Assembly: GCA_044226015.1 (NCBI GenBank)
Contig: JBGAHS010000002.1
Location: forward strand, 723,434-787,433
DNA from: Candidatus Obscuribacteraceae bacterium
Lineage (GTDB): Bacteria > Cyanobacteriota > Vampirovibrionia > Obscuribacterales > Obscuribacteraceae
Length of the DNA stretch: 64,000 bases
Reading direction: 5' to 3'
Under the pieces are notes generated by a model. That model was not told the DNA's origin. It did no database searches and saw only the letters and a program-made list of their open reading frames with translations. This document shows, in pieces, positions 1 through 64,000 of this stretch. Made by a program: the position numbers and the translations under genes. Each line of letters opens with the position of its first letter. Position 1 is the first letter of the stretch.

Positions 1-2
1 AA

Positions 3-1208
3 CTAAAAATCACACTACCAGAAGATCAAAATGCAAATGACGTTCTACCTTCAATATGGGCGCGAGCAAAGGTAGACCGCTTGATGTCAGAAGACTGGCG
101 TGGAGTCCAATACGGAACCTTCAAATCAGAATTGAAGGAAGAGGTCGAACAAACAGCTTTGAAATACCACATCATGAGCCAGTTCACGTCCTTCGTGGCC
201 GTAGAGGAAGACCGCAAGACAGCTGGCGGCGAGCCCGTGAAGATGGCGGTGCCGGTTGAATCACCCGAAGGGGTCAGCACCGATGCACTGCGCCAATCAG
301 CAGCATATAGACAGAAATCAATGAGCCCATTACCCAGGGCACAGTACTCAATGGGTCAAGCAGGCACCAGGTACGGTGCAAGAGCTGCGGGCGGCGGAGG
401 CGGCGGCGGGGGCAACGGATGGAGCAGCGGACCAGTAGGATTCAACGGATCATCAGGAGCAGCCAGTCAAAGCTACGGCTTGCCAATGCCAACACCATCA
501 TCCGTAACCACGAAAAGAAGTGCTTCGTTTCAACATTACAATCACTATGAAGTGCATCCAAGTATGCAAAGCCGCGGCATGATGTTGCCACAGACAGCGA
601 TGGGCAATTTCGTGGCGTCGCCAGGAAATTCCACGTCGGCATACGGAGCCTCAGGCTCTGCCAATTCAGCGCCGAGCGCATCACCTATGTTCTCTAGGGA
701 ACGAAGCCAAAGTGCACCTTCATGGTATTCAAATGCAAAGCAGCCAATGCCAACCCCACCATCGGCAAGCTCGTCCCAGAATAAACCCAAGCTCTCCATT
801 AATGAGGAGCGGCCGATCGTTCGTGATTTTAGAGAGATGCAAACTGAAACGAAATCGGACAAAGGCAAAGGTCGCCTCAGCAAAGACAAAGAACAATTTG
901 CACAATCACAAGCCGAAGATGACAAAACACAAGTAGACCGACCGCTTCCTGCACGATCCAAAATAGACTCAAAATTGCAAGATGCCATTGGTCGAAAGCT
1001 AAAGCATCCCAATGAATCGCAAACGCTTAGAATCAAAATCGTTCTTTCCAACAGCCCTGGCTCTGATTTCCTGGACAAACTAAATAAAGCAGGTCTAAAA
1101 ATAGACAAACGAGAAGGGAAAAATCTAATTGGAAATATCGATGCGAAGTTAATTCAGAAACTCTTAGAGTTTCCAGAAATACAAGCATTATTTCTGGCGA
1201 GCAAGTAG
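3..1208 (+). CDS. VIT/VWA-domain (inter-alpha-trypsin-inhibitor-like) protein, 5'-truncated by window edge
   Basis: The frame is open from the window start. LPSIWARAKVDRL...ALKYHIMSQFTSFVAVEE is the typical C-terminal signature of bacterial VIT-VWA proteins. A Gly/Ser/Pro-rich low-complexity tail follows. Confidence 0.75.
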   Translation, partial: LKITLPEDQNANDVLPSIWARAKVDRLMSEDWRGVQYGTFKSELKEEVEQTALKYHIMSQFTSFVAVEEDRKTAGGEPVKMAVPVESPEGVSTDALRQSAAYRQKSMSPLPRAQYSMGQAGTRYGARAAGGGGGGGGNGWSSGPVGFNGSSGAASQSYGLPMPTPSSVTTKRSASFQHYNHYEVHPSMQSRGMMLPQTAMGNFVASPGNSTSAYGASGSANSAPSASPMFSRERSQSAPSWYSNAKQPMPTPPSASSSQNKPKLSINEERPIVRDFREMQTETKSDKGKGRLSKDKEQFAQSQAEDDKTQVDRPLPARSKIDSKLQDAIGRKLKHPNESQTLRIKIVLSNSPGSDFLDKLNKAGLKIDKREGKNLIGNIDAKLIQKLLEFPEIQALFLASK

Positions 1209-1251
1209 CACTGAGCCTGACCAAAGAGTTGCTATTGCTGGCGATCTCGTC

Positions 1252-1488
1252 CTAGTCCTTTTTTGGCAAAGCGTTCACTTTTTGCCGAATGGATTCTAGT
1301 TCAGATACACGATGCGCATTAACAACTGCCTCTTCAGCACTTTGTGCCTTTGGTGCCCATTTGAATTGTGACAGATACTGTGGAATCACGTTTAAATACC
1401 AATAACCAAACAAGAAAAAAGCACCCATAATCAGACTACCGCGTAGAATCATTTGGGTCACCGACAGTTGTGTTTTACGCTCATTCAT
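1252..1488 (-). CDS. small single-TM hypothetical protein
   Basis: 78-aa ORF with one hydrophobic segment (ILRGSLIMGAFFLFGYWYL), co-oriented downstream of the TPR gene. Confidence 0.55.
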   Translation of the reverse strand: MNERKTQLSVTQMILRGSLIMGAFFLFGYWYLNVIPQYLSQFKWAPKAQSAEEAVVNAHRVSELESIRQKVNALPKKD

Positions 1489-1523
1489 AATATACCCTTC
1501 AGTTGCATAACACGTCAGAATAT

Positions 1524-2846
1524 TTATTTAGACTCCTGCACTCCAAGATCATTCGGTATCATTCTCGTTGATGCACCTATAAGAAATGGAATATAACACT
1601 TTTTAGTGGCTTTTTTTTGGTCCTGCCGGGCTTGTACAGATCGTCCCAAATGTTTGAAAACGATCGCTCTCATTTCAAGCAATTCCTTTCTTTCTCCAGC
1701 ATCTGCAATTACTATATTCAGGTCAGAAAGGGCGGCACCCCAGCGCTTTTCTGCGATTTCAGCGGACGCACGTCCCTCGTAAGCTTCAAATTTTTCATTC
1801 GCTGAAAGTTCGGATTGGGCTTTTAACACGGACGAGAAGTCAGATCTCGCTTCACCGTAATGCTCCAAGCTTAACTGGAGTCTTGCGCGCTCTAATAGCA
1901 GCGTGTGATCAGTACCAGGTAACAAGTCAATCGTCGCAGTTAAGTCACTTACGGCCCCTAATGGATCACTTAACTTGATTCGCAACTGCGCCCTCTCATA
2001 AAGTACGTTGACGGCTCTTGGAGCTAGCTCTAAGCACTTTGAATAGTCTTGCAAAGCCTGTTGATCGTAATGCAATACAGTTTGTTCAGAAGCGGATGCT
2101 CTTTCTTTGCTCACCGCATCAAATGGATACCCATGGGCAACGCTCGGGCAATCAATTATGTAGTTACGTTTGAGTTCTAACAACTTTTCACGCGCAGCCT
2201 GCGAATTGCAATCAGCTTCTAAAGCAAGAGCAAATTGCTCGGCTCCGGTTACGTAGCGCAGCGTCCCACACAATTGCGTTCCGTAGGCAATATGGGCAAA
2301 GCAAAGATTCTCCAGCAATATCTTGTTTTGCGGCTCTCTAATGCACGCCATTCGATGCAACTCGATTGCCTTCTTCCACTCATTGTTTAATCCACTCTTT
2401 ATAGCTCTATTATTGATCTCAACAACCGTTGCATTTGTAATTGAGAGATTCGCCAATTTCTGAGCCAACATTTCTTTTGCACGAGCGCGATAGAAATATG
2501 CAAGAGGAAATTCGGAATTCAGACTTATACATTTATCGTAATCTGCAATCGCCCTTTCAATTTGTTGCGTGCTTAGCAAAAGCTCTCCACGCTGCAGATA
2601 GAGGTTTTCATTAGATGGATCGTGCTCAATCTTCTTGCTGATAGCATCAACTTTCATCAGAATTGGTTTCATGTAATCAAGGCAAATGCGTTTCTTGCTA
2701 ATGGGTTTCTTAGCAAAACTGACAGTCCGCTTGGCTTGCGCTTCCCGAATTGTGACCGATGAAAACAAAAATAACAAAACGAAGAAACCTAACAATGACC
2801 ATCGAATTGGTCGATTGGTTAGTTCAATTGGAGTAAACTGTGTCAT
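1524..2846 (-). CDS. exported/membrane-anchored TPR repeat protein
   Basis: N-terminal hydrophobic segment and multiple TPR motifs (LYLQRGELL...AIADYDKCISLN; ALQDYSKCLELAP). Start moved to the Met at 2846 to avoid overlap with the upstream gene. Confidence 0.8.
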   Translation of the reverse strand: MTQFTPIELTNRPIRWSLLGFFVLLFLFSSVTIREAQAKRTVSFAKKPISKKRICLDYMKPILMKVDAISKKIEHDPSNENLYLQRGELLLSTQQIERAIADYDKCISLNSEFPLAYFYRARAKEMLAQKLANLSITNATVVEINNRAIKSGLNNEWKKAIELHRMACIREPQNKILLENLCFAHIAYGTQLCGTLRYVTGAEQFALALEADCNSQAAREKLLELKRNYIIDCPSVAHGYPFDAVSKERASASEQTVLHYDQQALQDYSKCLELAPRAVNVLYERAQLRIKLSDPLGAVSDLTATIDLLPGTDHTLLLERARLQLSLEHYGEARSDFSSVLKAQSELSANEKFEAYEGRASAEIAEKRWGAALSDLNIVIADAGERKELLEMRAIVFKHLGRSVQARQDQKKATKKCYIPFLIGASTRMIPNDLGVQESK

Positions 2847-2895
2847 GGTAAATTCGTAAGCACCCGTTAAAAAAATGGTTTCCTTTTCGACTGTT

Positions 2896-3987
2896 CTAAT
2901 CTGGTAAGTGAATGACGTAATCAACATCTCGATTCGTTTCTCTGTTAAGCCGAACTAGAAAACGTTGGTGGCTCATGTCAGTGCCACTAGTCGCAGAATT
3001 TACAAGATCGGACATCGACCTTATTCTGGAGCTTCGAGCATCGTTGCTTGAGAAACCTACCACAACCGAGTCGCGATGGTATTTCTCAGCAAGAACTTGA
3101 TTTAGGCGATTATTTTTTGGTGAATACCCACCATGATTTTCGCCAGCCAAAACAGCCATTCTAGCCCCAGGAGATTCAGAAAGAGTTCTGTCGATAACTT
3201 CAGCCCAGTTCTTGTTCCTGGTGCCTAATGTATGTGCGCCTTCATCCGAGCCTTCAGTAGCATAGTAGGATGGTGATTCGAGAGCTACAACGCGAATACC
3301 AAGTTTTTTTGCTTGATCAATCACTCCCATGTATTTTTCTTCCATGCCGGGATTCCAATACTCCTTGAAATGATCGTAGAGGCGCTGTCTTGATGCATTA
3401 ACCTGCTCAGCCGAAGAATTTGGATCTAGAAATTGATCAATGGCAGGTTGAAGGTTTGTAGGTAACATCTCTAGCCCGATGTGCGAAACATGAAGTTGTT
3501 CCATATTTGCAATAAGTTCATCCTTAATGACACCACTTCCATGGCGCTCACCAAAAAACAGAACCGATTTGTCGGAAGGAAATATTTTCGACCAATCAAC
3601 ATCGCTACGAGTGCCTGGTTCTTTTAAGGACTTGCGGATATTTTCCACCTCGGCATGGAAGCTCGGACCCTGGCCGCTCCATGCAATCGGTTTGTCTATA
3701 GGTATCGTTGCTGGTTGCGATAAACTCCTTTCTGGCGCTGCCGCATCGTTTGAATCGTTCTTGTTTTTGGGTTCACCATCACGGTGAGATGCATCGGTCA
3801 ACTCCACCGATGGCAGGTGATCGTTGGCTGAGTCAGAATTGTTAGCTGTTGGCAAAGTGACTGGCTTTTCTTCAGGGGAAATTGCATAAACGTCCGCACG
3901 AAGACGGTCACTAGCGCGATCGATGTCCTTCGCTGGCTTTGCTTCATCGTGATCTACTGCGTGATCGCGCCCAAGACTTTTACTCAT
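2896..3987 (-). CDS. EreA/ChaN/TIKI-superfamily domain protein (RRSP / PMT-C2-like) with disordered N-terminus
   Basis: Motifs VLFFGERHG, HIGLEML, AKKLGIRVVALE, RNKNWA and LAGENH match the order of conserved motifs in the ChaN/EreA/RRSP fold. No Sec signal peptide. Confidence 0.6.
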   Translation of the reverse strand: MSKSLGRDHAVDHDEAKPAKDIDRASDRLRADVYAISPEEKPVTLPTANNSDSANDHLPSVELTDASHRDGEPKNKNDSNDAAAPERSLSQPATIPIDKPIAWSGQGPSFHAEVENIRKSLKEPGTRSDVDWSKIFPSDKSVLFFGERHGSGVIKDELIANMEQLHVSHIGLEMLPTNLQPAIDQFLDPNSSAEQVNASRQRLYDHFKEYWNPGMEEKYMGVIDQAKKLGIRVVALESPSYYATEGSDEGAHTLGTRNKNWAEVIDRTLSESPGARMAVLAGENHGGYSPKNNRLNQVLAEKYHRDSVVVGFSSNDARSSRIRSMSDLVNSATSGTDMSHQRFLVRLNRETNRDVDYVIHLPD

Positions 3988-4063
3988 AACTGCCCATTTA
4001 CTAAGTTAGGCATGAGCATAGTTGCAGTGGCATAAAAAATGCGTGAAAAATTAGGGTGCGGCG

Positions 4064-5368
4064 TCAAGCCTGACTTTTTGCTTTGACTTCTTCGATGACC
4101 ACCGCCACTTTTTCTTGCGACCATGAATCTAATCTAGTTGTGAAAAATGCGGCAAGCATCAAGGCAAGAACACCAGTAAGAGATAGAGTATGACCGACTC
4201 CTATGACATTTGCCAGAGCGCCAGCGCCTATGCAACCGAAGGGAGCCATCCCCATCATAGCCATAACGAAAATGCTCATGACCCTTCCACGCTTATCTTT
4301 ATCAACAATTGTTTGAATCAGCGTATTACTACCCGCCATAACGAACATGCTGCCGAACCCCATCACCGCCAGTAGTGGCAATGACAAGAACATACTTGTC
4401 GAAAATCCCATTGCAAGTAGTCCCAAGCCTGTCAGTGCGCAGCCACTCAACACCCATTTTGCAAGATTTCCCTTGGCTTTACGAGCTGCAAGCATAACCG
4501 CAGCTCCAACTGAGCCCACACCGGAAGCAGCATTCATGAAACCGAGAATTGCAGCATTTCCATGAAAGACATCCTTAACATATGCTGGAAGCAAAACAAT
4601 AAATGGCATTGCAACAAGACCAAATAATCCAACAAGCATAATCAGGTCTCGTATTGGAGCAGTAGCAAAAGCATACCTGAAGCCTTCCTTCAGCTCGTCA
4701 GTTGGTCTACCAGTTTTCTTAGCAGCATCGACCTGGTAAGACTTGATGAGAAACAATGCAGCGATAACGGCAACATAGCTGAGCGCATTGAGTAGAAAAC
4801 AAATTCCTTCCCCAGTCCAGGCAACCATAAGACCAGCAACGAAGGGACCCACCAGTCGACTCAAAGTTGTAATTGAAGAGTTGACCCCAATGACCATCGG
4901 TAATTGCGTGTGGTCTTTCAGCATGTCGACAATGAAAGTTTGGCGCGCCGGCATATCAAAAGCTGTTATTACACCAAGAATTGCACTTAAGACAATCAAT
5001 TCCCACAACTGTGCCTGTCCAGTCAGAACCAACACAGACAGCACTGCAGCCTGAATAAGGGCAGCGACTTGCGTGACAATCAGCAGTTTATGCCTATTTG
5101 ACCGATCGATCACAGTGCCGGCAAATGGCGTCACCAGCAATGATGGAACCTGGCTGGCAAATCCTATCAAACCAAGCATTAGAGGTGAGTTTGTAAGACG
5201 ATAGATCAGCCAGCTCATCGCCATTTGCTGCATAAACGAACCAGTCATAGAAATGATCTGTCCGCCGAAGTAGAGCAAGAGGTTGCGATTACTGAGCACC
5301 GGGTGGCTTTTGCTTGAAGTTTGCGGCTCCATTTTTAGCTCTTCCACTGCACTGCTTACTACGGACAT
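4064..5368 (-). CDS. MFS transporter (DHA3/MFS_3-like)
   Basis: About 12 hydrophobic helices, GTVIDRSNRHK motif A, FDMPARQTF and DKRGRVMS. RBS GAGGAG precedes the ATG at 5368. Confidence 0.9.
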   Translation of the reverse strand: MSVVSSAVEELKMEPQTSSKSHPVLSNRNLLLYFGGQIISMTGSFMQQMAMSWLIYRLTNSPLMLGLIGFASQVPSLLVTPFAGTVIDRSNRHKLLIVTQVAALIQAAVLSVLVLTGQAQLWELIVLSAILGVITAFDMPARQTFIVDMLKDHTQLPMVIGVNSSITTLSRLVGPFVAGLMVAWTGEGICFLLNALSYVAVIAALFLIKSYQVDAAKKTGRPTDELKEGFRYAFATAPIRDLIMLVGLFGLVAMPFIVLLPAYVKDVFHGNAAILGFMNAASGVGSVGAAVMLAARKAKGNLAKWVLSGCALTGLGLLAMGFSTSMFLSLPLLAVMGFGSMFVMAGSNTLIQTIVDKDKRGRVMSIFVMAMMGMAPFGCIGAGALANVIGVGHTLSLTGVLALMLAAFFTTRLDSWSQEKVAVVIEEVKAKSQA

Positions 5369-5397
5369 TATAACGACTCCTCGAACCATACTTCTAT

Positions 5398-5424
5398 AAT
5401 GAATGAATTCATTCATTCTGTCAA
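5398..5424 (-). promoter_or_regulatory. TetR operator (perfect 20-bp palindrome) within the MFS promoter
   Basis: AATGAATGAATTCATTCATT (5398-5417) is its own reverse complement and lies just downstream of a minus-strand TTGACA (5419-5424). A related site ATGAATTCGTTCA overlaps the TATAAT (5509-5514) upstream of tetR. Confidence 0.75.
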
Positions 5425-5545
5425 GCATCTCTAAACTTCAACTAGCATAAAAACTCATTTCCTGCCATCGATTATAGATTTTGCAGGGGAAAAGATACCA
5501 GAACAGAGTATAATGAATTCGTTCAGCTAATTCGAGACAAATCCC

Positions 5546-6142
5546 GTGGCGCGCACCCTGGACGAAAACAAAAGAACAGCGATTTTAGAAGCTGCAAAGT
5601 CCGTTTTCTTGACCGTTGGGTATGCTGACGCCAAGATTTCGGAGATTGCTGCTGCGGCTGGAGTCGCTGCAGGAACGCTTTATCTCTACTACGATTCCAA
5701 GGAAGCACTGGCCAGCGCAATCGGTGAGTCATTCTTTGCACGATTGAGTAAGCAGTTCGGTCTTGTAGTAAAAAAAATCAAGGGTCCGGAGACCATAGAA
5801 ACATTTGTCGACTGGGCACTCTCGATTTCTGAGCAGGAAAAAGACGTTCTTGCGATTGCACGAGAATATCAGCACAGCAGCAAGAGAAAAGATTCCTCAA
5901 GGAAATTGCTGGTCAATCAGCTTGCTGATGTTTTCAAAGAAGGAATGGAACGCAAGGAGATCCGCAGCTTTAGCGATGCAGAAGCCCTTGCAGAAGTCGT
6001 ATTAGCCGTGATTCGGCGGCTGTTTATGTCACAAGCTCTTTTCAAAGATGAGAACAAAGCTGCCTTGAGGCAGGTCGCAACTCAGATGCTCAAACATGCT
6101 CTGTTTGAAGATGCATACCTTCAGTCGAGAGAAAAGCTCTGA
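5546..6142 (+). CDS. TetR/AcrR family transcriptional regulator
   Basis: N-terminal HTH ILEAAKSVFLTVGYADAKISEIAAAAGVAAGTLYLYYDSKEAL; divergent from the MFS gene. Confidence 0.93.
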   Translation: MARTLDENKRTAILEAAKSVFLTVGYADAKISEIAAAAGVAAGTLYLYYDSKEALASAIGESFFARLSKQFGLVVKKIKGPETIETFVDWALSISEQEKDVLAIAREYQHSSKRKDSSRKLLVNQLADVFKEGMERKEIRSFSDAEALAEVVLAVIRRLFMSQALFKDENKAALRQVATQMLKHALFEDAYLQSREKL

Positions 6143-6180
6143 GCACAATCGGCTCAGCATTGTAGCTCAGTTCAAGGCGT

Positions 6181-6317
6181 AGCTCAGGGCTAAGCGTTGC
6201 GGACCAGCCCAGGGATGAGCATTGCAGAACAGCCCATAGCACAGTGTTGCGGACCGACTCAGGGATCAGCATTGCAGAACAGCTCAAACCCAGCGTTGCG
6301 GAAAAGCTCAGGGCTCA
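6181..6317. repeat. degenerate 25-bp tandem repeat, ~5.5 units
   Basis: Units start at 6181, 6206, 6231, 6256, 6281 and 6305 (AGCTCAGGGCTAAGCGTTGCGGACC-like). The last partial unit ends in the stop codon of the 6315-7490 gene. Confidence 0.8.
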
Positions 6318-7490
6318 TGGTTTCTTCGCAGCATCAATATTGTCGTTATAGGCGTTGAAGAGTTTCACGAACTCCGCTGAAGCATCAAACTGGGTGTACT
6401 TCTCCTGCGCATTTGTGCGAGCACCTCGCAGCGGACCAGGATAGCTATGCTTCGCTTCAACCAAATTAAAAACAGTCAATCGCAGCGGGTCGCCACTAGA
6501 TGTGGTGCTTCTATACTCTTTGACATAATCTTTGGTTTTCTCTTTAGCGGGAGTTGCCAGTTTCCAATTGCTCTCAGCGTGAGCGGTGCCTTTCGGAAAC
6601 AAATTTGCAGCATAAAACTTCTCTTGCAAAAGCGGGTTTTGGTCTATGTTATTGATCGCGGCCAATGGACTTGCCTTTTCAACAACATCATTGCGTCCGA
6701 CAGAACGCAAAATCTCAGCAAGAACAGACTGCCTGCGATACTTCCAACTTCCTGTAATCGGCAACGTTATTTTGTCTCCAAGGAGATTTATAACAGCTAC
6801 ATTGTGTGCGTTTCCAGGCTTCAATTCATATTTGTATGCTGTGGACATGGTTGAACCGACCAGACCAATCGACGGAAACAAATTCGCCTCTTTGGAGACA
6901 AGCGCATTTAGAAATGGACCGCCCTGAGACCAGGCAATGGCACCCCAGGTTTTGTGAGATTCGTCAACGTTAGCAATCTTTGGCACAAGGTCTGCTACTG
7001 ATTTGACGAACTTCATATCGTCATAGCCGGCAAAAGCCTGGTCTTCTTTATTCAAAAGCGAGCCTTCAGCATTCCAGGCAAAAGCTTGCTGCTTGGAATA
7101 CTTGCCCAAATAGTGCTTCAGGGGAAGGGGATAAACAGCCACAAAGCTATGTTTAGGGTCATCAGCTAACTGGTTCATTCCTGACTCTTTGGCAAAGTCT
7201 TTTATGTCCCACTGCGGCTGAGCTGAGCCCGCCAGAACAAACATGACAGGCAGAGACTTTGCATCAACATTAGCGGGAATGTGAATCTGAAACTCACGAC
7301 CATCTTTCATTTTCACGAGGTGATCGCCGGCCGAAAGCTTGCCCAGTGGCAGCTCTTTGCCTTCTGGTGTTAATTCAACTGCATGGGAAATTGCATCTTT
7401 TGTCAGAGCCTGGCGTGAACGCTCAGCCTCACTGTGCGGGGCAGGCTCAACAAAATTCTCTTTGGCTCTGTCTTCTAGAACAGCAATCAT
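6315..7490 (-). CDS. alpha/beta-hydrolase, PHB-depolymerase/LpqC-like esterase
   Basis: REFQIHIP, LPVMFVLAG, FVAVYP, AWNA, DDMKFV, nucleophile elbow AWSQGG and a C-terminal HSYPG. Confidence 0.7.
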   Translation of the reverse strand: MIAVLEDRAKENFVEPAPHSEAERSRQALTKDAISHAVELTPEGKELPLGKLSAGDHLVKMKDGREFQIHIPANVDAKSLPVMFVLAGSAQPQWDIKDFAKESGMNQLADDPKHSFVAVYPLPLKHYLGKYSKQQAFAWNAEGSLLNKEDQAFAGYDDMKFVKSVADLVPKIANVDESHKTWGAIAWSQGGPFLNALVSKEANLFPSIGLVGSTMSTAYKYELKPGNAHNVAVINLLGDKITLPITGSWKYRRQSVLAEILRSVGRNDVVEKASPLAAINNIDQNPLLQEKFYAANLFPKGTAHAESNWKLATPAKEKTKDYVKEYRSTTSSGDPLRLTVFNLVEAKHSYPGPLRGARTNAQEKYTQFDASAEFVKLFNAYNDNIDAAKKP

Positions 7491-7506
7491 AAATCACTAA
7501 ACGACC

Positions 7507-7596
7507 CTATATATGCGACTCTAATGAGCAATTGGCGAAATGCCAAGTTATAAAAGTTTCCCCTGCAATATTTTTCGTAAAAACATCACTGATGTT
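7507..7596 (+). repeat. direct repeat copy 1 (left island boundary)
   Basis: Matches 10927-11014: the first 57 nt differ at one position, and both copies end in AACATCACTGATGTT. Confidence 0.92.
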
Positions 7597-7924
7597 AGAA
7601 AGACTTTCATTTTCGAATCATGGGCGGCCTCCATAACAGCTCCATAACAGCTTTGACGTTAGCCGCTGGGAACACCGAAATATCTTCCGCAGTGGGTGTG
7701 CATGACCCGAACTAGATGGTCACAGTATCCATGCCATCAGTCTTGTAAATGTCGAATCGCTTTTTCCAGTAAGCAGCTTCGTGGTCGCCTTCAAATTGAA
7801 TAAATCCACCGCCGGATTAAATTGATCTGTATTCTAATTTTCTGATGAACCATAACCGTTTCACACTCCTTCCAAGAAAATTTCAACCTCTTCTGGGAAT
7901 ATTGAATGCGGTAGAGGACTTCGA

Positions 7925-8218
7925 GTGCCAAATCAGCCAAGCGACCACAACGAAAAAGAACGTCCCGAATCAAAAGCGGAACAGGCTGAGCAGCGCGCTG
8001 CGAAGTCAATCATGCGCCAGGAATCGCCTGAGGATCGCCAGGCGTTAGTCGACCGGCAAACCGAAGCCGCGGAGAAGGACAAGTCGATTCGGGCGATGAC
8101 CCCAGAGGCGGCTGCAACGCTTGCTAACGCGGCGAGAAAGTCGTTGGACCAGCGACACTTGCGCTTGGGTTCAGTCCCATCCTGGAGAAGACGAAGAAGG
8201 ATGGATCGAAATCTGTGA
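7925..8218 (+). pseudogene. N-terminal part of the toxin gene, separated from 8215-9663 by a 1-nt frameshift near 8126
   Basis: GAGG RBS before the GTG at 7925. Adding one A in CTTGCTAACGCGGC yields a continuous read ...AAATLAKRGEKVVGPATLALGFSPILEKTKKDGSKSVILPGRT.... Confidence 0.7.
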
Positions 8219-9663
8219 TCCTCCCTGGCAGAACCCCCGAAGATGTGCAGGCGCTGAACAACGCAGAGGCTGCGGGTGGGAAGAGTCCGTTCCCATTTAA
8301 TCCAGATGAGCTGCAGGGGAAAGCAGCCGAGCCTGACTCGCACCATGCAAATGTTGAGGAGCGGCGCGGTGATGGATCCGTTTTTCTGAAGGTGAATCAG
8401 CCGCTCGACGATGGACCGCCGCCTGCGGAGAAGTTCATGAAATTCGTCGAGGCTGCCGCCAATAGAAGCCTGGATCCTCAAGCCTGGGGCAATTGGTGCC
8501 AGGCTGAGCTGACGAAATTTGGTGGCATCGGCGAAGGTTTGAATGAGGCGAAGGAGGAGACCAAAGCGGCGGTTGTCGCTGGCGTGAAGGCGCTATTTGA
8601 TGGAACTGTGACGAACTTCTTGGCGCAGCCGAATGCGATCAACTTGCCATTGTTCAAAACCGTTTCGAATGTAGTTGATGCGATGGGAAAGGATCCGAAC
8701 TCTGTGAACCATGCGCTGGAAGCGCTCAGTAATGCCGTGGTAAAGGCGAGCAATGATTACAGCGCGAAAGGACCTGCGGAGCAGGGAAAGGATATCGGCA
8801 AGGCTATGTTCGGCATGGCGAATCTTGAAGGAAGCACTGAAGGGGCTGAAGTCGCTCTGAAAGTCCTCGACCGGGTTGCAACTCACGTCGATAAGACCGT
8901 GTGGAGTGCAATTGACACGACCATGGTTGCGATCAAAGATATGGCTCCCGACCTCGCTGCGCAGACAAAGCAATCGCTGTATGATTACATTAGAGCTAGC
9001 GGAATCACTGGACCAGAGTTGGAAGCTGCGGGTGTCCCACGCGATTATTTTGCAGCGATGAGCGATGCTGCTGGTGGAAAGGAAGAAAATTTTCTCGCCA
9101 TGTCCAAAGCAGAGGGCTCTGATGGTGCTCCAAAGAAAGCTAAACTCAGCGATTCAGCTGGAGAAATTGAATTTCAAATTGATAAATCAACAGGTCGCTT
9201 ACAACGTACTGACATGGGAAAAGTTCGACCACCATACAACTGGGAAGCCATCAATGAGCGCTTTTCTTCGGAGGTGGTTAGGCAAACGACCGACGACTCT
9301 TGCATCTCGGCTGTTGGCGAAATGTTATCGCAGGGAAGGCTGTCGGAGAAAGAATTGATTACTAAGCTTGGCGAAAGACCCGACATTTTTGATCTTCTAG
9401 AGCATCTTGGACCCAACTGGTCGAAGAAAGGAAAATTTAGGTCTCTAGCTGAAATAGGTAAGAATGGACCATGGGGAACTGAATTGATGGAAAATGCCGG
9501 AACTGATCTCGGAAAATCAGTGCATTCTGTTATTGTTGAAGTTATCACTTCCTCAGGTAACGTGGTTATTCACGATCCATGGGAAGGAACTGTATATGAA
9601 ATGACAGAGAAGAATTTTAATAAGGGTTGGACGAGAAGGATTGTGTACAAGACGGAATTGTAG
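8215..9663 (+). CDS. polymorphic-toxin-like protein with C-terminal papain-fold (peptidase C39-like) domain
   Basis: Ala/Gly-rich helical middle region. The tip has VRQTTDDSCISAVGEM (Q..C), VHSVIV (H) and IHDPWEG (D), as in C39/papain-like folds. A small ORF follows immediately. Confidence 0.65.
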   Translation: MILPGRTPEDVQALNNAEAAGGKSPFPFNPDELQGKAAEPDSHHANVEERRGDGSVFLKVNQPLDDGPPPAEKFMKFVEAAANRSLDPQAWGNWCQAELTKFGGIGEGLNEAKEETKAAVVAGVKALFDGTVTNFLAQPNAINLPLFKTVSNVVDAMGKDPNSVNHALEALSNAVVKASNDYSAKGPAEQGKDIGKAMFGMANLEGSTEGAEVALKVLDRVATHVDKTVWSAIDTTMVAIKDMAPDLAAQTKQSLYDYIRASGITGPELEAAGVPRDYFAAMSDAAGGKEENFLAMSKAEGSDGAPKKAKLSDSAGEIEFQIDKSTGRLQRTDMGKVRPPYNWEAINERFSSEVVRQTTDDSCISAVGEMLSQGRLSEKELITKLGERPDIFDLLEHLGPNWSKKGKFRSLAEIGKNGPWGTELMENAGTDLGKSVHSVIVEVITSSGNVVIHDPWEGTVYEMTEKNFNKGWTRRIVYKTEL

Positions 9664-9676
9664 CGAGGTTAGCTTG

Positions 9677-10075
9677 GTGTCGATTATTCCTGATAGATAT
9701 TTAAAACAGCTTATAAATTCCGGTCTTTTTGTTTCGGAACCATTTCCCGAAGGACATGTGTGGGAGCATGGCGTGCGCGTCGGAAAACCAACGGCGGCAA
9801 AAGGCAATCTCATTCCGGGGTATGAAGCTGGGTACGTCACTATGGGAGATGAAGTTGAACCACCTGAGATGGATGCACCATATGTGGTTCTTTTTTCGAA
9901 GGGGAAGGAATGGTTTGTTCGTGCACAGGAATGCATACCGAAGCCCGGGCATGGCGATTTCACAAATGTATGGACGACGGCTGATGAAGCTGTACAAGAT
10001 ATTTTGGATTTCTATTTCGGTGACCCAGCTCGAATGCTTTTGAAAGCAGAACGCAAAATGTCTTCGTCACCCTGA
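9677..10075 (+). CDS. putative cognate immunity protein
   Basis: GAGG RBS and GTG 14 nt after the toxin stop; small cytoplasmic protein; a truncated paralogue follows. Confidence 0.6.
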   Translation: MSIIPDRYLKQLINSGLFVSEPFPEGHVWEHGVRVGKPTAAKGNLIPGYEAGYVTMGDEVEPPEMDAPYVVLFSKGKEWFVRAQECIPKPGHGDFTNVWTTADEAVQDILDFYFGDPARMLLKAERKMSSSP

Positions 10076-10153
10076 GCAAGACTCACAGTCCAATCGGGAA
10101 TAGTGATCAGTCATTCGCAAAAAATTCTAGGATGCGGAGAATTTTCTGAAGTT

Positions 10154-10318
10154 ATGGCATTAATCGAAAAAGAGTATTTAGACCAATTGAGAGCCGCTGG
10201 CTTATTTGTTTCGCCTCCGTATTCTCCAAATCACGGATTTCCGAACGGTTTCTTTGTGGATCTCTCACCGCAATCTCTATTTTCACAAAGGTGGAGAAAC
10301 AGTAGTTTTCCCCTATGA
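10154..10318 (+). pseudogene. truncated paralogue of the immunity gene
   Basis: MALIEKEYLDQLRAAGLFVSPPYSPNHGFPNG aligns with VSIIPDRYLKQLINSGLFVSEPFPEGHVWEHG; similarity stops at ~10250. Confidence 0.65.
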
Positions 10319-10532
10319 AAGCATTAAGGTATCGCTGCCGTTCAACGATATTGTCGATGCAAAAAACGACAGCACGCTTCGTGGTGTATTCCTTGCTGCT
10401 GGTGATGGAAAGCGATTTTTTGTTCCTGTCGATGGTATCACTGATGGTGAATTAGACCTGTTGAAAATCAAACCGATGGTAACTCTGGCGCGTGAGGCAT
10501 TAGGTTTAGTGGTTGAAGTGAAAAACTCCTAG
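10255..10532 (+). pseudogene. 3' fragment of an unrelated small gene (possible orphan immunity remnant)
   Basis: Protein-like open frame (KGGETVVFPYESIKVSLPF...REALGLVVEVKNS) with no convincing start, abutting the previous fragment in another frame. Confidence 0.4.
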
Positions 10533-10926
10533 AAACAATCTTCATCTTATGCGGGACAGCTCCAGGCAAAGCCTCTCTCATGTTAATACTGGAATTATCG
10601 CAATTCTTGCATGACGAACAGCAGCCGTCCCCTGTAGACGAGCTTATAGGAGGCGCTGCAGTTCTTCCTTTTCTCGAATTCCGAAAAGGCGAGCAAGAAA
10701 AGTGAATGCGCGAAGAAGGTGAGCGTATCTGTAGGCACCAATTTAGTGACTACGAGGTGAAAATCTTTTCCGTAGGTGATTGTGCAAATCAGCACGCGAA
10801 TATCAATCTAGAATACCCTGCACCCAAATTGTCTACACAACTACAACTATTCTATCTGTCGCCTTGCACCACTGGTTAAGCGCGTCTCGCACCATCTGAT
10901 CGAATTGTTCATAAAACTCTGGAACT

Positions 10927-11014
10927 CTATATATGCGACTCTAATGAGCAACTGGCGAAATGCCAAGTTATAAAAGTTTCCCCACTCTATTTTTCGTAAA
11001 ACATCACTGATGTT
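10927..11014 (+). repeat. direct repeat copy 2 (right island boundary)
   Basis: Near-identical to 7507-7596. Confidence 0.92.
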
Positions 11015-11057
11015 GCCGGGGTCAATAGATGTACAATAACGTCTCAGCCCCTTCTTC

Positions 11058-13838
11058 ATGATCAAAATGAGTGCAGAGCAAGAACCAAAAATCGGAGAAG
11101 AGCTTGGCAGGTTCAAACTGCTAGCTTTGCTCGGAAGAGGCGCCTCTGGAGACGTATACAAGGCGCATGACGCCCTTATGGACAGAGAGGTCGCGCTCAA
11201 GATTTTGCACAAACATGAGCTTGCCGACCCAATCGCAAGAGCAAGGTTTGAGCGCGAAGGAGTAATCGTCTCATCGCTTTCCCACGAAAACATAGTTCAG
11301 TTTTTCGCGGTAGGAATTTCCAAAAGCGGTTATCCATACATTGCCATGGAATTGCTGGAGGGCAAAACACTCAGAGAAGTATTAGACAGCGAAGGTTCTC
11401 TAAATATAGAACGAGCAATTGATATAGTTAGTAAAGTTACCGAAGCGATTCAATACGCCTTCGATAAGGGTATCCTTCATCGCGACATCAAACCAGAGAA
11501 CATAGTTTTACTTGAATCAGGATTCGGCGAAACAGCTAAACTACTGGACTTCGGCCTGGCGAAAAATCTAACGAGCCATTTAGACGAAACAACGCTAACC
11601 CAAACAGGGCACCTTATCGGAAGCGCATCATACATGGCTCCTGAGCTGGGAAAAGGCGAAAAGCCCGACCACAGGACAGACCTTTACGCTATCGTATCCG
11701 TGTTGTTTGAATGCATTGCAGGGTCGCAGCCATACACTGGTGAGACACCAGCTGCGGTGCTCTATCGGCACGCCAACGAACCAATTCCATCGCTCAGCAA
11801 GCGCGCGCGAAAGACAATCACACCCGAACTCGAATCAGTAATCAAACGCGGTTTGGCAAAAGACGCATCTGAGAGATTCCAGCTTGCAAGTGAATTAAAC
11901 ACCGCCTTGCAAAAGGCTCGCAGTTCACTTACTAGAACGCAAGAAAAAAAGAAACTCCTTCTCCCTATTACAGCTCTTAGCGTATTGGCAGTCGCAGCCA
12001 TGCTAATCACAAACATGACAGTCCATAATGACAAGGCGATTCAAGCAAGCGAAAAAACCATATCACCACTCAAGCTAAGGCAGCTAATTATGGCGTCCTT
12101 ATCGGATAATCCGGCGGAGTTTCCGGCGCAATCAATTGAGCAAGCGCTAAAGCAAGAGCTCACTCCGGTTGAGCGCGGACTGATACTGCGACTCAAAGCA
12201 AGAAACACAAAGAACCCTTCTGCGAGATTGTACTATTACATACGTGCATTTCAGTTTATGGCTTCCGACGAAGCAAATGCACCAATGTACTGCGAGCTAG
12301 ATTGTTTGCGAAACGCCATACAAGGCTGCGGCAATGCAGGTCTCTCAAATGCCCAGAATAGATACTTATATCGCTACATAAACAAGCTTACGAAATGGAT
12401 CAAAGACGGTAAACCAATTCCGGGACAATATAAAGTAGCGACCATTGTTCCTTACAGAACAAACCTGCAAAACGCCAAACTTGAAAAGATTCTAGTACAT
12501 CTATCCAGAGGACAAATTGCTAAAGGTCGTGCTGAATTCGCCCAGATAGAAGGGGGATTAGAGTATGCCCCTAGTGTTTTCTTGAGTCAAATCAGATGGA
12601 AGCTGGGAGAAAAAAAACGGGTTGAAGATTCCATTTATGAAGACCATTGTACAGCAGAATATTTATCCTTTATGTCCGGTTTCTTTAGAGAAAAAGGATT
12701 GAACGAAATGGCACAACGCTGCTCATCCCAGGCAATTGAAAAAACCAAAGACAGTGTAAACGAAGAGGTCTTCCAGACAAGTATTCTTTCATACATAGCA
12801 GAACGAAGATTTGCAGATGCGATAGAGTCTATCAAACAGAGGTGTGCACTCGATTCAAACAATTCGCGAAGCAACTGGCGCGAATACACAAGAAGGCGCT
12901 CTTTTCGCATTGCTGCTCTTGAGTATTGCGGCGACTCAGCTGAAGCAGAAAAGATGCTGAAATCATTCCTCGCTTCCAAAATAGCCGAAAAAGAAGATCA
13001 AGCTATCTTGACTCAGTTTAGTGAGTTGCTCTCAAAGGCTCCTTCGGCTCCACGAGAGCAGTTTCACTACTTACTCAAAACATCCTTAAAGCAAAATGCC
13101 GCCCCCTTGCTGCAGTGGTTTGCCATGAGCCACGCGAAAAATATTTCCAAGACTTTTGTTTTGAGCAAAGACGAGAAATTACCTTTGTGGCTTGCAGAGC
13201 AAATAATAATACGACAATATTGGCTCAGCACTAGAGAAATAGAACTTTGTAAGAGCATTTTGCAAGAAACGAAAAATCCAAAAGACAACAGCTTTAACGC
13301 AGGAAATATCAGGGAGGCAGCACAAATAAGGCTGGCAGAATTGTATTACACCGTAGAAGATCCAGCAAAATGCATCAGAGAACTAGAGAATATTGAAGCA
13401 GCTAGTAATGAAGCCTACGCTTGCAATCGAATCTACGGTCTCGAACTGCAACTCAAACGACAAAAGCAAGCCTCTAGAATCATAGACAGCTGCACCGATT
13501 TCAAGGAACTTTTGCACATGAGCAGGTCTTCTATTGAAAATTCAGAGCAAATACTTGGAGAGAAGTGCCTGAGCAAAGCCAAGTCAATGCTGGGAAAAAA
13601 CGTTTTGAGACAAACTCAGTTCTACACAGAGCAAGCCCTCGCATACCTGGAATTTGACCAGAATAACAAAGTAGAAAGCGCAACCAAATGGATAGATTCA
13701 ATGAAAATTCGCCTGAATCTAACTGCCTTTAACACGACTACAATAAGCGATGCGGCACTAGCCATGCTAATTGCAGACAAGAGAGAGCGAGGCGATGAAA
13801 TCATAAAGATTCTACAAACACGAGACGACAAAAACTAG
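11058..13838 (+). CDS. Hanks-type Ser/Thr kinase with TM helix and large helical (TPR-like) C-terminal region
   Basis: GRGASG, VALK, HRDIKPEN, DFG and APE motifs; TM segment LLLPITALSVLAVAAMLI. Confidence 0.92.
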   Translation: MIKMSAEQEPKIGEELGRFKLLALLGRGASGDVYKAHDALMDREVALKILHKHELADPIARARFEREGVIVSSLSHENIVQFFAVGISKSGYPYIAMELLEGKTLREVLDSEGSLNIERAIDIVSKVTEAIQYAFDKGILHRDIKPENIVLLESGFGETAKLLDFGLAKNLTSHLDETTLTQTGHLIGSASYMAPELGKGEKPDHRTDLYAIVSVLFECIAGSQPYTGETPAAVLYRHANEPIPSLSKRARKTITPELESVIKRGLAKDASERFQLASELNTALQKARSSLTRTQEKKKLLLPITALSVLAVAAMLITNMTVHNDKAIQASEKTISPLKLRQLIMASLSDNPAEFPAQSIEQALKQELTPVERGLILRLKARNTKNPSARLYYYIRAFQFMASDEANAPMYCELDCLRNAIQGCGNAGLSNAQNRYLYRYINKLTKWIKDGKPIPGQYKVATIVPYRTNLQNAKLEKILVHLSRGQIAKGRAEFAQIEGGLEYAPSVFLSQIRWKLGEKKRVEDSIYEDHCTAEYLSFMSGFFREKGLNEMAQRCSSQAIEKTKDSVNEEVFQTSILSYIAERRFADAIESIKQRCALDSNNSRSNWREYTRRRSFRIAALEYCGDSAEAEKMLKSFLASKIAEKEDQAILTQFSELLSKAPSAPREQFHYLLKTSLKQNAAPLLQWFAMSHAKNISKTFVLSKDEKLPLWLAEQIIIRQYWLSTREIELCKSILQETKNPKDNSFNAGNIREAAQIRLAELYYTVEDPAKCIRELENIEAASNEAYACNRIYGLELQLKRQKQASRIIDSCTDFKELLHMSRSSIENSEQILGEKCLSKAKSMLGKNVLRQTQFYTEQALAYLEFDQNNKVESATKWIDSMKIRLNLTAFNTTTISDAALAMLIADKRERGDEIIKILQTRDDKN

Positions 13839-15238
13839 TAATCAAACGGTTCTAGTCGAAGGAAGCGATAAAGGCGCTTTGGCTTTCCGCCAGATTGCTT
13901 AAGTGTGGTTCTATCAGGGCGCTTATGGACCAATTGCAGCTTTAGTTGAGGCAGGTGTTGATTTGCCATGTACGCTGAAATCACAGAAAACGCAGCGCCG
14001 TGACCAAAGTCTTTTGTCACCAGATCGGTCACGTCAATGAATCTGCATTTTTTACCAAGCTCAACATCGAGAGACGGATTTTCATTGAGCCAACGCTTAA
14101 CGTCATTGGGTTCGGTAAAATCATTGAAGGTAAGCAGGTCTCCCGTGTCTGTGGTGAGCTGCGCAATGTAAGACTGACTAAAAACTTTACTTCTTTCGCG
14201 AGTAAACTTGGGTAAATCGATTGGACGACCAAGTCGAGGTTGAGTATGAATAAAGTGCGAGAGAATTAGCGGTTTGTCGCGGTCCGAGACGAAGACATAA
14301 ACCATGTTTGTCACGGCACTTTCAAATATAGATTTCTTTGACTCAAAGCTAAAAAAATCAATGTCAGCGGAACACATGAATATGTTGCGAAAAACTGGTT
14401 CTTTCAAATCAGTTACGCTAAGTCTATTTAGGTACCAGAAAAGCAATCGAGCACCCATGCTGTGGCTGATCACATCTATTTGCGCGTCCGGATTTTTTTC
14501 CTTCAGAATTCTATCGATGACCTGGTCAAAGCAAGGAGAACTCCATTCTACGTCTGCTTCATCGGTACCGTATTCGGTGCGACCACCTACCGACGGCCAG
14601 GTAAACAAAATGGGCAGTAACTTTCGTTGCGGGCTGGTCTCATACTGTTGATAGTCGCCAAAAATCATTGCCGCATCTTCGGCGGCTTCTTCAAAGGGCT
14701 TATCATAACCATGAATATAAATCGCTATAGTGCCGGTCCAATCGTGCACGCGTTTAAAGAAGTCCTCTTCGTCCATTTTAGACACAAAGTTAACTTTGGA
14801 TTTTCTCCAATCGTCAGCGTCAACACGCAAGAGTTTCTTGTATTCTTTTCCTGTTTTTGCTTTTGCGGGGCTGATAAGCCCCTTGGGCTCTGCAATACCA
14901 GCCATACCATATTCGAGCGAACCAGTCCCCTGATCAAGATGCCGCTCGCCACTAAAATCAGGAGATTTATCGCTGCCTGTGTTCAATCTTGTTGTGGCGA
15001 AATAGACCTGCACCATCTTTGCCTTTTCGGGATTCGTTTCCACGGTGGCCGCCAGAGACAACGGCGCAGCAAACAAACCCGAGAGCGAACAAGTCGCGAA
15101 CATAGCAGTCAATTTCTGCCAGAGATGGTTTCTTATAAAAGAGTTTCCGATAAAAAATTCAGAAGGGCGTGTGCGAGAAATCCGCTTTCTGAGCGCTAGC
15201 AGTACGTTCGCAACTGTCCTTATATCTACTCCTCTCAT
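13835..15238 (-). CDS. exported alpha/beta-hydrolase, DUF900 family
   Basis: VYFATTR, IYIHGY, FTWPS, SHSMG, ADID and SDRDKPL motifs; the true start may lie downstream. Confidence 0.85.
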   Translation of the reverse strand: MRGVDIRTVANVLLALRKRISRTRPSEFFIGNSFIRNHLWQKLTAMFATCSLSGLFAAPLSLAATVETNPEKAKMVQVYFATTRLNTGSDKSPDFSGERHLDQGTGSLEYGMAGIAEPKGLISPAKAKTGKEYKKLLRVDADDWRKSKVNFVSKMDEEDFFKRVHDWTGTIAIYIHGYDKPFEEAAEDAAMIFGDYQQYETSPQRKLLPILFTWPSVGGRTEYGTDEADVEWSSPCFDQVIDRILKEKNPDAQIDVISHSMGARLLFWYLNRLSVTDLKEPVFRNIFMCSADIDFFSFESKKSIFESAVTNMVYVFVSDRDKPLILSHFIHTQPRLGRPIDLPKFTRERSKVFSQSYIAQLTTDTGDLLTFNDFTEPNDVKRWLNENPSLDVELGKKCRFIDVTDLVTKDFGHGAAFSVISAYMANQHLPQLKLQLVHKRPDRTTLKQSGGKPKRLYRFLRLEPFDY

Positions 15239-15398
15239 ACCATTTCGAATTCGTATTCCGCTTACATATTCCTACTCTAGCAGACAATTTCAAATTCAAC
15301 CCGACAATCTATATTTCCTCGGCATCTAAAGTAAATACTCGCTGCTAGCTTGAATGTGCGCTACATTCTCTGCCTCGCAATTTTCGCACCTCCGCCAA

Positions 15399-15607
15399 GC
15401 TCAAAGCAAAAGCAGATTGCCTACAGCTCAAAGCAAGCGATGATCGCCTACGGCTCAAAGCAAGCGATGATCGCCTACGGCTCAAAGCAATCGAAGATAG
15501 CTTACAGCTCAATTCAATCGAAGTTCGCATACAGCTCAAAGCGAAAGCAGGACTCAAGCGAAGATCGCTTACGGCTCAATTCAAGCGAAAATTGCTTACG
15601 GCTCAAA
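15399..15607. repeat. 27-bp degenerate tandem repeat, 8 units, overlapping a gene end
   Basis: GCTCAA anchors at 15399, 15426, 15453, 15480, 15507, 15534, 15574 and 15601. The last unit TTACGGCTCAAA is the end of the 15596-16993 gene. Confidence 0.9.
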
Positions 15608-16993
15608 CCTGATGTACCGATACAGAAAAATCGGTTTGCCACCACATTGATCAAGAAACTTCGCATCCGGGCGTTTGTGCACGGGACGACCTCGCAACTG
15701 AGGGAAATCCAAATATCCAGCCATTATTGAGGACACGATGGGCCACGCAAGTGCATGTCCCATGTTCGCAATCGAAAGTTCACTTACATCTAGAAGTCGT
15801 GACTTAGTTCCAAACTCTCTGTCCAGTTGAGGATTTTTATTCAGCCAGGTGGCAACATCTGGTGTGTCTGTAAATGACGGCGCCATCAAAAGTTCCGCAG
15901 CATCTAGTGAGAGCTGTTTCCAAAAATCACCATTCATAAATTTGTCAGTCAAAGAAGTCGGCTTATTATCACTAGTTTTTGCTGTGGAGGAGTTCTGCTG
16001 AGGAGTGGAACTCGGGGGATCCATTGGTCGCCCCAGCCGCGGTGAGCCATGCATGTATTGAGACATGATCAGAGGGCGATCACGATCAGACACGAATATG
16101 TAAACCATTCCAGAAACTGCATTCTCAATCTTCTCCCGGGCAGCTTCTACTGCATGAAAATCAACATCACCAGAACAGAGGAAAAGATTATTCAAAAGTG
16201 GCTTCGACAGCTCGGGATGCTCTTCCGTCAAATAAGAGAAAATAAGTCGATTTCCCATGCTGTGCGCCACAACATCAACCGAGCAATCAGCACTTTTTTC
16301 CTTGATGACACGATCAAGAAGATGATCAAACAGCTGCTGGCTCCATTCAACATTAGCCTCATCTTCCGCATAGCGACTGCGTTCTCCTGAAGACGGCCAA
16401 CTAAAAAGAATGGGCATGAATGACTTGCCTTCTTCAACGAATTGCCCATAATCAGCCGCTAGCATCGCCGTGTCCTGCAATGCCTCATCGAAAGTTTTGT
16501 CATAGCCGTGAATGTAGATGCAAATCTTACCTGAGCATTTCCGCACTTTCTCAATCAAGTCGTCTTCGCTGAAACAACCTATAAAATTGCGCTTCGCTAC
16601 GCGCCAAACATCGGTATCAGCCTTCATCAAATCACGAAATTGCAAACCAGAAAGCGCTCTGTTTGGCGAAATCAAATTTTGCGGGGTTCGTAAGGTCGCG
16701 GTACCGTATTCGAGAGAACCAAAGCCAAGATCGAAGTGTCGGCTTCCGTTATAGCTGGGGTCTGAACGTGAACCCGCGTTGTATCTGCTTGTCGCAAAAT
16801 AAAGTTGAATCGATTTGGGAATCTTGCTAAAAGTTCGAGGACCGCGAGTATCGCCAACCGGCGTCGTTGCGGGCTTGCCGTCCTTGCAGTCTTCATCAGC
16901 TGCAAAAACCCATGCAGTTGTTTGCGAACATATCGCCAACGACATGAGAACGATCAAAAACCTGCATTTCAAAAACGAGAAGAGTCGAGTCAC
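15596..16993 (-). CDS. exported alpha/beta-hydrolase, DUF900 family (paralogue of 13835-15238)
   Basis: Signal peptide, LYFATSR, IYIHGY, FSWPS and AHSMG; colinear similarity to its neighbour. Confidence 0.85.
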   Translation of the reverse strand: MTRLFSFLKCRFLIVLMSLAICSQTTAWVFAADEDCKDGKPATTPVGDTRGPRTFSKIPKSIQLYFATSRYNAGSRSDPSYNGSRHFDLGFGSLEYGTATLRTPQNLISPNRALSGLQFRDLMKADTDVWRVAKRNFIGCFSEDDLIEKVRKCSGKICIYIHGYDKTFDEALQDTAMLAADYGQFVEEGKSFMPILFSWPSSGERSRYAEDEANVEWSQQLFDHLLDRVIKEKSADCSVDVVAHSMGNRLIFSYLTEEHPELSKPLLNNLFLCSGDVDFHAVEAAREKIENAVSGMVYIFVSDRDRPLIMSQYMHGSPRLGRPMDPPSSTPQQNSSTAKTSDNKPTSLTDKFMNGDFWKQLSLDAAELLMAPSFTDTPDVATWLNKNPQLDREFGTKSRLLDVSELSIANMGHALAWPIVSSIMAGYLDFPQLRGRPVHKRPDAKFLDQCGGKPIFLYRYIRFEP

Positions 16994-17040
16994 TCAGTAA
17001 GCCTTCCACACCACATATGACCAGAAGGGCTATTCTACTA

Positions 17041-17073
17041 AAAAACAAAAGCCAGCACCGTGAGATGCTGGCT
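17041..17073 (-). terminator. intrinsic terminator of the coaD operon
   Basis: AGCCAGCA/TGCTGGCT stem followed by a T-run on the minus strand. Confidence 0.65.
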
Positions 17074-17097
17074 AAATACTTTACTTATGCGACCTTT

Positions 17098-17718
17098 TTA
17101 CTCTTCGCGATGTGGAAGCAAGTTAGGTGCAGCACCAGTGTGTCTCTTAACCTGGCCGAGCACTCGTTGACCATTGCGTACAATGTTTTGAGCCTCAGCA
17201 AGGGTTCTGCCCATGTTATTGAGGTCAGTGTCGATGCGTGTTAGAACTTGTTCGGCATAGTGGTCAGCACCTTCGCGAACACGAGCAGCATCTTCCTCTG
17301 CTTCGATACGCAACTTGTCTGCCTCTGCCAGAGCCTCACGTCGCATTTGCTCAACTTCTTGAACAACTTGCTTACGAATTCTGTCTACTTCGGCTTGAAC
17401 TGCTTTGAGCAGCTCAGATTCCTGGACCATATTCTCAGCTTGACGGCGTGCGGTCGAAATGATTTGCTCGGCGCGTCTCTGCGACTCAGCAATGATGTCA
17501 TCACGTTGCTGCAGCACTTCGGTAGCTTCCCTCAGTTCTTCTGGAAGGCGAGCTCTTGCCTTATCGAGAACCTCGAGGAATTGGTCAGCGTTGATAAGTT
17601 TGAACTTCCAAACGCCTGACGCATCCTCAATAAGGTGCTCGAGCAAGTCGAGATGCTTGTAGATGGATGTTTGCTTATATGCAGCTGTATTCGGACTAAT
17701 TGCTACTGTCGTTGTCAT
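17098..17718 (-). CDS. DivIVA-like coiled-coil cell-division protein (Cdv3-like)
   Basis: LDLLEHLIEDA...LPEELREA...GADHYAEQVL; translationally coupled downstream of coaD, as in cyanobacteria. Confidence 0.7.
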   Translation of the reverse strand: MTTTVAISPNTAAYKQTSIYKHLDLLEHLIEDASGVWKFKLINADQFLEVLDKARARLPEELREATEVLQQRDDIIAESQRRAEQIISTARRQAENMVQESELLKAVQAEVDRIRKQVVQEVEQMRREALAEADKLRIEAEEDAARVREGADHYAEQVLTRIDTDLNNMGRTLAEAQNIVRNGQRVLGQVKRHTGAAPNLLPHREE

Positions 17719-18212
17719 TACTCAGCGCCCCTGCTGAAGTTGAAGTGCTTCTTCAAATAGGAATTGACTGCGGTCGGTACGAATTGCGAAACGTCTCCGC
17801 CTAATCTAGCGATTTCCTTTACGGTTGACGAGCTTATAAAAGAATACTCGGGTTTTGTCATGAGAAAAATAGTTTCTAGTTCAGGAAGCAACTGTTTATT
17901 GGTTTGAGCCATGCCCAGTTCTGCCTCGTAGTCTGATACTGCCCTAAGTCCTCGGATAATGACAGAAATCTGATTATTCTTCGCAAAGTCTACTGTCAGA
18001 CCTTGAAAGGTATCCACCGCCACATTTGGAATGTCTCTCACCACCTCTCTAATGAGCTCAGAGCGCATTTCGATTGGTAGAAGAGGAGACTTTCCGGGAT
18101 TAGCCACCACCGCCATTATGACTTCATCTACGAGTTTGCTAGCTCTTCGGATGATGTCTAGATGTCCAAGCGTCATCGGATCGAAGGATCCTGGGTATAC
18201 GGCTCGAATCAC
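17718..18212 (-). CDS. coaD: pantetheine-phosphate adenylyltransferase
   Basis: AVYPGSFDPMTLGHLDII, IIRGLRAVSDYE and ISSSTVKE motifs; likely GTG start at 18212 with an AGGA RBS. Confidence 0.97.
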   Translation of the reverse strand: MIRAVYPGSFDPMTLGHLDIIRRASKLVDEVIMAVVANPGKSPLLPIEMRSELIREVVRDIPNVAVDTFQGLTVDFAKNNQISVIIRGLRAVSDYEAELGMAQTNKQLLPELETIFLMTKPEYSFISSSTVKEIARLGGDVSQFVPTAVNSYLKKHFNFSRGAE

Positions 18213-18761
18213 GGTCCTTTTCCCAAAACCTCTGCGATAACTGATGTTACATTGAACTCCTCGATTCGCCAAGACAAAAACTTGTCATTCTTGTCAACCG
18301 AAATACTAACACAGCAAATCCGATCTTCAGCCACTTTACATCCCTAGATTTCTCTCATGAGACAACTACGAAGATCCTGTTGCAATCTGGGAAAGAGCCA
18401 ATTACACAGCATCTTGGAACTTCAATCTTTTGATGAGAACATGCGCATCTATGTAGCCAAGCAAGTGAAAACTGATCACGTTGACAGCGAAACCGAGATA
18501 TAGAAAGCATCAGCGCCCGCATATCGAGACGCCATGCGGACAGTTTAAAAGATTGAGCAATTCTTAGCTGGGCAGTCGTCAATTGTTACTCTTAGTTTCA
18601 CAAATTGACGCAGATCTGCGGAATTAGTTTTTCGCCAAGCCTTCAATTCGAGAACTCATGTAGCCAGGTTTTGTCATTCAAGCGAACAAGAAATTCCAAA
18701 TATCGCTGATGGCGGAAACGAGGAGATCGGGGCCTGTATATACATCAGACATGCTAGTTGA

Positions 18762-18911
18762 GAAAATCTTCGCTGCTTTTCAAAACTGGACCGGTTCCGT
18801 TTGAGTTCTCCTGAATATCTTCGCCCTTTTCAAAACTGCGCCGGTACCGTTTGAGTTCTCCTGAATATCTTCGCTGCTTTTGAGAACTGGACCGGTACCG
18901 TTTGAGTTCTC
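18762..18911 (-). repeat. ~50-bp tandem repeat x3 of the GGTACC palindromic family
   Basis: Three units containing AAAACTGGACCGGTACCGTTTGAGTTCTC variants. Confidence 0.9.
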
Positions 18912-19141
18912 AAATTTTCTACGTGTTTTACTGGGAAGATTTTGCTGGAACCTCATCTGTAGCCGGGCGATACCACCCCGAGCGAGCAACTGGAGACGCT
19001 TGCACCCGGGGACGCCACTATTTTGCGGCTTCGCAGTTCCAGACAACAGAATCGAGCACAGCGGCAGGATCGAGCACAACAAGCATCCACTAAAGTTCTT
19101 GAAGATGACTTCGGGTAAACTCGTGGGGTCAAAATATTTCT

Positions 19142-19231
19142 GCAAGCGTAGAAAGACTCGCAAGTGAAGATAGATTGGCAAGTGAAGATAGATTGGCAAG
19201 TGAAGAAAGATTAGCAAGTGAAGAAAGAATA
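19142..19231. repeat. 18-bp tandem repeat x5
   Basis: GCAAGTGAAGATAGATTG-like units at 19142, 19160, 19178, 19196 and 19214. Confidence 0.88.
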
Positions 19232-19242
19232 GAGAGCTTTAA

Positions 19243-20073
19243 TTGAACGAAAATGACATTGCTAAAAGTGAAAGCCTGGCTCGGTTTCATAACGAACTAA
19301 TCATGTCCAGATATTTGTTTGAGCAAGCTCGTAGAATCTATCCTGCTCTACAGTCCCACGTACCTGCCTTCGGCGATGCCATTGCCTTGATGAACTATTC
19401 ATTCGAGACTTTCAGAAAAGCTACGCCGTTCGTGTCCACGGAAGAGCGCTCAAGTCTCTTGCATCTATTGTGTCTTCATTCGGTTCAGGAAATTTGTAGG
19501 GTCGAACCCAACTTCAACTGCCGCTCAATAATGGATTCCAACCCAGTAGAAGCGCTCATATCCTTCAACTCTGAAAAACTAAGCAGCATCAGCGATGAGC
19601 TTCTGGAGCAAACTAGCTCAAGCCAAAAACGCACTAGTGAAGCGGCATGCAAACTACTTTTGCACCTTTCAGAACCTGAATGGCTAGAGAAAATAGAAAT
19701 CAATTCGCTGGATTTTGTTGAAGAACCTGTCGGCGAGAGCATTTTGCGAAAACTCAAATATCTAAGACGACTGGAATATTTGAACCTGAGCCACACTTAT
19801 TTCCCCGCAGAAGCGCTACAAAACCTGGTGCATCTGCCATTATTGCGAGAATTAGTATTGAGCGATACACGAACGAGTAACAACGGGCTTGCACTGCTGA
19901 AAAATAGCCCATCAATAGAAATATTGGACATCAAAAACACACTAGTAACGAACGCAGCCTACGAGAGCATACGCAAGGTTGCAAGACTGCAATGCTTGAA
20001 GTGCGATGAGCACACATTCTCGTCCACAAACCTGAACTCATTGAATGCAGCAGGCGTAAAAATCGAACATTAG
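19243..20073 (+). CDS. hypothetical protein with C-terminal leucine-rich repeats
   Basis: LRR-type units LRRLEYLNLSHT, LRELVLSDTRTSN and IEILDIKNTLVTN. Confidence 0.7.
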   Translation: MNENDIAKSESLARFHNELIMSRYLFEQARRIYPALQSHVPAFGDAIALMNYSFETFRKATPFVSTEERSSLLHLLCLHSVQEICRVEPNFNCRSIMDSNPVEALISFNSEKLSSISDELLEQTSSSQKRTSEAACKLLLHLSEPEWLEKIEINSLDFVEEPVGESILRKLKYLRRLEYLNLSHTYFPAEALQNLVHLPLLRELVLSDTRTSNNGLALLKNSPSIEILDIKNTLVTNAAYESIRKVARLQCLKCDEHTFSSTNLNSLNAAGVKIEH

Positions 20074-20113
20074 CTTTACTGCCGTTTTCTGAGCACTCTC
20101 GGGTCCCACGTCC

Positions 20114-21676
20114 TCAGCAAATAGATTTCAAATCCGCGATAACCTGCTCGGCGGAAGCATAGCGTTTGCTAACATCTAGTTGAGTAGCTTTCGCTACAAT
20201 CGCATCTAGCCTATCACCGACCTTCTCGGACATTCCTTTCGGATGTAGTACCGTAATTGGTGGCGGATCAGTACCTACAAGCAAATAGTACAGCGTGGCC
20301 CCAAATGAATAAATATCGCTCTGGATAGTGGGTTTCCCTCTAAACTGCTCAGGGGAAATGTAGTTTGGCTTGCCCACAACAGAACCAGTAACTCCGCTAG
20401 AGACTTCCTGCGCAACAGAAAAGTCAATCAGCTTGGCGTAGCCGTCTAAACCCAGCATTATATTGTCCGGAGTCAAGTCACGATGGATCACTGGCGGCAC
20501 CTGCTGATGAAGATATTTCAAAATGTCGCAGATTTGAAGCGCCAATTGAACGACTTGCTCTTCAGGCATGGGTCCCTCAAGAGCTACGCGCTCTTTCAAT
20601 GAAGCCCCTTCTATATGCTCAATTACAAGATAAGCTCTGTGATCCTCAACAAACAAATCAAGAAACTTAGCTATGCGTGGATGGTCCAATTTGCTCAACA
20701 TGCTCGCCTCAGACTGAAATCGCTCGGCAGCTTTTTTGCGAACACGAATGTCAGGAAAAACTGGCAAGACGAATTCCTTTAAGACTAGCGGGTTATTGTC
20801 CGGATACTTTTGCGATTCCGCTAAATAAACAGTAGCCTGCCCTCCCACACCTACCTTGCTGAGTATCTTGAAATTGCCTTGCTCTAATGTCGCGCCTTCG
20901 AGCAAGGGAGTCAGCTTGTCGCGCTTCGGAGCACCCGACAATTCGCGCAACCAGAGTTCTGTATAACTCTGCCTGGGCGAAGCAATACGGAAAGGCTCCA
21001 AAATACTCAAGTCCAAATTTTCGGGGTAATGCTCCTCCAAATACTGAAAAAGAGTGCCTCTGTCTTTCACATCGACAATGTCGCCCCACTTCAAGCTGAG
21101 CGCTTCACCGAAATCAGGAGCAATTGAAATTACGTAATCTGCATATGATTTTTTTCCCTTTGCCCTCTCCACGCTAACGCCGGCAATTTCGCTCATCTCT
21201 ATTGAACGATGAACAATGTACGTCTTACCATCCACCTCAATTGAAGAGGCAGTGGCAACATTCTGCGAGCTAGCCAACTTGAGCCAATACAGCCGCTGCT
21301 CATCCAGAAATAAGAAATCGGACTGCTTGTTTGCCGATATAGTCAAAAGTACTATAGCTGGAATCATAGTCAAATTAGCGAGCGTGCTTGCTGTTGCCAA
21401 AAGCGACACAAGACCAGAGGCACTCGCTGCCGGCTTCGCGAAAAGCAAAGGCTTAATAGGAGCCAGAAGCAATCTAAAAAATGGATAGAGAATGTTCTCA
21501 GCCAGAAAAGGAAATATCTGGCAGAGAATTAGCATTACTACTAGAGAGCAAATACAAAGAATAACAGTTTTAGAGAATCGTTGAAAACCCAGCCGCAAAG
21601 CAGCATCTGGAAGATACTCAATCATACGAGCATTCTTGACCTGAACCGGCATCCATCGAGTCAAGATGGTAGTCAT
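20114..21676 (-). CDS. membrane-anchored Ser/Thr kinase (N-terminal TMs, C-terminal kinase)
   Basis: GVGGQATVY, VLKE, HRDLTPDN, DFS and SPE motifs. Confidence 0.9.
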   Translation of the reverse strand: MTTILTRWMPVQVKNARMIEYLPDAALRLGFQRFSKTVILCICSLVVMLILCQIFPFLAENILYPFFRLLLAPIKPLLFAKPAASASGLVSLLATASTLANLTMIPAIVLLTISANKQSDFLFLDEQRLYWLKLASSQNVATASSIEVDGKTYIVHRSIEMSEIAGVSVERAKGKKSYADYVISIAPDFGEALSLKWGDIVDVKDRGTLFQYLEEHYPENLDLSILEPFRIASPRQSYTELWLRELSGAPKRDKLTPLLEGATLEQGNFKILSKVGVGGQATVYLAESQKYPDNNPLVLKEFVLPVFPDIRVRKKAAERFQSEASMLSKLDHPRIAKFLDLFVEDHRAYLVIEHIEGASLKERVALEGPMPEEQVVQLALQICDILKYLHQQVPPVIHRDLTPDNIMLGLDGYAKLIDFSVAQEVSSGVTGSVVGKPNYISPEQFRGKPTIQSDIYSFGATLYYLLVGTDPPPITVLHPKGMSEKVGDRLDAIVAKATQLDVSKRYASAEQVIADLKSIC

Positions 21677-23046
21677 GTCATGGTCTCAAGGTTGGCCAAC
21701 AGTGCGCTTGCATCAGCCGGACGCTCCCCTGCTTCCTGCGCAGTACAGGCAGCCACTAGCTGATTCAGTCTTTTGGAAACCGAAGCATTCAGCACTTTTG
21801 GATATGCCACCGCCAGCGGTTCAGGATCCTCCCCTGTGAGCAAGAAGTTCAGAGTGCAACCGAATGCATAGATATCGCTCTGCGGTACCGCCTTACCTCG
21901 CAACTGTTCTGGCGCAATGTAAGCTTGTTTTCCAATCAAAGTCCCCGTGGCTGTTCCTACGAAATGGTTTGCTGCACCAAAATCAATAACGCAAATATCT
22001 CCATCTTCTTTTAGCATAAGATTGTCTGGGGACAAATCCCTATGAATCACTGGAGGTGTCTGAGCATGGAGATAAACCAGAATTTGCGCCAGCTGCTTTG
22101 CCCAGACAATAACATCTGATTCTGGCTGGGGACCATGCTCTTTAACCAGGCGCCGCAAGTCTGAGCCCTTTATCAGTTCCATCAAAATGTAATGTCTTCC
22201 AGACTCAACGAAGTTATCCAAAACCTTTGCCAGGTTAGGATGTGTTAAAGCGCTCAAAATCTCAGCTTCACGGTTGAGCATGTTTTCGGCAGCCTGACGC
22301 AACTCATCGTTTGCATCGTGCGGCACCACTGCTTCCTTCAGCACAAAATGCTGATGCTTCTCATCAGTAACCAGATAAATAGCGGAAAGACCACCAAAAG
22401 CCAACTGCCGCTCAACTTTGAACGTGCCAACTTGATGGCCCGGTTCCAGTGGAATGAAGTTGGTCGGACCAAATCGCCGTGTCAACTCATCTTCCCACAA
22501 CTCAGTAAAACCCGGAGCTGAACTATTTTGAGAGCCCGTAAGTAAGCGCATTCTGGCTTCGAGTAATTCAGGGAAAGCATCTCCACCACCTGCCCAGACT
22601 TCGAGTGAGACAATTAGATTTTCAATTTCACTTTCTTTCAATGCATCCAATCGAAGATTGGCTTTTGTTCCGTTTTTGAAACAGAGCTGCATAGTGCCAT
22701 GCTTTCCCGACGGCAGAATGCGCAAGGATCTTAAATCCGACCAGGACTTCTGGTTACGCAATCCGAATGTCGGACACATAAGAAATGGTAGTGATATACC
22801 ATCTCGCGTCAAATAAATCGTCTTGTCGCCGGTGAGCGTATTTCCCAGGATTACAAACCCAAGCAGCAAGAACTGAAAAAATACAAAAATCGTGGCATTC
22901 TCGCCACTTATATTATTGACTGTCCAGATGTTCAAACTGGAAATCATTACAAATAGCGTTATGATAGGAATAGCGAGCATGAAGCCCCCATTCGCAATGG
23001 CGACCGGCAACTCGCGGTAAGTGATGGTGACTTCTGCTTCAGCCAT
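21673..23046 (-). CDS. membrane-anchored Ser/Thr kinase, paralogue of 20114-21676
   Basis: Two N-terminal TMs, AFGGLSAIY, VLKE, HRDLSPDN, DFG and APE; ATGA overlap with the next gene. Confidence 0.9.
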   Translation of the reverse strand: MAEAEVTITYRELPVAIANGGFMLAIPIITLFVMISSLNIWTVNNISGENATIFVFFQFLLLGFVILGNTLTGDKTIYLTRDGISLPFLMCPTFGLRNQKSWSDLRSLRILPSGKHGTMQLCFKNGTKANLRLDALKESEIENLIVSLEVWAGGGDAFPELLEARMRLLTGSQNSSAPGFTELWEDELTRRFGPTNFIPLEPGHQVGTFKVERQLAFGGLSAIYLVTDEKHQHFVLKEAVVPHDANDELRQAAENMLNREAEILSALTHPNLAKVLDNFVESGRHYILMELIKGSDLRRLVKEHGPQPESDVIVWAKQLAQILVYLHAQTPPVIHRDLSPDNLMLKEDGDICVIDFGAANHFVGTATGTLIGKQAYIAPEQLRGKAVPQSDIYAFGCTLNFLLTGEDPEPLAVAYPKVLNASVSKRLNQLVAACTAQEAGERPADASALLANLETMT

Positions 23047-23149
23047 GAATTGATCATGCCTCGGACGAGATAGAATTAGTCGCTACTGGATGCCTAAATG
23101 ATTCTAACCGTATCGATTCGAGCGTTTTTTTTCGCCCCGGCAGTTAATG

Positions 23150-23478
23150 CAATGATCTGCGCTAATCCAGAATCCTCTATGTCTGTGCTGCGCTAATCCA
23201 GAATCCTGTACGCCATTGTGCTGCGCTAAGCCTAGAATCCTCAACTCTGCTGGAGAAGGCATAGCTCCCTCTGGCATACCGGATCCATACTCAAAACAAG
23301 AATGTGCTGCGCTACGCCCAGAATCCTTTACGCCAATGATCTGCGCTAATCTAGAATCCTTTACGCCAATGAGATGCGCTAATCCCAGAATCCTCAACTC
23401 CGTTGGAGAAGGCATAGCTCCCTCTGGCATAACCGGATCCATACTCAAAACGAGAATGTGCTGCGCTACGCCCAGAAT
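23150..23478. repeat. composite repeat: 7 TGCGCTAATCCAGAATCCT-like cores with a duplicated ~60-bp insert
   Basis: Cores recur at ~33-bp spacing; the block CAACTC..GGAGAAGGCATAGCTCCCTCTGGCAT..CCGGATCCATACTCAAAAC occurs twice. Confidence 0.88.
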
Positions 23479-23483
23479 GGTCT

Positions 23484-25766
23484 TTAGTGGATAATATCAG
23501 TTCCAGGCATAGACGCCCGCAATTTTCCAAGCCCTGAAGGACTAATTTTCGTACCACTCACATCTATTGAACTGGCGCCTTGCAAACGCTGCAAGAAAGG
23601 CACAGCCTGGTCACCAATTGCGGTACCACTCAGATCAACACTCTTGATTCCCCGTGGAAGAAAAGTCAGACTAGGACTGGTTATTTTAGTTCCTGCCAAA
23701 TTCGCATGTTGAAGTGGAAGCTTTTCCAATGCCCGCATCGTTTCGACACCGATTTGTGTATATGACAAATCCAGATCATGTACATCAAGCATCTCTGCGA
23801 TACGTTTCCCCTGGGTGTCGCCGATTGGTTCATAGCTCAAGTTTATGCTATTCATTTTTAAGCCGCTGAAGTCCGCAGTTTCACCCAGATACAACAAAGC
23901 GCGAAAAGCATTCTTCGCCGCAGCGCTATTAGGGTCAGCTTTAATTTGCTCTAGGAGGCTTGTTCTCGCAACGTCGCGACCTGCCGTTCGAAGCATTTCC
24001 GCTCGCTGCATAAGCTGATCATGCATTGGACCACGTTCTGCAGGCGACAGTCCGGTCAGCAAGCCATGGAGTCCCTCACCAATAGCTGTGGCCGTCACAG
24101 GAGCTGCTTCAATCAAACTAACTGCGCGCTTTCCATCAGGGTGCAGCGCATACTCACCCATCAAGATAGCAAGCCGTTCTCTCGGAACCTCTGCATATGG
24201 ACGTGTTGGCAAATTATCAACCCGGTTTGCGGCCTGAATAACCTGGGCGGCAAGAGGATTTTTTTCCTCGAAGTGATGCGACCATTCGTGCATGGTGTCT
24301 TCAACGAGAGTTTCGCCCTTATTCTTGCGATACCAGGTGGTTTGCCCAGTTTTGAAAACTGTATCAGCAGCCGACTCGAACTGAGAATTGCCACTTCTCG
24401 ACTTGTACCAGGCGTCGTAAGGGTTCGCCTCTCCTGAAAGAACAATCTCCTGAAACTTACCAGGCTCGGGCGTCATTAGAGCATGGCGGAACGCATCTTC
24501 CACGTTCATTCTTCCTGCCAGTTCTTGCATTTCTGGCTTCGACAATTCCATGCGAGCCTTTTCCGCTGCCTGCCCTGTTCCCTCAGATTGCTTTTGCAAT
24601 TCAGCAAGGCGATCTAGCTGTAAGGCGTATTCTTCAGGAACCAGCACTCTCAACGAGCTTCCCTCTGCCTCATAGACCCGCACAGGAGTTGGCTTCTGGA
24701 CAATGTTGTTTCGCTCAAAAGCTCCTAGCGACTGCCCTGTGGCAGCACCGTCAGCTCCTTCTTTCACGGTTGGAAGGTCCTTCACATCTCGCCCATAGCT
24801 GATTTTTGAAGGAGCTTTAGCCAGATCAAGGTTAAGGTCAGGAATCTTCCCTTCGCCACCCAATCTAGTGCTCAGTTCGCGCAAAAGTTCTGCGCTCGGT
24901 TTGCTTGCTAGCGCATTGTCGCTGGCAGAGCGTTCAAGTCCCAATTGAACAGGCTCTCGCTCAGTACCAGCTTTGGGCGATAATATGCGACCCAAACCCG
25001 CGCCAACAACCGAGAAGTTGTAGATTGACTCAAGGTATTTGGAATTGAAATGCTGTTCAAGCGTTGGCAGTCCCTTACCATGCATGACAGAATCCGCATC
25101 CACAGCAACAATACCCGCTGGAATTCCAGACAAAGCCATCACTGCCGTATCATTTTTCAAAATCTTCGCTAGAGTTGTGCCTTTCAGCATCTCGCTTTGA
25201 CCCAGATTTTTAAGTCCCATAGAACTTAGGGTCAATGCGCCAAAAGTCGTGCCCCCCGCCCCCGCTTGCCTAACGCGAGCATCAAGCAGAGATTGACCCG
25301 GTTCGAGCTTGCTCGGAGTGAGCAAGCCGCCGTAAGCTAGCCCGGTGCCTATCGACACCCCTAGCTCGTAACGTCCTAGAGTCCTGAGCTCTGAGGATGT
25401 GAGCGCCGCAAGTCCCTTTTGCGCCGCAAGATCCGCAGTTGCTGACGGAAACGCTGATGTCACAAGCTTCCTGGACAGCAAAATAGGGGCTAGCATTCCA
25501 GCCCCGGTTCCAATTTGTTGAAGATTCCAGTCCAGTGACCAGGTTTTTGCAGCCTGCGGGGCACTTATAAGCGCGTCTTGTTTCCCACCAAATGGTTGCA
25601 CAATGGCATTCAGCGGTGATTGAACAGCCGCATATGCTGCCGAGTGCAAAAGAACTTCAGCCTCATGCAAAACAGGTCGATTGTCCGCCTGAGTGAGGAG
25701 TTCCGGATGTCTAGTTAGCGATGGAAAGTTATCCACGTCGGTGAAAACTGGTTTGGGACTTGCCAA
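23484..25766 (-). CDS. effector-like multidomain protein: Gly-rich hydrophobic helices + HExxH zincin + LRRs
   Basis: Hydrophobic Gly-rich segments in the first ~260 aa; MHEWSHH followed by PYAE..RERLA; C-terminal LDLSYTQI, NLAGTKI and VDLSGTAI repeats. Confidence 0.65.
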   Translation of the reverse strand: MASPKPVFTDVDNFPSLTRHPELLTQADNRPVLHEAEVLLHSAAYAAVQSPLNAIVQPFGGKQDALISAPQAAKTWSLDWNLQQIGTGAGMLAPILLSRKLVTSAFPSATADLAAQKGLAALTSSELRTLGRYELGVSIGTGLAYGGLLTPSKLEPGQSLLDARVRQAGAGGTTFGALTLSSMGLKNLGQSEMLKGTTLAKILKNDTAVMALSGIPAGIVAVDADSVMHGKGLPTLEQHFNSKYLESIYNFSVVGAGLGRILSPKAGTEREPVQLGLERSASDNALASKPSAELLRELSTRLGGEGKIPDLNLDLAKAPSKISYGRDVKDLPTVKEGADGAATGQSLGAFERNNIVQKPTPVRVYEAEGSSLRVLVPEEYALQLDRLAELQKQSEGTGQAAEKARMELSKPEMQELAGRMNVEDAFRHALMTPEPGKFQEIVLSGEANPYDAWYKSRSGNSQFESAADTVFKTGQTTWYRKNKGETLVEDTMHEWSHHFEEKNPLAAQVIQAANRVDNLPTRPYAEVPRERLAILMGEYALHPDGKRAVSLIEAAPVTATAIGEGLHGLLTGLSPAERGPMHDQLMQRAEMLRTAGRDVARTSLLEQIKADPNSAAAKNAFRALLYLGETADFSGLKMNSINLSYEPIGDTQGKRIAEMLDVHDLDLSYTQIGVETMRALEKLPLQHANLAGTKITSPSLTFLPRGIKSVDLSGTAIGDQAVPFLQRLQGASSIDVSGTKISPSGLGKLRASMPGTDIIH

Positions 25767-25904
25767 TATTAAACTCTCTAAAGCTTTCGCTCACAATGGT
25801 GGTCCTCCCATCGCGGCAAACCCAGTCGGGGCGGAAGAAAAGTCGCAATATCAGGCACAAAATCTGAGGTTCTCACTTCGGTGTCGGACGGAAGCCAGGG
25901 CTTT

Positions 25905-26050
25905 CGGTCCAGTTTTCAACTTCTCCGAGGATTTTCCTCAAAACTCAAGCGGTACCGGTCCAGTTCTCCGCTTCAGCGCAGATTTTCCCCGGAACTCAAA
26001 CGGTACCGGTCCAATTTTCAACTTCAGCGTAGATTTTCCTCAAAACTCAA
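25905..26050 (+). repeat. 51-bp tandem repeat x~3 of the GGTACC palindromic family
   Basis: GATTTTCC...AACTCAAACGGTACCGGTCCA units; reverse complement of the 18.8-kb array core. Confidence 0.9.
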
Positions 26051-26483
26051 TTTAACACTCTGACCCAAATCTGCCACGAGCATGTCCCGATTGTGACCGC
26101 GCCGCTGAGTTTAATAAGGACATCAGCAGCGCACGAGGTTCAAGCAAATGCCTAAGCAATCCACCAAAATGAACGGCACAGAAGCAGCAACCCTCATTCT
26201 CGTAAAAGCTTCGCTAGTTCTTCTCAGCGTAAACAGTCTCCTCGGATTTGCTTGTGTGTGCAAAACGGTCCTCGGCTAAATCTCAATACTGAGAAGAGCT
26301 GCTCTGTGGGCACATACAGAGATCGCACAATTCATCTATGAGGCTTGTCCGCGATGAGCATCAGTACGAGATGAGCATTAGTACGCGCAACAGCAACGTG
26401 CAATCAGCACAATCGGCGCACTTAATCGGCGCACCAAATTAGCGCACCAACTGTGCCAACCAATTAGCCCACAAGAAAATGGA

Positions 26484-27404
26484 TTAGTTTCTTCTGTAGG
26501 CTCGTTCAAGCGATTTCATGTTGGTGTAGCCATCTGCAGGAAGCTTGTTGAACATTTTCAGATAATCCTGGGCACTTCGCACACTACCACTCATTACGTA
26601 CAAAGCTTGATCACTAGCGGATTTCATTGAATTAGGCAAACTTGTTATATTCGAAAAATCTGGACGTCCATAAGGGTCTGTTTTGTATGCTGCCGCCCGT
26701 CCGCCTTCAGGAACGACAACGGTTCGCCAATCACCTGTTCTGGTGAAAAAGTACGGTTTGCCGTTGGGGTCTTTTCCAAAACTAAAGGTTTCAGCAAGTG
26801 AAGCCTGATTGAGAGCCTCGTCCACAACTTTCAATTCAACAGGATTTTTCATAATCTCCTGCGCGGAACTGGTCAACTTATCAACATCGCCTTTTAGATA
26901 AGACGAGAATAGATTCGATACTTTTTGCTGGGTAGACGGTGCCAGGTCATAGCCTCTCTGAGCCAAGAAGGGGTCAGTCATTACAGCAGAGACGTACTCA
27001 TTTACCTGTGTGACACTCGCTCTTCTTAACTCATTGTCGGTCTTTCCATTTATAGTTTCATGCTGAACATTGATGTCCGACTGTTTCCCATCCTTCCCTG
27101 GAAAAACAATATGTTCAATATCGCCGTTAGCGTCGTATTGAATTTTTGCACTGCCTGACTGTTGAAGCTGCTCCGCGACTGCCGGAAGCAAGCCTTCTCG
27201 TTTCATTTCTCGTATTCCAGAAAGTGCACTACGTCCTTCACTGATGCTCCCCTTACTTAGATTCTCAACTTCTCTGGAAAGGAGTTGAGCGTTGGATTCC
27301 GCAATAACCTTGGGGCTAATTTCGAGCCCATCTACTTCTTCGCTGGACGGAGAATTTTTTAGACTCTCACTGGAAAAGCTAGAATCAAACGATCTGCCAG
27401 CCAT
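26484..27404 (-). CDS. hypothetical protein with Ser-rich N-terminus
   Basis: 306-aa ORF with GAAGGG RBS; no family recognised. Confidence 0.7.
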   Translation of the reverse strand: MAGRSFDSSFSSESLKNSPSSEEVDGLEISPKVIAESNAQLLSREVENLSKGSISEGRSALSGIREMKREGLLPAVAEQLQQSGSAKIQYDANGDIEHIVFPGKDGKQSDINVQHETINGKTDNELRRASVTQVNEYVSAVMTDPFLAQRGYDLAPSTQQKVSNLFSSYLKGDVDKLTSSAQEIMKNPVELKVVDEALNQASLAETFSFGKDPNGKPYFFTRTGDWRTVVVPEGGRAAAYKTDPYGRPDFSNITSLPNSMKSASDQALYVMSGSVRSAQDYLKMFNKLPADGYTNMKSLERAYRRN

Positions 27405-27676
27405 AATTCAACCCCTTCTAAGCCTCAGAAAGACTTCTTGCGTAGAACCAACCATCTCTATATAAACCGTAATTAACCTACAAAACAATGCAGATTTACA
27501 CAGTCCAAAATCGAGAAAGTGAAGGTGTTCATCCCAATGAGCCTTGGACAATTCGTTCCATGCCATCTATCCGTGACTAAAACCATTTTGAATCAAAAAC
27601 CGCAAAAGACAAAACGCAAGGGCACCGCATACAGTACCATTAAGTAAATCCTGAAAGCTCATACCGGAAGACATTT

Positions 27677-28771
27677 ATGGCTGCCGTTTTCCGCCCGGGC
27701 TGTTATACTGTGGCAAACGAAACTACCGACGATGCAAAGGCGCAAGAATTGTCATTTCAAATAAAAATGGGCTCTAACAAAGAATTTCCCCCTGAAGCCC
27801 GCGGCTGGAACTGGGGAGCATTTTGTTTGACATGGGTTTGGGGAATTTGCAACGGAACCTATATTGCACTGCTGTGTCTCATTCCTGCAGTTTCCTTTGT
27901 GATGATGTTCGTCTTAGGCGCAAAGGGAAATGAATGGAGCTGGTGCAATAAGAACTGGAATAGCGTTGAGGAGTTTCACCGAGCCCAAAGAACTTGGGCA
28001 ATAGCTGGAATAACGCTATGGGCTTTGTTCACTGTGCTTGTAATTGTGATTCCCATCGGATTGCTAGGATGGGGAGTCAAAACTGAGTGGCCGCAAATAA
28101 CGGAAATGTTCAGGGATTTCAACCCTCACAAGAGATTTTGCAACTACGCACTGCAAGAAGCGGAACACAACCCTAGACTTACAGAACAGCTTGGTGCGCC
28201 ACTTCTGCCCAATGGCCCCAGTGAAACCTACGCTGGAAATGGCTATTTTGAAACAGCGATACCCGTGCATGGTCCAAAGGGAGATGCAACGCTCTATGTT
28301 CGCTCTCGTCAAAAGAATGACGAGCTGCAATTAGAAAAGGCCGAGGTTGAATTAAAGTCACTTGAGCGAGTGCCTATCGAATCGCGACAGCAACAAAATG
28401 AAATTCGCGAAGCGGAAGGTCGCATAGTTCAACTAGAAAGAGCTATTCATCGCGAAGTTGCATGGAATAATCGAGAGCCCAAAGGTGAGCCAGAAGGCGA
28501 GGTCATTTTCCGTAAAGAAATGGCGGATATCCAGGCGAATCCAGAAATAAGAGAGTACTTTGGCGAGCACTTCAGTTTCAAAATCGAGAACGCCTTTGTC
28601 AAAATCTACGGACCGGCAGGAGAAGCCAGCTTCGTGGTCCTTCTTGCAGGAAAAGGGCATGAAGGCACTCTCAAACTGTACGCAAATCGCTCTCTCGGGC
28701 GCTGGCAGTTTGCGGATGCGCGAGTGAGCACCGCCGGCGGGGTCATCAACATTCCACTTCGAGTTGATTAG
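27677..28771 (+). CDS. membrane protein (WNWGAF domain) with two Coa1-like domains
   Basis: WNWGAFCLTWVWGICN membrane module, then two repeats of the (A)NP.L.E.(L/F)G...G..G..G.L pattern (IPVHGPKGDATLYV; LLAGKGHEGTLKLY). Start uncertain. Confidence 0.6.
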   Translation: MAAVFRPGCYTVANETTDDAKAQELSFQIKMGSNKEFPPEARGWNWGAFCLTWVWGICNGTYIALLCLIPAVSFVMMFVLGAKGNEWSWCNKNWNSVEEFHRAQRTWAIAGITLWALFTVLVIVIPIGLLGWGVKTEWPQITEMFRDFNPHKRFCNYALQEAEHNPRLTEQLGAPLLPNGPSETYAGNGYFETAIPVHGPKGDATLYVRSRQKNDELQLEKAEVELKSLERVPIESRQQQNEIREAEGRIVQLERAIHREVAWNNREPKGEPEGEVIFRKEMADIQANPEIREYFGEHFSFKIENAFVKIYGPAGEASFVVLLAGKGHEGTLKLYANRSLGRWQFADARVSTAGGVINIPLRVD

Positions 28772-28862
28772 CTAGCCTAAAAGCACCAGGTTCAACGCTG
28801 CACTTCGCGTTGATTAGTAGCGTAAAAGCACCAGGTTCAACGCTGCACTTCGCGTTGAATAG
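28746..28862 (+). repeat. 45-46-bp tandem repeat copying the gene 3' end
   Basis: The gene end TCAACATTCCACTTCGAGTTGATTAG recurs as TCAACGCTGCACTTCGCGTTGATTAG at 28792 and again at 28837. Confidence 0.88.
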
Positions 28863-29086
28863 GCTCAGCAATAACAGTGAAGCCCTAGACTCCACATCGG
28901 TACAAAAATCGAGCAAATTAACGTAGCTCCGCACTTAATTCCGATTTCAGCAGGCCCAGCGAAAACTGCGTAGTGCAGGGGAGCACTGAGCGCATAGACA
29001 AGAGCCGTGCAAGCAGATTCGATAAGGACGAGCAAGATCTTTGCTAATCAGTTTTGCTAATCAGTAAAATCGTATTGAAATCGTAT

Positions 29087-29611
29087 TTATGGTATCGGTA
29101 CCGATTTGCTTATTCGCGCGATGTAGTTGCTTGCGATAATTATCGACACATCAGTAGGAAGCACATCGCGTACGTCTCTTATCAAAATCGCCAGAGCAAG
29201 ACATGCGGCTTTGGCAGCTTTCGCATCGTCGAGACCATGCTTGCCGAACACAGCTGATGCTTTCGGACGCAACTCTTGCGCGAGCTTCAATGGATCACGC
29301 ACAGGCTGATGGTCTGGCGGAATTTTGCCAGTCCAGATATCAGCTTTGATACCAAGTTCCCCAAGAACCTGTTCCAAATATGCGAGTATTCGCGGTGTAC
29401 TATCATTCACTTCATCAACAAGAATGATTCCGCCTTGTGGAAACTTCGACAAATCAACATTGCATGAGCGCAAAATCGACTCACCACACACCGCTGATAG
29501 TGCAGCAACAGCTGACTCAGCATGAATTCCTCTGCTGTCTTTTAAATGATCCAAAACAGCCTGGTAAATTTCACCAGCTGCTTCTTTGTGCTGTAATTCT
29601 GTCACCGTCAT
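29087..29611 (-). CDS. hypothetical all-helical protein
   Basis: Protein-like ORF from MTVTEL (GIHAESAVAALSAVCGESILR); no function assigned. Confidence 0.65.
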   Translation of the reverse strand: MTVTELQHKEAAGEIYQAVLDHLKDSRGIHAESAVAALSAVCGESILRSCNVDLSKFPQGGIILVDEVNDSTPRILAYLEQVLGELGIKADIWTGKIPPDHQPVRDPLKLAQELRPKASAVFGKHGLDDAKAAKAACLALAILIRDVRDVLPTDVSIIIASNYIARISKSVPIP

Positions 29612-29819
29612 TAGTAAATTGCCCCGGACGCCCAAGTATTTACAAGTTGCCCACTGGACTAGAAAGATAACCGCTTTTTTGTTAAAGCTCTGTTTGTGCA
29701 GCAAAATACCCCTCACGGGTGAGTCACTTATTTATTGCATGAAGACGTTTCATTTCAACAACATTACGCTTTAGCAAAAGCAAAATCACAGCGATTTGAC
29801 AGTACGGTCGACGTAGAGC

Positions 29820-31820
29820 TCAGATGTTCAATTCAATAGCAGCACCGCGAGTCTTTGCTGCGATTTCGGCATCTGCTGCTTCGCCCACGCTACGCGATTC
29901 TGCCATCAATTCTTGAGCCGGAAAGTTCATGATAAATGTGGAGCCAAGTCCGATTTCTGATTCTACAGCCACGTTTCCACCATGCTTTTCCACGATGTTT
30001 TTGACGATTGTTAGACCCAACCCTGTTCCTTTGATGGTATGCACTTTTTTCTCGACCCGGAAGAAGCGTTCGAAAATATGTTCGACGCATTCTTCAGGAA
30101 TACCGATACCGTTGTCTTTCACTGCAACACGCACTTCTTTTGTGTCAGGCAAATGTCTGCAACTTACTTCAACCTGACCACCCTTTGGCGTGTATTTAAT
30201 TGCGTTGTTAATGAGATTGATGCAGGCTCTTTCGACAGATTCGCGATTCATCAAAACCATAGGAATAGGATCATCACAAACAAAAACTAGTTCGATGCCT
30301 TTTTCCTTAGCCATCATATTCAAAGCTCTGATTGTGTACTCAGCAGCTGGGCGCACATCCTGAGAGACCATCTCCAGCTCACGATCAACATCTTCAAGCT
30401 TCGACAATTCCAAAACTTCATTGACTAGATTAATCAAACGATCAGCTTCGCTATCAATAATTTGCATGAACTCTTTATAGATGTCTGGCTCAAGCTTGTC
30501 ACCATGCTGGCAGATCGTATCAACATAACTCTTGATTGAAGTAATCGGTGTTCGCAATTCATGAGACACATTGCTGATGAACTCATTTTTCATGCGCTCA
30601 AGTTCGGCTTGCTGTGTTATGTCATGCATAATCATTACAGAGCCGAGGAATTCGCCTTTTAGCGAAATCGGCGCGATGTGCAAACGAATTACTTTCTTGT
30701 CGATGTTGAGTTGCTGCATCACTGGTCCTAAGCGTCCAGGCGAGACAGTGTCAGTAAAAGCTTGAATGACCTGACAAATTTGCGGACTATCAGGACCTTG
30801 CGTACAAAATACAAGCGGCTTTCCAACAAGATCTTTAGCGTCTTTGTCGAACATTTGAGTCGCAGCAGCATTGATGATTTGCACTTTGTTGTCTCTGTCG
30901 CACACAACAACACCGTCGGCAATAGACATCAACACCAACTCAAGTTTGTTTCTTTCAGAAATGAACTTATTTCTTTCCGCCATCAAACTATCAAGATTTT
31001 GCTTATCGTACTGCTGCAGTCTCTTCGACATATAGTTGAACGCGCTGATCACCTGGTCGATTTCGCGACCCGCACTCTGACTGGCGATTTGATGCCCAAA
31101 TCGACCTGCCGCAATTTGGCTGGCACCAGCAGACAGTGCTTTAAGAGGACGATTAATCATTGAATAGTTCACGGCCAAACATAGCGCACCGAGAAACCAG
31201 ACCAGACCAAAAATCGAAAAGAGAAAGACTTTTGTTTCGCCCGATGTTCCAAAAATAGAAAAGGATGTGTCATCAAGCCCAACCCAACAAGCGCCCAAAT
31301 TCTGCTTGTTTTTGCGCATTGGCACAACAATATTGATAAGCTCGCGATAGCCAGGCGGACTCGGGTAGACACCTGGAATGATCACGTTAGTATTTGGCTG
31401 ATTGTAGTACTGGTAAATCTTCTCGTCTTTCTTGTTCTTGATGAAATTCTGGCTGTCCAAAAGAACCTTTCCATCAGGACCAACAAGCGCAATGTAAGCA
31501 ATCGCCGGAGTGTCTACCATCTCGGTCCAGATGTAGTAGCGCAAACCATCAAGGTTTCCGGAATTGGAGAGTGCCTCGGCGCCACCTCGCGCTAACGCAT
31601 GAGTGAGGGCTTGACCAAACTGATTTACGGAACGACTTTTGATGGACTGCGCATGGCTGACCAAAATCCATGCCGTGAAAGTTACCAGAGAAGAAATCGA
31701 AACAAGCCCAAGTAGCAGTAGCCGCTTCTGGGTGGAAATGCCGCCCCAGAGGTGCTGCCCGATTAGCATGGCTCTTCTAAATGGCTTAAAAATCGGATTT
31801 CTCAAATTGACTCCACGCAT
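29820..31820 (-). CDS. HAMP-PAS sensor histidine kinase, NblS/Hik33-like
   Basis: Two TMs, HAMP, PAS (SIADGVVVCD), FISNVSHELRTP, and RFFRVEKKVHTIKGTGLGL resembling the Hik33 G-box region. Confidence 0.88.
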   Translation of the reverse strand: MRGVNLRNPIFKPFRRAMLIGQHLWGGISTQKRLLLLGLVSISSLVTFTAWILVSHAQSIKSRSVNQFGQALTHALARGGAEALSNSGNLDGLRYYIWTEMVDTPAIAYIALVGPDGKVLLDSQNFIKNKKDEKIYQYYNQPNTNVIIPGVYPSPPGYRELINIVVPMRKNKQNLGACWVGLDDTSFSIFGTSGETKVFLFSIFGLVWFLGALCLAVNYSMINRPLKALSAGASQIAAGRFGHQIASQSAGREIDQVISAFNYMSKRLQQYDKQNLDSLMAERNKFISERNKLELVLMSIADGVVVCDRDNKVQIINAAATQMFDKDAKDLVGKPLVFCTQGPDSPQICQVIQAFTDTVSPGRLGPVMQQLNIDKKVIRLHIAPISLKGEFLGSVMIMHDITQQAELERMKNEFISNVSHELRTPITSIKSYVDTICQHGDKLEPDIYKEFMQIIDSEADRLINLVNEVLELSKLEDVDRELEMVSQDVRPAAEYTIRALNMMAKEKGIELVFVCDDPIPMVLMNRESVERACINLINNAIKYTPKGGQVEVSCRHLPDTKEVRVAVKDNGIGIPEECVEHIFERFFRVEKKVHTIKGTGLGLTIVKNIVEKHGGNVAVESEIGLGSTFIMNFPAQELMAESRSVGEAADAEIAAKTRGAAIELNI

Positions 31821-32000
31821 TACTCCGCTTTTTAGCTTCTGTAAGATCGATGAACAGGCGGATGTTCCAATTTTACTCCGGCTGATTTAATTAATATACC
31901 TGCCTACGATAACCTGAGAATGTGGAACATACGGTTTAGACCCAGGTTGCAAAGGGAAAAATAAAAAGGTTGGCTCCCACCATTACCAGTCTGAGACAAA

Positions 32001-32750
32001 ATGCCGAAACTGTCTAGAAAACATGAGTTTTCGACTTGCCTCTCCGCGGAGGCGATTGTCAAACAATATATGCCGCTGGTTCGTCAAATAGCCAGGAAAT
32101 ACGGGCGTTTAGCGCCAGATCAGGTTGACGACCTCACGCAAATGGGATGCCTTGGATTATTAAAGGCTGTTAAGTATTACGACGAAAATAGAGAGAACAA
32201 AGCGAGCTTTAAGAGCTTCGCCGCCGTTTATATAAAAGGTGAAATTCGCCATTATCTTCGAGACCACGCTTCGCTGGTGCAAGTCCCGAGAAAATACGTG
32301 GAGATTAATAGCAAAATAAGCCAGCTAGAAGAAGCTCTCACACGCGACCTCGAACACACACCAAGCGTAGAAGAACTAGCCAAACATGCTGGTTTATCGG
32401 CGCAAGAGATTCGCGAGGCGCAGCAGTCCTACGATAACTGTCGTCACTATGAGTCGCTAGAGGGCAGCGACGATAACGAAGGTCGTGAAGACAACCGCGT
32501 ACTGGCGGAAATGGTCGCCGACAAGAAATATGTGGATGAGCTTAGATATTCAGAAGACAGGGAACTTATTAGTCAAGCTCTGGTATCACTCGGAGAGCGC
32601 ACTAAGAAGATTATTGAGTTCGTATACTTCTACGATTTAACTCAAAAAGAAACAGCAAAGCTGCTTGGTGTCTCTGAGATGGGCGTATCCAGAACGATCA
32701 AAAGTGCGATACAGAAGTTGAAAGACGTGCTGCTCACCGAAATCTTCTGA
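32001..32750 (+). CDS. sigF: group-3 sigma factor, SigF/SigB-like
   Basis: DDLTQMGCLGLLKA, YIKGEIRHYLRD and region-4 LTQKETAKLLGVSEMGVSR. Confidence 0.8.
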   Translation: MPKLSRKHEFSTCLSAEAIVKQYMPLVRQIARKYGRLAPDQVDDLTQMGCLGLLKAVKYYDENRENKASFKSFAAVYIKGEIRHYLRDHASLVQVPRKYVEINSKISQLEEALTRDLEHTPSVEELAKHAGLSAQEIREAQQSYDNCRHYESLEGSDDNEGREDNRVLAEMVADKKYVDELRYSEDRELISQALVSLGERTKKIIEFVYFYDLTQKETAKLLGVSEMGVSRTIKSAIQKLKDVLLTEIF

Positions 32751-32784
32751 TCGCGCTTCACAGCCGACGGGGGATAGCACACGC

Positions 32785-33870
32785 ATGTCTTTAGCACAAC
32801 AGCTTTCGATCGAGGACATCCTCGAGCTTGCCATTGAGTACAAAGCCTCAGATATTCACTTAAAGGCAAACATGCCACCAGTATTTCGTATAGACGGTTT
32901 GATCCGCTCTGTACCTGACCTTCCGGTGCTCGACCCTGAGACACTGCGGCATATGATTTTCGGCTTTTTGACTCCTCGTCAGCAACAAGTATTCGAAGAA
33001 AACTTTGAATTAGACTGCGCACTACTTTTCGGAGACGCAGCTCGTGTGCGCGTCAACGTCTACCTGGACATTGACTCTGTCGGGTGCGCAATGCGTATCG
33101 TACCAATCGATGTTCCAACTTGCGAAGAATTGGGACTGCCAGCAGTAATTGAGAAACTCACAAAAGAGAGACAGGGACTGGTTCTCGTCACAGGAGTCAC
33201 AGGTGCTGGAAAATCCACCACGCTAGCGGCAATGATTAACAACATCAACATGCGTGAAGCGTGCCACATCTACACGATGGAAGACCCAATCGAATTTGTG
33301 CACCGTCCAAAATGTTCCATCATCACACAACGTGAAATCGGATTTACGACAAAGAGTTTCGCTAACGCTCTGAAAGCAGCTCTCCGTGCCGACCCCAACG
33401 TACTGCTCGTAGGAGAAATGCGTGACCCCACAACGATTCAGATGGCGTTGAGAGCAGCTGAAACAGGTCACCTTGTATTGTCCACGCTACACACTGCGTC
33501 TGCTCCTAAGACTATTCAACGTATCCTTGGTGCATTCGACCCAGGTGTACAAGAAGCAATTCGATTGCAGCTTGCAAACTCACTGAAAGCAGTTATCGCT
33601 CAGCAGCTGGTTCCAATGATGGGCGGCGGACGTATTTGCGTTCAGGAAATCATGATTTGTACAACTTCTATTTCTGATGCGATTTTGAAAGGTGAAATCG
33701 ATTCGATTTACGAGTTCATCAAAGCAAGCTCTTACGACGGAATGCAAACGATGGACGCCGCTCTGTATAACGCTTACAGAGAAGGGCTCATCGATGCTGA
33801 TACCGCCCGTAGTTACGCACTAAACCCAGGTGAAATGGATCGTATCTTGCGTGGTGCTATGACGAGATAA
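32785..33870 (+). CDS. pilT: type IV pilus retraction ATPase PilT/PilU family
   Basis: ASDIHL, Walker A GVTGAGKST, EDPIE, ALRADPNVLLVGEMRD, AETGHLVLSTLHT and GMQTMD. Confidence 0.92.
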   Translation: MSLAQQLSIEDILELAIEYKASDIHLKANMPPVFRIDGLIRSVPDLPVLDPETLRHMIFGFLTPRQQQVFEENFELDCALLFGDAARVRVNVYLDIDSVGCAMRIVPIDVPTCEELGLPAVIEKLTKERQGLVLVTGVTGAGKSTTLAAMINNINMREACHIYTMEDPIEFVHRPKCSIITQREIGFTTKSFANALKAALRADPNVLLVGEMRDPTTIQMALRAAETGHLVLSTLHTASAPKTIQRILGAFDPGVQEAIRLQLANSLKAVIAQQLVPMMGGGRICVQEIMICTTSISDAILKGEIDSIYEFIKASSYDGMQTMDAALYNAYREGLIDADTARSYALNPGEMDRILRGAMTR

Positions 33871-34009
33871 TTAGTTTCGGCACCTTACAAGTTGCTGATC
33901 AGCCGTCTGCGGATGCTGATCCACTTGTATTCGCGCACTCTTTGTTTCCACGAATTCTGGAACGCTAAAATCTAGTTGTATAATTGACTTGAGTGTCTCA
34001 AGCTCTCTT

Positions 34010-34043
34010 AGGGACTGCCGTCATTTTTGAGGCAGTCCCTTTT
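34010..34043 (+). terminator. intrinsic terminator downstream of sigF-pilT
   Basis: AGGGACTGCC/GGCAGTCCCT stem followed by TTT. Confidence 0.7.
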
Positions 34044-34104
34044 GCTGTGTGAACTATCCGGAACCGAGAACGGACCCGCTTACCGGCACCAAATACGGTG
34101 GCAA

Positions 34105-34302
34105 TGCAGTTTTTCTGCCCGCCAAGCGGCATAGATTTTCCTAAAAACTCCACCGGTACCGTTTGAGTTCTGCAGTTTTTCTGCACGCCAAGTGGCATAG
34201 ATTTTCCCGAAAACTCCACCGGTACCGTTTGAGTTCTACGATTTTTCTGCACGCCAAGCGGCATAGATTTTCCTGAAAACTCCACCGGTACCGTTTGAGT
34301 TC
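34105..34302. repeat. 66-bp tandem repeat x3 of the GGTACC palindromic family
   Basis: Units 34105-34170, 34171-34236 and 34237-34302, each ending AAAACTCCACCGGTACCGTTTGAGTTC. Confidence 0.93.
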
Positions 34303-34667
34303 TCTAGCTCCAGCGAACATTAAACGGCCCACAATTGCAAGAGATCCCCCCGGCGGAGCCCCGCAACAGCCCAGAACATGCAAGACCCGCTCCCAATGAG
34401 CCTCCGACCGCGTTCACTGCAATTCAGGAAATGTCACTTTGTTAACAAACGCTTATGATTTGGCTCTAAGCTAGAAGTCAGAAGTAAATTGGGTTCATGT
34501 CAACAGATATTTCTGCTGCCAAGCCGGGTTGTCATGGTTGAAACCAACTTAAGGTCTGCTATGATTCATCCGCAAATTGTGGACATGAGTTCCGCTACAT
34601 AAATCCGGCAAGTGCCCAGTACACGGCTGTTCCCGGAAGGTAGACCCCACAAAAGGAGTTCGGCGCA

Positions 34668-34916
34668 ATGTTTAAGTCATTCAAGGACCTCGCCGGCCTG
34701 AGCGAAAAGAGCATCAACACAGAGTTCATCAAAGAACTCGCTCAATTCGAAAAGCTAATCAACGACGGCGAATCAATTGAAACCACTGAAGAGTCCGGTA
34801 CTTACAAGCTAGGAATCAAAGTTCTCTCCTCCGGCAGACGTGTTATCTGCCCTCATAGACAAAGTCCATCGCGCAACAGGAAACACCTTGTGCGCAGCCT
34901 GCTCATTCATCAGTAA
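34668..34916 (+). CDS. small hypothetical protein
   Basis: Strong AAGGAG RBS, 82-aa ORF and its own terminator. Confidence 0.7.
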   Translation: MFKSFKDLAGLSEKSINTEFIKELAQFEKLINDGESIETTEESGTYKLGIKVLSSGRRVICPHRQSPSRNRKHLVRSLLIHQ

Positions 34917-34965
34917 TCCATTCGTTACTAAAGCAGCTTGAAATTACAATTTAAGACAGGCTCTT

Positions 34966-35001
34966 AACAGCAGGGACCTATCCCTGCTGTTCGAGCTTTT
35001 T
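34966..35001 (+). terminator. intrinsic terminator
   Basis: AACAGCAGGGA/TCCCTGCTGTT stem followed by a T-run. Confidence 0.7.
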
Positions 35002-35100
35002 GATTGCGCTATCAGCCCTAAAACTCTGTTTTAGTCGATTTGCTTGACTAGCTTGTTGGGCATGCAATGAGCACAGTGTGTAATATAATGATTATCGCGT

Positions 35101-35175
35101 CGGGACGTGGCGCAGGGGTAGCGCGCACCTTTGGGGTGGGTGAGGCCGGAGGTTCGAATCCTCTCGTCCCGACCA
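35101..35175 (+). tRNA. tRNA-Pro(GGG)
   Basis: Acceptor CGGGACG/CGTCCCG, anticodon loop TTGGGGT, T-loop TTCGAAT, encoded CCA. A hairpin AAGGAGCAG/CTGCTCCTT follows. Confidence 0.95.
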
Positions 35176-35313
35176 TAACAGGAAGCCAAGGAGCAGTGTT
35201 CAACGACCTGCTCCTTTGTTCATTTTCTTCGCACAATATCACAACGGCAAAGTTTTGCAGCTCGCTCTATGGTGCATAACGTACTGGTCATCCACTTCTT
35301 GAGCCAGCCAACC

Positions 35314-35802
35314 ATGCCCCAAAAGCAAATCTACGTAGAACTCATTGAAGAAGTTCTCTTAAAACAACCGCGCGAACTTGTCATCCCAAAAGGCTTTCAA
35401 GGTTGCCTCATTGGTGAAGACAAAGACAAAAGGGCGATTGTCTATTTCAATGTGATGTAGCTAACGACTGAAGACGCGCTGCGCATGTTTCAAGTAAGCG
35501 ATGCACTTTTGCATCTGAAGACTCGCAAAATAACACTTGCGGAGATTACCTCGATTCAAATAGTTCCGAGCACAGCCAGAAAACCCGCTATTCTCTTTGG
35601 GCTGACAAAGAAGAAATTCGTTCTAGTACTGACCCGATTCTCTGGCGCGGTCGACAAGCCGCTGAATAGACTCAAAATCGACAAGCCCATTCCAATTGAT
35701 TTGGCTCTCGTGCTTTTGCAACCACTCGTGTTCTGCCTGACGACACTTAGCACAAAACAGCGTCATCGATGGATGCATACCGATCATATATATCGACTTT
35801 AA
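35314..35802 (+). pseudogene. hypothetical gene interrupted by an in-frame TAG at 35458-35460
   Basis: ORFs 35269-35460 and 35485-35802 are in the same frame and joined by the open linker LTTEDALR. Confidence 0.45.
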
Positions 35803-36246
35803 TTCGGAACGAGCACAGGGAAACAGAGAACTGCTCGCCGTCTTAAATCCCTCTGATTTGCGAAGCAGCCCAGACTGCGCCGAGGCGCTTCCCACCTGGA
35901 ATGAACAGCGATGCAAGGGACACTTCATACCCGGAGCAAAGTGCAGCAGCACTTTCAGCAAGATCAAACTGAGTGAATTGAGAAAGTTCATCTTCGGCTT
36001 GCTCGCGAGTCCATCCTTATATATAAGATCTAGCAGAAAGCAGCCCCTGGTATTTGCGTCACCAAGACATGAAGTATCGAGTAAGGCTGCTTGTCATCAG
36101 TCTACTTCAGTCCGACAGACTTCGCACTAATACTGAATGAAATCAAATGCATAGCTTTAAGAGCGCGATTGCCTATTGAACAGCAGTCGTTGTTTAGTTG
36201 CAGCATTTTGTTATGATGATCTCGTTGGCACGCTGGAAATCATTTC

Positions 36247-38580
36247 TTGGACATCGACTTAGCGCAACTCTTCCCGTTCCCCCTTGATGATTTTCAGCTA
36301 GAGGCGATTCGACATCTGACAAACGGCGAAAGCGTAGTAGTTTGTGCGCCGACTGGGTCTGGCAAGACAGTCGTTGCTGAGTTTGCGGTTGAATTATCAC
36401 TGCGCCGCGGAAGGCGTTGCTATTACACGACCCCACTGAAAGCGCTTTCTAACCAGAAGTTTGGTGATTTGAAAAAGAAATATGGTGAGAATGAAGTCGG
36501 ACTTCTCACGGGCGATATTTCAATCAACAGAGACGCACCAGTGGTGGTGATGACTACTGAAGTGTTTCGCAATATGCTCTACGGAACTCATTTCGGTGAT
36601 GTGAACAAAAACGTGGCACGAGTTGCCAGTGTCATTCTCGACGAATGCCATTACATGAACGATGCTGAACGCGGCACTGTTTGGGAAGAATCAATCATTT
36701 ATTGTCCACCCGAGATTCAGATTGTGGCATTGTCTGCCACCATTGCAAACGCTGAGGATCTCACAAATTGGATTGACCAAACCCACGGACCAACACGCCT
36801 TGTAACTTCTGATTTCCGCCCCGTGCCTTTGCGGTTTTACTACTTCGGCAACCAGGCGCTTTACCCCTTGATTCAAGCAGGTGGGCAAATCAGTGGGCTA
36901 TTGCGATCATTGTTTGGCAAAAAGCATGATCGCTTTGGAAAGAAGAACAAGCGCGGAAAGATGGAGCCGCTGCCCGATCCACGAGATGTCTTGCGCACTC
37001 TCCAGGCAAAAAATATGTTGCCGGCAATTTATTTTCTCTTCTCTCGACGTGGCTGCGAAGAAGCTATGAAGAAGACGGGCGATTCACATCTATTGAGCAA
37101 CGCAGAGCAAGCCATTCTTAAGAAAGCTGTTGATGAGCTTGTCGCAGGAAACGAGAATTTAAAGACGCACCCACACCTGCAATATCTGTACAGAGGTGTT
37201 GCTGTGCACCACGCAGGAATGCTTCCTAGCTGGAAAGTAACCGTAGAGAAATTGTTTCAACGAGGACTAATCAAAGCAGTTTTTGCTACAGAAACTCTGG
37301 CGGCAGGAATCAACATGCCTGCTAGAACCACTGTAATTAGCGCCATTTCGAAACGCGCTGACGAAGGACACCGCTTGCTTCGAGCTTCCGAATTTTTGCA
37401 GATGTCTGGTCGTGCCGGTCGTCGAGGCATGGATGAAATCGGACACGTTGTTGTTTTGCGGCATCCATTCGAACACGTTGAAGACGTAGCAAAGCTTGCA
37501 ACAGCATCGGCAGATCCCCTCAGCAGCAGATTTACACCTTCCTATGGAATGGTATTGAACCTTTTACAAAGACACACTCTGGAAGAAGCAAAAGATCTCG
37601 TCGAAAGAAGCTTCGGACAATTTGTAGTGAGCAACGAACTTGAGCCAATCTACGAGCAAAAAATGAGCTTCGAAGACGAACTCTCAAAAAACAACAGCCC
37701 CTTGTGTCCAACTGTGCCCGGTGATCTGACAGCCTATAAGCGCAAGATGGACATGCACACCGCAAAACTCAAGCAAATAAAACAGATGAAGCGCAGCTTC
37801 ACCGATGGCAAGCGCAGTGGAGATGACAGAGAGCTTTTCGCAGCAGTTGCTCAAATGGAAGCCGACAGCAAGGTCATTCTGGCAGAAGCAAAAACTTCGC
37901 CTTGCCACAATTGCCCAGTGCAAAAGCCTTGCTCTAAGCAGACAGATCGCCTCAGAACGCTAACAAACAAACTCAAAGACGCGAACAAATTTATCACTAC
38001 CGAAACAGGGAAGTACTGGCATACGTTCGAAAGCCTGGCAAACATTTTGAGATTGCAGGGCTATCTAAATGGTGACACCGTCACCGACCTGGGCAAAATG
38101 ACCGCAGCAATTCGCGCTACAAATGAGTTGTTTATTTCTGAAGTAGTACTCAGCGGAGTACTGAAAAAATTATTGCCACAGGAATTTGCCGCAGTGCTAA
38201 CCGCCCTGGTTACTGAAGATTCTCGTCCAGAAGATGTGTCCTGGGCGAAGATCGACCCGAATGTAGAAATGGTGCTCGAACGCATCAACAAAATCGCCCG
38301 CAAGGTTTACGTGCTGCAGCGAGATTTTGGCATAGACATTCCCGTAGAGTTTAGCCCTTTATTTTGCGGCTTATCAGAAATGTGGGCGGCTGGCGCTACC
38401 TGGGAAGACATTCGACGAGCCACTTACCACGACGAAGGAATTGTGGTGCGCATTTTTAGGCGCACAGTTGACCTCTGCCGCCAAATAGCAATCGCACCGA
38501 ACAGCCCTGCAGAAATAGCAGAACTCGCCGTAACCACCGAAAGACTGATGGCGCGCGATGAAGTCCGCGAAGATTACTAA
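36247..38580 (+). CDS. Ski2/HelY-like DEAD/DEAH-box RNA helicase
   Basis: APTGSGKT, PLKALSNQK, DECH, SAT, ATETLAAGINMPART and QMSGRAGRRG motifs, plus a DSHCT-like C-terminus. Confidence 0.95.
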   Translation: MDIDLAQLFPFPLDDFQLEAIRHLTNGESVVVCAPTGSGKTVVAEFAVELSLRRGRRCYYTTPLKALSNQKFGDLKKKYGENEVGLLTGDISINRDAPVVVMTTEVFRNMLYGTHFGDVNKNVARVASVILDECHYMNDAERGTVWEESIIYCPPEIQIVALSATIANAEDLTNWIDQTHGPTRLVTSDFRPVPLRFYYFGNQALYPLIQAGGQISGLLRSLFGKKHDRFGKKNKRGKMEPLPDPRDVLRTLQAKNMLPAIYFLFSRRGCEEAMKKTGDSHLLSNAEQAILKKAVDELVAGNENLKTHPHLQYLYRGVAVHHAGMLPSWKVTVEKLFQRGLIKAVFATETLAAGINMPARTTVISAISKRADEGHRLLRASEFLQMSGRAGRRGMDEIGHVVVLRHPFEHVEDVAKLATASADPLSSRFTPSYGMVLNLLQRHTLEEAKDLVERSFGQFVVSNELEPIYEQKMSFEDELSKNNSPLCPTVPGDLTAYKRKMDMHTAKLKQIKQMKRSFTDGKRSGDDRELFAAVAQMEADSKVILAEAKTSPCHNCPVQKPCSKQTDRLRTLTNKLKDANKFITTETGKYWHTFESLANILRLQGYLNGDTVTDLGKMTAAIRATNELFISEVVLSGVLKKLLPQEFAAVLTALVTEDSRPEDVSWAKIDPNVEMVLERINKIARKVYVLQRDFGIDIPVEFSPLFCGLSEMWAAGATWEDIRRATYHDEGIVVRIFRRTVDLCRQIAIAPNSPAEIAELAVTTERLMARDEVREDY

Positions 38581-38615
38581 ATCGATAGCGCTGCACTTAA
38601 GGAAATAAATCAGCC

Positions 38616-39074
38616 ATGAGTTATGTCCACGAGCTACGCAAAGTAATCGGAACACGAGCTATAAACGTCGTTGGCTCTTGCGTCATACTCTTAAATGATG
38701 ACAGCCACTTGCTTATGGTTAAGCGAGTAGACAATGGCAAATGGGGTTTGCCTGCGGGTTTGCTCGAACTCGGCGAAGCAATAGAAGATTGTGCTCGCAG
38801 AGAACTAATGGAAGAAACCGGTATTCACGCTAAAGAAATGGAATTGCTCACAGTAGCATCCGGCAATGACATGCATCACAAATATCCTAATGGTGATGAA
38901 GCCTACATAATTTGTGCTGTTTTCCGCTGCCACAGTCATGAAGGAGAGGCGCGAGTAAACGATCACGAAAGCACAGAGGTAAACTACTTTTCTCTCTCAT
39001 CATTGCCGGAGGAAATAAATCCGCCATCGCTACGTGTAATACACCGGCTGAAAGCAGCTAGGCTACTGGAATGA
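38616..39074 (+). CDS. NUDIX hydrolase
   Basis: Nudix box GLLELGEAIEDCARRELMEETG. Confidence 0.93.
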   Translation: MSYVHELRKVIGTRAINVVGSCVILLNDDSHLLMVKRVDNGKWGLPAGLLELGEAIEDCARRELMEETGIHAKEMELLTVASGNDMHHKYPNGDEAYIICAVFRCHSHEGEARVNDHESTEVNYFSLSSLPEEINPPSLRVIHRLKAARLLE

Positions 39075-39195
39075 GCGAATGAACCGATATGTTGAGTAGC
39101 GAATGAACCAGTAGCTAATGGCCAACGAAGAAAGCCACTCCAACGAATTAGAATCAACAGAGACAATGGCACTCTTTTATTTCGACCTCGCCTCT

Positions 39196-39480
39196 TCAAA
39201 TAGCAACTTTAGATTGAATTACTTTTTCAATCTCTCCAATATTCTGCCTCGTGTGGTCGAGCCTCTGATTTACTTCTTCCAGCAATTTTTCCTGGCTCTC
39301 AAGCCTTGTGCGCATGCGATCAATTCTGGCTTTGAGAACACCACGAGCTTTCAGCAAACCTTCTTCGCGACTCTTAGCAGATAACCTTGCTCTCTCCAGG
39401 TCTTCGATAGATTTATGCTGAGCAATCGCCTCAGACGACGCAAGAAAAAGCAGAACAAAAGCGATGAGAATTTCTTTCAT
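39196..39480 (-). CDS. small secreted coiled-coil protein
   Basis: Signal peptide MKEILIAFVLLFLASSEAIA followed by a heptad-rich helix. Confidence 0.7.
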   Translation of the reverse strand: MKEILIAFVLLFLASSEAIAQHKSIEDLERARLSAKSREEGLLKARGVLKARIDRMRTRLESQEKLLEEVNQRLDHTRQNIGEIEKVIQSKVAI

Positions 39481-39872
39481 AATGTTACGCCAAGGAGCAC
39501 GAAGTCACAAAACTTACCATTTATCCCTCAGATAGTCTTCAGAGAATTGCATACAAAGTTCAATTGACCAGTGCATTACTTACCGCTCTGGAAGACTGAT
39601 TGAGGAGCATGATTCAAAACACAACTCGAAAAAACTTTTGACCAAAATCGATTTTCTATCAACAAAAAGCACGCACGCGATAATCAAACTTCGCCCGCCC
39701 AACGCATGTCGGCTGTATATACAAACGCAAATAAATTTCCAAATCTAATGTACGGATCAGCCCTTAGGTTAATGCAAATTGATCGGGACCACTTTAGAAT
39801 TGCCATAGATGAAACAAATGCCAAAGCGGTTGGGTCTGCCCGACCTGTTTTTGTGCGCCAAGGAGTCAACTG

Positions 39873-40139
39873 ATGGTAGAAGGCATACTGGTCGTAAATC
39901 TAGATCCACCCTACGTTGGATTTGTTCAAAACGAGAATAAACCCGGCGACACCAGAAAAAAACGAGGTTCAGTCAAAAACTGCTCTCTAAGCGAGCTCAG
40001 ACTTACCCTTATCGAACTTGGCGCTATAAGCCCAAATCAACAATGGCCACCACGAGATTGCGCCATCAGGGTGCCTGGTAGCTTTAGCGATGATGCACTG
40101 GCAAAAGCGGGGCTAGCTGACGGGCTAAAACGGCACTAA
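39873..40139 (+). CDS. small hypothetical protein
   Basis: AAGGAG RBS, 88 aa, followed by a terminator. Confidence 0.65.
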   Translation: MVEGILVVNLDPPYVGFVQNENKPGDTRKKRGSVKNCSLSELRLTLIELGAISPNQQWPPRDCAIRVPGSFSDDALAKAGLADGLKRH

Positions 40140-40163
40140 GAACACCCACAACTCATATCAAAG

Positions 40164-40195
40164 AAGAAACCCGTGAAGCTCGCGGGTTTCTTTTT
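40164..40195 (+). terminator. intrinsic terminator, possibly bidirectional
   Basis: AAGAAACCCG/CGGGTTTCTT stem plus T-run. Confidence 0.7.
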
Positions 40196-40380
40196 CTATC
40201 CGACCTTATTACTATCCGAACCGATTTCCTGCCCGAGGTTATTACGAACCGAATCCTGTCCGATCTGGTTTCATGCCAGACACTATTCCGGTGCGCACAG
40301 AATCCTGTCCGAACCGATTTCATGCCAGACACTATTCCGGTGCGCACAGAATCCTATCCGAACCGAATCCTATCCGACCT
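40196..40380. repeat. degenerate tandem array seeded on the mannosidase stop codon, including a 49-bp duplication
   Basis: CTATCCGACCT (gene end, 40370-40380) recurs exactly at 40196 and as variants at ~40212, 40256, 40305 and 40354. Confidence 0.85.
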
Positions 40381-43252
40381 GATTCTGCTTCTTACTTGCG
40401 CGTTTTCGTTTAGGCTTTGACTCTGCCACTGCAACTGCAGCAGTAGAAGCTGCTTTCTTGTTCACGCCCTCTTCCAAGCGAAACTTCACAGTTTTGACTT
40501 CATTGGCTAAGAAGTGCATTTCTAAAGCACAAACGTCTCGCTCTTCAAAAGCATCAAACCGCGTTTTCACATAATCTCGGTAAAGAAAAACTTCCTCTCC
40601 AACTTCTTCGTCAAATCGACAAAGATGTGCTGACTTGAAATCAAAGTCGACAAATATTTTTGTTTTGAAAGTTTGATTGCAAGTATTCATGATTCGCACA
40701 AACAGACTTTCGGCATCCTCACTCACATACAATCCCACTATTTTGATCACATCAGTATCAGCTTTAATCAGAGAATGACAGGCAGACTCATTGATAGAGG
40801 AAAGAGTTAGGAATGGTTCTTGCTCATACGCATCCGCACAATCATATGCCTCAGCCAGACTCAAATCATCCAAGCTGTCAGCCATCGTGCTAGTCTTTCG
40901 CCCCGTCCACAGAGGCGCCCAGCCATAAGAAACCTTATTTAGACCGAAACAATTTGCTCCGTCAACCCGCACATGAGGACCAGCACCACCACCTCTAGTT
41001 TGCATTCGTCCCCGAGAGAGAATTGGTACTGAGCGAAGCAATGTAAGCAGTATTCCATCACCATCAACCCCATACTCCGGCAAGCCTTTGTTCAAAAACA
41101 ATTGCTTGTTGCACACAACAAAGCGCTGCGCCGGATATCGATCGCATGGGGCTTCATTAGCGACTTCTACGGGAAGCTTCAACTCTGGCTCACCTTTCAT
41201 TTGGTGATAACGGCGCACCAGGCTGAAGTGATTTTCAGAGAACGAACAATGTACTGGGCTTCCCGTAGACATGAAAAGTTCAAGCCTGTGCCCTGATGAT
41301 CTATTTTGCCAGGTGGTTTCGAACTCAAGCATACGGCTTCCTTTTTTCAGAATTACCTCGGTTTGTATTTCATGCTTGATCTTCTGCTTGCTTCTCTTAA
41401 GATTTGCAATACTGCCCGGTTTGACGGCGGCTTTGTCTTCAAGAATTGCCTCAGGAATTTCTATTTCGTAGCTCAGAAGCAGTGAAGCCACAAGCGGACC
41501 TTTTCGCCCCACAGCCACCGACACCAGTTTCGCATGACTGGGTTTGTCTCCCAGCACCGGATCAAAATTATAAGTGTCGCCACCATCTGCAGTGTCACGC
41601 AATAAATGCTGCAATATATAATGCTCGCTCTTGCCGACGGGCGGCTGGAAGACAACCGCGAGATTGGACTTATCATCAACAAAAACTTCCAGTATTCCAT
41701 TATCGAGAGTCTTACCTTTCACCTTGCAATCAGCGAATTTACTCTCGACATTTTGCAAAGGCCAGGCGAAGTTAGCTTCTGCAAGCCCCTCTACTTCATC
41801 TATCCACACCCATGCATCTTTTCTTTCAAATAGCTTGTAATAAGGCACCTGTCCCCACCCTGAAAAGAGCTGGTCAACAGTCTCAGTTTGCTCTATCTGA
41901 ACCATAGAGGCACCAAAGGACAGGGGCTGTTCGAGCTTCTCGAACCAGCTGAAAGGAACCACACCCCTGAATGTGCGTGCGGATGAATTGATTACCCTCA
42001 AGCGATTCAAATTTGAATCAGGGTCATTCCAATTGCTTGCCGAACTTGCAGAAAGCCCCGACAAAACACAGCGAGCTTCGTCGAGCAGTGCGTCAGCAAC
42101 CTGATGGAAACGAACACTGCGACTCATCATTTCGTCGTGCACAGCATCGACGCTACATCCGCAAATACTGTCGTGTGGATGATTCTTCAACAAGAGCTTG
42201 AGCATATATTCGAGTTCTTGATGCGGATATCGCGCCATCTTCCGCACCTGCAAGATGCTCAACAATGGCTCTATCATGCGAAATAGGCGCCTCTCGGCTT
42301 CTCTATTTTCGCGCTTCAAATATAGCCGCGTGGACAGAACCCCTTGAAGAATATAAGCATTTGCATGCGTTGCAGCGGCAGCATTATCACGCAATTCTTT
42401 GGAGACCATTCCTACAAGCGCAAAGTCTTTCTTTGCCTGTGCCTCGAGAAGCTGAACAAACTCACCTAAGTGGACAGTTTCAATTTCCAGTTTTGAGTTT
42501 TTCAGATGTTGATTAAGCAAATTGATATTCGCATTTAAATCTCGCGGCGGCGCGCTGTGATCAGCACCAATCGGATACAAAAGTAGATCTGGTGTCTTGT
42601 CATAGAGACTGGGATTGTCCCACTGCGACTTATCATCAACGAGCTTTTGCAGTTCTTCTTTTAGTTTTTCCAGATTATTACTGTCCAGCCCTTCCTTGAC
42701 TTTTTCCGTGAGTGAAGTCTGGTAGTACCCCTTGCTCAAATGATAGGCAAGAACCTGACTTCCATCGCTGCTCTTCCACCAGAAACAGGGACCATAGCTA
42801 AGTTGTGGAACGCCACGCCACAAAATTGCATTTCGAATTCCAAAGCCATTTAAAATTCGCGGAAGGTCTTGAGAGTGTCCGAAGGTGTCTGGTGAATAGC
42901 CAACTAATTCCGGCTTGCCAAACTTTTTTACCGTGTCAACTCCAAGCTTGAGATTGCGCACAAGACTCTCGCCCGAAACCAACATTTCATCAGGCATCAC
43001 ATACCAGGGCCCCGCAGCCAGCTCACCCTTTTCCATCATTGCCTTAACTCTGCCTGCGAGTTCTGGAGCTATAGCCAGAGCATCATCCAATATGATTGCT
43101 TGCCCATCAAGGTAAAAGCGCGACAATTTGTCAGACTCAAGGTCTTCCAAAATTTGCTTCAATACCTTAACCAGGTAAAGACGAAAAGTTTCAAAAGGTT
43201 GATACCACTCGCGATCCCAATGGGTGTGAGTGTACGCGTAAACCTTTTTCAC
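40370..43252 (-). CDS. glycoside hydrolase family 38 alpha-mannosidase
   Basis: HTHWDREWY, LDGQ, GPWYVMPDE, PDTFGHS, HPHDSICGCSVD and DGGDTYNF. Confidence 0.93.
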   Translation of the reverse strand: MKKVYAYTHTHWDREWYQPFETFRLYLVKVLKQILEDLESDKLSRFYLDGQAIILDDALAIAPELAGRVKAMMEKGELAAGPWYVMPDEMLVSGESLVRNLKLGVDTVKKFGKPELVGYSPDTFGHSQDLPRILNGFGIRNAILWRGVPQLSYGPCFWWKSSDGSQVLAYHLSKGYYQTSLTEKVKEGLDSNNLEKLKEELQKLVDDKSQWDNPSLYDKTPDLLLYPIGADHSAPPRDLNANINLLNQHLKNSKLEIETVHLGEFVQLLEAQAKKDFALVGMVSKELRDNAAAATHANAYILQGVLSTRLYLKRENREAERRLFRMIEPLLSILQVRKMARYPHQELEYMLKLLLKNHPHDSICGCSVDAVHDEMMSRSVRFHQVADALLDEARCVLSGLSASSASNWNDPDSNLNRLRVINSSARTFRGVVPFSWFEKLEQPLSFGASMVQIEQTETVDQLFSGWGQVPYYKLFERKDAWVWIDEVEGLAEANFAWPLQNVESKFADCKVKGKTLDNGILEVFVDDKSNLAVVFQPPVGKSEHYILQHLLRDTADGGDTYNFDPVLGDKPSHAKLVSVAVGRKGPLVASLLLSYEIEIPEAILEDKAAVKPGSIANLKRSKQKIKHEIQTEVILKKGSRMLEFETTWQNRSSGHRLELFMSTGSPVHCSFSENHFSLVRRYHQMKGEPELKLPVEVANEAPCDRYPAQRFVVCNKQLFLNKGLPEYGVDGDGILLTLLRSVPILSRGRMQTRGGGAGPHVRVDGANCFGLNKVSYGWAPLWTGRKTSTMADSLDDLSLAEAYDCADAYEQEPFLTLSSINESACHSLIKADTDVIKIVGLYVSEDAESLFVRIMNTCNQTFKTKIFVDFDFKSAHLCRFDEEVGEEVFLYRDYVKTRFDAFEERDVCALEMHFLANEVKTVKFRLEEGVNKKAASTAAVAVAESKPKRKRASKKQNQVG

Positions 43253-43278
43253 AGCTAAATCCTCAATTTGAGAATTAC

Positions 43279-44157
43279 TCAGTACTTAACCAGTGGAGCC
43301 AACAATTTGACACTGCTGTCTAATGCTTCAAGCAGTGCATTCTCACTCTCGAGAGAGTAGTCATCATTGAATTGAACAGAAAGGTCACCAGAATACTCGT
43401 AGAGTTTAAGCGCTTCGATAAACTGCCCCCAATCTACCTGCCCTTTCCCAACAGTCATGTAGCGCCACCATAACGGTCCGAAAATTCCGTTTTCAGAAAT
43501 TATCTGGCGATTTACATGCACATCTTGTGCTTCGACATGCTCGATTGCAGGCACAAGCGCCGGCAAAATTTTCAGGTAATCGATGCCCTGCCAGGCACAA
43601 TCTGCAACAGAGAATGAAAGAGAAAGGTCGGGCACTCCTGCCAGCAAATTTCTCCACTCTTGTGGCTCGATTGGCCGCCAACTGCGCAACGACTTGCCAC
43701 GATATTTTTCGGGTGCAGCAAGACTCAGCGTCAATCTAATTTCTCTGTCCTTGAGGGAGGAAAGAATCGGATTCAAAACATTTTCAACTGATTCAATCCA
43801 GTTATCGTGAGGCTCTGCAATAAGATAGAAAATTATTCTTTTACACGAGAGTGCTTCGGCAACATTAGCTAGCTTCTCAGTTTGCGCTTTAAAATCCGCA
43901 ACAGACTTTTCTTCGCTGACTTTCAATGCAATTCCATTACGTAAGCAAAGAATCTGCACAGAGTTGCTGCTTGCAGCATCAGCAATGCCATTCAGAAATT
44001 CTTTTTCCTCATCACTGAGTGCTGAAGACTCAGACTCATCGCCCAAATTTGCAAAGGTAAATTCACAAGTCGGAATTTGCTTTTGCGCAGCAAGCTCTAT
44101 GGCTTCTTGCAGCCCGGTACCAAATCTGGTGGCATCAAAACATAATCGCATGCGCAC
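43279..44157 (-). CDS. sugar-phosphate isomerase/epimerase-like TIM-barrel protein
   Basis: WQGIDY, HVEAQD, WWRYMTVGKGQVDW and YSGDLSV patterns; some metal ligands look substituted. Confidence 0.75.
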   Translation of the reverse strand: MRMRLCFDATRFGTGLQEAIELAAQKQIPTCEFTFANLGDESESSALSDEEKEFLNGIADAASSNSVQILCLRNGIALKVSEEKSVADFKAQTEKLANVAEALSCKRIIFYLIAEPHDNWIESVENVLNPILSSLKDREIRLTLSLAAPEKYRGKSLRSWRPIEPQEWRNLLAGVPDLSLSFSVADCAWQGIDYLKILPALVPAIEHVEAQDVHVNRQIISENGIFGPLWWRYMTVGKGQVDWGQFIEALKLYEYSGDLSVQFNDDYSLESENALLEALDSSVKLLAPLVKY

Positions 44158-44207
44158 CAGTCTAACACACTGACAACACGATTTCGGAAGATCGCGACTT
44201 CAGCTCT

Positions 44208-44846
44208 TTAGAGGTGGATGAGATAGTCTCTCCGAATTCGTGGGTCGAGCAATTCATTAATATCCATGCGCACGCAAGAGACAGCGGAGTAATCTCCGTT
44301 TCTCAATATCGACAGGCTCACTGAAGTACCAGGGGTTCCAACAATAAGGTCGAAGACTTCATCTTTACTCAGTCCAGATGTAGGAACTCCGTCAACCGCG
44401 ACAATCATGTCTGAAATTCTCAAACCGACTCTTTCCGCCGGTGTATTTGGGAAAATCTCGTTAATGACAGGCGGCTTGCCCATCTGGGCAACGAACTTTA
44501 CACCTATGATTCCGATGGAACTCTGCGCCTGCGCCCGCAATGGGTTGGAGTCATCACGAACACGTGCCTTCAAGGCGTCGGACTGCCCCTTTTTCGCACC
44601 TGTCATCAGGCGCCCCTTCTTGCCATTGCGCTTGTCAACATGCTGGACACCGCCTTGCAAGGTAGCAGCGGGAGCACGCTCGATGGGCGGAGGTGTATCC
44701 ATTTTCGGCTCAGCGGCCTGGTAATTCTGCGCGAACGCACCTATTTCAGGTGCCAAAGATAAGAAAAGAAGAGCCGGACCCAAAAGGAGTGTTTTACACA
44801 ATGTTTTGTAAGTCAGACTATTTTTGTCGCATCTTTCTACATGCAT
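44208..44846 (-). CDS. exported PDZ-domain protein
   Basis: Hydrophobic leader and PDZ motif IGIIGVKF...NTPAERVGLRISDMIVAVDG; start approximate. Confidence 0.8.
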   Translation of the reverse strand: MHVERCDKNSLTYKTLCKTLLLGPALLFLSLAPEIGAFAQNYQAAEPKMDTPPPIERAPAATLQGGVQHVDKRNGKKGRLMTGAKKGQSDALKARVRDDSNPLRAQAQSSIGIIGVKFVAQMGKPPVINEIFPNTPAERVGLRISDMIVAVDGVPTSGLSKDEVFDLIVGTPGTSVSLSILRNGDYSAVSCVRMDINELLDPRIRRDYLIHL

Positions 44847-45149
44847 ACGATTCAGCCTTCTAATGTATTGCCGGGTTCTCTGAAAAAAGACGTCAAGCCC
44901 ATTGCTCTGTTCCCGACTTCCTAAAATGATTATGCCACCGATAACCAACAGCCGCAGCAGGGAAAACACGGAAACAAACAAAATTCTGTCTTAAGCTTTC
45001 TTGATGCCTTTTTTCCTCAGAGCCCGCCCCCAGGGCGGATCGCCTCGAAAATCAGGCTCTGACCTGCGTGTTAACCTGAGGCATCGGTTCCGTTAGCTAG
45101 ATGGCGTTCGCCACCTTGGCGTCGTAGACCCGGAAGAGGAGGAAAAACC

Positions 45150-46094
45150 GTGAGTAAAGTCACTGTAATTGGTTCTGGAAATGTGGGCGCAACAGTAGCT
45201 CAGTATGTTGCAGAAAAGAACATTTCCGACGTGGTTCTCATCGACATTCTTGAAGGAATTCCACAGGGCAAGAGCCTTGATTTGATGGAAGCAGCTCCTA
45301 TCAACATGCATGACCGCAAACTGTTCGGAACCAATGATTACAAAGACACCAAAGATTCTGAAATCGTTGTCATCACAGCAGGTATCGCTCGCAAACCCGG
45401 AATGTCTCGCGATGATTTGCTAAAGACAAACGCTAACATCGTTCAATCATGCGTCAAAGAAGCACAGAAGCACTCGCCAGACGCAATATTCATCACGGTT
45501 ACAAACCCGCTTGATGTAATGACCTACCTCACATGGAAGACAAGCAAGCTTCCAACAAACAAAGTTATCGGTATGGCCGGAGTTCTGGACAGCGCTCGTT
45601 TCCAAGCTTTCATCGGCATGGAGCTGAACATGTCAGTTCAAGACGTTCGCGCCATGGTTCTCGGTGGACACGGCGATTTGATGGTTCCAGTACCGAAGTA
45701 TTCAACAGTAAACGGCGTTCCTATAACTGAACTGATGAGCGCTGAAAGAGTTGAAGCTCTTTGCCAACGCACACGTGACGGCGGCGCTGAAATCGTGAAA
45801 CTGCTGAAGACCGGCAGCGCGTTCTACGCTCCTGGCGCTTCCGCTGCACACATGGTTGAAGCCATTCTTCGTGACCAGAACCGCTTGCTGCCTTGCTGCG
45901 TTTACGCTGATGGGCACTACGGACTCAAAGATGTTTACGTTGGGCTACCAGCAGTTCTCGGCAAAGGTGGCGTGAAGAAGGTTGTTGAGCTCGACCTGGG
46001 CAAAGAAAACCTCGATTCTCTGCACAAGTCAGCTGCATCCATTCGCGAAAACATTGATGCAATGAACTCGTTGCTCTCACCAGCAGCTTGCTAA
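45150..46094 (+). CDS. mdh: malate dehydrogenase (LDH-like)
   Basis: IGSGNVG, ARKPGMSRDDL, NPLD, LDSARF and GGHGD motifs. Confidence 0.97.
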   Translation: MSKVTVIGSGNVGATVAQYVAEKNISDVVLIDILEGIPQGKSLDLMEAAPINMHDRKLFGTNDYKDTKDSEIVVITAGIARKPGMSRDDLLKTNANIVQSCVKEAQKHSPDAIFITVTNPLDVMTYLTWKTSKLPTNKVIGMAGVLDSARFQAFIGMELNMSVQDVRAMVLGGHGDLMVPVPKYSTVNGVPITELMSAERVEALCQRTRDGGAEIVKLLKTGSAFYAPGASAAHMVEAILRDQNRLLPCCVYADGHYGLKDVYVGLPAVLGKGGVKKVVELDLGKENLDSLHKSAASIRENIDAMNSLLSPAAC

Positions 46095-46114
46095 TCTGCT
46101 GAACTTAAACATTC

Positions 46115-46150
46115 AAAGGCGAGACCGAAACTATTTCTGGTCTCGCCTTT
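46115..46150 (+). terminator. intrinsic terminator after mdh
   Basis: AAAGGCGAGACC/GGTCTCGCCTTT inverted repeat. Confidence 0.8.
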
Positions 46151-46203
46151 ATGCAAGCTATTAGCTTGACAGCGCAGAGAGCACTTGCAGTAAAGCCCGG
46201 TTG

Positions 46204-46236
46204 CGCAGATATTCCCGAAAACTCAAACGGTACCGG
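46204..46236 (+). repeat. solo copy of the GGTACC palindromic repeat family
   Basis: CGCAGATATTCCCGAAAACTCAAACGGTACCGG matches the 25.9-kb units. Confidence 0.8.
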
Positions 46237-46378
46237 AACAGCCTCTTTGAATCGTCGTCAAGAGATCTCGTCCCGTCCGTTGTCTAAAACCTGCCAAACA
46301 CAATATGAACAACATGAGGGCAAATTCTTTCCTGCAACACCCTCAGTGTCGCTATAATGTCGGAATTATGCGTGAATT

Positions 46379-47338
46379 ATGGAGCCAGTCGTGCATCAAC
46401 GAAATCTTTTCAACGTCTCACTAACAGCCTTGTGCAGTCTTTTCTTAGCGCAAGTTCCTGCCGCAGTACATGCAGCTGACGCAGCACCCGCTACAAGCAA
46501 CCTTGCTGCCGCCGCTGAAGAGTCAAAAAAGGAAGTGGAGAAGCTTATCTCCAGCTTCGAGAAAGACTGGAATTCGCATAACATCGATGCGGTAATGGCT
46601 TACTATGATGAATCTTACGCAAACAATGATGGTTTCGACAAGAAAGCGATTCAGCAATTAACGCAAGATTTGTGGAAAGCTTATCCGGACATTAAGTCAA
46701 GCTCTATGGTGAAGCTGGTTCGCGTTGACGGACCTTACGCTGCAGTCGAGTCAAAAGATGAAGCAACTGGCAACACAGCTGACGAAATGGCTGGGCTGGG
46801 AACAAAGGGCGAACTGAAATCACTCTCCGAAGGGCAACTTTACCTGAAGAAGATGGGCACAAAGTGGCGCATCATCGGAGACAGAATCGATTACGAAAAA
46901 ATCAGAGTCAGCTACGGTCTTGCAAAACAACTAGAACCAGTTTTCTCAGCGCCAGACCAGGTTCGCGCAGGCAAGCAATATTCAGCACGACTGGAAGTTG
47001 ACCTGCCAACTGGATTAGCGGCAACAGGCTCAATTGGGCAAGCAACAGTAATCTATCCACTGCCCAAGAAAACTCCAGATAAGTTCAAACCAATTGGTGA
47101 CCCAATCACCGAGCACCCACTGCTCGAGCGCATGATGGTGGCAAACACCAAAAATAGAAACGAGCTTCTAATGGCTTCCATCGCCTTGACGAACGCATCT
47201 GGCAACTCAATTATGGGTTATGTCATGCTGACACGCCGACTTAATGTCATTCCACCACTGGAAGAAGAAAAGCCAGCAGCAGCAGATACAACAGCCTCAG
47301 CTGAGCCAAAAGAGTCTCACAGCGAATCCACAAAATAG
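46379..47338 (+). CDS. exported NTF2/SnoaL-like domain protein
   Basis: Signal peptide; NTF2-like pattern WNSHNIDAVMAYYDESYANNDG...LWKAYPDI. Confidence 0.7.
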   Translation: MEPVVHQRNLFNVSLTALCSLFLAQVPAAVHAADAAPATSNLAAAAEESKKEVEKLISSFEKDWNSHNIDAVMAYYDESYANNDGFDKKAIQQLTQDLWKAYPDIKSSSMVKLVRVDGPYAAVESKDEATGNTADEMAGLGTKGELKSLSEGQLYLKKMGTKWRIIGDRIDYEKIRVSYGLAKQLEPVFSAPDQVRAGKQYSARLEVDLPTGLAATGSIGQATVIYPLPKKTPDKFKPIGDPITEHPLLERMMVANTKNRNELLMASIALTNASGNSIMGYVMLTRRLNVIPPLEEEKPAAADTTASAEPKESHSESTK

Positions 47339-47342
47339 ACCG

Positions 47343-47864
47343 ATGAGCCATAAAGGCAGTAAATGGATTCTTCCTATTGTTCTGTCTTTGAGCGCATTTG
47401 CTGCTGATTTTGCCAGCAAAGCATGGGCAAATCAAAATTTGCAATTGGGCAACTCCGTCATCTTCATTCCAGGATTTATGCGCTTCACTCTGGCGCGAAA
47501 CACTGGCGGCGCCTGGAGTATTGGTCGCGACAACCCTCTGTTCATGACCATTCTGGCTTCCACAATCGTATTGGGGCTGAGCTTCTGGCTCTGGAAAAGA
47601 GAGCAATCTGATTCACCACCAGGCAAGCTCGAACGCAGCGGAATAGCCTTGATTATGGGCGGCGCAATAGGCAATCTTTTTGATCGTTTTACACGCGGCG
47701 AAGTAACCGATTTTCTCGATTTTGCTTTCATGCAATTTCCGATCTTCAACGTAGCAGACTCGCTTATTGATATTGGTGCCGGGCTAATTGTAATTAGCGC
47801 GCTGTTCTTGCAATCAAAGGCTGAAACGGCGAAAGCAGACTCGAAGGACGCAGCTATCGAATAG
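47343..47864 (+). CDS. lspA: lipoprotein signal peptidase II
   Basis: DFASK, NTGGAWS, GGAIGNLFDR, VTDF and FNVADS. Confidence 0.95.
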   Translation: MSHKGSKWILPIVLSLSAFAADFASKAWANQNLQLGNSVIFIPGFMRFTLARNTGGAWSIGRDNPLFMTILASTIVLGLSFWLWKREQSDSPPGKLERSGIALIMGGAIGNLFDRFTRGEVTDFLDFAFMQFPIFNVADSLIDIGAGLIVISALFLQSKAETAKADSKDAAIE

Positions 47865-47904
47865 GCTCTGTCATCAAGATGACGAACATTCAGAGAGATG
47901 AATT

Positions 47905-48849
47905 TTGGTTGAAATAATAAGAGTCGAGGCAGAAGAAATAGTTGAGGGCGAGCCGCGACTCGATCTATACGTTTCGAACAAACTCAAAGAAAGCCACGAC
48001 CTGAGCCGTTCGCGCGTGCAAAAACTTATTGAAGATGGAAAGGTACTGGTCAACAAAAAAATTGCCAAAGCATCATTACGCATCTACGGAAAAGAAATTA
48101 TAGAGCTGGAACTTCCAGACCCAGTTGAACTAGAACTGAAGCCACAAGCCATTCCTCTAAATATCGTTTACGAAGATGATCAGCTTCTCGTGATTGATAA
48201 AGACACAGGAATGGTCGTGCACCCCGGCGCCGGAGTGCATGAAGGCACACTGGTCAACGCACTTCTGGAACACTGCAAGGGACGCCTCCCAGGCATCGCA
48301 GGCACCATGCGCCCTGGCATCGTGCACCGCTTAGATAAGGACACTTCTGGCTTGCTCGTTGTAGCTAAAACCGACGCTGCTCACAGCAGTCTTTCAGCGC
48401 AAATAAGTGCACGCGAAGTAAAACGCATTTACTACGCTTTACTCGAAGGCTGCCCTCCAAACGATGCCGGAATAGTAGACAAGCCGATTGGCCGCCATAA
48501 GACTGACCGCAAAAAGATGGCAATTAGCGAAACCGGGCGCCCAGCACAAACCCACTACCAGATTGTTCAGCACTGGCGCAAATTCACACTCATTAAGGCA
48601 AGTTTGAAGACAGGTCGAACACATCAAATTCGCGTTCATATGGCCAGCTTGAATTGCCCGGTTGTTGCAGACATTGTTTACAACCAAAAAAGCACCGGCA
48701 ACGAGGCAGCACGCCAGAAATTGGGACTTAGAGGACATGCATTGCATGCAACTTATCTAGCCTTTCGACATCCTGAGAGCGGCTTGCTGTTAGAATTTGA
48801 GTCAAAGTTACCTCTTGAGTTTCAACGCCTTCTAGACAGTCTCAGTTAG
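47905..48849 (+). CDS. rluD: RluA-family pseudouridine synthase with S4 domain
   Basis: SRSRVQKLI, GIVHRLDKDTSGL and TGRTHQIRVH. Confidence 0.92.
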   Translation: MVEIIRVEAEEIVEGEPRLDLYVSNKLKESHDLSRSRVQKLIEDGKVLVNKKIAKASLRIYGKEIIELELPDPVELELKPQAIPLNIVYEDDQLLVIDKDTGMVVHPGAGVHEGTLVNALLEHCKGRLPGIAGTMRPGIVHRLDKDTSGLLVVAKTDAAHSSLSAQISAREVKRIYYALLEGCPPNDAGIVDKPIGRHKTDRKKMAISETGRPAQTHYQIVQHWRKFTLIKASLKTGRTHQIRVHMASLNCPVVADIVYNQKSTGNEAARQKLGLRGHALHATYLAFRHPESGLLLEFESKLPLEFQRLLDSLS

Positions 48850-48851
48850 AC

Positions 48852-49199
48852 ATGACACCAAAAGCTCGATTCATCATAATAAATCTCGTAGGACTAGCGG
48901 GCGCACTCTCGTTTTTTGCGCTCTGCCGCGACACCATCACATTCAACTACAACGGCTTACCACTGGCGTCAACGCCAGGCTTTCTAGTTGTGATTTCATA
49001 TGTTATTGGAGCTGTTATTGGCTCTTGCTCTGTCGTTCCATTCATCAGCGGAAAACAGAGTGAAAACGTCGCTAAATTGAAAGAGTGGCAATCTCAAGAC
49101 GCAAAGCTAGCTCTCGAAGTTCAAACTGACAAAGAGAAGCAATTAGAGCAAAAGATAGTTACGCTAGAAGCTGCACTGAAACAGGCTTTGAATAAATAA
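48852..49199 (+). CDS. LapA-like small membrane protein
   Basis: Two TMs plus a C-terminal coiled coil ending IVTLEAALKQAL. Confidence 0.55.
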   Translation: MTPKARFIIINLVGLAGALSFFALCRDTITFNYNGLPLASTPGFLVVISYVIGAVIGSCSVVPFISGKQSENVAKLKEWQSQDAKLALEVQTDKEKQLEQKIVTLEAALKQALNK

Positions 49200-49212
49200 G
49201 AGCTGCAGGCAT

Positions 49213-49746
49213 TTAAGTGCCGGCTTCGCCGCCCTCTTCATCTTCAGAATTCAAAGACGAGAAATCTGAGGCTTTCAAATTATCAATGAACTTCTTGAAC
49301 TCTTCCGCTTCTTCTTCGTCTTTCTCGTGATCTGCAGCAATGGTGCCTTCGGCTACCACCTGCGGAGCCACCAGAATGGGCGCCTTGGCACGCAATGCAA
49401 GCGCAATTGCGTCTGATGGGCGAGCATCAACAGTCTTAACGGATTCGTCAGCAGCACCACCATTTCCACGAACAAGCACTATGGTGGCAAAGTAAGTATT
49501 TGCTGCGAGCTCATTTATTTCTATATGTTTTACCTTGTATCCGGTTTGCAAAATTGTGCTGAGTAGTAAATCGTGAGTCAGAGGGCGCTCTGGTTTGACA
49601 TTATCGAGAGCTCGAGTGATTGCATTCGCTTCGAACATTCCGATCCAGATAGGGAGGGCGCGACGCTTGAGAGGATCGTTCAAAACAACGATGGGATGCC
49701 CGTTTCGGCCATCCACCGCTATTCCTGCAACCGTCATCTCAATCAT
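49213..49746 (-). CDS. bifunctional nuclease family protein (DUF151)
   Basis: LPIWIG, RPLTHDL and DARPSDAIALA. Confidence 0.93.
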   Translation of the reverse strand: MIEMTVAGIAVDGRNGHPIVVLNDPLKRRALPIWIGMFEANAITRALDNVKPERPLTHDLLLSTILQTGYKVKHIEINELAANTYFATIVLVRGNGGAADESVKTVDARPSDAIALALRAKAPILVAPQVVAEGTIAADHEKDEEEAEEFKKFIDNLKASDFSSLNSEDEEGGEAGT

Positions 49747-50032
49747 GATGCGCTTTCTACGCCTCCTTTATTCGGATTATGCCCAAAATACGGGCTTTTA
49801 GAACTTACATAGTTAAAATTTTGCTGAAATGCGCTCCAGATCGAGGAAAGCAAGAGCAACACCTCAATTATATCCACAGAGGAATTTGTTCGCTCGCAAG
49901 TTCCAAGTTATGCACACAGTGTTACGCATGGCATCAAATTCATAGACCTGAAGAAACCCCTCAGTTCTCTTTTTCAAGCAATAGCATACGTTTGGAGTCC
50001 GCACTTGTGAACGCTCCAAACTTTACTTAGTA

Positions 50033-50061
50033 TTGACAGTGACAGTGGCAAGATATATAAA
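50033..50061 (+). promoter_or_regulatory. sigma70 promoter of tRNA-Leu
   Basis: TTGACA (50033-50038), 17-bp spacer, TATAAC (50056-50061). Confidence 0.75.
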
Positions 50062-50106
50062 CTATCACTCTGCACCTCCCAATTTGGGAAGGCGGCGCAA
50101 AACCTC

Positions 50107-50186
50107 GTCCGGATGGCGGAATTGGTAGACGCGTACGTTTGAGGGGCGTATGGGTAACCGTGAGGGTTCAAGTCCCTCTCCGGACA
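50107..50186 (+). tRNA. tRNA-Leu(GAG)
   Basis: Acceptor GTCCGGA/TCCGGAC, anticodon loop TTGAGGG, variable arm, TTCAAGT T-loop; CCA not encoded. Confidence 0.95.
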
Positions 50187-50211
50187 ATCTTTCCTGAACA
50201 AGAACATCGAA

Positions 50212-50478
50212 ATGACAGCCGTAAGACCTCAATGGCCACATACCGTCGATGATATAGTCAAAGCCCTGGACGGAGTCTGGGGCGTTGTCGGTGCGATTTC
50301 AGTCAAGGGCAATATGATCAGACTGGAACGCAGCATGAAAGCACCACTCAGCTACAAGTTCATCGAGTACGAAGGTCCTGATGACAGCAGCCCGCTGAGA
50401 CAAATCGACTATTCAGCCGAACAGAAAAACGAAGCAGTAGCAGAGTTTGCCAACCTACTTGGCTTCAAAAACGAGTAA
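50212..50478 (+). CDS. small hypothetical protein
   Basis: 88-aa protein-like ORF between the tRNA and the ATPase. Confidence 0.65.
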   Translation: MTAVRPQWPHTVDDIVKALDGVWGVVGAISVKGNMIRLERSMKAPLSYKFIEYEGPDDSSPLRQIDYSAEQKNEAVAEFANLLGFKNE

Positions 50479-50552
50479 TTGAACCAGTTTCAGCTCTGGC
50501 ACAGTTGACCTTATGCCCTTACAATGGATATTGGGGTTGCCTTGAGGCCAAG

Positions 50553-52229
50553 TTGGAAACTAGAAAAGCACATGCTTTAGGCCTGATTACTCAAGGCTCG
50601 TTGTCTGCCGGCCTTGAGATGCGGCTAGACAAAAACTGCTCTGTGGAAGACCTCAGAGTAGGTCGCTTTGTAGTTATCGAAGGAAGGCACAGCAGATTCT
50701 TCAGTATGCTAACCGACGTTAGCCTTGCTACAAACAGCCCTCAAATCCTAAATTTCCCACCCGAGAATGATCCTTTTTTTCTTGATGTGCTCACCGGAGT
50801 CTCAACTTTCGGCTCAGTAAAAGTGCAACCGATGTTGATGCTTGAAAAAAATGGACATTCCCACGAGCTGCGCCCTGTCAAGACAATTCCAAGCCATTTT
50901 TCGCCAGTTTTTGAAGCGAAAGAAGAAGACTTCGCGCTGGTGTTTGGCCGTGAAAATCGCCAGGACAAAAAGGATCCCCATTTTGAAATTGGACAGCCAT
51001 TGAACATGGACATTCCGATTTGCGTAAATCTGAGCCGCTTTATTGAACGATCAAACGGAATCTTCGGGAAATCAGGAACTGGTAAGTCATTTCTGACGAG
51101 AATTTTTCTGTGTGGCACCATCAAGAAAGATCTCGCTTCTTTGATCGTGTTTGACATGCATAACGAATACGGCTGGCAAGCCATGTCTGAGAATAAGGGT
51201 CAATCACGGGTAAAAGGGCTGAAGCAACTCTTTAATGAAGATGTAATCGTCTACAGCCTTGATAGAGAGTCATCAAAAGCCAGAGGCATCTCTGATGTTC
51301 GCGAGCTTTACATCGGACTCGACCAGATCGAAATTGAAGATCTTGATTTGCTGAAAACAGAACTAGCACTCAGCGAAGCGTCACTGGAAAACGCATACAT
51401 AATAAAAGAACGGTTTGGTCAAAATTGGATTTCTTTGCTACTAGAAATGTCGTCGGAGGAAATTGAAGAGTTCGTTGAAACCTTCAAGGGACACGCCGGT
51501 GCAATCAAAGCTTTGCAAAGACGATTAAACACTGTCGTTCAGAAAACCGCCTACCTGAAACCGCGGGTAGACCAAAACTACATCGAAGACATATTGCAAC
51601 AGATACAAGCAGGTAAACACATAGTCCTTGAATTTGGCAGACAGAACAATCTACTCTCATACATGCTGGCGACAAACATAATTACTCGCCGATTGCACCG
51701 ACAGTACGTGCGGCTTTCAGAGACTTTTCTTGCAAACCCAGAGACCAACAAAGCGCCACGCAAGCTGATGATAGTCATCGAAGAGGCACACAAGTTTCTC
51801 TCTCCTCAGCTTGCAAAGCAAACCATATTTGGTGTCATTGCAAGAGAGATGCGCAAGTACTTCGTCACGCTTCTGATAATCGATCAGAGACCCAGTGGCA
51901 TTGACCCGGAAATTATGAGCCAACTGGGTACTCGGGTAACGGCACTTCTGAATGATGACAAAGATATAGATGCTGTATTTACTGGAGTGAGCGGAAGCCA
52001 CACACTACGAACTGTGCTCGCTCAGCTCGACCCGAAACAGCAAGCTCTCTTGCTCGGATACGCGGTTCCAATGCCTGTTGTTATAAGAGCGAGAAACTTC
52101 GACTCATCCTTTTATATGGATTTGATGGACAAATTCAACGAAGACGACAATACTGGACTAGACAGCGAAATTAAGCAAAGAAGGGCGAAGCAAGCAAAAC
52201 TGGAATTATTTGGACCAGGCAAGCAGTAA
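50553..52229 (+). CDS. HerA/FtsK-superfamily ATPase (DUF87, HAS barrel)
   Basis: N-terminal barrel, Walker A GKSGTGKS, FDMHNEYG, Walker B IVIEEAH, AREMRKY and DQRPS; start approximate. Confidence 0.88.
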   Translation: METRKAHALGLITQGSLSAGLEMRLDKNCSVEDLRVGRFVVIEGRHSRFFSMLTDVSLATNSPQILNFPPENDPFFLDVLTGVSTFGSVKVQPMLMLEKNGHSHELRPVKTIPSHFSPVFEAKEEDFALVFGRENRQDKKDPHFEIGQPLNMDIPICVNLSRFIERSNGIFGKSGTGKSFLTRIFLCGTIKKDLASLIVFDMHNEYGWQAMSENKGQSRVKGLKQLFNEDVIVYSLDRESSKARGISDVRELYIGLDQIEIEDLDLLKTELALSEASLENAYIIKERFGQNWISLLLEMSSEEIEEFVETFKGHAGAIKALQRRLNTVVQKTAYLKPRVDQNYIEDILQQIQAGKHIVLEFGRQNNLLSYMLATNIITRRLHRQYVRLSETFLANPETNKAPRKLMIVIEEAHKFLSPQLAKQTIFGVIAREMRKYFVTLLIIDQRPSGIDPEIMSQLGTRVTALLNDDKDIDAVFTGVSGSHTLRTVLAQLDPKQQALLLGYAVPMPVVIRARNFDSSFYMDLMDKFNEDDNTGLDSEIKQRRAKQAKLELFGPGKQ

Positions 52230-52238
52230 AGCGGAGAA

Positions 52239-52961
52239 TTGATGGCGAAAGATCCGGAGGAATTGGAGAAAGCAAAGGATGTTGCAGATAACGTCCAACT
52301 TTCTGCGCCCAATTCCAATCCCAAATCGCCAAGCTATCTCGATGATTACGACGGCGATGATCCTTACGCTGACATTCCAGCTGCCAGCTCTAAGCCAAAA
52401 TTTGAAGTTGAAAATCTCGACCTACAAGATAATTTTGTCGAAAATAAAGAGCCTGCAGAGCTAATGTTCTGCATTATTCTGGCATCAATCTACGCAGGGC
52501 TGGCCAGATTTTGCTGGACTCCGCTTGAACAATCGCGCTACTGGTATTACTTCATAAATATCGAAGGCTTTTTCATAACCATCGCACTCTTATCACTCTT
52601 GTTGGGCATGCGACCATACCTCAGTCCTTCCAGCTTGCAAATGAGTAAGCACGGAATCAAATATAGAGGACCATATTGGCCACAACGCAAAACTGTGAAT
52701 TGGAGCCAGGTAGTCCAAATGTACGTGAGCCCTGAGCTGATCTTGATTCTCTACAAACTTCCAAACAAACCCAAAAGCATCAGACCACTCTTGATACATT
52801 CTGTATATCTTGCAGATCGCGACAAGATACCTGACAGTATTGGAAAATACTGTCCAATCGAAGCGACCTATGTTGGCAATCCTGGCATACTCACGAGAAT
52901 GGCTCAAATACTGCTTTTCGCTGCAACAGTCTTATGGATAACAATGATGCTAAAAGGTTAG
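52239..52961 (+). CDS. membrane protein with PH-like domain
   Basis: Acidic N-terminus, two TMs, a beta-rich segment (LQMSKHGIKY...VNWSQV) and a C-terminal TM. Confidence 0.6.
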   Translation: MMAKDPEELEKAKDVADNVQLSAPNSNPKSPSYLDDYDGDDPYADIPAASSKPKFEVENLDLQDNFVENKEPAELMFCIILASIYAGLARFCWTPLEQSRYWYYFINIEGFFITIALLSLLLGMRPYLSPSSLQMSKHGIKYRGPYWPQRKTVNWSQVVQMYVSPELILILYKLPNKPKSIRPLLIHSVYLADRDKIPDSIGKYCPIEATYVGNPGILTRMAQILLFAATVLWITMMLKG

Positions 52962-53053
52962 CATCAAAACAAGCTAACTATGTGCTCGAACATTATCTGC
53001 GCTTTGATACCATTAGCAGTGTCACAGTTTTCCTAAAACCGCTGCAGCAAAAT

Positions 53054-53467
53054 CTACTTTTTACTTGCTGCATCTTCTTTCAAATTGGTGTTCAGGTTCC
53101 GCAAATAAGCTACGAGATTACCCATTTCGATATCATTGATTGACGTAATCGGTTGGGAGGGCATCATCCCCTTGCCCTTGCGCAAGTATTTGATGAGCGC
53201 GTCGTCGGAGGGAAAGTCTTTGTCCATGTTTATGAGAGTCGGCCCCATGCCTTCTTTGCCGCGTGGGTGACAGGTGTTGCAACTGCGAACAAAAAGTTGC
53301 TCTCCATTCAAATTTGTAGTTCTTTCGGCAACCTTCAGTTCGTTGGCGTGTTTGGACTCTTCGATGCGTCGCATTTCCTCACCCATCGAACAACCCGAAA
53401 GAAAAAAACAAATGAGAAAACCGGGAACCAGGGTCAGGTTAAGTAGTCGTATATGGGGCGTATACAT
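53054..53467 (-). CDS. lipoprotein class I c-type cytochrome
   Basis: Lipobox LSGC; GEQLFVRSCNTCH; GPTL; distal GKGMMP. Confidence 0.88.
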   Translation of the reverse strand: MYTPHIRLLNLTLVPGFLICFFLSGCSMGEEMRRIEESKHANELKVAERTTNLNGEQLFVRSCNTCHPRGKEGMGPTLINMDKDFPSDDALIKYLRKGKGMMPSQPITSINDIEMGNLVAYLRNLNTNLKEDAASKK

Positions 53468-53783
53468 TTGAGCAATTTCACAAGAGGAGCAGAGCTTGAC
53501 AATTCACACTGTGATTCAGTTTAGCACTGTATTTCTCATATAAACTCATTTTGAGATCTGAGCTTAGAACAAGTGCAAATTGTGGAAGATTATCAGCTTC
53601 TCCGCTTTCCCAGCTGTTTTTGGGGATTATAAATTAGCTCACGCTTAACACAGGGTTTACGTTGCCAGTGTACACTTATCCATGAAAGGTTGAGATAGAG
53701 CAGCATTCTCGGCAGATTTCCAAAAGATATAAAAAACGCAGCCCTTCAGTTCGCCCTTACTAAACAACGCTCCGGAGACAAAT

Positions 53784-55097
53784 ATGACAACCCAGATTAC
53801 AAGACTAGATCCTCCAAAGCGTCCGGGTGACGGCGAGCCAGAACAAAAGATCATCGTTCAAGGTGGTCGTGAAATTAGCGGTGTAGTTCATGTGGGCGGC
53901 GCTAAGAATGCAGTTTTGAAGATTATGGCAGCAGCGATATTGACGAAAGATACCTGCGTCATTCGCAATGTGCCGAACCTAACCGACGTAAGCATGATGG
54001 CTGCAGTATTACGTCATCTCGGAGCAAAAGTTACGGTTGGTAATGGCGAAGTTATCATCGACGGTCGTGACATCAACGATGTTGAAGCACCTTACGAGTT
54101 GGTCAGTCAGCTCAGAGCATCCTTCGTTGTCCTCGGACCATTGGTCTCGCGTTTCCGTTCTGCCAAAGTTTCACTTCCAGGCGGCTGCGCAATCGGAGAA
54201 AGAAGAATTGACCTGCACGAGCGTGGTCTCAAGCTGCTCGGCTGCGATGTAAAAATCGAACACGGCTATGTATACGCGCAAGCAGACAAGCTGGTCGGAC
54301 AGAGAATATATCTCGACAGACCATCAAACGGTGCAACTGAAAATATCATGATGGCGGCTGTCCTTGCTGAAGGACAGACAATCATTGAAAACGCTGCTCA
54401 AGATCCAGAAATTGTTAACCTCGCTGATTTCATCAACTCCATTGGTGGAAAAATTCAGGGAGCCGGCACCTATCAAATCACCATTGACGGTGTCAACATC
54501 GACGAACTCCATGGCACCACATTCGACACCATCCCAGACAGACTTGAAGCAGGCACATTTATGATGGCACCTGTATGCACTGGCGGCGAAGTGGTCATCG
54601 AGAAGGTCAACCCGCACCACATCTACTCAGTCATCAGCAAGATGCAAGAGATGGGCGCCGAAATTTCTATCTACGCACCTGACACAATCAAGGTGAAGAT
54701 GGTTGGTCGTCCGAAGCCAGTAGAAATCACTACGCTTCCATACCCAGCCTTCCCAACAGACATGCAGTCACTGATTATGGCTGGCTTGGTGACGGCTGAT
54801 GGTACTTCGATCATCACCGAAACTATTTACGAAAATCGCTTCATGCAAGTTGGCGAACTTCGCCGCATGGGTGGAGACATAACTGTTAAAGGCAACAGTG
54901 CTGTCATCAAGGGCGTTCCAAAACTTACCGGTGCCGAAGTGAAGTCACCTGACCTTCGCGCCTCAGCTGCACTGATTCTCAGCGGACTGGCAGCAGAAGG
55001 TGTAACGGAAGTTAGCGGATTACACCATCTTGACAGAGGTTATGAGAACTTCGAAGAAAAACTTCGCAGTCTAGGTGCTAATATCTACCGTCGTTAG
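53784..55097 (+). CDS. murA: UDP-N-acetylglucosamine 1-carboxyvinyltransferase
   Basis: GAKNA, LRAS, LPGGCAIG, FPTDMQ and HLDRGYE. Confidence 0.97.
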   Translation: MTTQITRLDPPKRPGDGEPEQKIIVQGGREISGVVHVGGAKNAVLKIMAAAILTKDTCVIRNVPNLTDVSMMAAVLRHLGAKVTVGNGEVIIDGRDINDVEAPYELVSQLRASFVVLGPLVSRFRSAKVSLPGGCAIGERRIDLHERGLKLLGCDVKIEHGYVYAQADKLVGQRIYLDRPSNGATENIMMAAVLAEGQTIIENAAQDPEIVNLADFINSIGGKIQGAGTYQITIDGVNIDELHGTTFDTIPDRLEAGTFMMAPVCTGGEVVIEKVNPHHIYSVISKMQEMGAEISIYAPDTIKVKMVGRPKPVEITTLPYPAFPTDMQSLIMAGLVTADGTSIITETIYENRFMQVGELRRMGGDITVKGNSAVIKGVPKLTGAEVKSPDLRASAALILSGLAAEGVTEVSGLHHLDRGYENFEEKLRSLGANIYRR

Positions 55098-55174
55098 TAC
55101 GGACACCTTGCTGGTTCAGACAAGACTTTCTCTTCGAGGAAGCTGAATCGCTATTTGGACAAAGAAATAAGAAT

Positions 55175-56548
55175 ATGAGTCAGTCAGCTCCCTCAATCGT
55201 CATGAAATTTGGCGGGACTTCTGTAGGTTCTGCCTCGCGCATGGAACAGGTCATTGACCTGGTCGAGACCGCCAAGAAGGGCGGAAAGATGCCGGTAGTA
55301 GTGCTCTCTGCTATGTCTGGCGTCACCAACTTGTTAATCGAAGGCGCAGAGAAAGCGTTAGCCCAGGAACTCAGTACAGCAATTGCTGTCGTTGACAAAA
55401 TCCGGCTGAAACACGAGGAAGTGATCAACGTTCTCTTCAAAGAGAGCGCCGCGAAACAGCGATTGCAAGAAGAACTCGCACAGAAACTGGACGAGCTGCT
55501 CATACTTTATAAAGGCGTGGCTTATCTGGGGGAACTATCAAAACGTTCACTCGATGCCATTTCAGGTTTTGGAGAATTACTTTCCTCGAAGCTTGTTGCA
55601 CAGCTAGCAAATGAGCGAGGGCTAGCAGCACGGTGGCTCGACGCACGCAAAATGGTAGTCACTGATGAGACCTTCGGAAAGGCAATTCCGCTATGGGAAA
55701 AACTAACGCCTCTCTGTAAACAATACGTTTCCGAAGCGCACAATAATAATGAAGTGGTAATTACTCAGGGCTTTATTGGCAGCACCACCAGCGGTATCAA
55801 TACAACTCTGGGGCGCGGCGGTTCAGATTACAGTGCTTCGATCATCGGTGTAGCTATAGACACAGAGGAAATTCAAATCTGGACCGACGTCGATGGCATG
55901 ATGTCTGCCGACCCACGTGTCGTCAAAAATGCGAAGGTCCTTCCCGAGGTTTCTTTCCAGGAAGCATCAGAACTCGCCTACTTCGGCGCGAAAGTGCTTC
56001 ATCCTATGACTATTCACCCGGCAGTAGAAAAAGACATTCCGGTGCGCATTTTAAACACACTAAATCCGACTGCAGTCGGCACATCAATTAAAGCTTCAGT
56101 TTCAAGCGGCGATTTGATTCGTGCAGTTGCAGCGAAGAAAAGTATTTCGGCAATTTATCTGAGTTCGCCGAACATGTTAATGAGCCACGGATATCTCGCC
56201 AAGGTATTTGAAATCTTTGATCGCCATGGTGTCCCCGTGGATTTGATTTCAACCTCGGAAGTCTCAATAGCGCTCACTATAGACAGCACTGACAGACTGG
56301 AAGATCTTACTCGCGATTTGAAGAAGTACGCAGATGTTCAAGTTCTGTCCGACGCTGCAATCATTAGCATAGTCGGAAGGCAGTTCAGAGAACAGAGCGG
56401 CATAGCCGGCCGTGTCTTCAAAGCCCTCGACGACATAACGGTATTAATGATTTCTGGCGGAGCGTCAGATATCAATTTGAGTTTTGTTGTGTCCGCAAAC
56501 GAGGCAGACAAGGCGGTTCAGCAATTGCATGCTGAGTTTTTCCATTAA
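55175..56548 (+). CDS. lysC: aspartate kinase
   Basis: KFGGTS, LGRGGSDYSA, WTDVDG and FGAKVLHP motifs, plus ACT domains. Confidence 0.95.
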   Translation: MSQSAPSIVMKFGGTSVGSASRMEQVIDLVETAKKGGKMPVVVLSAMSGVTNLLIEGAEKALAQELSTAIAVVDKIRLKHEEVINVLFKESAAKQRLQEELAQKLDELLILYKGVAYLGELSKRSLDAISGFGELLSSKLVAQLANERGLAARWLDARKMVVTDETFGKAIPLWEKLTPLCKQYVSEAHNNNEVVITQGFIGSTTSGINTTLGRGGSDYSASIIGVAIDTEEIQIWTDVDGMMSADPRVVKNAKVLPEVSFQEASELAYFGAKVLHPMTIHPAVEKDIPVRILNTLNPTAVGTSIKASVSSGDLIRAVAAKKSISAIYLSSPNMLMSHGYLAKVFEIFDRHGVPVDLISTSEVSIALTIDSTDRLEDLTRDLKKYADVQVLSDAAIISIVGRQFREQSGIAGRVFKALDDITVLMISGGASDINLSFVVSANEADKAVQQLHAEFFH

Positions 56549-56610
56549 ATCAAGGAATCTTGACTGAAAACAGGGAAAAATGAATGTGCACCCAATTTGC
56601 TGGGCTTTAG

Positions 56611-57972
56611 ATGGCGGAAAGCAAAACTGACACACTTATCGGACAGACACTCATCGAGCACTACGAAGTGCTCGCGGTTCTCGATGAGCTCGGCGACTCT
56701 CGGATCTTGAAAGTCAAAGACAAACGCGACGGTACTGATAAGGTTCTGAAGCTCATCCGAAACTACAGGGAAGAAGAGCTCAAGAATTTCTACAAAGATG
56801 CTGAGCGAGCAAGAAATAGCATCAAGCATCCATCATTAGCGCAGCTAGGTGACTTTGGCATTTTGAATGACGATGCGACCCTAGGAAGCTGCGCCTATCT
56901 GGTTTTTGAATATCTTGAGGGCAGAAGCCTCTACAACGTTTTGAACAAACAAGGCAGAATCGAGCTGGCCGAAGCACTTCCCATCTTCATACAGATAGCT
57001 GAGCTCTCAAAACACCTGCACGCCGCCGGAGTGGCTAATATTCAGCTGACTCCGCGCAAAGTAATACTTTCATCAATCACTAAGCAAGCCAGATTAAGTG
57101 ACCCTGGTCTGAGTTCGAGCATAACCAAAATTTGCCTGGAACCAGGTGACACAAACACCTCGTTTCCCGAGGCTGTCTTATATTTAAGTCCCGAGCAGTG
57201 TGCAAATCAGCAAGTAGACCACCGAAGCGATGTCTACTCACTCGGCTGCATCATGTACGAATGCCTCGTGGGGCTTCCTCCGTTTTTGAGCAAGAGTGCT
57301 TATGAAGTTAGCCGTATGCACATCAACGAAGAAGCAAAACCATTAAGGATGAGCAGAGATGATTTGAACTTTCCACTCGAGCTTGATTTGCTGGTTCTGA
57401 AATCTCTTCGGAAAAATCCCGGACAAAGACAGCAAAACATGAATGAGCTGATGGAGGATTTGCAACACGTCCGCTCGGAACTGGCTAAAGTTCCAGAATT
57501 ATCGAAAGATGCTGGTGCCAAACAAAACTCAGTTCTCTCCGATGTTTTCGAAGACCTCTCTGATCTTTTTGGAAGCAACAACACACTAAAAGTTAAAAGT
57601 GCAGTGCTTGTGATTTTAGGTGTCATTGTGATTTTTGGCTCGGTCACTGTAGGCTCGATGTTGAACATGCAGAATTTGAAAACGCAATATGCCGGCACGG
57701 CAATGGAGCGCGAATGGCAAATGCTGGATGCCCAGGCTCAGAAAGACTTTGAACATGGCAAAACCGAAGCTGCTGAGGGCAGATATTTGAAGGCGCTTGA
57801 AATTGCCGAGAAGTTCGGTTCCAACGATAATAGACGCTTGCTGACGACACTCACAAAACTGCAAGATGTCTATTACAGCCAAAAGAAATTCGACAAAGCC
57901 GACGAAATCGAAACACGCATCAAAGAACTAATGGCAGCGAATGACAGCAAGCCAGCGGAGACCGCAAACTAA
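56611..57972 (+). CDS. Ser/Thr pseudokinase with TM and TPR
   Basis: Kinase fold retained (VLK, FEYLEG, YLSPEQ, SDVYSLG), but the Gly loop, HRD and DFG are replaced. Confidence 0.8.
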   Translation: MAESKTDTLIGQTLIEHYEVLAVLDELGDSRILKVKDKRDGTDKVLKLIRNYREEELKNFYKDAERARNSIKHPSLAQLGDFGILNDDATLGSCAYLVFEYLEGRSLYNVLNKQGRIELAEALPIFIQIAELSKHLHAAGVANIQLTPRKVILSSITKQARLSDPGLSSSITKICLEPGDTNTSFPEAVLYLSPEQCANQQVDHRSDVYSLGCIMYECLVGLPPFLSKSAYEVSRMHINEEAKPLRMSRDDLNFPLELDLLVLKSLRKNPGQRQQNMNELMEDLQHVRSELAKVPELSKDAGAKQNSVLSDVFEDLSDLFGSNNTLKVKSAVLVILGVIVIFGSVTVGSMLNMQNLKTQYAGTAMEREWQMLDAQAQKDFEHGKTEAAEGRYLKALEIAEKFGSNDNRRLLTTLTKLQDVYYSQKKFDKADEIETRIKELMAANDSKPAETAN

Positions 57973-57982
57973 GATTTAGAAA

Positions 57983-59527
57983 TCATGCCGAGTACATCAT
58001 TCTAAATTGCACGGCATTGAAGATGTGCTTATCATCGATTTTTTCTGAATTATCCAAATCAGCGATGGTTCGCGAAATTCTCAATACGCGATCATATGCT
58101 CGCGCTGACAATCCCAGGGAATTCACTGCAGTAGCGATAATTTTCTTAGCGGATGTTGATAGCTCGCAATACTTGTGGAATTCTCTTTGACCATACTCGC
58201 TATTGAACATGATTCGATCTACACGTCCCGTCCTCTCTTGCTGACGAATAACCGCGCGAGTTACCCTCTCTTTCAGGCTAGCAGTAGTGACATTAGACGG
58301 ACTATCAGAGGTAAGTTCATCACTCGTAAGCCGGTTCACTGCAACGTGTAGGTCAATGCGATCAAGAATGGGACCCGACAATCGAGACCAATACCTTGCT
58401 GATTGCCCCGAACTGCAAGTGCAGGGGCGCACCCGATCTCCTCTGTAGCCGCATGGACATGGATTGCATGCACCTACCAGCAAGAATTTTGCTGGATAAG
58501 TAAAGGTCTGCTGAGCACGACTGATAGTCACATTTCCGGTCTCTAAAGGCTGTCGCAATGATTCCAGGTGAGAGCGAGGAAATTCTATAAATTCATCGAG
58601 AAAAAGTATTCCCAGGTGCCCCAGTGAAATCTCGCCAGGCTTTGGATAAGATCCGCCTCCAACCAATCCGTAAAGTGAAGCCGAATGATGGGGAGAACGG
58701 AAAGGTCGTTGCGCAATAATTCCACCTTTCTCCTTTAGCTGTCCAGCCACACTATAAAGCTTGGTCAGCTCAAGTGCTTCGTCAAATTCAAGTGCCGGCA
58801 TAATGCCTGGTAGTCTCCTGGCGAGCATTGACTTGCCCGAGCCGGGCGGTCCGACAAGCATGATATTGTGCCGCCCCGCTGCCGCTATTACGAGAGCCTC
58901 CTTAGCTGCGCGTTGTCCTTTCACGTCTCCGAAATCAGGATATGTTTCGATAGGGCAAGAAAGACTTCTCTGAAAATTATCCTTAGCATTTGAAAATAGG
59001 GGCTCTTCTAAACGGTCGCGAGTCAACACATTGAACACTTGCTTCAAATGCCCGACAGGATATACGCAAAGACCATCAACAAGACTAGCCTCCTGCGCGT
59101 TACTCTCAGGAACTATCATCATATCTGCACCAGATTGTTTGCATGCAATTGCAGCAGCCAGTACGCCACTGACGGCGCGTACAGACCCATCTAACCCAAG
59201 TTCTCCAACAATCCAGAAATCCTTCAAGCGCTCAGAGGAAATATGGCCCGTTGATGCGAGAATCCCCACCGCAATTGGCAAATCAAGAAATGGTCCCTCC
59301 TTGCGAGTATCAGCGGGAGCAAGATTCACAGTCCATTTTTTCGCCACAGGCATCAGGAAATCACAGGCACGAATAGCAGAGCGCACCCGTTCTTGAGATT
59401 CCTTCACGGCAGCATCAGGAAGCCCCACAATGCTGATCTGACCCATCCCGCCACTGCAGTCTACCTCTACCTCAATTCGGTAAGCATCCACTCCACTAAT
59501 AGCGCCGGAGTACACACGACTAAACAT
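57983..59527 (-). CDS. comM: YifB/ComM Mg-chelatase-like AAA+ ATPase
   Basis: VGLPDAAVKES, NLAPA, GPPGSGKS, RSPHHSAS, NPCPCG and LSARAYDR; GGAG RBS before the Met at 59527. Confidence 0.93.
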   Translation of the reverse strand: MFSRVYSGAISGVDAYRIEVEVDCSGGMGQISIVGLPDAAVKESQERVRSAIRACDFLMPVAKKWTVNLAPADTRKEGPFLDLPIAVGILASTGHISSERLKDFWIVGELGLDGSVRAVSGVLAAAIACKQSGADMMIVPESNAQEASLVDGLCVYPVGHLKQVFNVLTRDRLEEPLFSNAKDNFQRSLSCPIETYPDFGDVKGQRAAKEALVIAAAGRHNIMLVGPPGSGKSMLARRLPGIMPALEFDEALELTKLYSVAGQLKEKGGIIAQRPFRSPHHSASLYGLVGGGSYPKPGEISLGHLGILFLDEFIEFPRSHLESLRQPLETGNVTISRAQQTFTYPAKFLLVGACNPCPCGYRGDRVRPCTCSSGQSARYWSRLSGPILDRIDLHVAVNRLTSDELTSDSPSNVTTASLKERVTRAVIRQQERTGRVDRIMFNSEYGQREFHKYCELSTSAKKIIATAVNSLGLSARAYDRVLRISRTIADLDNSEKIDDKHIFNAVQFRMMYSA

Positions 59528-59659
59528 AGAAAATCTCCATAGAAATCTTGCAAGAACCTCTGAGGGATTCCAGCAGACAAAACTAAAAACAGGCATTACA
59601 ATTCCTAAAACGTAAAAATCATGCCAAGAGTTCAATTTTTCTAGCAGAATTTAGAAAAG

Positions 59660-60082
59660 ATGTTTATAGAAGGTTCCACAATTGAAATTCCTGATGACGA
59701 GCTTGAGTTCAGCTTTGCTCGTAGCGGTGGACCTGGCGGGCAAAACGTCAATAAGGTCAACAGCAAGGCTATCTTGCACTGGAAAATCGAATCGAGCTCA
59801 AGCATTCCCGAAGATGTGAAAGGCAGATTTCTCTCAAAATATGCAAGCAAGCTGACAACTGATGGTGAGATTGTTTTGAGCAGTCAAACGTTTCGCGACC
59901 AGACAAAAAATATTGATGCATGCCGAGAAAAGCTAAGTGAGATGATTATCTCCGTCTTAAAAGCGCCGATTAAGCGAAAAGCGACTAAGCCGAGTAAACA
60001 AGCGAAGGAAAAGCGCATTCAGAATAAAAAAGCCACAGCGGTTCGCAAAGCAGGAAGAAAGCAACCTCGGGCGGACGACTAA
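59660..60082 (+). CDS. arfB: alternative ribosome-rescue peptidyl-tRNA hydrolase
   Basis: RSGGPGGQNVNKV and a basic C-terminal tail. Confidence 0.95.
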   Translation: MFIEGSTIEIPDDELEFSFARSGGPGGQNVNKVNSKAILHWKIESSSSIPEDVKGRFLSKYASKLTTDGEIVLSSQTFRDQTKNIDACREKLSEMIISVLKAPIKRKATKPSKQAKEKRIQNKKATAVRKAGRKQPRADD

Positions 60083-61087
60083 TTACTCTACACGATGGTG
60101 TCTTTCTGAAACGCCTGTCAGCTGCTCTAGAATCTGGCTGTATTGAGCTTCCAAAAGCTTCATGCGTTCAAGTGCTTGATTCCACAATTCATTCTCAGCA
60201 TCACTGGCGATTCGCTCTGTGAGCCGCTTCATTGATCTCAGCCCTAGAAGGGTGCATGGCTTAGTCATTTCTTTGGCAAAATGTTTGATGCTGCGCAAGT
60301 CTTTATCATCGATGCCGCAGCGTAAACAACCCAAAACCGTTTTCATGCTTCCAATTGCTATATCAACAACACCTTCGGCTTCGTAGGTTCCATGCGCCTC
60401 TTGCACTAATTCAAGATCGATCAAGACACCATCTTTATTTTCTTGGACAGAAGGTACAGGTTCTTCGATTTGTTGTTTTTTGATCGGATAACGGGCGACC
60501 AGCTCTCGTATTTGCTTCGCACTTGAGCCCTTTGAAAGATAATCATCCATACCTGACATAACACATCGCTGCAATTCAACTTGCTTCTTGCTTGAACTCA
60601 TGCCAACAATAATCGTATGTTGTCTATTTTCAATGTCCCATTGACGTATGGCGATGGCAGCTTTAAAGCCACTCATAACGGGCATTTCCAAATCCATAAA
60701 AACAATCGCATACTGCTTTTGCTTCACCATTTCCAGCGCGACTTGGCCATTCTCAGCCTGGTCAAATGTATATCCAATCTTCTTGAGTGCACTTCCAATC
60801 AGCTTTCGATTGACAGGAAGGTCATCAACGATGAGCACTGCTTTAAGCAACTCCGGCTCGGCTTTCTCGATTTGCTCAGGCTCGTCTACAGAAGGCACGA
60901 GCAGAGCTTCAAGCGATGGTACCTTGAAGTTCTCTACAGTTTGTTTTGATACGACTTCTGATTCATCAGGCAAGCAATTCGATTGCGCCGGCGTTGGCCA
61001 ATTAGTGCTTTTCTCTTCCTGCAGAGATTGGCTTTCAGCCTCTTCAACAAGATAGTCTTTTGGATGTGCATCTAACGGCGTATTCAT
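60083..61087 (-). CDS. response-regulator receiver + degenerate Hpt-like domain
   Basis: LIVDD, FMDLEMP and GMDDYLSK; C-terminal helical bundle lacking the AHxLKG motif. Confidence 0.8.
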   Translation of the reverse strand: MNTPLDAHPKDYLVEEAESQSLQEEKSTNWPTPAQSNCLPDESEVVSKQTVENFKVPSLEALLVPSVDEPEQIEKAEPELLKAVLIVDDLPVNRKLIGSALKKIGYTFDQAENGQVALEMVKQKQYAIVFMDLEMPVMSGFKAAIAIRQWDIENRQHTIIVGMSSSKKQVELQRCVMSGMDDYLSKGSSAKQIRELVARYPIKKQQIEEPVPSVQENKDGVLIDLELVQEAHGTYEAEGVVDIAIGSMKTVLGCLRCGIDDKDLRSIKHFAKEMTKPCTLLGLRSMKRLTERIASDAENELWNQALERMKLLEAQYSQILEQLTGVSERHHRVE

Positions 61088-61536
61088 CGAATTCTCCGCA
61101 GCAATACGGCAGTGGGGAACCACTACTTTGCTTTTTATAACGTCCTGCCGGTGATCGGCTCACTTTTATAAGAATGCCACGGATTGAATGCCATGAAACC
61201 ATCTTGAGATGTGCGAAACACCGCATGACAACAGCGAATAGCGCCTTGACTATTCAAAATAAAGGCCCAGTGTGTCTTTCTAAAATCCAGAAAATATCAC
61301 AAGAAAGCAACAACTATCGCAAGCTTGACATCAAGTACTAAGCTGTTGTCCAGGCGACTTTCCCCAACAAACACATCAGCACTTTCAATACCACTGCAAA
61401 ATTGTGCATAGGGCAGATGCGGTTTTGTGCACTCGTGGTTTTACGCTCCACTGCCACAAATTATTAACGCTTACAAAGCTTCAATCTTCCAATCATCGTT
61501 CAAGCACTTGGCGTAGGTGCTTCCAGGAGCCGCAAA

Positions 61537-63918
61537 ATGCAATTAGAGAGAAACTCCAATACAAATGAAGAAAAATCGAGCAAATACGAATCTGAAATTG
61601 GCAGCAGTGCGCGGTTAAGCGGCAACACACAAGCACTCTCTCGCGAAGCACTTGTCTCCGGCAAATCGTTCAGTAACGATGCCGAAACAAGATCTCACAG
61701 CTCTCTAAATAGCCTCTCGTTGTTCGAAAAAGGCGCGATCTTTGCAAAAGATGCAGCAACATCGATGAAGGATACGGCAATAGAAGCGGTTGGTGGATTG
61801 CATAAAATGGAACTTGTGGGAGGCATCCATCTCAATGTACCGAACGCAATAGAGACTACCGCAATCGGAGGTGCAATAGGATTTGCATCGCACTTGCTTC
61901 TTCCCCGCATGGGAATTCTTGGAAAATTAGGAAACGCAACTCTTGCTGCTTCGCTCACAGCCCCGCTTCTCAAGGAAGGGTTCGATGCGTTCAACAGCCT
62001 GCAGTCCGCGAAAACAGAAAATGATCTTAGACTTGCATCACGAAAAGTCGGTGCACTAGCAGGTACTCTTGCGGCGACGACACCGCTAGGAATAGCGGGA
62101 TTCAAAGCCGGTACAGCAGGTGCAGAGCACCTTGCATTTTCAGCACGACTCAAAGAAGTATCGAATAAATTAGGCGTTCAAGAACTGGTAGAATCACGTC
62201 CTCAAGAAGGCGATATCAATCTGCTAAACCGAAGAGATTTGAGGAAAGCGCCGGAAGTCAGAACTGAATTAAGGCGCAATCTAGAAGCACTTTCTCAGGC
62301 AGATTCTTACCAACCATTGACACGCTCATTTGGCGCGTACACTCTACCCGTACACAACAAAGAGATCGCTAAATTGATGCGACCGGCCTACACACTTCCT
62401 GAGTTTCAATCGATATTAGATGCTCACGAAAAGCACCATTTCTGGAACCTGCCTACAGACCAAAACACGGGATTCGTGCGTACTTCAGGAGCCATCGAAA
62501 ATGCACCAATGGTTAGACAGTGGGTTACTGACTCGATCAGACTTGGTGACATTCAAAAAGTCCGAGACCCTGAGAATTGGAAAAAGAGCATGTTCAGTCT
62601 GGCAAAATTTTACTCTCAAGAAGCAGAAATACAGGCAATGAGGCAGACAATAAGAGATCCCAATTTCTATCGAGAGGGTCCTCTAGAAAACGGAGTTGCT
62701 CATGTCTTCATGCCTGAATCACTAATGCGTGATGCAACATGGTACAACAACAAGAGACTTGAATCACATGGTCTTGCTCTAATGAGTTTTAGCGATACCA
62801 TCGCAGCTGGAATTGCTGAACCTAGAGCAACATGGGGAATCAATCGAGATTTCATCAACACTCCAGCCGGACAACAACTTCTCCAAGCAACAAAAAATCT
62901 TGCCGAATACATTCTGGCAGTCAACACAAATCCAAAAACGGGAACATTCGACTTTAAAGCACCAAGCGCCGGCAACTGGGAAGAGATGCCATTCCGCGGA
63001 TTGACTTCAGACACAGAGGCAATGCGAGCCGGTCTGGAATCATATAGAGGCATGCTCGCCGCAATTGAAAAATTCGATAATACAGGGCTTTATGCAGCAG
63101 CGAAATCGAAAAACGATCTAAACAAAATTGATGAAGCAATCGCTGTGGCTACCGAGCTAATCACTAGAAGAGTCAACCATCCAGATGGTCCAAGAGAACA
63201 TCCAAGCCGCCCATCTGACTCCTCGCTAGCATTTATTTCTACATCAACCATCAAATTTGGTGACCCTATCACCGACGCTCAAACACACTTCAGAATTCTC
63301 GATGCACTTTCAAAAAATCTAGTTCGAGAGAATGGCATTATTCGCTATGAACCTTTTGCAGCTGACCAAAAGACAATGATTCCCGATGGATATCTCGGAT
63401 TGAATTCATGGTTATTGCCTTCACTAAAAACACGTTTGGCAAATCCAGGAACAGAGGTGAAGTTCACCGCGGGGCATTCAGAGGACACAAGTACTCCGCA
63501 ATCAATGATGCAGCGTGCGCTGCAAACCAGCCCTGAACATGTAGCCCAGTGGCCCTGGGTTTCGACAATGGCTGATGGTTATTCCCGCCAGGTATCAAAG
63601 TTGCTGTATTCCCTGGACTCAGGCACAACAAATCCATCCCTCGAAGTGAAATCCCTAATTAACCATGGCACCACCAGAGCAACAGAGTATTTAAACCGTT
63701 CACTAGCAAGAACAACCGGCATTGCAAAGGTAAAACCGAACGGATTCCCGGCTCAGACCTGGGTTGAACCTGAAGCATACGAGTTCATCCGAACTCTCAA
63801 TGGTGAAGTAAAAGCCGTGCCAGGTGTAAACACCCCACTTGCCTGGGCTCATGCATCTCGCCACGCAGCATTTCGCAGCTATGAAAAGATGCTACAACAA
63901 TTAGAAAAGCAGAAATAA
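61537..63918 (+). CDS. effector-like protein: Gly-rich hydrophobic helices fused to a GH15/phosphorylase-kinase-like domain
   Basis: Hydrophobic helices at aa ~100-200, then WVTDS, SAGNWEE, DSSL, GIIRY, AQWPW, PEAY and NTPLAWA, typical of GH15-like (alpha/alpha)6 barrels. Confidence 0.6.
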   Translation: MQLERNSNTNEEKSSKYESEIGSSARLSGNTQALSREALVSGKSFSNDAETRSHSSLNSLSLFEKGAIFAKDAATSMKDTAIEAVGGLHKMELVGGIHLNVPNAIETTAIGGAIGFASHLLLPRMGILGKLGNATLAASLTAPLLKEGFDAFNSLQSAKTENDLRLASRKVGALAGTLAATTPLGIAGFKAGTAGAEHLAFSARLKEVSNKLGVQELVESRPQEGDINLLNRRDLRKAPEVRTELRRNLEALSQADSYQPLTRSFGAYTLPVHNKEIAKLMRPAYTLPEFQSILDAHEKHHFWNLPTDQNTGFVRTSGAIENAPMVRQWVTDSIRLGDIQKVRDPENWKKSMFSLAKFYSQEAEIQAMRQTIRDPNFYREGPLENGVAHVFMPESLMRDATWYNNKRLESHGLALMSFSDTIAAGIAEPRATWGINRDFINTPAGQQLLQATKNLAEYILAVNTNPKTGTFDFKAPSAGNWEEMPFRGLTSDTEAMRAGLESYRGMLAAIEKFDNTGLYAAAKSKNDLNKIDEAIAVATELITRRVNHPDGPREHPSRPSDSSLAFISTSTIKFGDPITDAQTHFRILDALSKNLVRENGIIRYEPFAADQKTMIPDGYLGLNSWLLPSLKTRLANPGTEVKFTAGHSEDTSTPQSMMQRALQTSPEHVAQWPWVSTMADGYSRQVSKLLYSLDSGTTNPSLEVKSLINHGTTRATEYLNRSLARTTGIAKVKPNGFPAQTWVEPEAYEFIRTLNGEVKAVPGVNTPLAWAHASRHAAFRSYEKMLQQLEKQK

Positions 63919-64000
63919 ACTACTGCAAGAAATTAGCGGGAATAGCTTCAGCACTTGCGGTCAAACGCTCTAGCTTTTCCTCTAGTACTTTCATTCCTTG

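Follow-up and report, generated by a model that had tools for sequence, protein, structure and literature searches.

Results

Architecture of the locus

The analysed window is a 64-kb stretch (64,000 nucleotides; positions 723,434-787,433 of contig JBGAHS010000002.1) that sits within a 1.29-Mb contig of Candidatus Obscuribacteraceae bacterium (GCA_044226015.1), whose 8.2-Mb genome (G000) is 92% complete. Within it, a toxin-immunity island is bounded by direct repeats and lies, as the initial annotation had placed it, between two divergent host genes: the esterase-like gene starts 13 nt left of the left repeat and the kinase gene starts 43 nt right of the right repeat. The features are as follows.

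6315..7490, minus strand: host gene of the left flank, esterase / PHA-depolymerase-like (NCBIfam NF050058, E 2.5e-8, below the cut-off)
7504..7596: left repeat copy, attL-like, 93 bases (BLAST self-comparison)
7597..7924: stretch for which the searches gave no homologue, non-coding or degraded
7925..8218, plus strand: orfA, 97 aa, charged leader that forms the 5' piece of the toxin gene; a frameshift near 8125 separates it from the rest
8215..9663, plus strand: orfB, 482 aa, core and protease tip; its GTG start overlaps the orfA stop
8410..9105, plus strand: conserved helical core of ~230 aa, a predicted carrier or cell-entry domain of no named family
8562..8796, plus strand: tract holding 20 differences from strain X2, the two being otherwise identical over a 3.1-kb contig
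9220..9660, plus strand: papain-like C39 protease tip of the Cpe1/StbD-CT type (homology and fold match)
9641..10075, plus strand: predicted cognate immunity gene (coordinates of the longest ORF; comparison with homologues points to the GTG at 9677 as the start)
10154..10258, plus strand: second immunity-family copy, truncated, first 35 codons (63% to loci L008/L016, E 9e-14)
10206..10532, plus strand: 108-aa ORF, probably left over from the 3' portion of some unrelated gene (0/103 family genomes)
10587..10853: gene scrap, 89% identical to G000:C10:73803-74080
10845..10922, minus strand: remnant of a TPR-zinc metalloprotease gene, truncated where the right repeat begins (identity to G006:C36 83% in DNA and 79% in protein)
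10924..11014: right repeat copy, attR-like (BLAST self-comparison)
11058..13838, plus strand: host gene of the right flank, Ser/Thr protein kinase (Pfam Pkinase, E 5e-44)

The repeats had been described as ~90 bp long and 3420 bp apart, and both figures stand. The copies are identical at 86 of 93 positions (92%) with two 1-nt gaps (E 8e-31) and a start-to-start distance of 3420 bp; 7507-7563 matches 10927-10983 at 56 of 57 nt, and a core of 31 nt is fully identical. Internal palindromes occur within them. No third copy is present in G000, where every other BLASTN word-7 match has E >= 0.55; the 30-nt core (at most three mismatches) was found in none of 103 other family genomes, its pattern was also not found in seven genus genomes or in viral contigs, and no copy was found beside any recombinase. 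The left repeat contains a predicted sigma-70-type promoter facing the esterase gene (consensus match 7546-7518, 9/12), a prediction that serves as a lead only, given that three promoter-like sites were found against 4.0 expected by chance.

The site is indeed not a tRNA, and a tRNA att site was rejected, since the two tRNAs of the window (35101 and 50107) lie far from the repeats; an Rfam scan of 5000-14000 gave no match. A dif site was set aside because a dif consensus is unmatched at the repeats, and the GC skew keeps one sign over the contig, so that the locus does not lie at the replication terminus. A family-wide att site was rejected as well, the repeats at other loci being unrelated (shuffle p mostly > 0.1) and the core pattern not being found in the relatives searched.

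The reported absence of a mobility gene was confirmed among the island ORFs and the scanned window ORFs of at least 180 aa (all but two kinase-like ORFs, 20117-23046), and the island carries no replication gene. G000 has 19 tyrosine and 3 serine recombinase matches, none of them on the window's contig. The interior had also been thought compositionally different, which does not hold: its GC content is 48.3% against a genome value of 47.4%, and of 500 random stretches matched to it in length, 20% are at least as distant in tetranucleotide usage. The GC-rich portion is the 5' part of the toxin gene alone (55%).

A split toxin gene

The initial annotation listed a toxin-like gene, a small downstream gene and fragments, all of which are present, and overlooked a frameshift in the first. 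Near 8125 the toxin gene is broken into pieces at 7925-8218 and 8215-9663, the orfA stop and the orfB start overlap at 8215-8218, and orfB runs without a stop over 482 codons. The first 25 residues of orfA resemble the N terminus of an intact homologue (L074; 39%, pairwise E 8e-4), and orfA matches P0019 with a phmmer E of 0.003; a leader profile found no protein in G000 other than the paralogue on contig C2 described below. The same break is present in X2, a metagenome run of a different study, and in X5 record 13 (98.5% identical, one low-depth contig) a one-base length difference at the break leaves the frame unbroken. In the tract of differences from X2 (8562..8796), 14 codons differ silently and 5 by replacement, which likely reflects recent homologous recombination inside the core; a similar tract in the kinase gene indicates that such exchange is not specific to the toxin.

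A polymorphic toxin family with its own core

The core occurs in 46 of the 103 Obscuribacteraceae genomes. It has no match in Pfam, NCBIfam, PHROG or the PDB, nor in plasmid and phage collections, and no usable match in the ESM Atlas; outside the family it was found in 0 of 400 sampled genomes of the phylum and among viral contigs in 0 of 95 candidates. Judged from these searches, the family appears to be found almost only in Obscuribacteraceae, which are non-photosynthetic cyanobacteria (Vampirovibrionia). The earlier impression that the toxin N terminus resembles no recognised RHS, LXG, CdiA or PAAR carrier proved sound, as the core matches no catalogued carrier.

Other loci with variable tips, which the initial annotation had suggested seeking, are plentiful. 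The 75 homologues have residues ~70-300 of orfB in common and diverge beyond, so their C termini are not invariant. Clustering of 127 tips gave 16 clusters, one a frameshift artefact, hence 15 tip classes, and 57 downstream genes fell into 15 clusters, none common to two tip classes (rows partly redundant in both sets). The proposal of a polymorphic toxin whose tips vary, each with a downstream gene to match, is thus borne out, the match being a genetic pairing only, and the loci combine a shared N-terminal region, variable tips, a tip-matched downstream gene and orphan immunity modules. About half of the 15 tip classes have no Pfam match; known families include the CDI EC869 nuclease, a DddA-like tip followed by Imm1, a BURPS668 deaminase followed by SMI1/KNR4, and further RelA_SpoT, CdiA_C and DUF6932, together with zincin tips. 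On a quick core tree of 82 rows, 28 tip changes are needed where the minimum is 14, and strongly supported sister cores carry unrelated tips.

Family proteins are short (450-700 aa) and without repeats. The core always lies immediately ahead of the tip and follows unrelated N termini, including signal-bearing ones and one in a 1368-aa protein. It is predicted to be all-helical, the structure model reaching a pLDDT of 42, and its 19-residue hydropathy is at most 0.68, without a strongly hydrophobic segment. Weak matches to ATLF (1/73, E 0.002; by eye the tip is a generic HExxH zincin), SseC, POTRA and Lgt1_N were set aside, as were the low-complexity representatives P0177, P0179 and P0193. Searches for polymorphic toxins of Obscuribacter, Obscuribacterales or Melainabacteria found no earlier description of the family (subscription journals and bioRxiv supplements lay outside their scope), and PMC13483458 makes no mention of the Obscuribacter group. 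The core may be a new carrier-domain variant among polymorphic toxin systems, unless described earlier in those sources.

Protease tip, predicted immunity gene and the right half of the island

The tip matches 9L5U (phmmer E 1.9e-15), which we take from its title to be Cpe1, the text of the paper not giving that code, and 8SSM (E 5e-15). The fold agrees (Foldseek E 6e-11), with 8SSM superimposing at Z 19.9 and an rmsd of 2.0 over 133 residues, and the next family at Z 14.3. The triad is intact and aligned with 9L5U: Cys363, His437 and Asp454 of orfB (codons 9301, 9523 and 9574), whose motifs recur in 48, 54 and 51, respectively, of the 56 tips of the C39 protease class. By analogy with Cpe1 and StbD-CT, the tip would cleave GyrB/ParE at a Gly-Gly motif, and the LHAGGKF target motif has one occurrence in G000. 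We predict an antibacterial protease toxin.

The product of 9641..10075 is the presumed cognate immunity protein that would block the tip. Its family stands behind 14 of the 21 protease-tip loci that have a downstream gene and behind no other tip class. The protein has no Pfam match and matches no PDB chain, the Cpe1 and StbD-CT partners included, and a prediction of the tip-immunity complex scored 0.00, which speaks neither for nor against the pairing. Tandem arrays or orphan copies of immunity genes occur elsewhere (G000:C12, L016, L031 and L072), and the window holds no orphan tip.

The expected order of toxin, immunity and then orphan modules holds as far as the truncated second immunity copy; the rest of the tail consists of unrelated gene scraps. 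In the ESM Atlas the 108-aa ORF scored 0.93 to unnamed clusters and 0.88 to bPH_6, a weak lead to bacterial PH-like folds. The counterpart on C10 of the scrap at 10587..10853 adjoins an RHS-like remnant (read by eye; no Pfam match), ~3 kb from a VirB4-like gene. An intact source gene for the 108-aa ORF or for this scrap was not found, although one of the searches was weak, its query frame having many stops. The island is probably a decaying cassette whose right half is a mosaic of scraps. As orfB is open over its whole length and translatable from the overlapping GTG, 'decaying' may overstate its condition.

A possible empty site in a relative and the mobility of the family

A relative in X5, ~80% identical (~78% in the esterase gene), has one repeat piece between the same flanking genes. 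Its record 10 runs from the esterase through a single repeat piece (7535-7566) to the kinase start (11100) and lacks at least 1598 nt, leaving at most 1935 nt for the 3533-nt interval if the kinase is collinear. Because this relative with one repeat piece lacks at least 1.6 kb, the island was likely inserted, with duplication of a promoter region as the result, and integration at a short, non-tRNA intergenic site, as first suggested, is likely as well. The search for a single-repeat empty site in close genomes yielded this one X5 contig as a candidate, through two 32-nt matches. No empty site emerged from a JGI scan through esterase relatives; an esterase homologue is present in 7 of 103 family genomes, the closest having other upstream neighbours. 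X2 listed no excised or empty joint, and its contig graphs are blind to one because the repeat copies share 31 identical bases.

Elsewhere the family is associated with mobile contexts. An intact toxin paralogue lies on contig C2 of G000, which is 70 kb long, has overlapping ends and encodes a relaxase, a coupling protein and an AEP primase. Plasmid-backbone neighbours occur at 15 of 52 non-redundant family loci, and in G000 such markers lie mainly on C2. Short bounding repeats were found at 5 of 32 informative loci against 1 of 400 control genes. Two of the five represent the same module within a single genus, and in one case the repeat falls inside a coding sequence, which leaves about three independent cases. 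The other 27 informative loci lack such a repeat, and other family members are bounded by unrelated repeats or by none. At locus L058 a 90-bp repeat bounds a 2.85-kb toxin-immunity island that is likewise split, ahead of the core.

Candidate routes of delivery

G000 has no match to FlhA/SctV (T3SS), TssC/VipB, sheath or WXG100 proteins (genome 92% complete; controls positive). Family proteins show no T6SS carrier domain, no LXG/WXG100 domain in Pfam, and neither a TPS domain nor haemagglutinin repeats; in the genome search for ShlB, the CdiB partner, the control itself gave no match. A whole-protein fold search was filled by tip matches, and the model of the core is too poor to guide one. A VirB4/TraG-like ATPase is encoded in 102 of 103 family genomes, mostly at 71-93% identity, and in G000 its gene, which has no match to Pfam CagE_TrbE_VirB, adjoins coupling-protein-like and Replic_Relax genes. 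With a gene this widespread, co-occurrence is uninformative. Of the leaders, 124 of 128 lack a hydrophobic signal, and in a divergent subfamily the same core is preceded by a Sec-like signal (by hydropathy in P0163, P0196 and P0197; by eye in P0174 and P0189), so the core itself need not be the export signal. By exclusion and neighbourhood, type IV delivery is our leading guess, a tentative one held at somewhat less than even confidence.

Discussion

We propose, with moderate confidence, that the island is a toxin-immunity cassette which was probably inserted and is now in decay. It belongs to a polymorphic toxin family whose predicted delivery into neighbouring bacteria would most likely be of type IV. 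Members combine a charged leader with the helical core and with a tip drawn from at least 15 interchangeable classes, and recombination in the core would exchange the tips; here the tip would cut GyrB/ParE at Gly-Gly and the downstream protein would block it. The pair may ride mobilisable plasmids and drop into chromosomes by several routes. At this locus, a single crossover in ~60-93 bp of the esterase/kinase promoter region could have duplicated that region, leaving both host genes their upstream sequence. Later deletions would have fused the right half into scraps, and the frameshift would have cut off the leader; this copy is therefore probably no longer exported. More broadly, though we hold this to be doubtful, a conjugation machine may have become a core-genome protein injector in Obscuribacteraceae, with the core as its substrate domain and mobilisable plasmids circulating toxin-immunity pairs that are dropped into chromosomes as short repeat-bounded modules.

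The export route admits a competing reading that we consider a serious possibility, slightly less favoured than type IV delivery: the leader or Sec signal would export the protein by vesicles, lysis, type II or a pilus-linked route, and the core would mediate entry into the target cell, as the entry domains of colicins or of StbD do. The invariant place of the core ahead of the tip, its occurrence behind unrelated and signal-bearing N termini and its predicted helical nature fit this reading, as does plasmid carriage with an adjacent immunity gene, an arrangement shared with bacteriocins. Against it, the core has no strongly hydrophobic segment, no lysis gene was found to recur among family neighbours, and the poor core model blocks a structural match. 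The island itself could instead be an intact minimal cassette that excises and re-integrates via the 93-bp repeat with a recombinase acting in trans. The near-identity of the repeats, their identical core and palindromes, the single repeat piece in the X5 relative, the recombinases elsewhere in G000 and the analogous L058 island would suit such an element. We nevertheless regard it as unlikely: no copy of the repeat was found next to a recombinase, among viral contigs or in the 103 relatives; the repeats of other family loci bear no sequence relation to it; the locus lies away from the terminus; the X2 island depth equals that of its flanks (a weak point); and the cargo is broken, with the toxin frameshifted and the tail mosaic. 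The mobilisation in trans first proposed for the island fares poorly on the same grounds.

A still less probable reading treats the split copy as an addiction module, in which orfB, re-initiated at the GTG, would stay intracellular and, with the immunity gene, prevent loss of the island by repeat recombination. The stop/start overlap, the intact triad and open frame, the presence of the break in runs from two studies separated by nine years and the similarly split L058 island are in keeping with this, but these are two cases only, and the unbroken frame of the close strain, on its one low-depth contig, suggests that the break may be recent. That the locus is an assembly artefact, or an empty chromosome and a small circle merged by the assembler, seems very improbable. 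Because short-read contigs end at the repeats, an integrated form looks the same in X2 alone as a circle plus an empty site; all four repeat junctions nevertheless recur in this independent study at equal depth (left flank 12, island 12.2, right flank 11.6), which also answers the earlier worry about a mis-join, and the window lies inside a 1.29-Mb contig with an island devoid of replication genes.

By itself the island is a useful but ordinary record of a pair captured and eroded. Should the delivery model be true, the family would point to an undescribed antibacterial T4SS in non-photosynthetic cyanobacteria, in which the carrier is N-terminal and the tip C-terminal, opposite to the order in known ones. 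The family also draws attention to the unexplained, highly conserved VirB4-like system of its core genome. Time and again, the recognition of a carrier domain of polymorphic toxins has opened up new routes of secretion or entry and new toxin chemistries; the present core offers a clean bait, each tip class comes with a candidate immunity gene, and together they would give a first handle on competition among uncultured Obscuribacteraceae of sludge and freshwater.

Polymorphic toxin systems, said to have been set out by Zhang et al. in 2012, share with this family a conserved N terminus, variable C-terminal toxins, a cognate immunity gene alongside, orphan immunity arrays and mobile contexts. 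The core, however, is unlike Pfam VgrG, PAAR, DUF4150, Hcp, LXG, DUF4157, MafB, WXG100, MuF, SpvB, PrsW and PT-TG, and the proteins are short, lack repeats and belong to one Vampirovibrionia family; a carrier list is given in bioRxiv 10.1101/2021.10.19.465003. The closest tips are those of Cpe1-Cpi1, an E. coli T6SS toxin pair (PMC12136450), and of StbD-CT/StbI, a Citrobacter rodentium CDI pair (bioRxiv 10.64898/2026.05.07.723447; PDB 8SSK and 8SSM); the supplements of PMC12136450 that were searched have no Obscuribacter or Melainabacteria entry. The likeness extends to a C39 papain-like tip of ~30% identity and the same fold, the Cys-His-Asp triad and a small gene directly downstream, whereas the family carrier is neither PAAR/DUF4150, VgrG, Rhs nor CdiA and its downstream protein has no sequence match to either partner.

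MafB toxins of Neisseria maf islands and MuF toxins of temperate phages are likewise short, lineage-linked polymorphic toxins with their own N-terminal domain on mobile islands; the present family differs in lacking a MafB or MuF match, a MafA-like partner among its neighbours and, mostly, a signal peptide, and was not found in viral contigs or phage records. Integrase-less (cis-mobilisable) genomic islets and Xer-exploiting elements also carry cargo between att-like repeats without a mobility gene, but here the target is a promoter region rather than a tRNA or dif, with no linked recombinase or helper element. The X-Tfe proteins of Xanthomonas and Stenotrophomonas, antibacterial T4SS effectors, have a conserved C-terminal signal (XVIPCD), variable N-terminal toxins and immunity genes upstream. 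Both groups pair toxin with immunity gene, and both have hosts whose chromosome encodes VirB4 and a coupling protein, while here the order is reversed, an N-terminal core preceding a C-terminal tip, and delivery is a prediction.

A polymorphic toxin family with exchangeable tips

The durable result of this analysis is a polymorphic toxin family that is confined to one lineage and has a predicted carrier domain matching no catalogued family. One member lies in the 3.4-kb island, laid out as follows.

7504-7596: left copy of the direct repeat
7925-8218: orfA, first part of the split toxin gene
8215-9663: orfB, second part, with core and C-terminal tip
9641 or 9677-10075: gene after the toxin, predicted immunity gene, of a family that follows protease-tip loci
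3' of the predicted immunity gene: partial second immunity copy, 35 codons
After the second immunity copy: unrelated 108-aa ORF
3' of the 108-aa ORF: 267-bp scrap, 89% identical to a site on contig C10
Ending at the right repeat: 78-bp scrap of a TPR-metalloprotease gene
10924-11014: right copy of the direct repeat

The predicted carrier is a conserved helical core (orfB residues ~70-300) which 75 proteins from one search have in common, and a profile of 30 sequences matches 136 of 1.84 billion cluster representatives. The initial annotation recognised no known carrier in the toxin's N-terminal domain, and this view stands, as the core matches no family in Pfam, NCBIfam or PHROG, finds no PDB match below E 0.18 and has no usable match in ESM Atlas. 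It is found in 46 of the 103 other genomes of the bacterial family, in none of three genomes of the sister family and in none of 400 sampled genomes from the phylum's other families. Its homologues put the window in the Obscuribacteraceae (Vampirovibrionia, 'Melainabacteria'). By name, 25 of 36 homologue records are Obscuribacter or Melainabacteria, five are just cyanobacterium or bacterium, and the six naming other groups are possibly mis-binned. No description of a family bearing this core was found in the literature, the search leaving subscription papers and bioRxiv supplements outside its scope.

The same annotation anticipated variable tips and a downstream immunity gene. In a partly redundant set of 141 sequences, the 127 tips fall into 16 clusters (one of them an artefact of a frameshift) and the 57 downstream genes into 15, none of which is common to two tip classes. 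Named tips comprise the C39 protease, CDI EC869 nuclease, RelA_SpoT, DUF6932 and CdiA_C, as well as two of deaminase type (DddA-like, followed by Imm1, and BURPS668 deaminase, followed by SMI1/KNR4), and zincin and HNH-like tips were recognised by eye. On a core tree from a quick IQ-TREE search (82 cores; 30 near-copies dropped), 28 tip changes are needed, where the minimum would be 14 and shuffling gives a mean of 43.7. Cores that are nearly identical but bear unrelated tips are joined at 98-100% branch support. The window core sits on a long end branch, 0.5 compared with 0.045 for its sister.

In the island the toxin gene is split, with the GTG start of orfB overlapping the orfA stop, and orfA resembles, at weak scores, the charged leaders of intact homologues. 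The same break is present in metagenome run X2, while in a record of run X5 (record 13; 98.5% identity, depth 2.4) the length differs by one base near 8125, giving a single frame. The orfB tip (residues ~336-482) is a C39 papain-like protease whose nearest PDB structures are 9L5U, taken as Cpe1, and StbD-CT (8SSM, 8SSK), with a sequence E of 1.9e-15, a Foldseek E of 6e-11 and a Z of 19.9 (rmsd 2.0 over 133 residues), and Cys363, His437 and Asp454 are in place. The target motif of Cpe1 and StbD-CT occurs once in the window's genome, G000. A 235-bp tract of the core differs from X2 at 20 positions (14 silent, five replacement codons), a pattern which suggests recent recombination within the core, though a comparable tract lies in the kinase gene. 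There, a cluster of X2 differences at 12479-12646, partly common to X7, is likely a second recombination tract or a haplotype mix.

The gene after the toxin has no Pfam or PDB match. Of the 21 protease-tip loci with a downstream gene, 14 are followed by a member of its family, which was found behind no other tip class. Contig C12 of G000 also carries two orphan arrays of this family, the first with three copies and the second with two (313300-314600 and 354300-355100; L003, L004), and these have the look of immunity acquired against the protease tip. The surroundings of these arrays are rich in defence genes, with, by eye, AbiEi pairs and McrBC-like and methylase genes, and tyrosine and serine recombinases with a piece of a coupling protein are found at 321-331 kb of C12.

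A probable, eroded insertion

The repeat copies are identical at 86 of 93 positions, and the reported arrangement, of ~90-bp direct repeats with 56 of the first 57 positions identical, spaced 3420 bp apart in an intergenic region between divergent genes, is borne out. One copy would occupy most of the ~150-bp gap between the divergent esterase-like and kinase genes. There is no third copy elsewhere in G000 (8.19 Mb, 13 contigs, 92% complete) and no match in the 103 other family genomes. A sigma-70-like match within the repeats is directed toward the esterase, the number of such matches being no greater than expected by chance. As first described, the island lacks a mobility gene, as do the scanned window ORFs, and the contig has no tyrosine or serine recombinase match. 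The claim of an odd interior composition did not survive: the island has 48.3% GC and the genome 47.4%, and of 500 random stretches 20% lie at least as far away in tetranucleotide distance.

Other repeats were seen nearby and further afield. Degenerate 25-nt tandem repeats lie at 6131-6317, between a TetR-family gene and the 3' end of the esterase gene. At 15350-15730 and 18780-19217, short ORFs encoding peptide repeats (units IAYxSKQA and IYLHLP) point to local tandem repetition of intergenic DNA. A 467-bp direct repeat outside the window (C1:691700-697100 of G000; 95% identical, ~4.9 kb apart) was found in both control runs.

The stretch is wholly or partly present in seven of the nine runs listed, and four (X2, X5, X6, X7) were compared with it. 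An assembly mis-join, which would have made the repeat spurious, was checked in X2, from a separate study; all four repeat junctions recur there at even depth, and the repeat is therefore genuine. Short contigs do not distinguish an integrated island from a circle plus an empty site, since the copies have 31 identical bases in common. In a relative at ~80% identity (X5 record 10), the esterase is followed by a single repeat piece (7535-7566), the kinase start (11100-11131) and sequence up to 13839. Judged by length, at least 1598 nt are missing relative to the window, and if the kinase gene is collinear at most 1935 nt are left for the 3533-nt interval, too short for toxin and immunity. An empty site in this relative is likely, judging by these lengths and the two matched pieces. 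X6 and X7 hold merely scattered short pieces, part of them within the island, whose right half reads as a deletion-fused mosaic. We conclude that the island is probably a genuine but eroded insertion.

Mobility of the family

The intact paralogue in G000 carries a different, zincin-like tip and lies near relaxase and coupling-protein genes on C2 (L001, L171-L173), a 70-kb contig with overlapping ends that also encodes an AEP primase, a 195-aa tyrosine recombinase, DprA, a deaminase and nucleases. C2 is a mobilisable plasmid, and holds most of the plasmid-type marker genes in the genome. Across the family, 64 loci collapse to 52 groups, 15 of which adjoin a relaxase, coupling protein, AEP primase, SSB, KfrA or plasmid-type HTH gene, and plasmid-type neighbours occur in 13 of the 37 loci of at least 8 kb.

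Short direct repeats flank 5 of the 32 informative loci, compared with 1 of 400 control genes; two of the five are the same module, from a single genus, and one repeat lies within coding sequence. The nearest parallel, L058, has a 90-bp repeat spaced 2.85 kb apart and a toxin likewise split ahead of the core. Since the bounding repeats show no sequence relation to one another or to that of the window, the latter belongs to this one insertion event and is not a defining family site.

Two further arrangements were observed. A family member at L125 (G051:C28) lies in a 7-kb island with a 55-bp bounding repeat (~8332 and 15393) that resembles, by eye, the 3' half of a tRNA. Toxin-immunity, AbiEi/AbiEii, Fic and IrrE-HTH modules of one Obscuribacter-like genus (L054, L061, L052, L055; G057, G058, G063 and G065, loci L103-L110) are bounded by a ~32-bp site, in which the two arms are constant and an 8-nt spacer varies. 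Only two copies of it are present in a complete chromosome of 6.7 Mb, and many matches between genomes begin or end at the site; the arrangement resembles Xer/pdif-type cassette arrays.

Delivery and relation to known systems

With positive controls, G000 gave no match to FlhA/SctV, TssC, contractile sheath or WXG100 models. It encodes two VirB4/TraG-like ATPases (C10:63000-71000, L170 and L002:1852-4710; and C1:183000), one of which adjoins coupling-protein-like and Replic_Relax genes amid housekeeping genes. The coupling-protein-adjoining ATPase is encoded by 102 of the 103 family genomes, in most of them with 71-93% identity, and so belongs to the core genome; the locus is possibly a domesticated type IV system. 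For the related Vampirovibrio, one report proposes that predation relies on a type IV system, which has a different VirB4 type (PMC4451040). Among the leaders (median 137 aa), 124 of 128 are without a hydrophobic signal. A divergent subfamily (P0163, P0174, P0189, P0196, P0197) has Sec-like signal peptides before the same core, with deaminase or HNH-like tips.

Given the missing markers of other secretion systems, the core-genome ATPase and the mostly signal-less leaders, we lean, with considerable doubt, towards type IV delivery, in which the core might act as substrate or entry domain. The rival reading would reduce the core to a putative entry domain placed behind several export signals.

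On the domain, gene and site features tested, the island and its family fall outside the T6SS, LXG/T7SS, CdiA and dif-integrated classes. By its gene organisation, as read from sequence, the family is a polymorphic toxin system in the genomic definition. The island's tip is of the Cpe1/StbD type, whose representatives Cpe1 and StbD-CT cut GyrB and ParE (PMC12136450; bioRxiv 10.64898/2026.05.07.723447).
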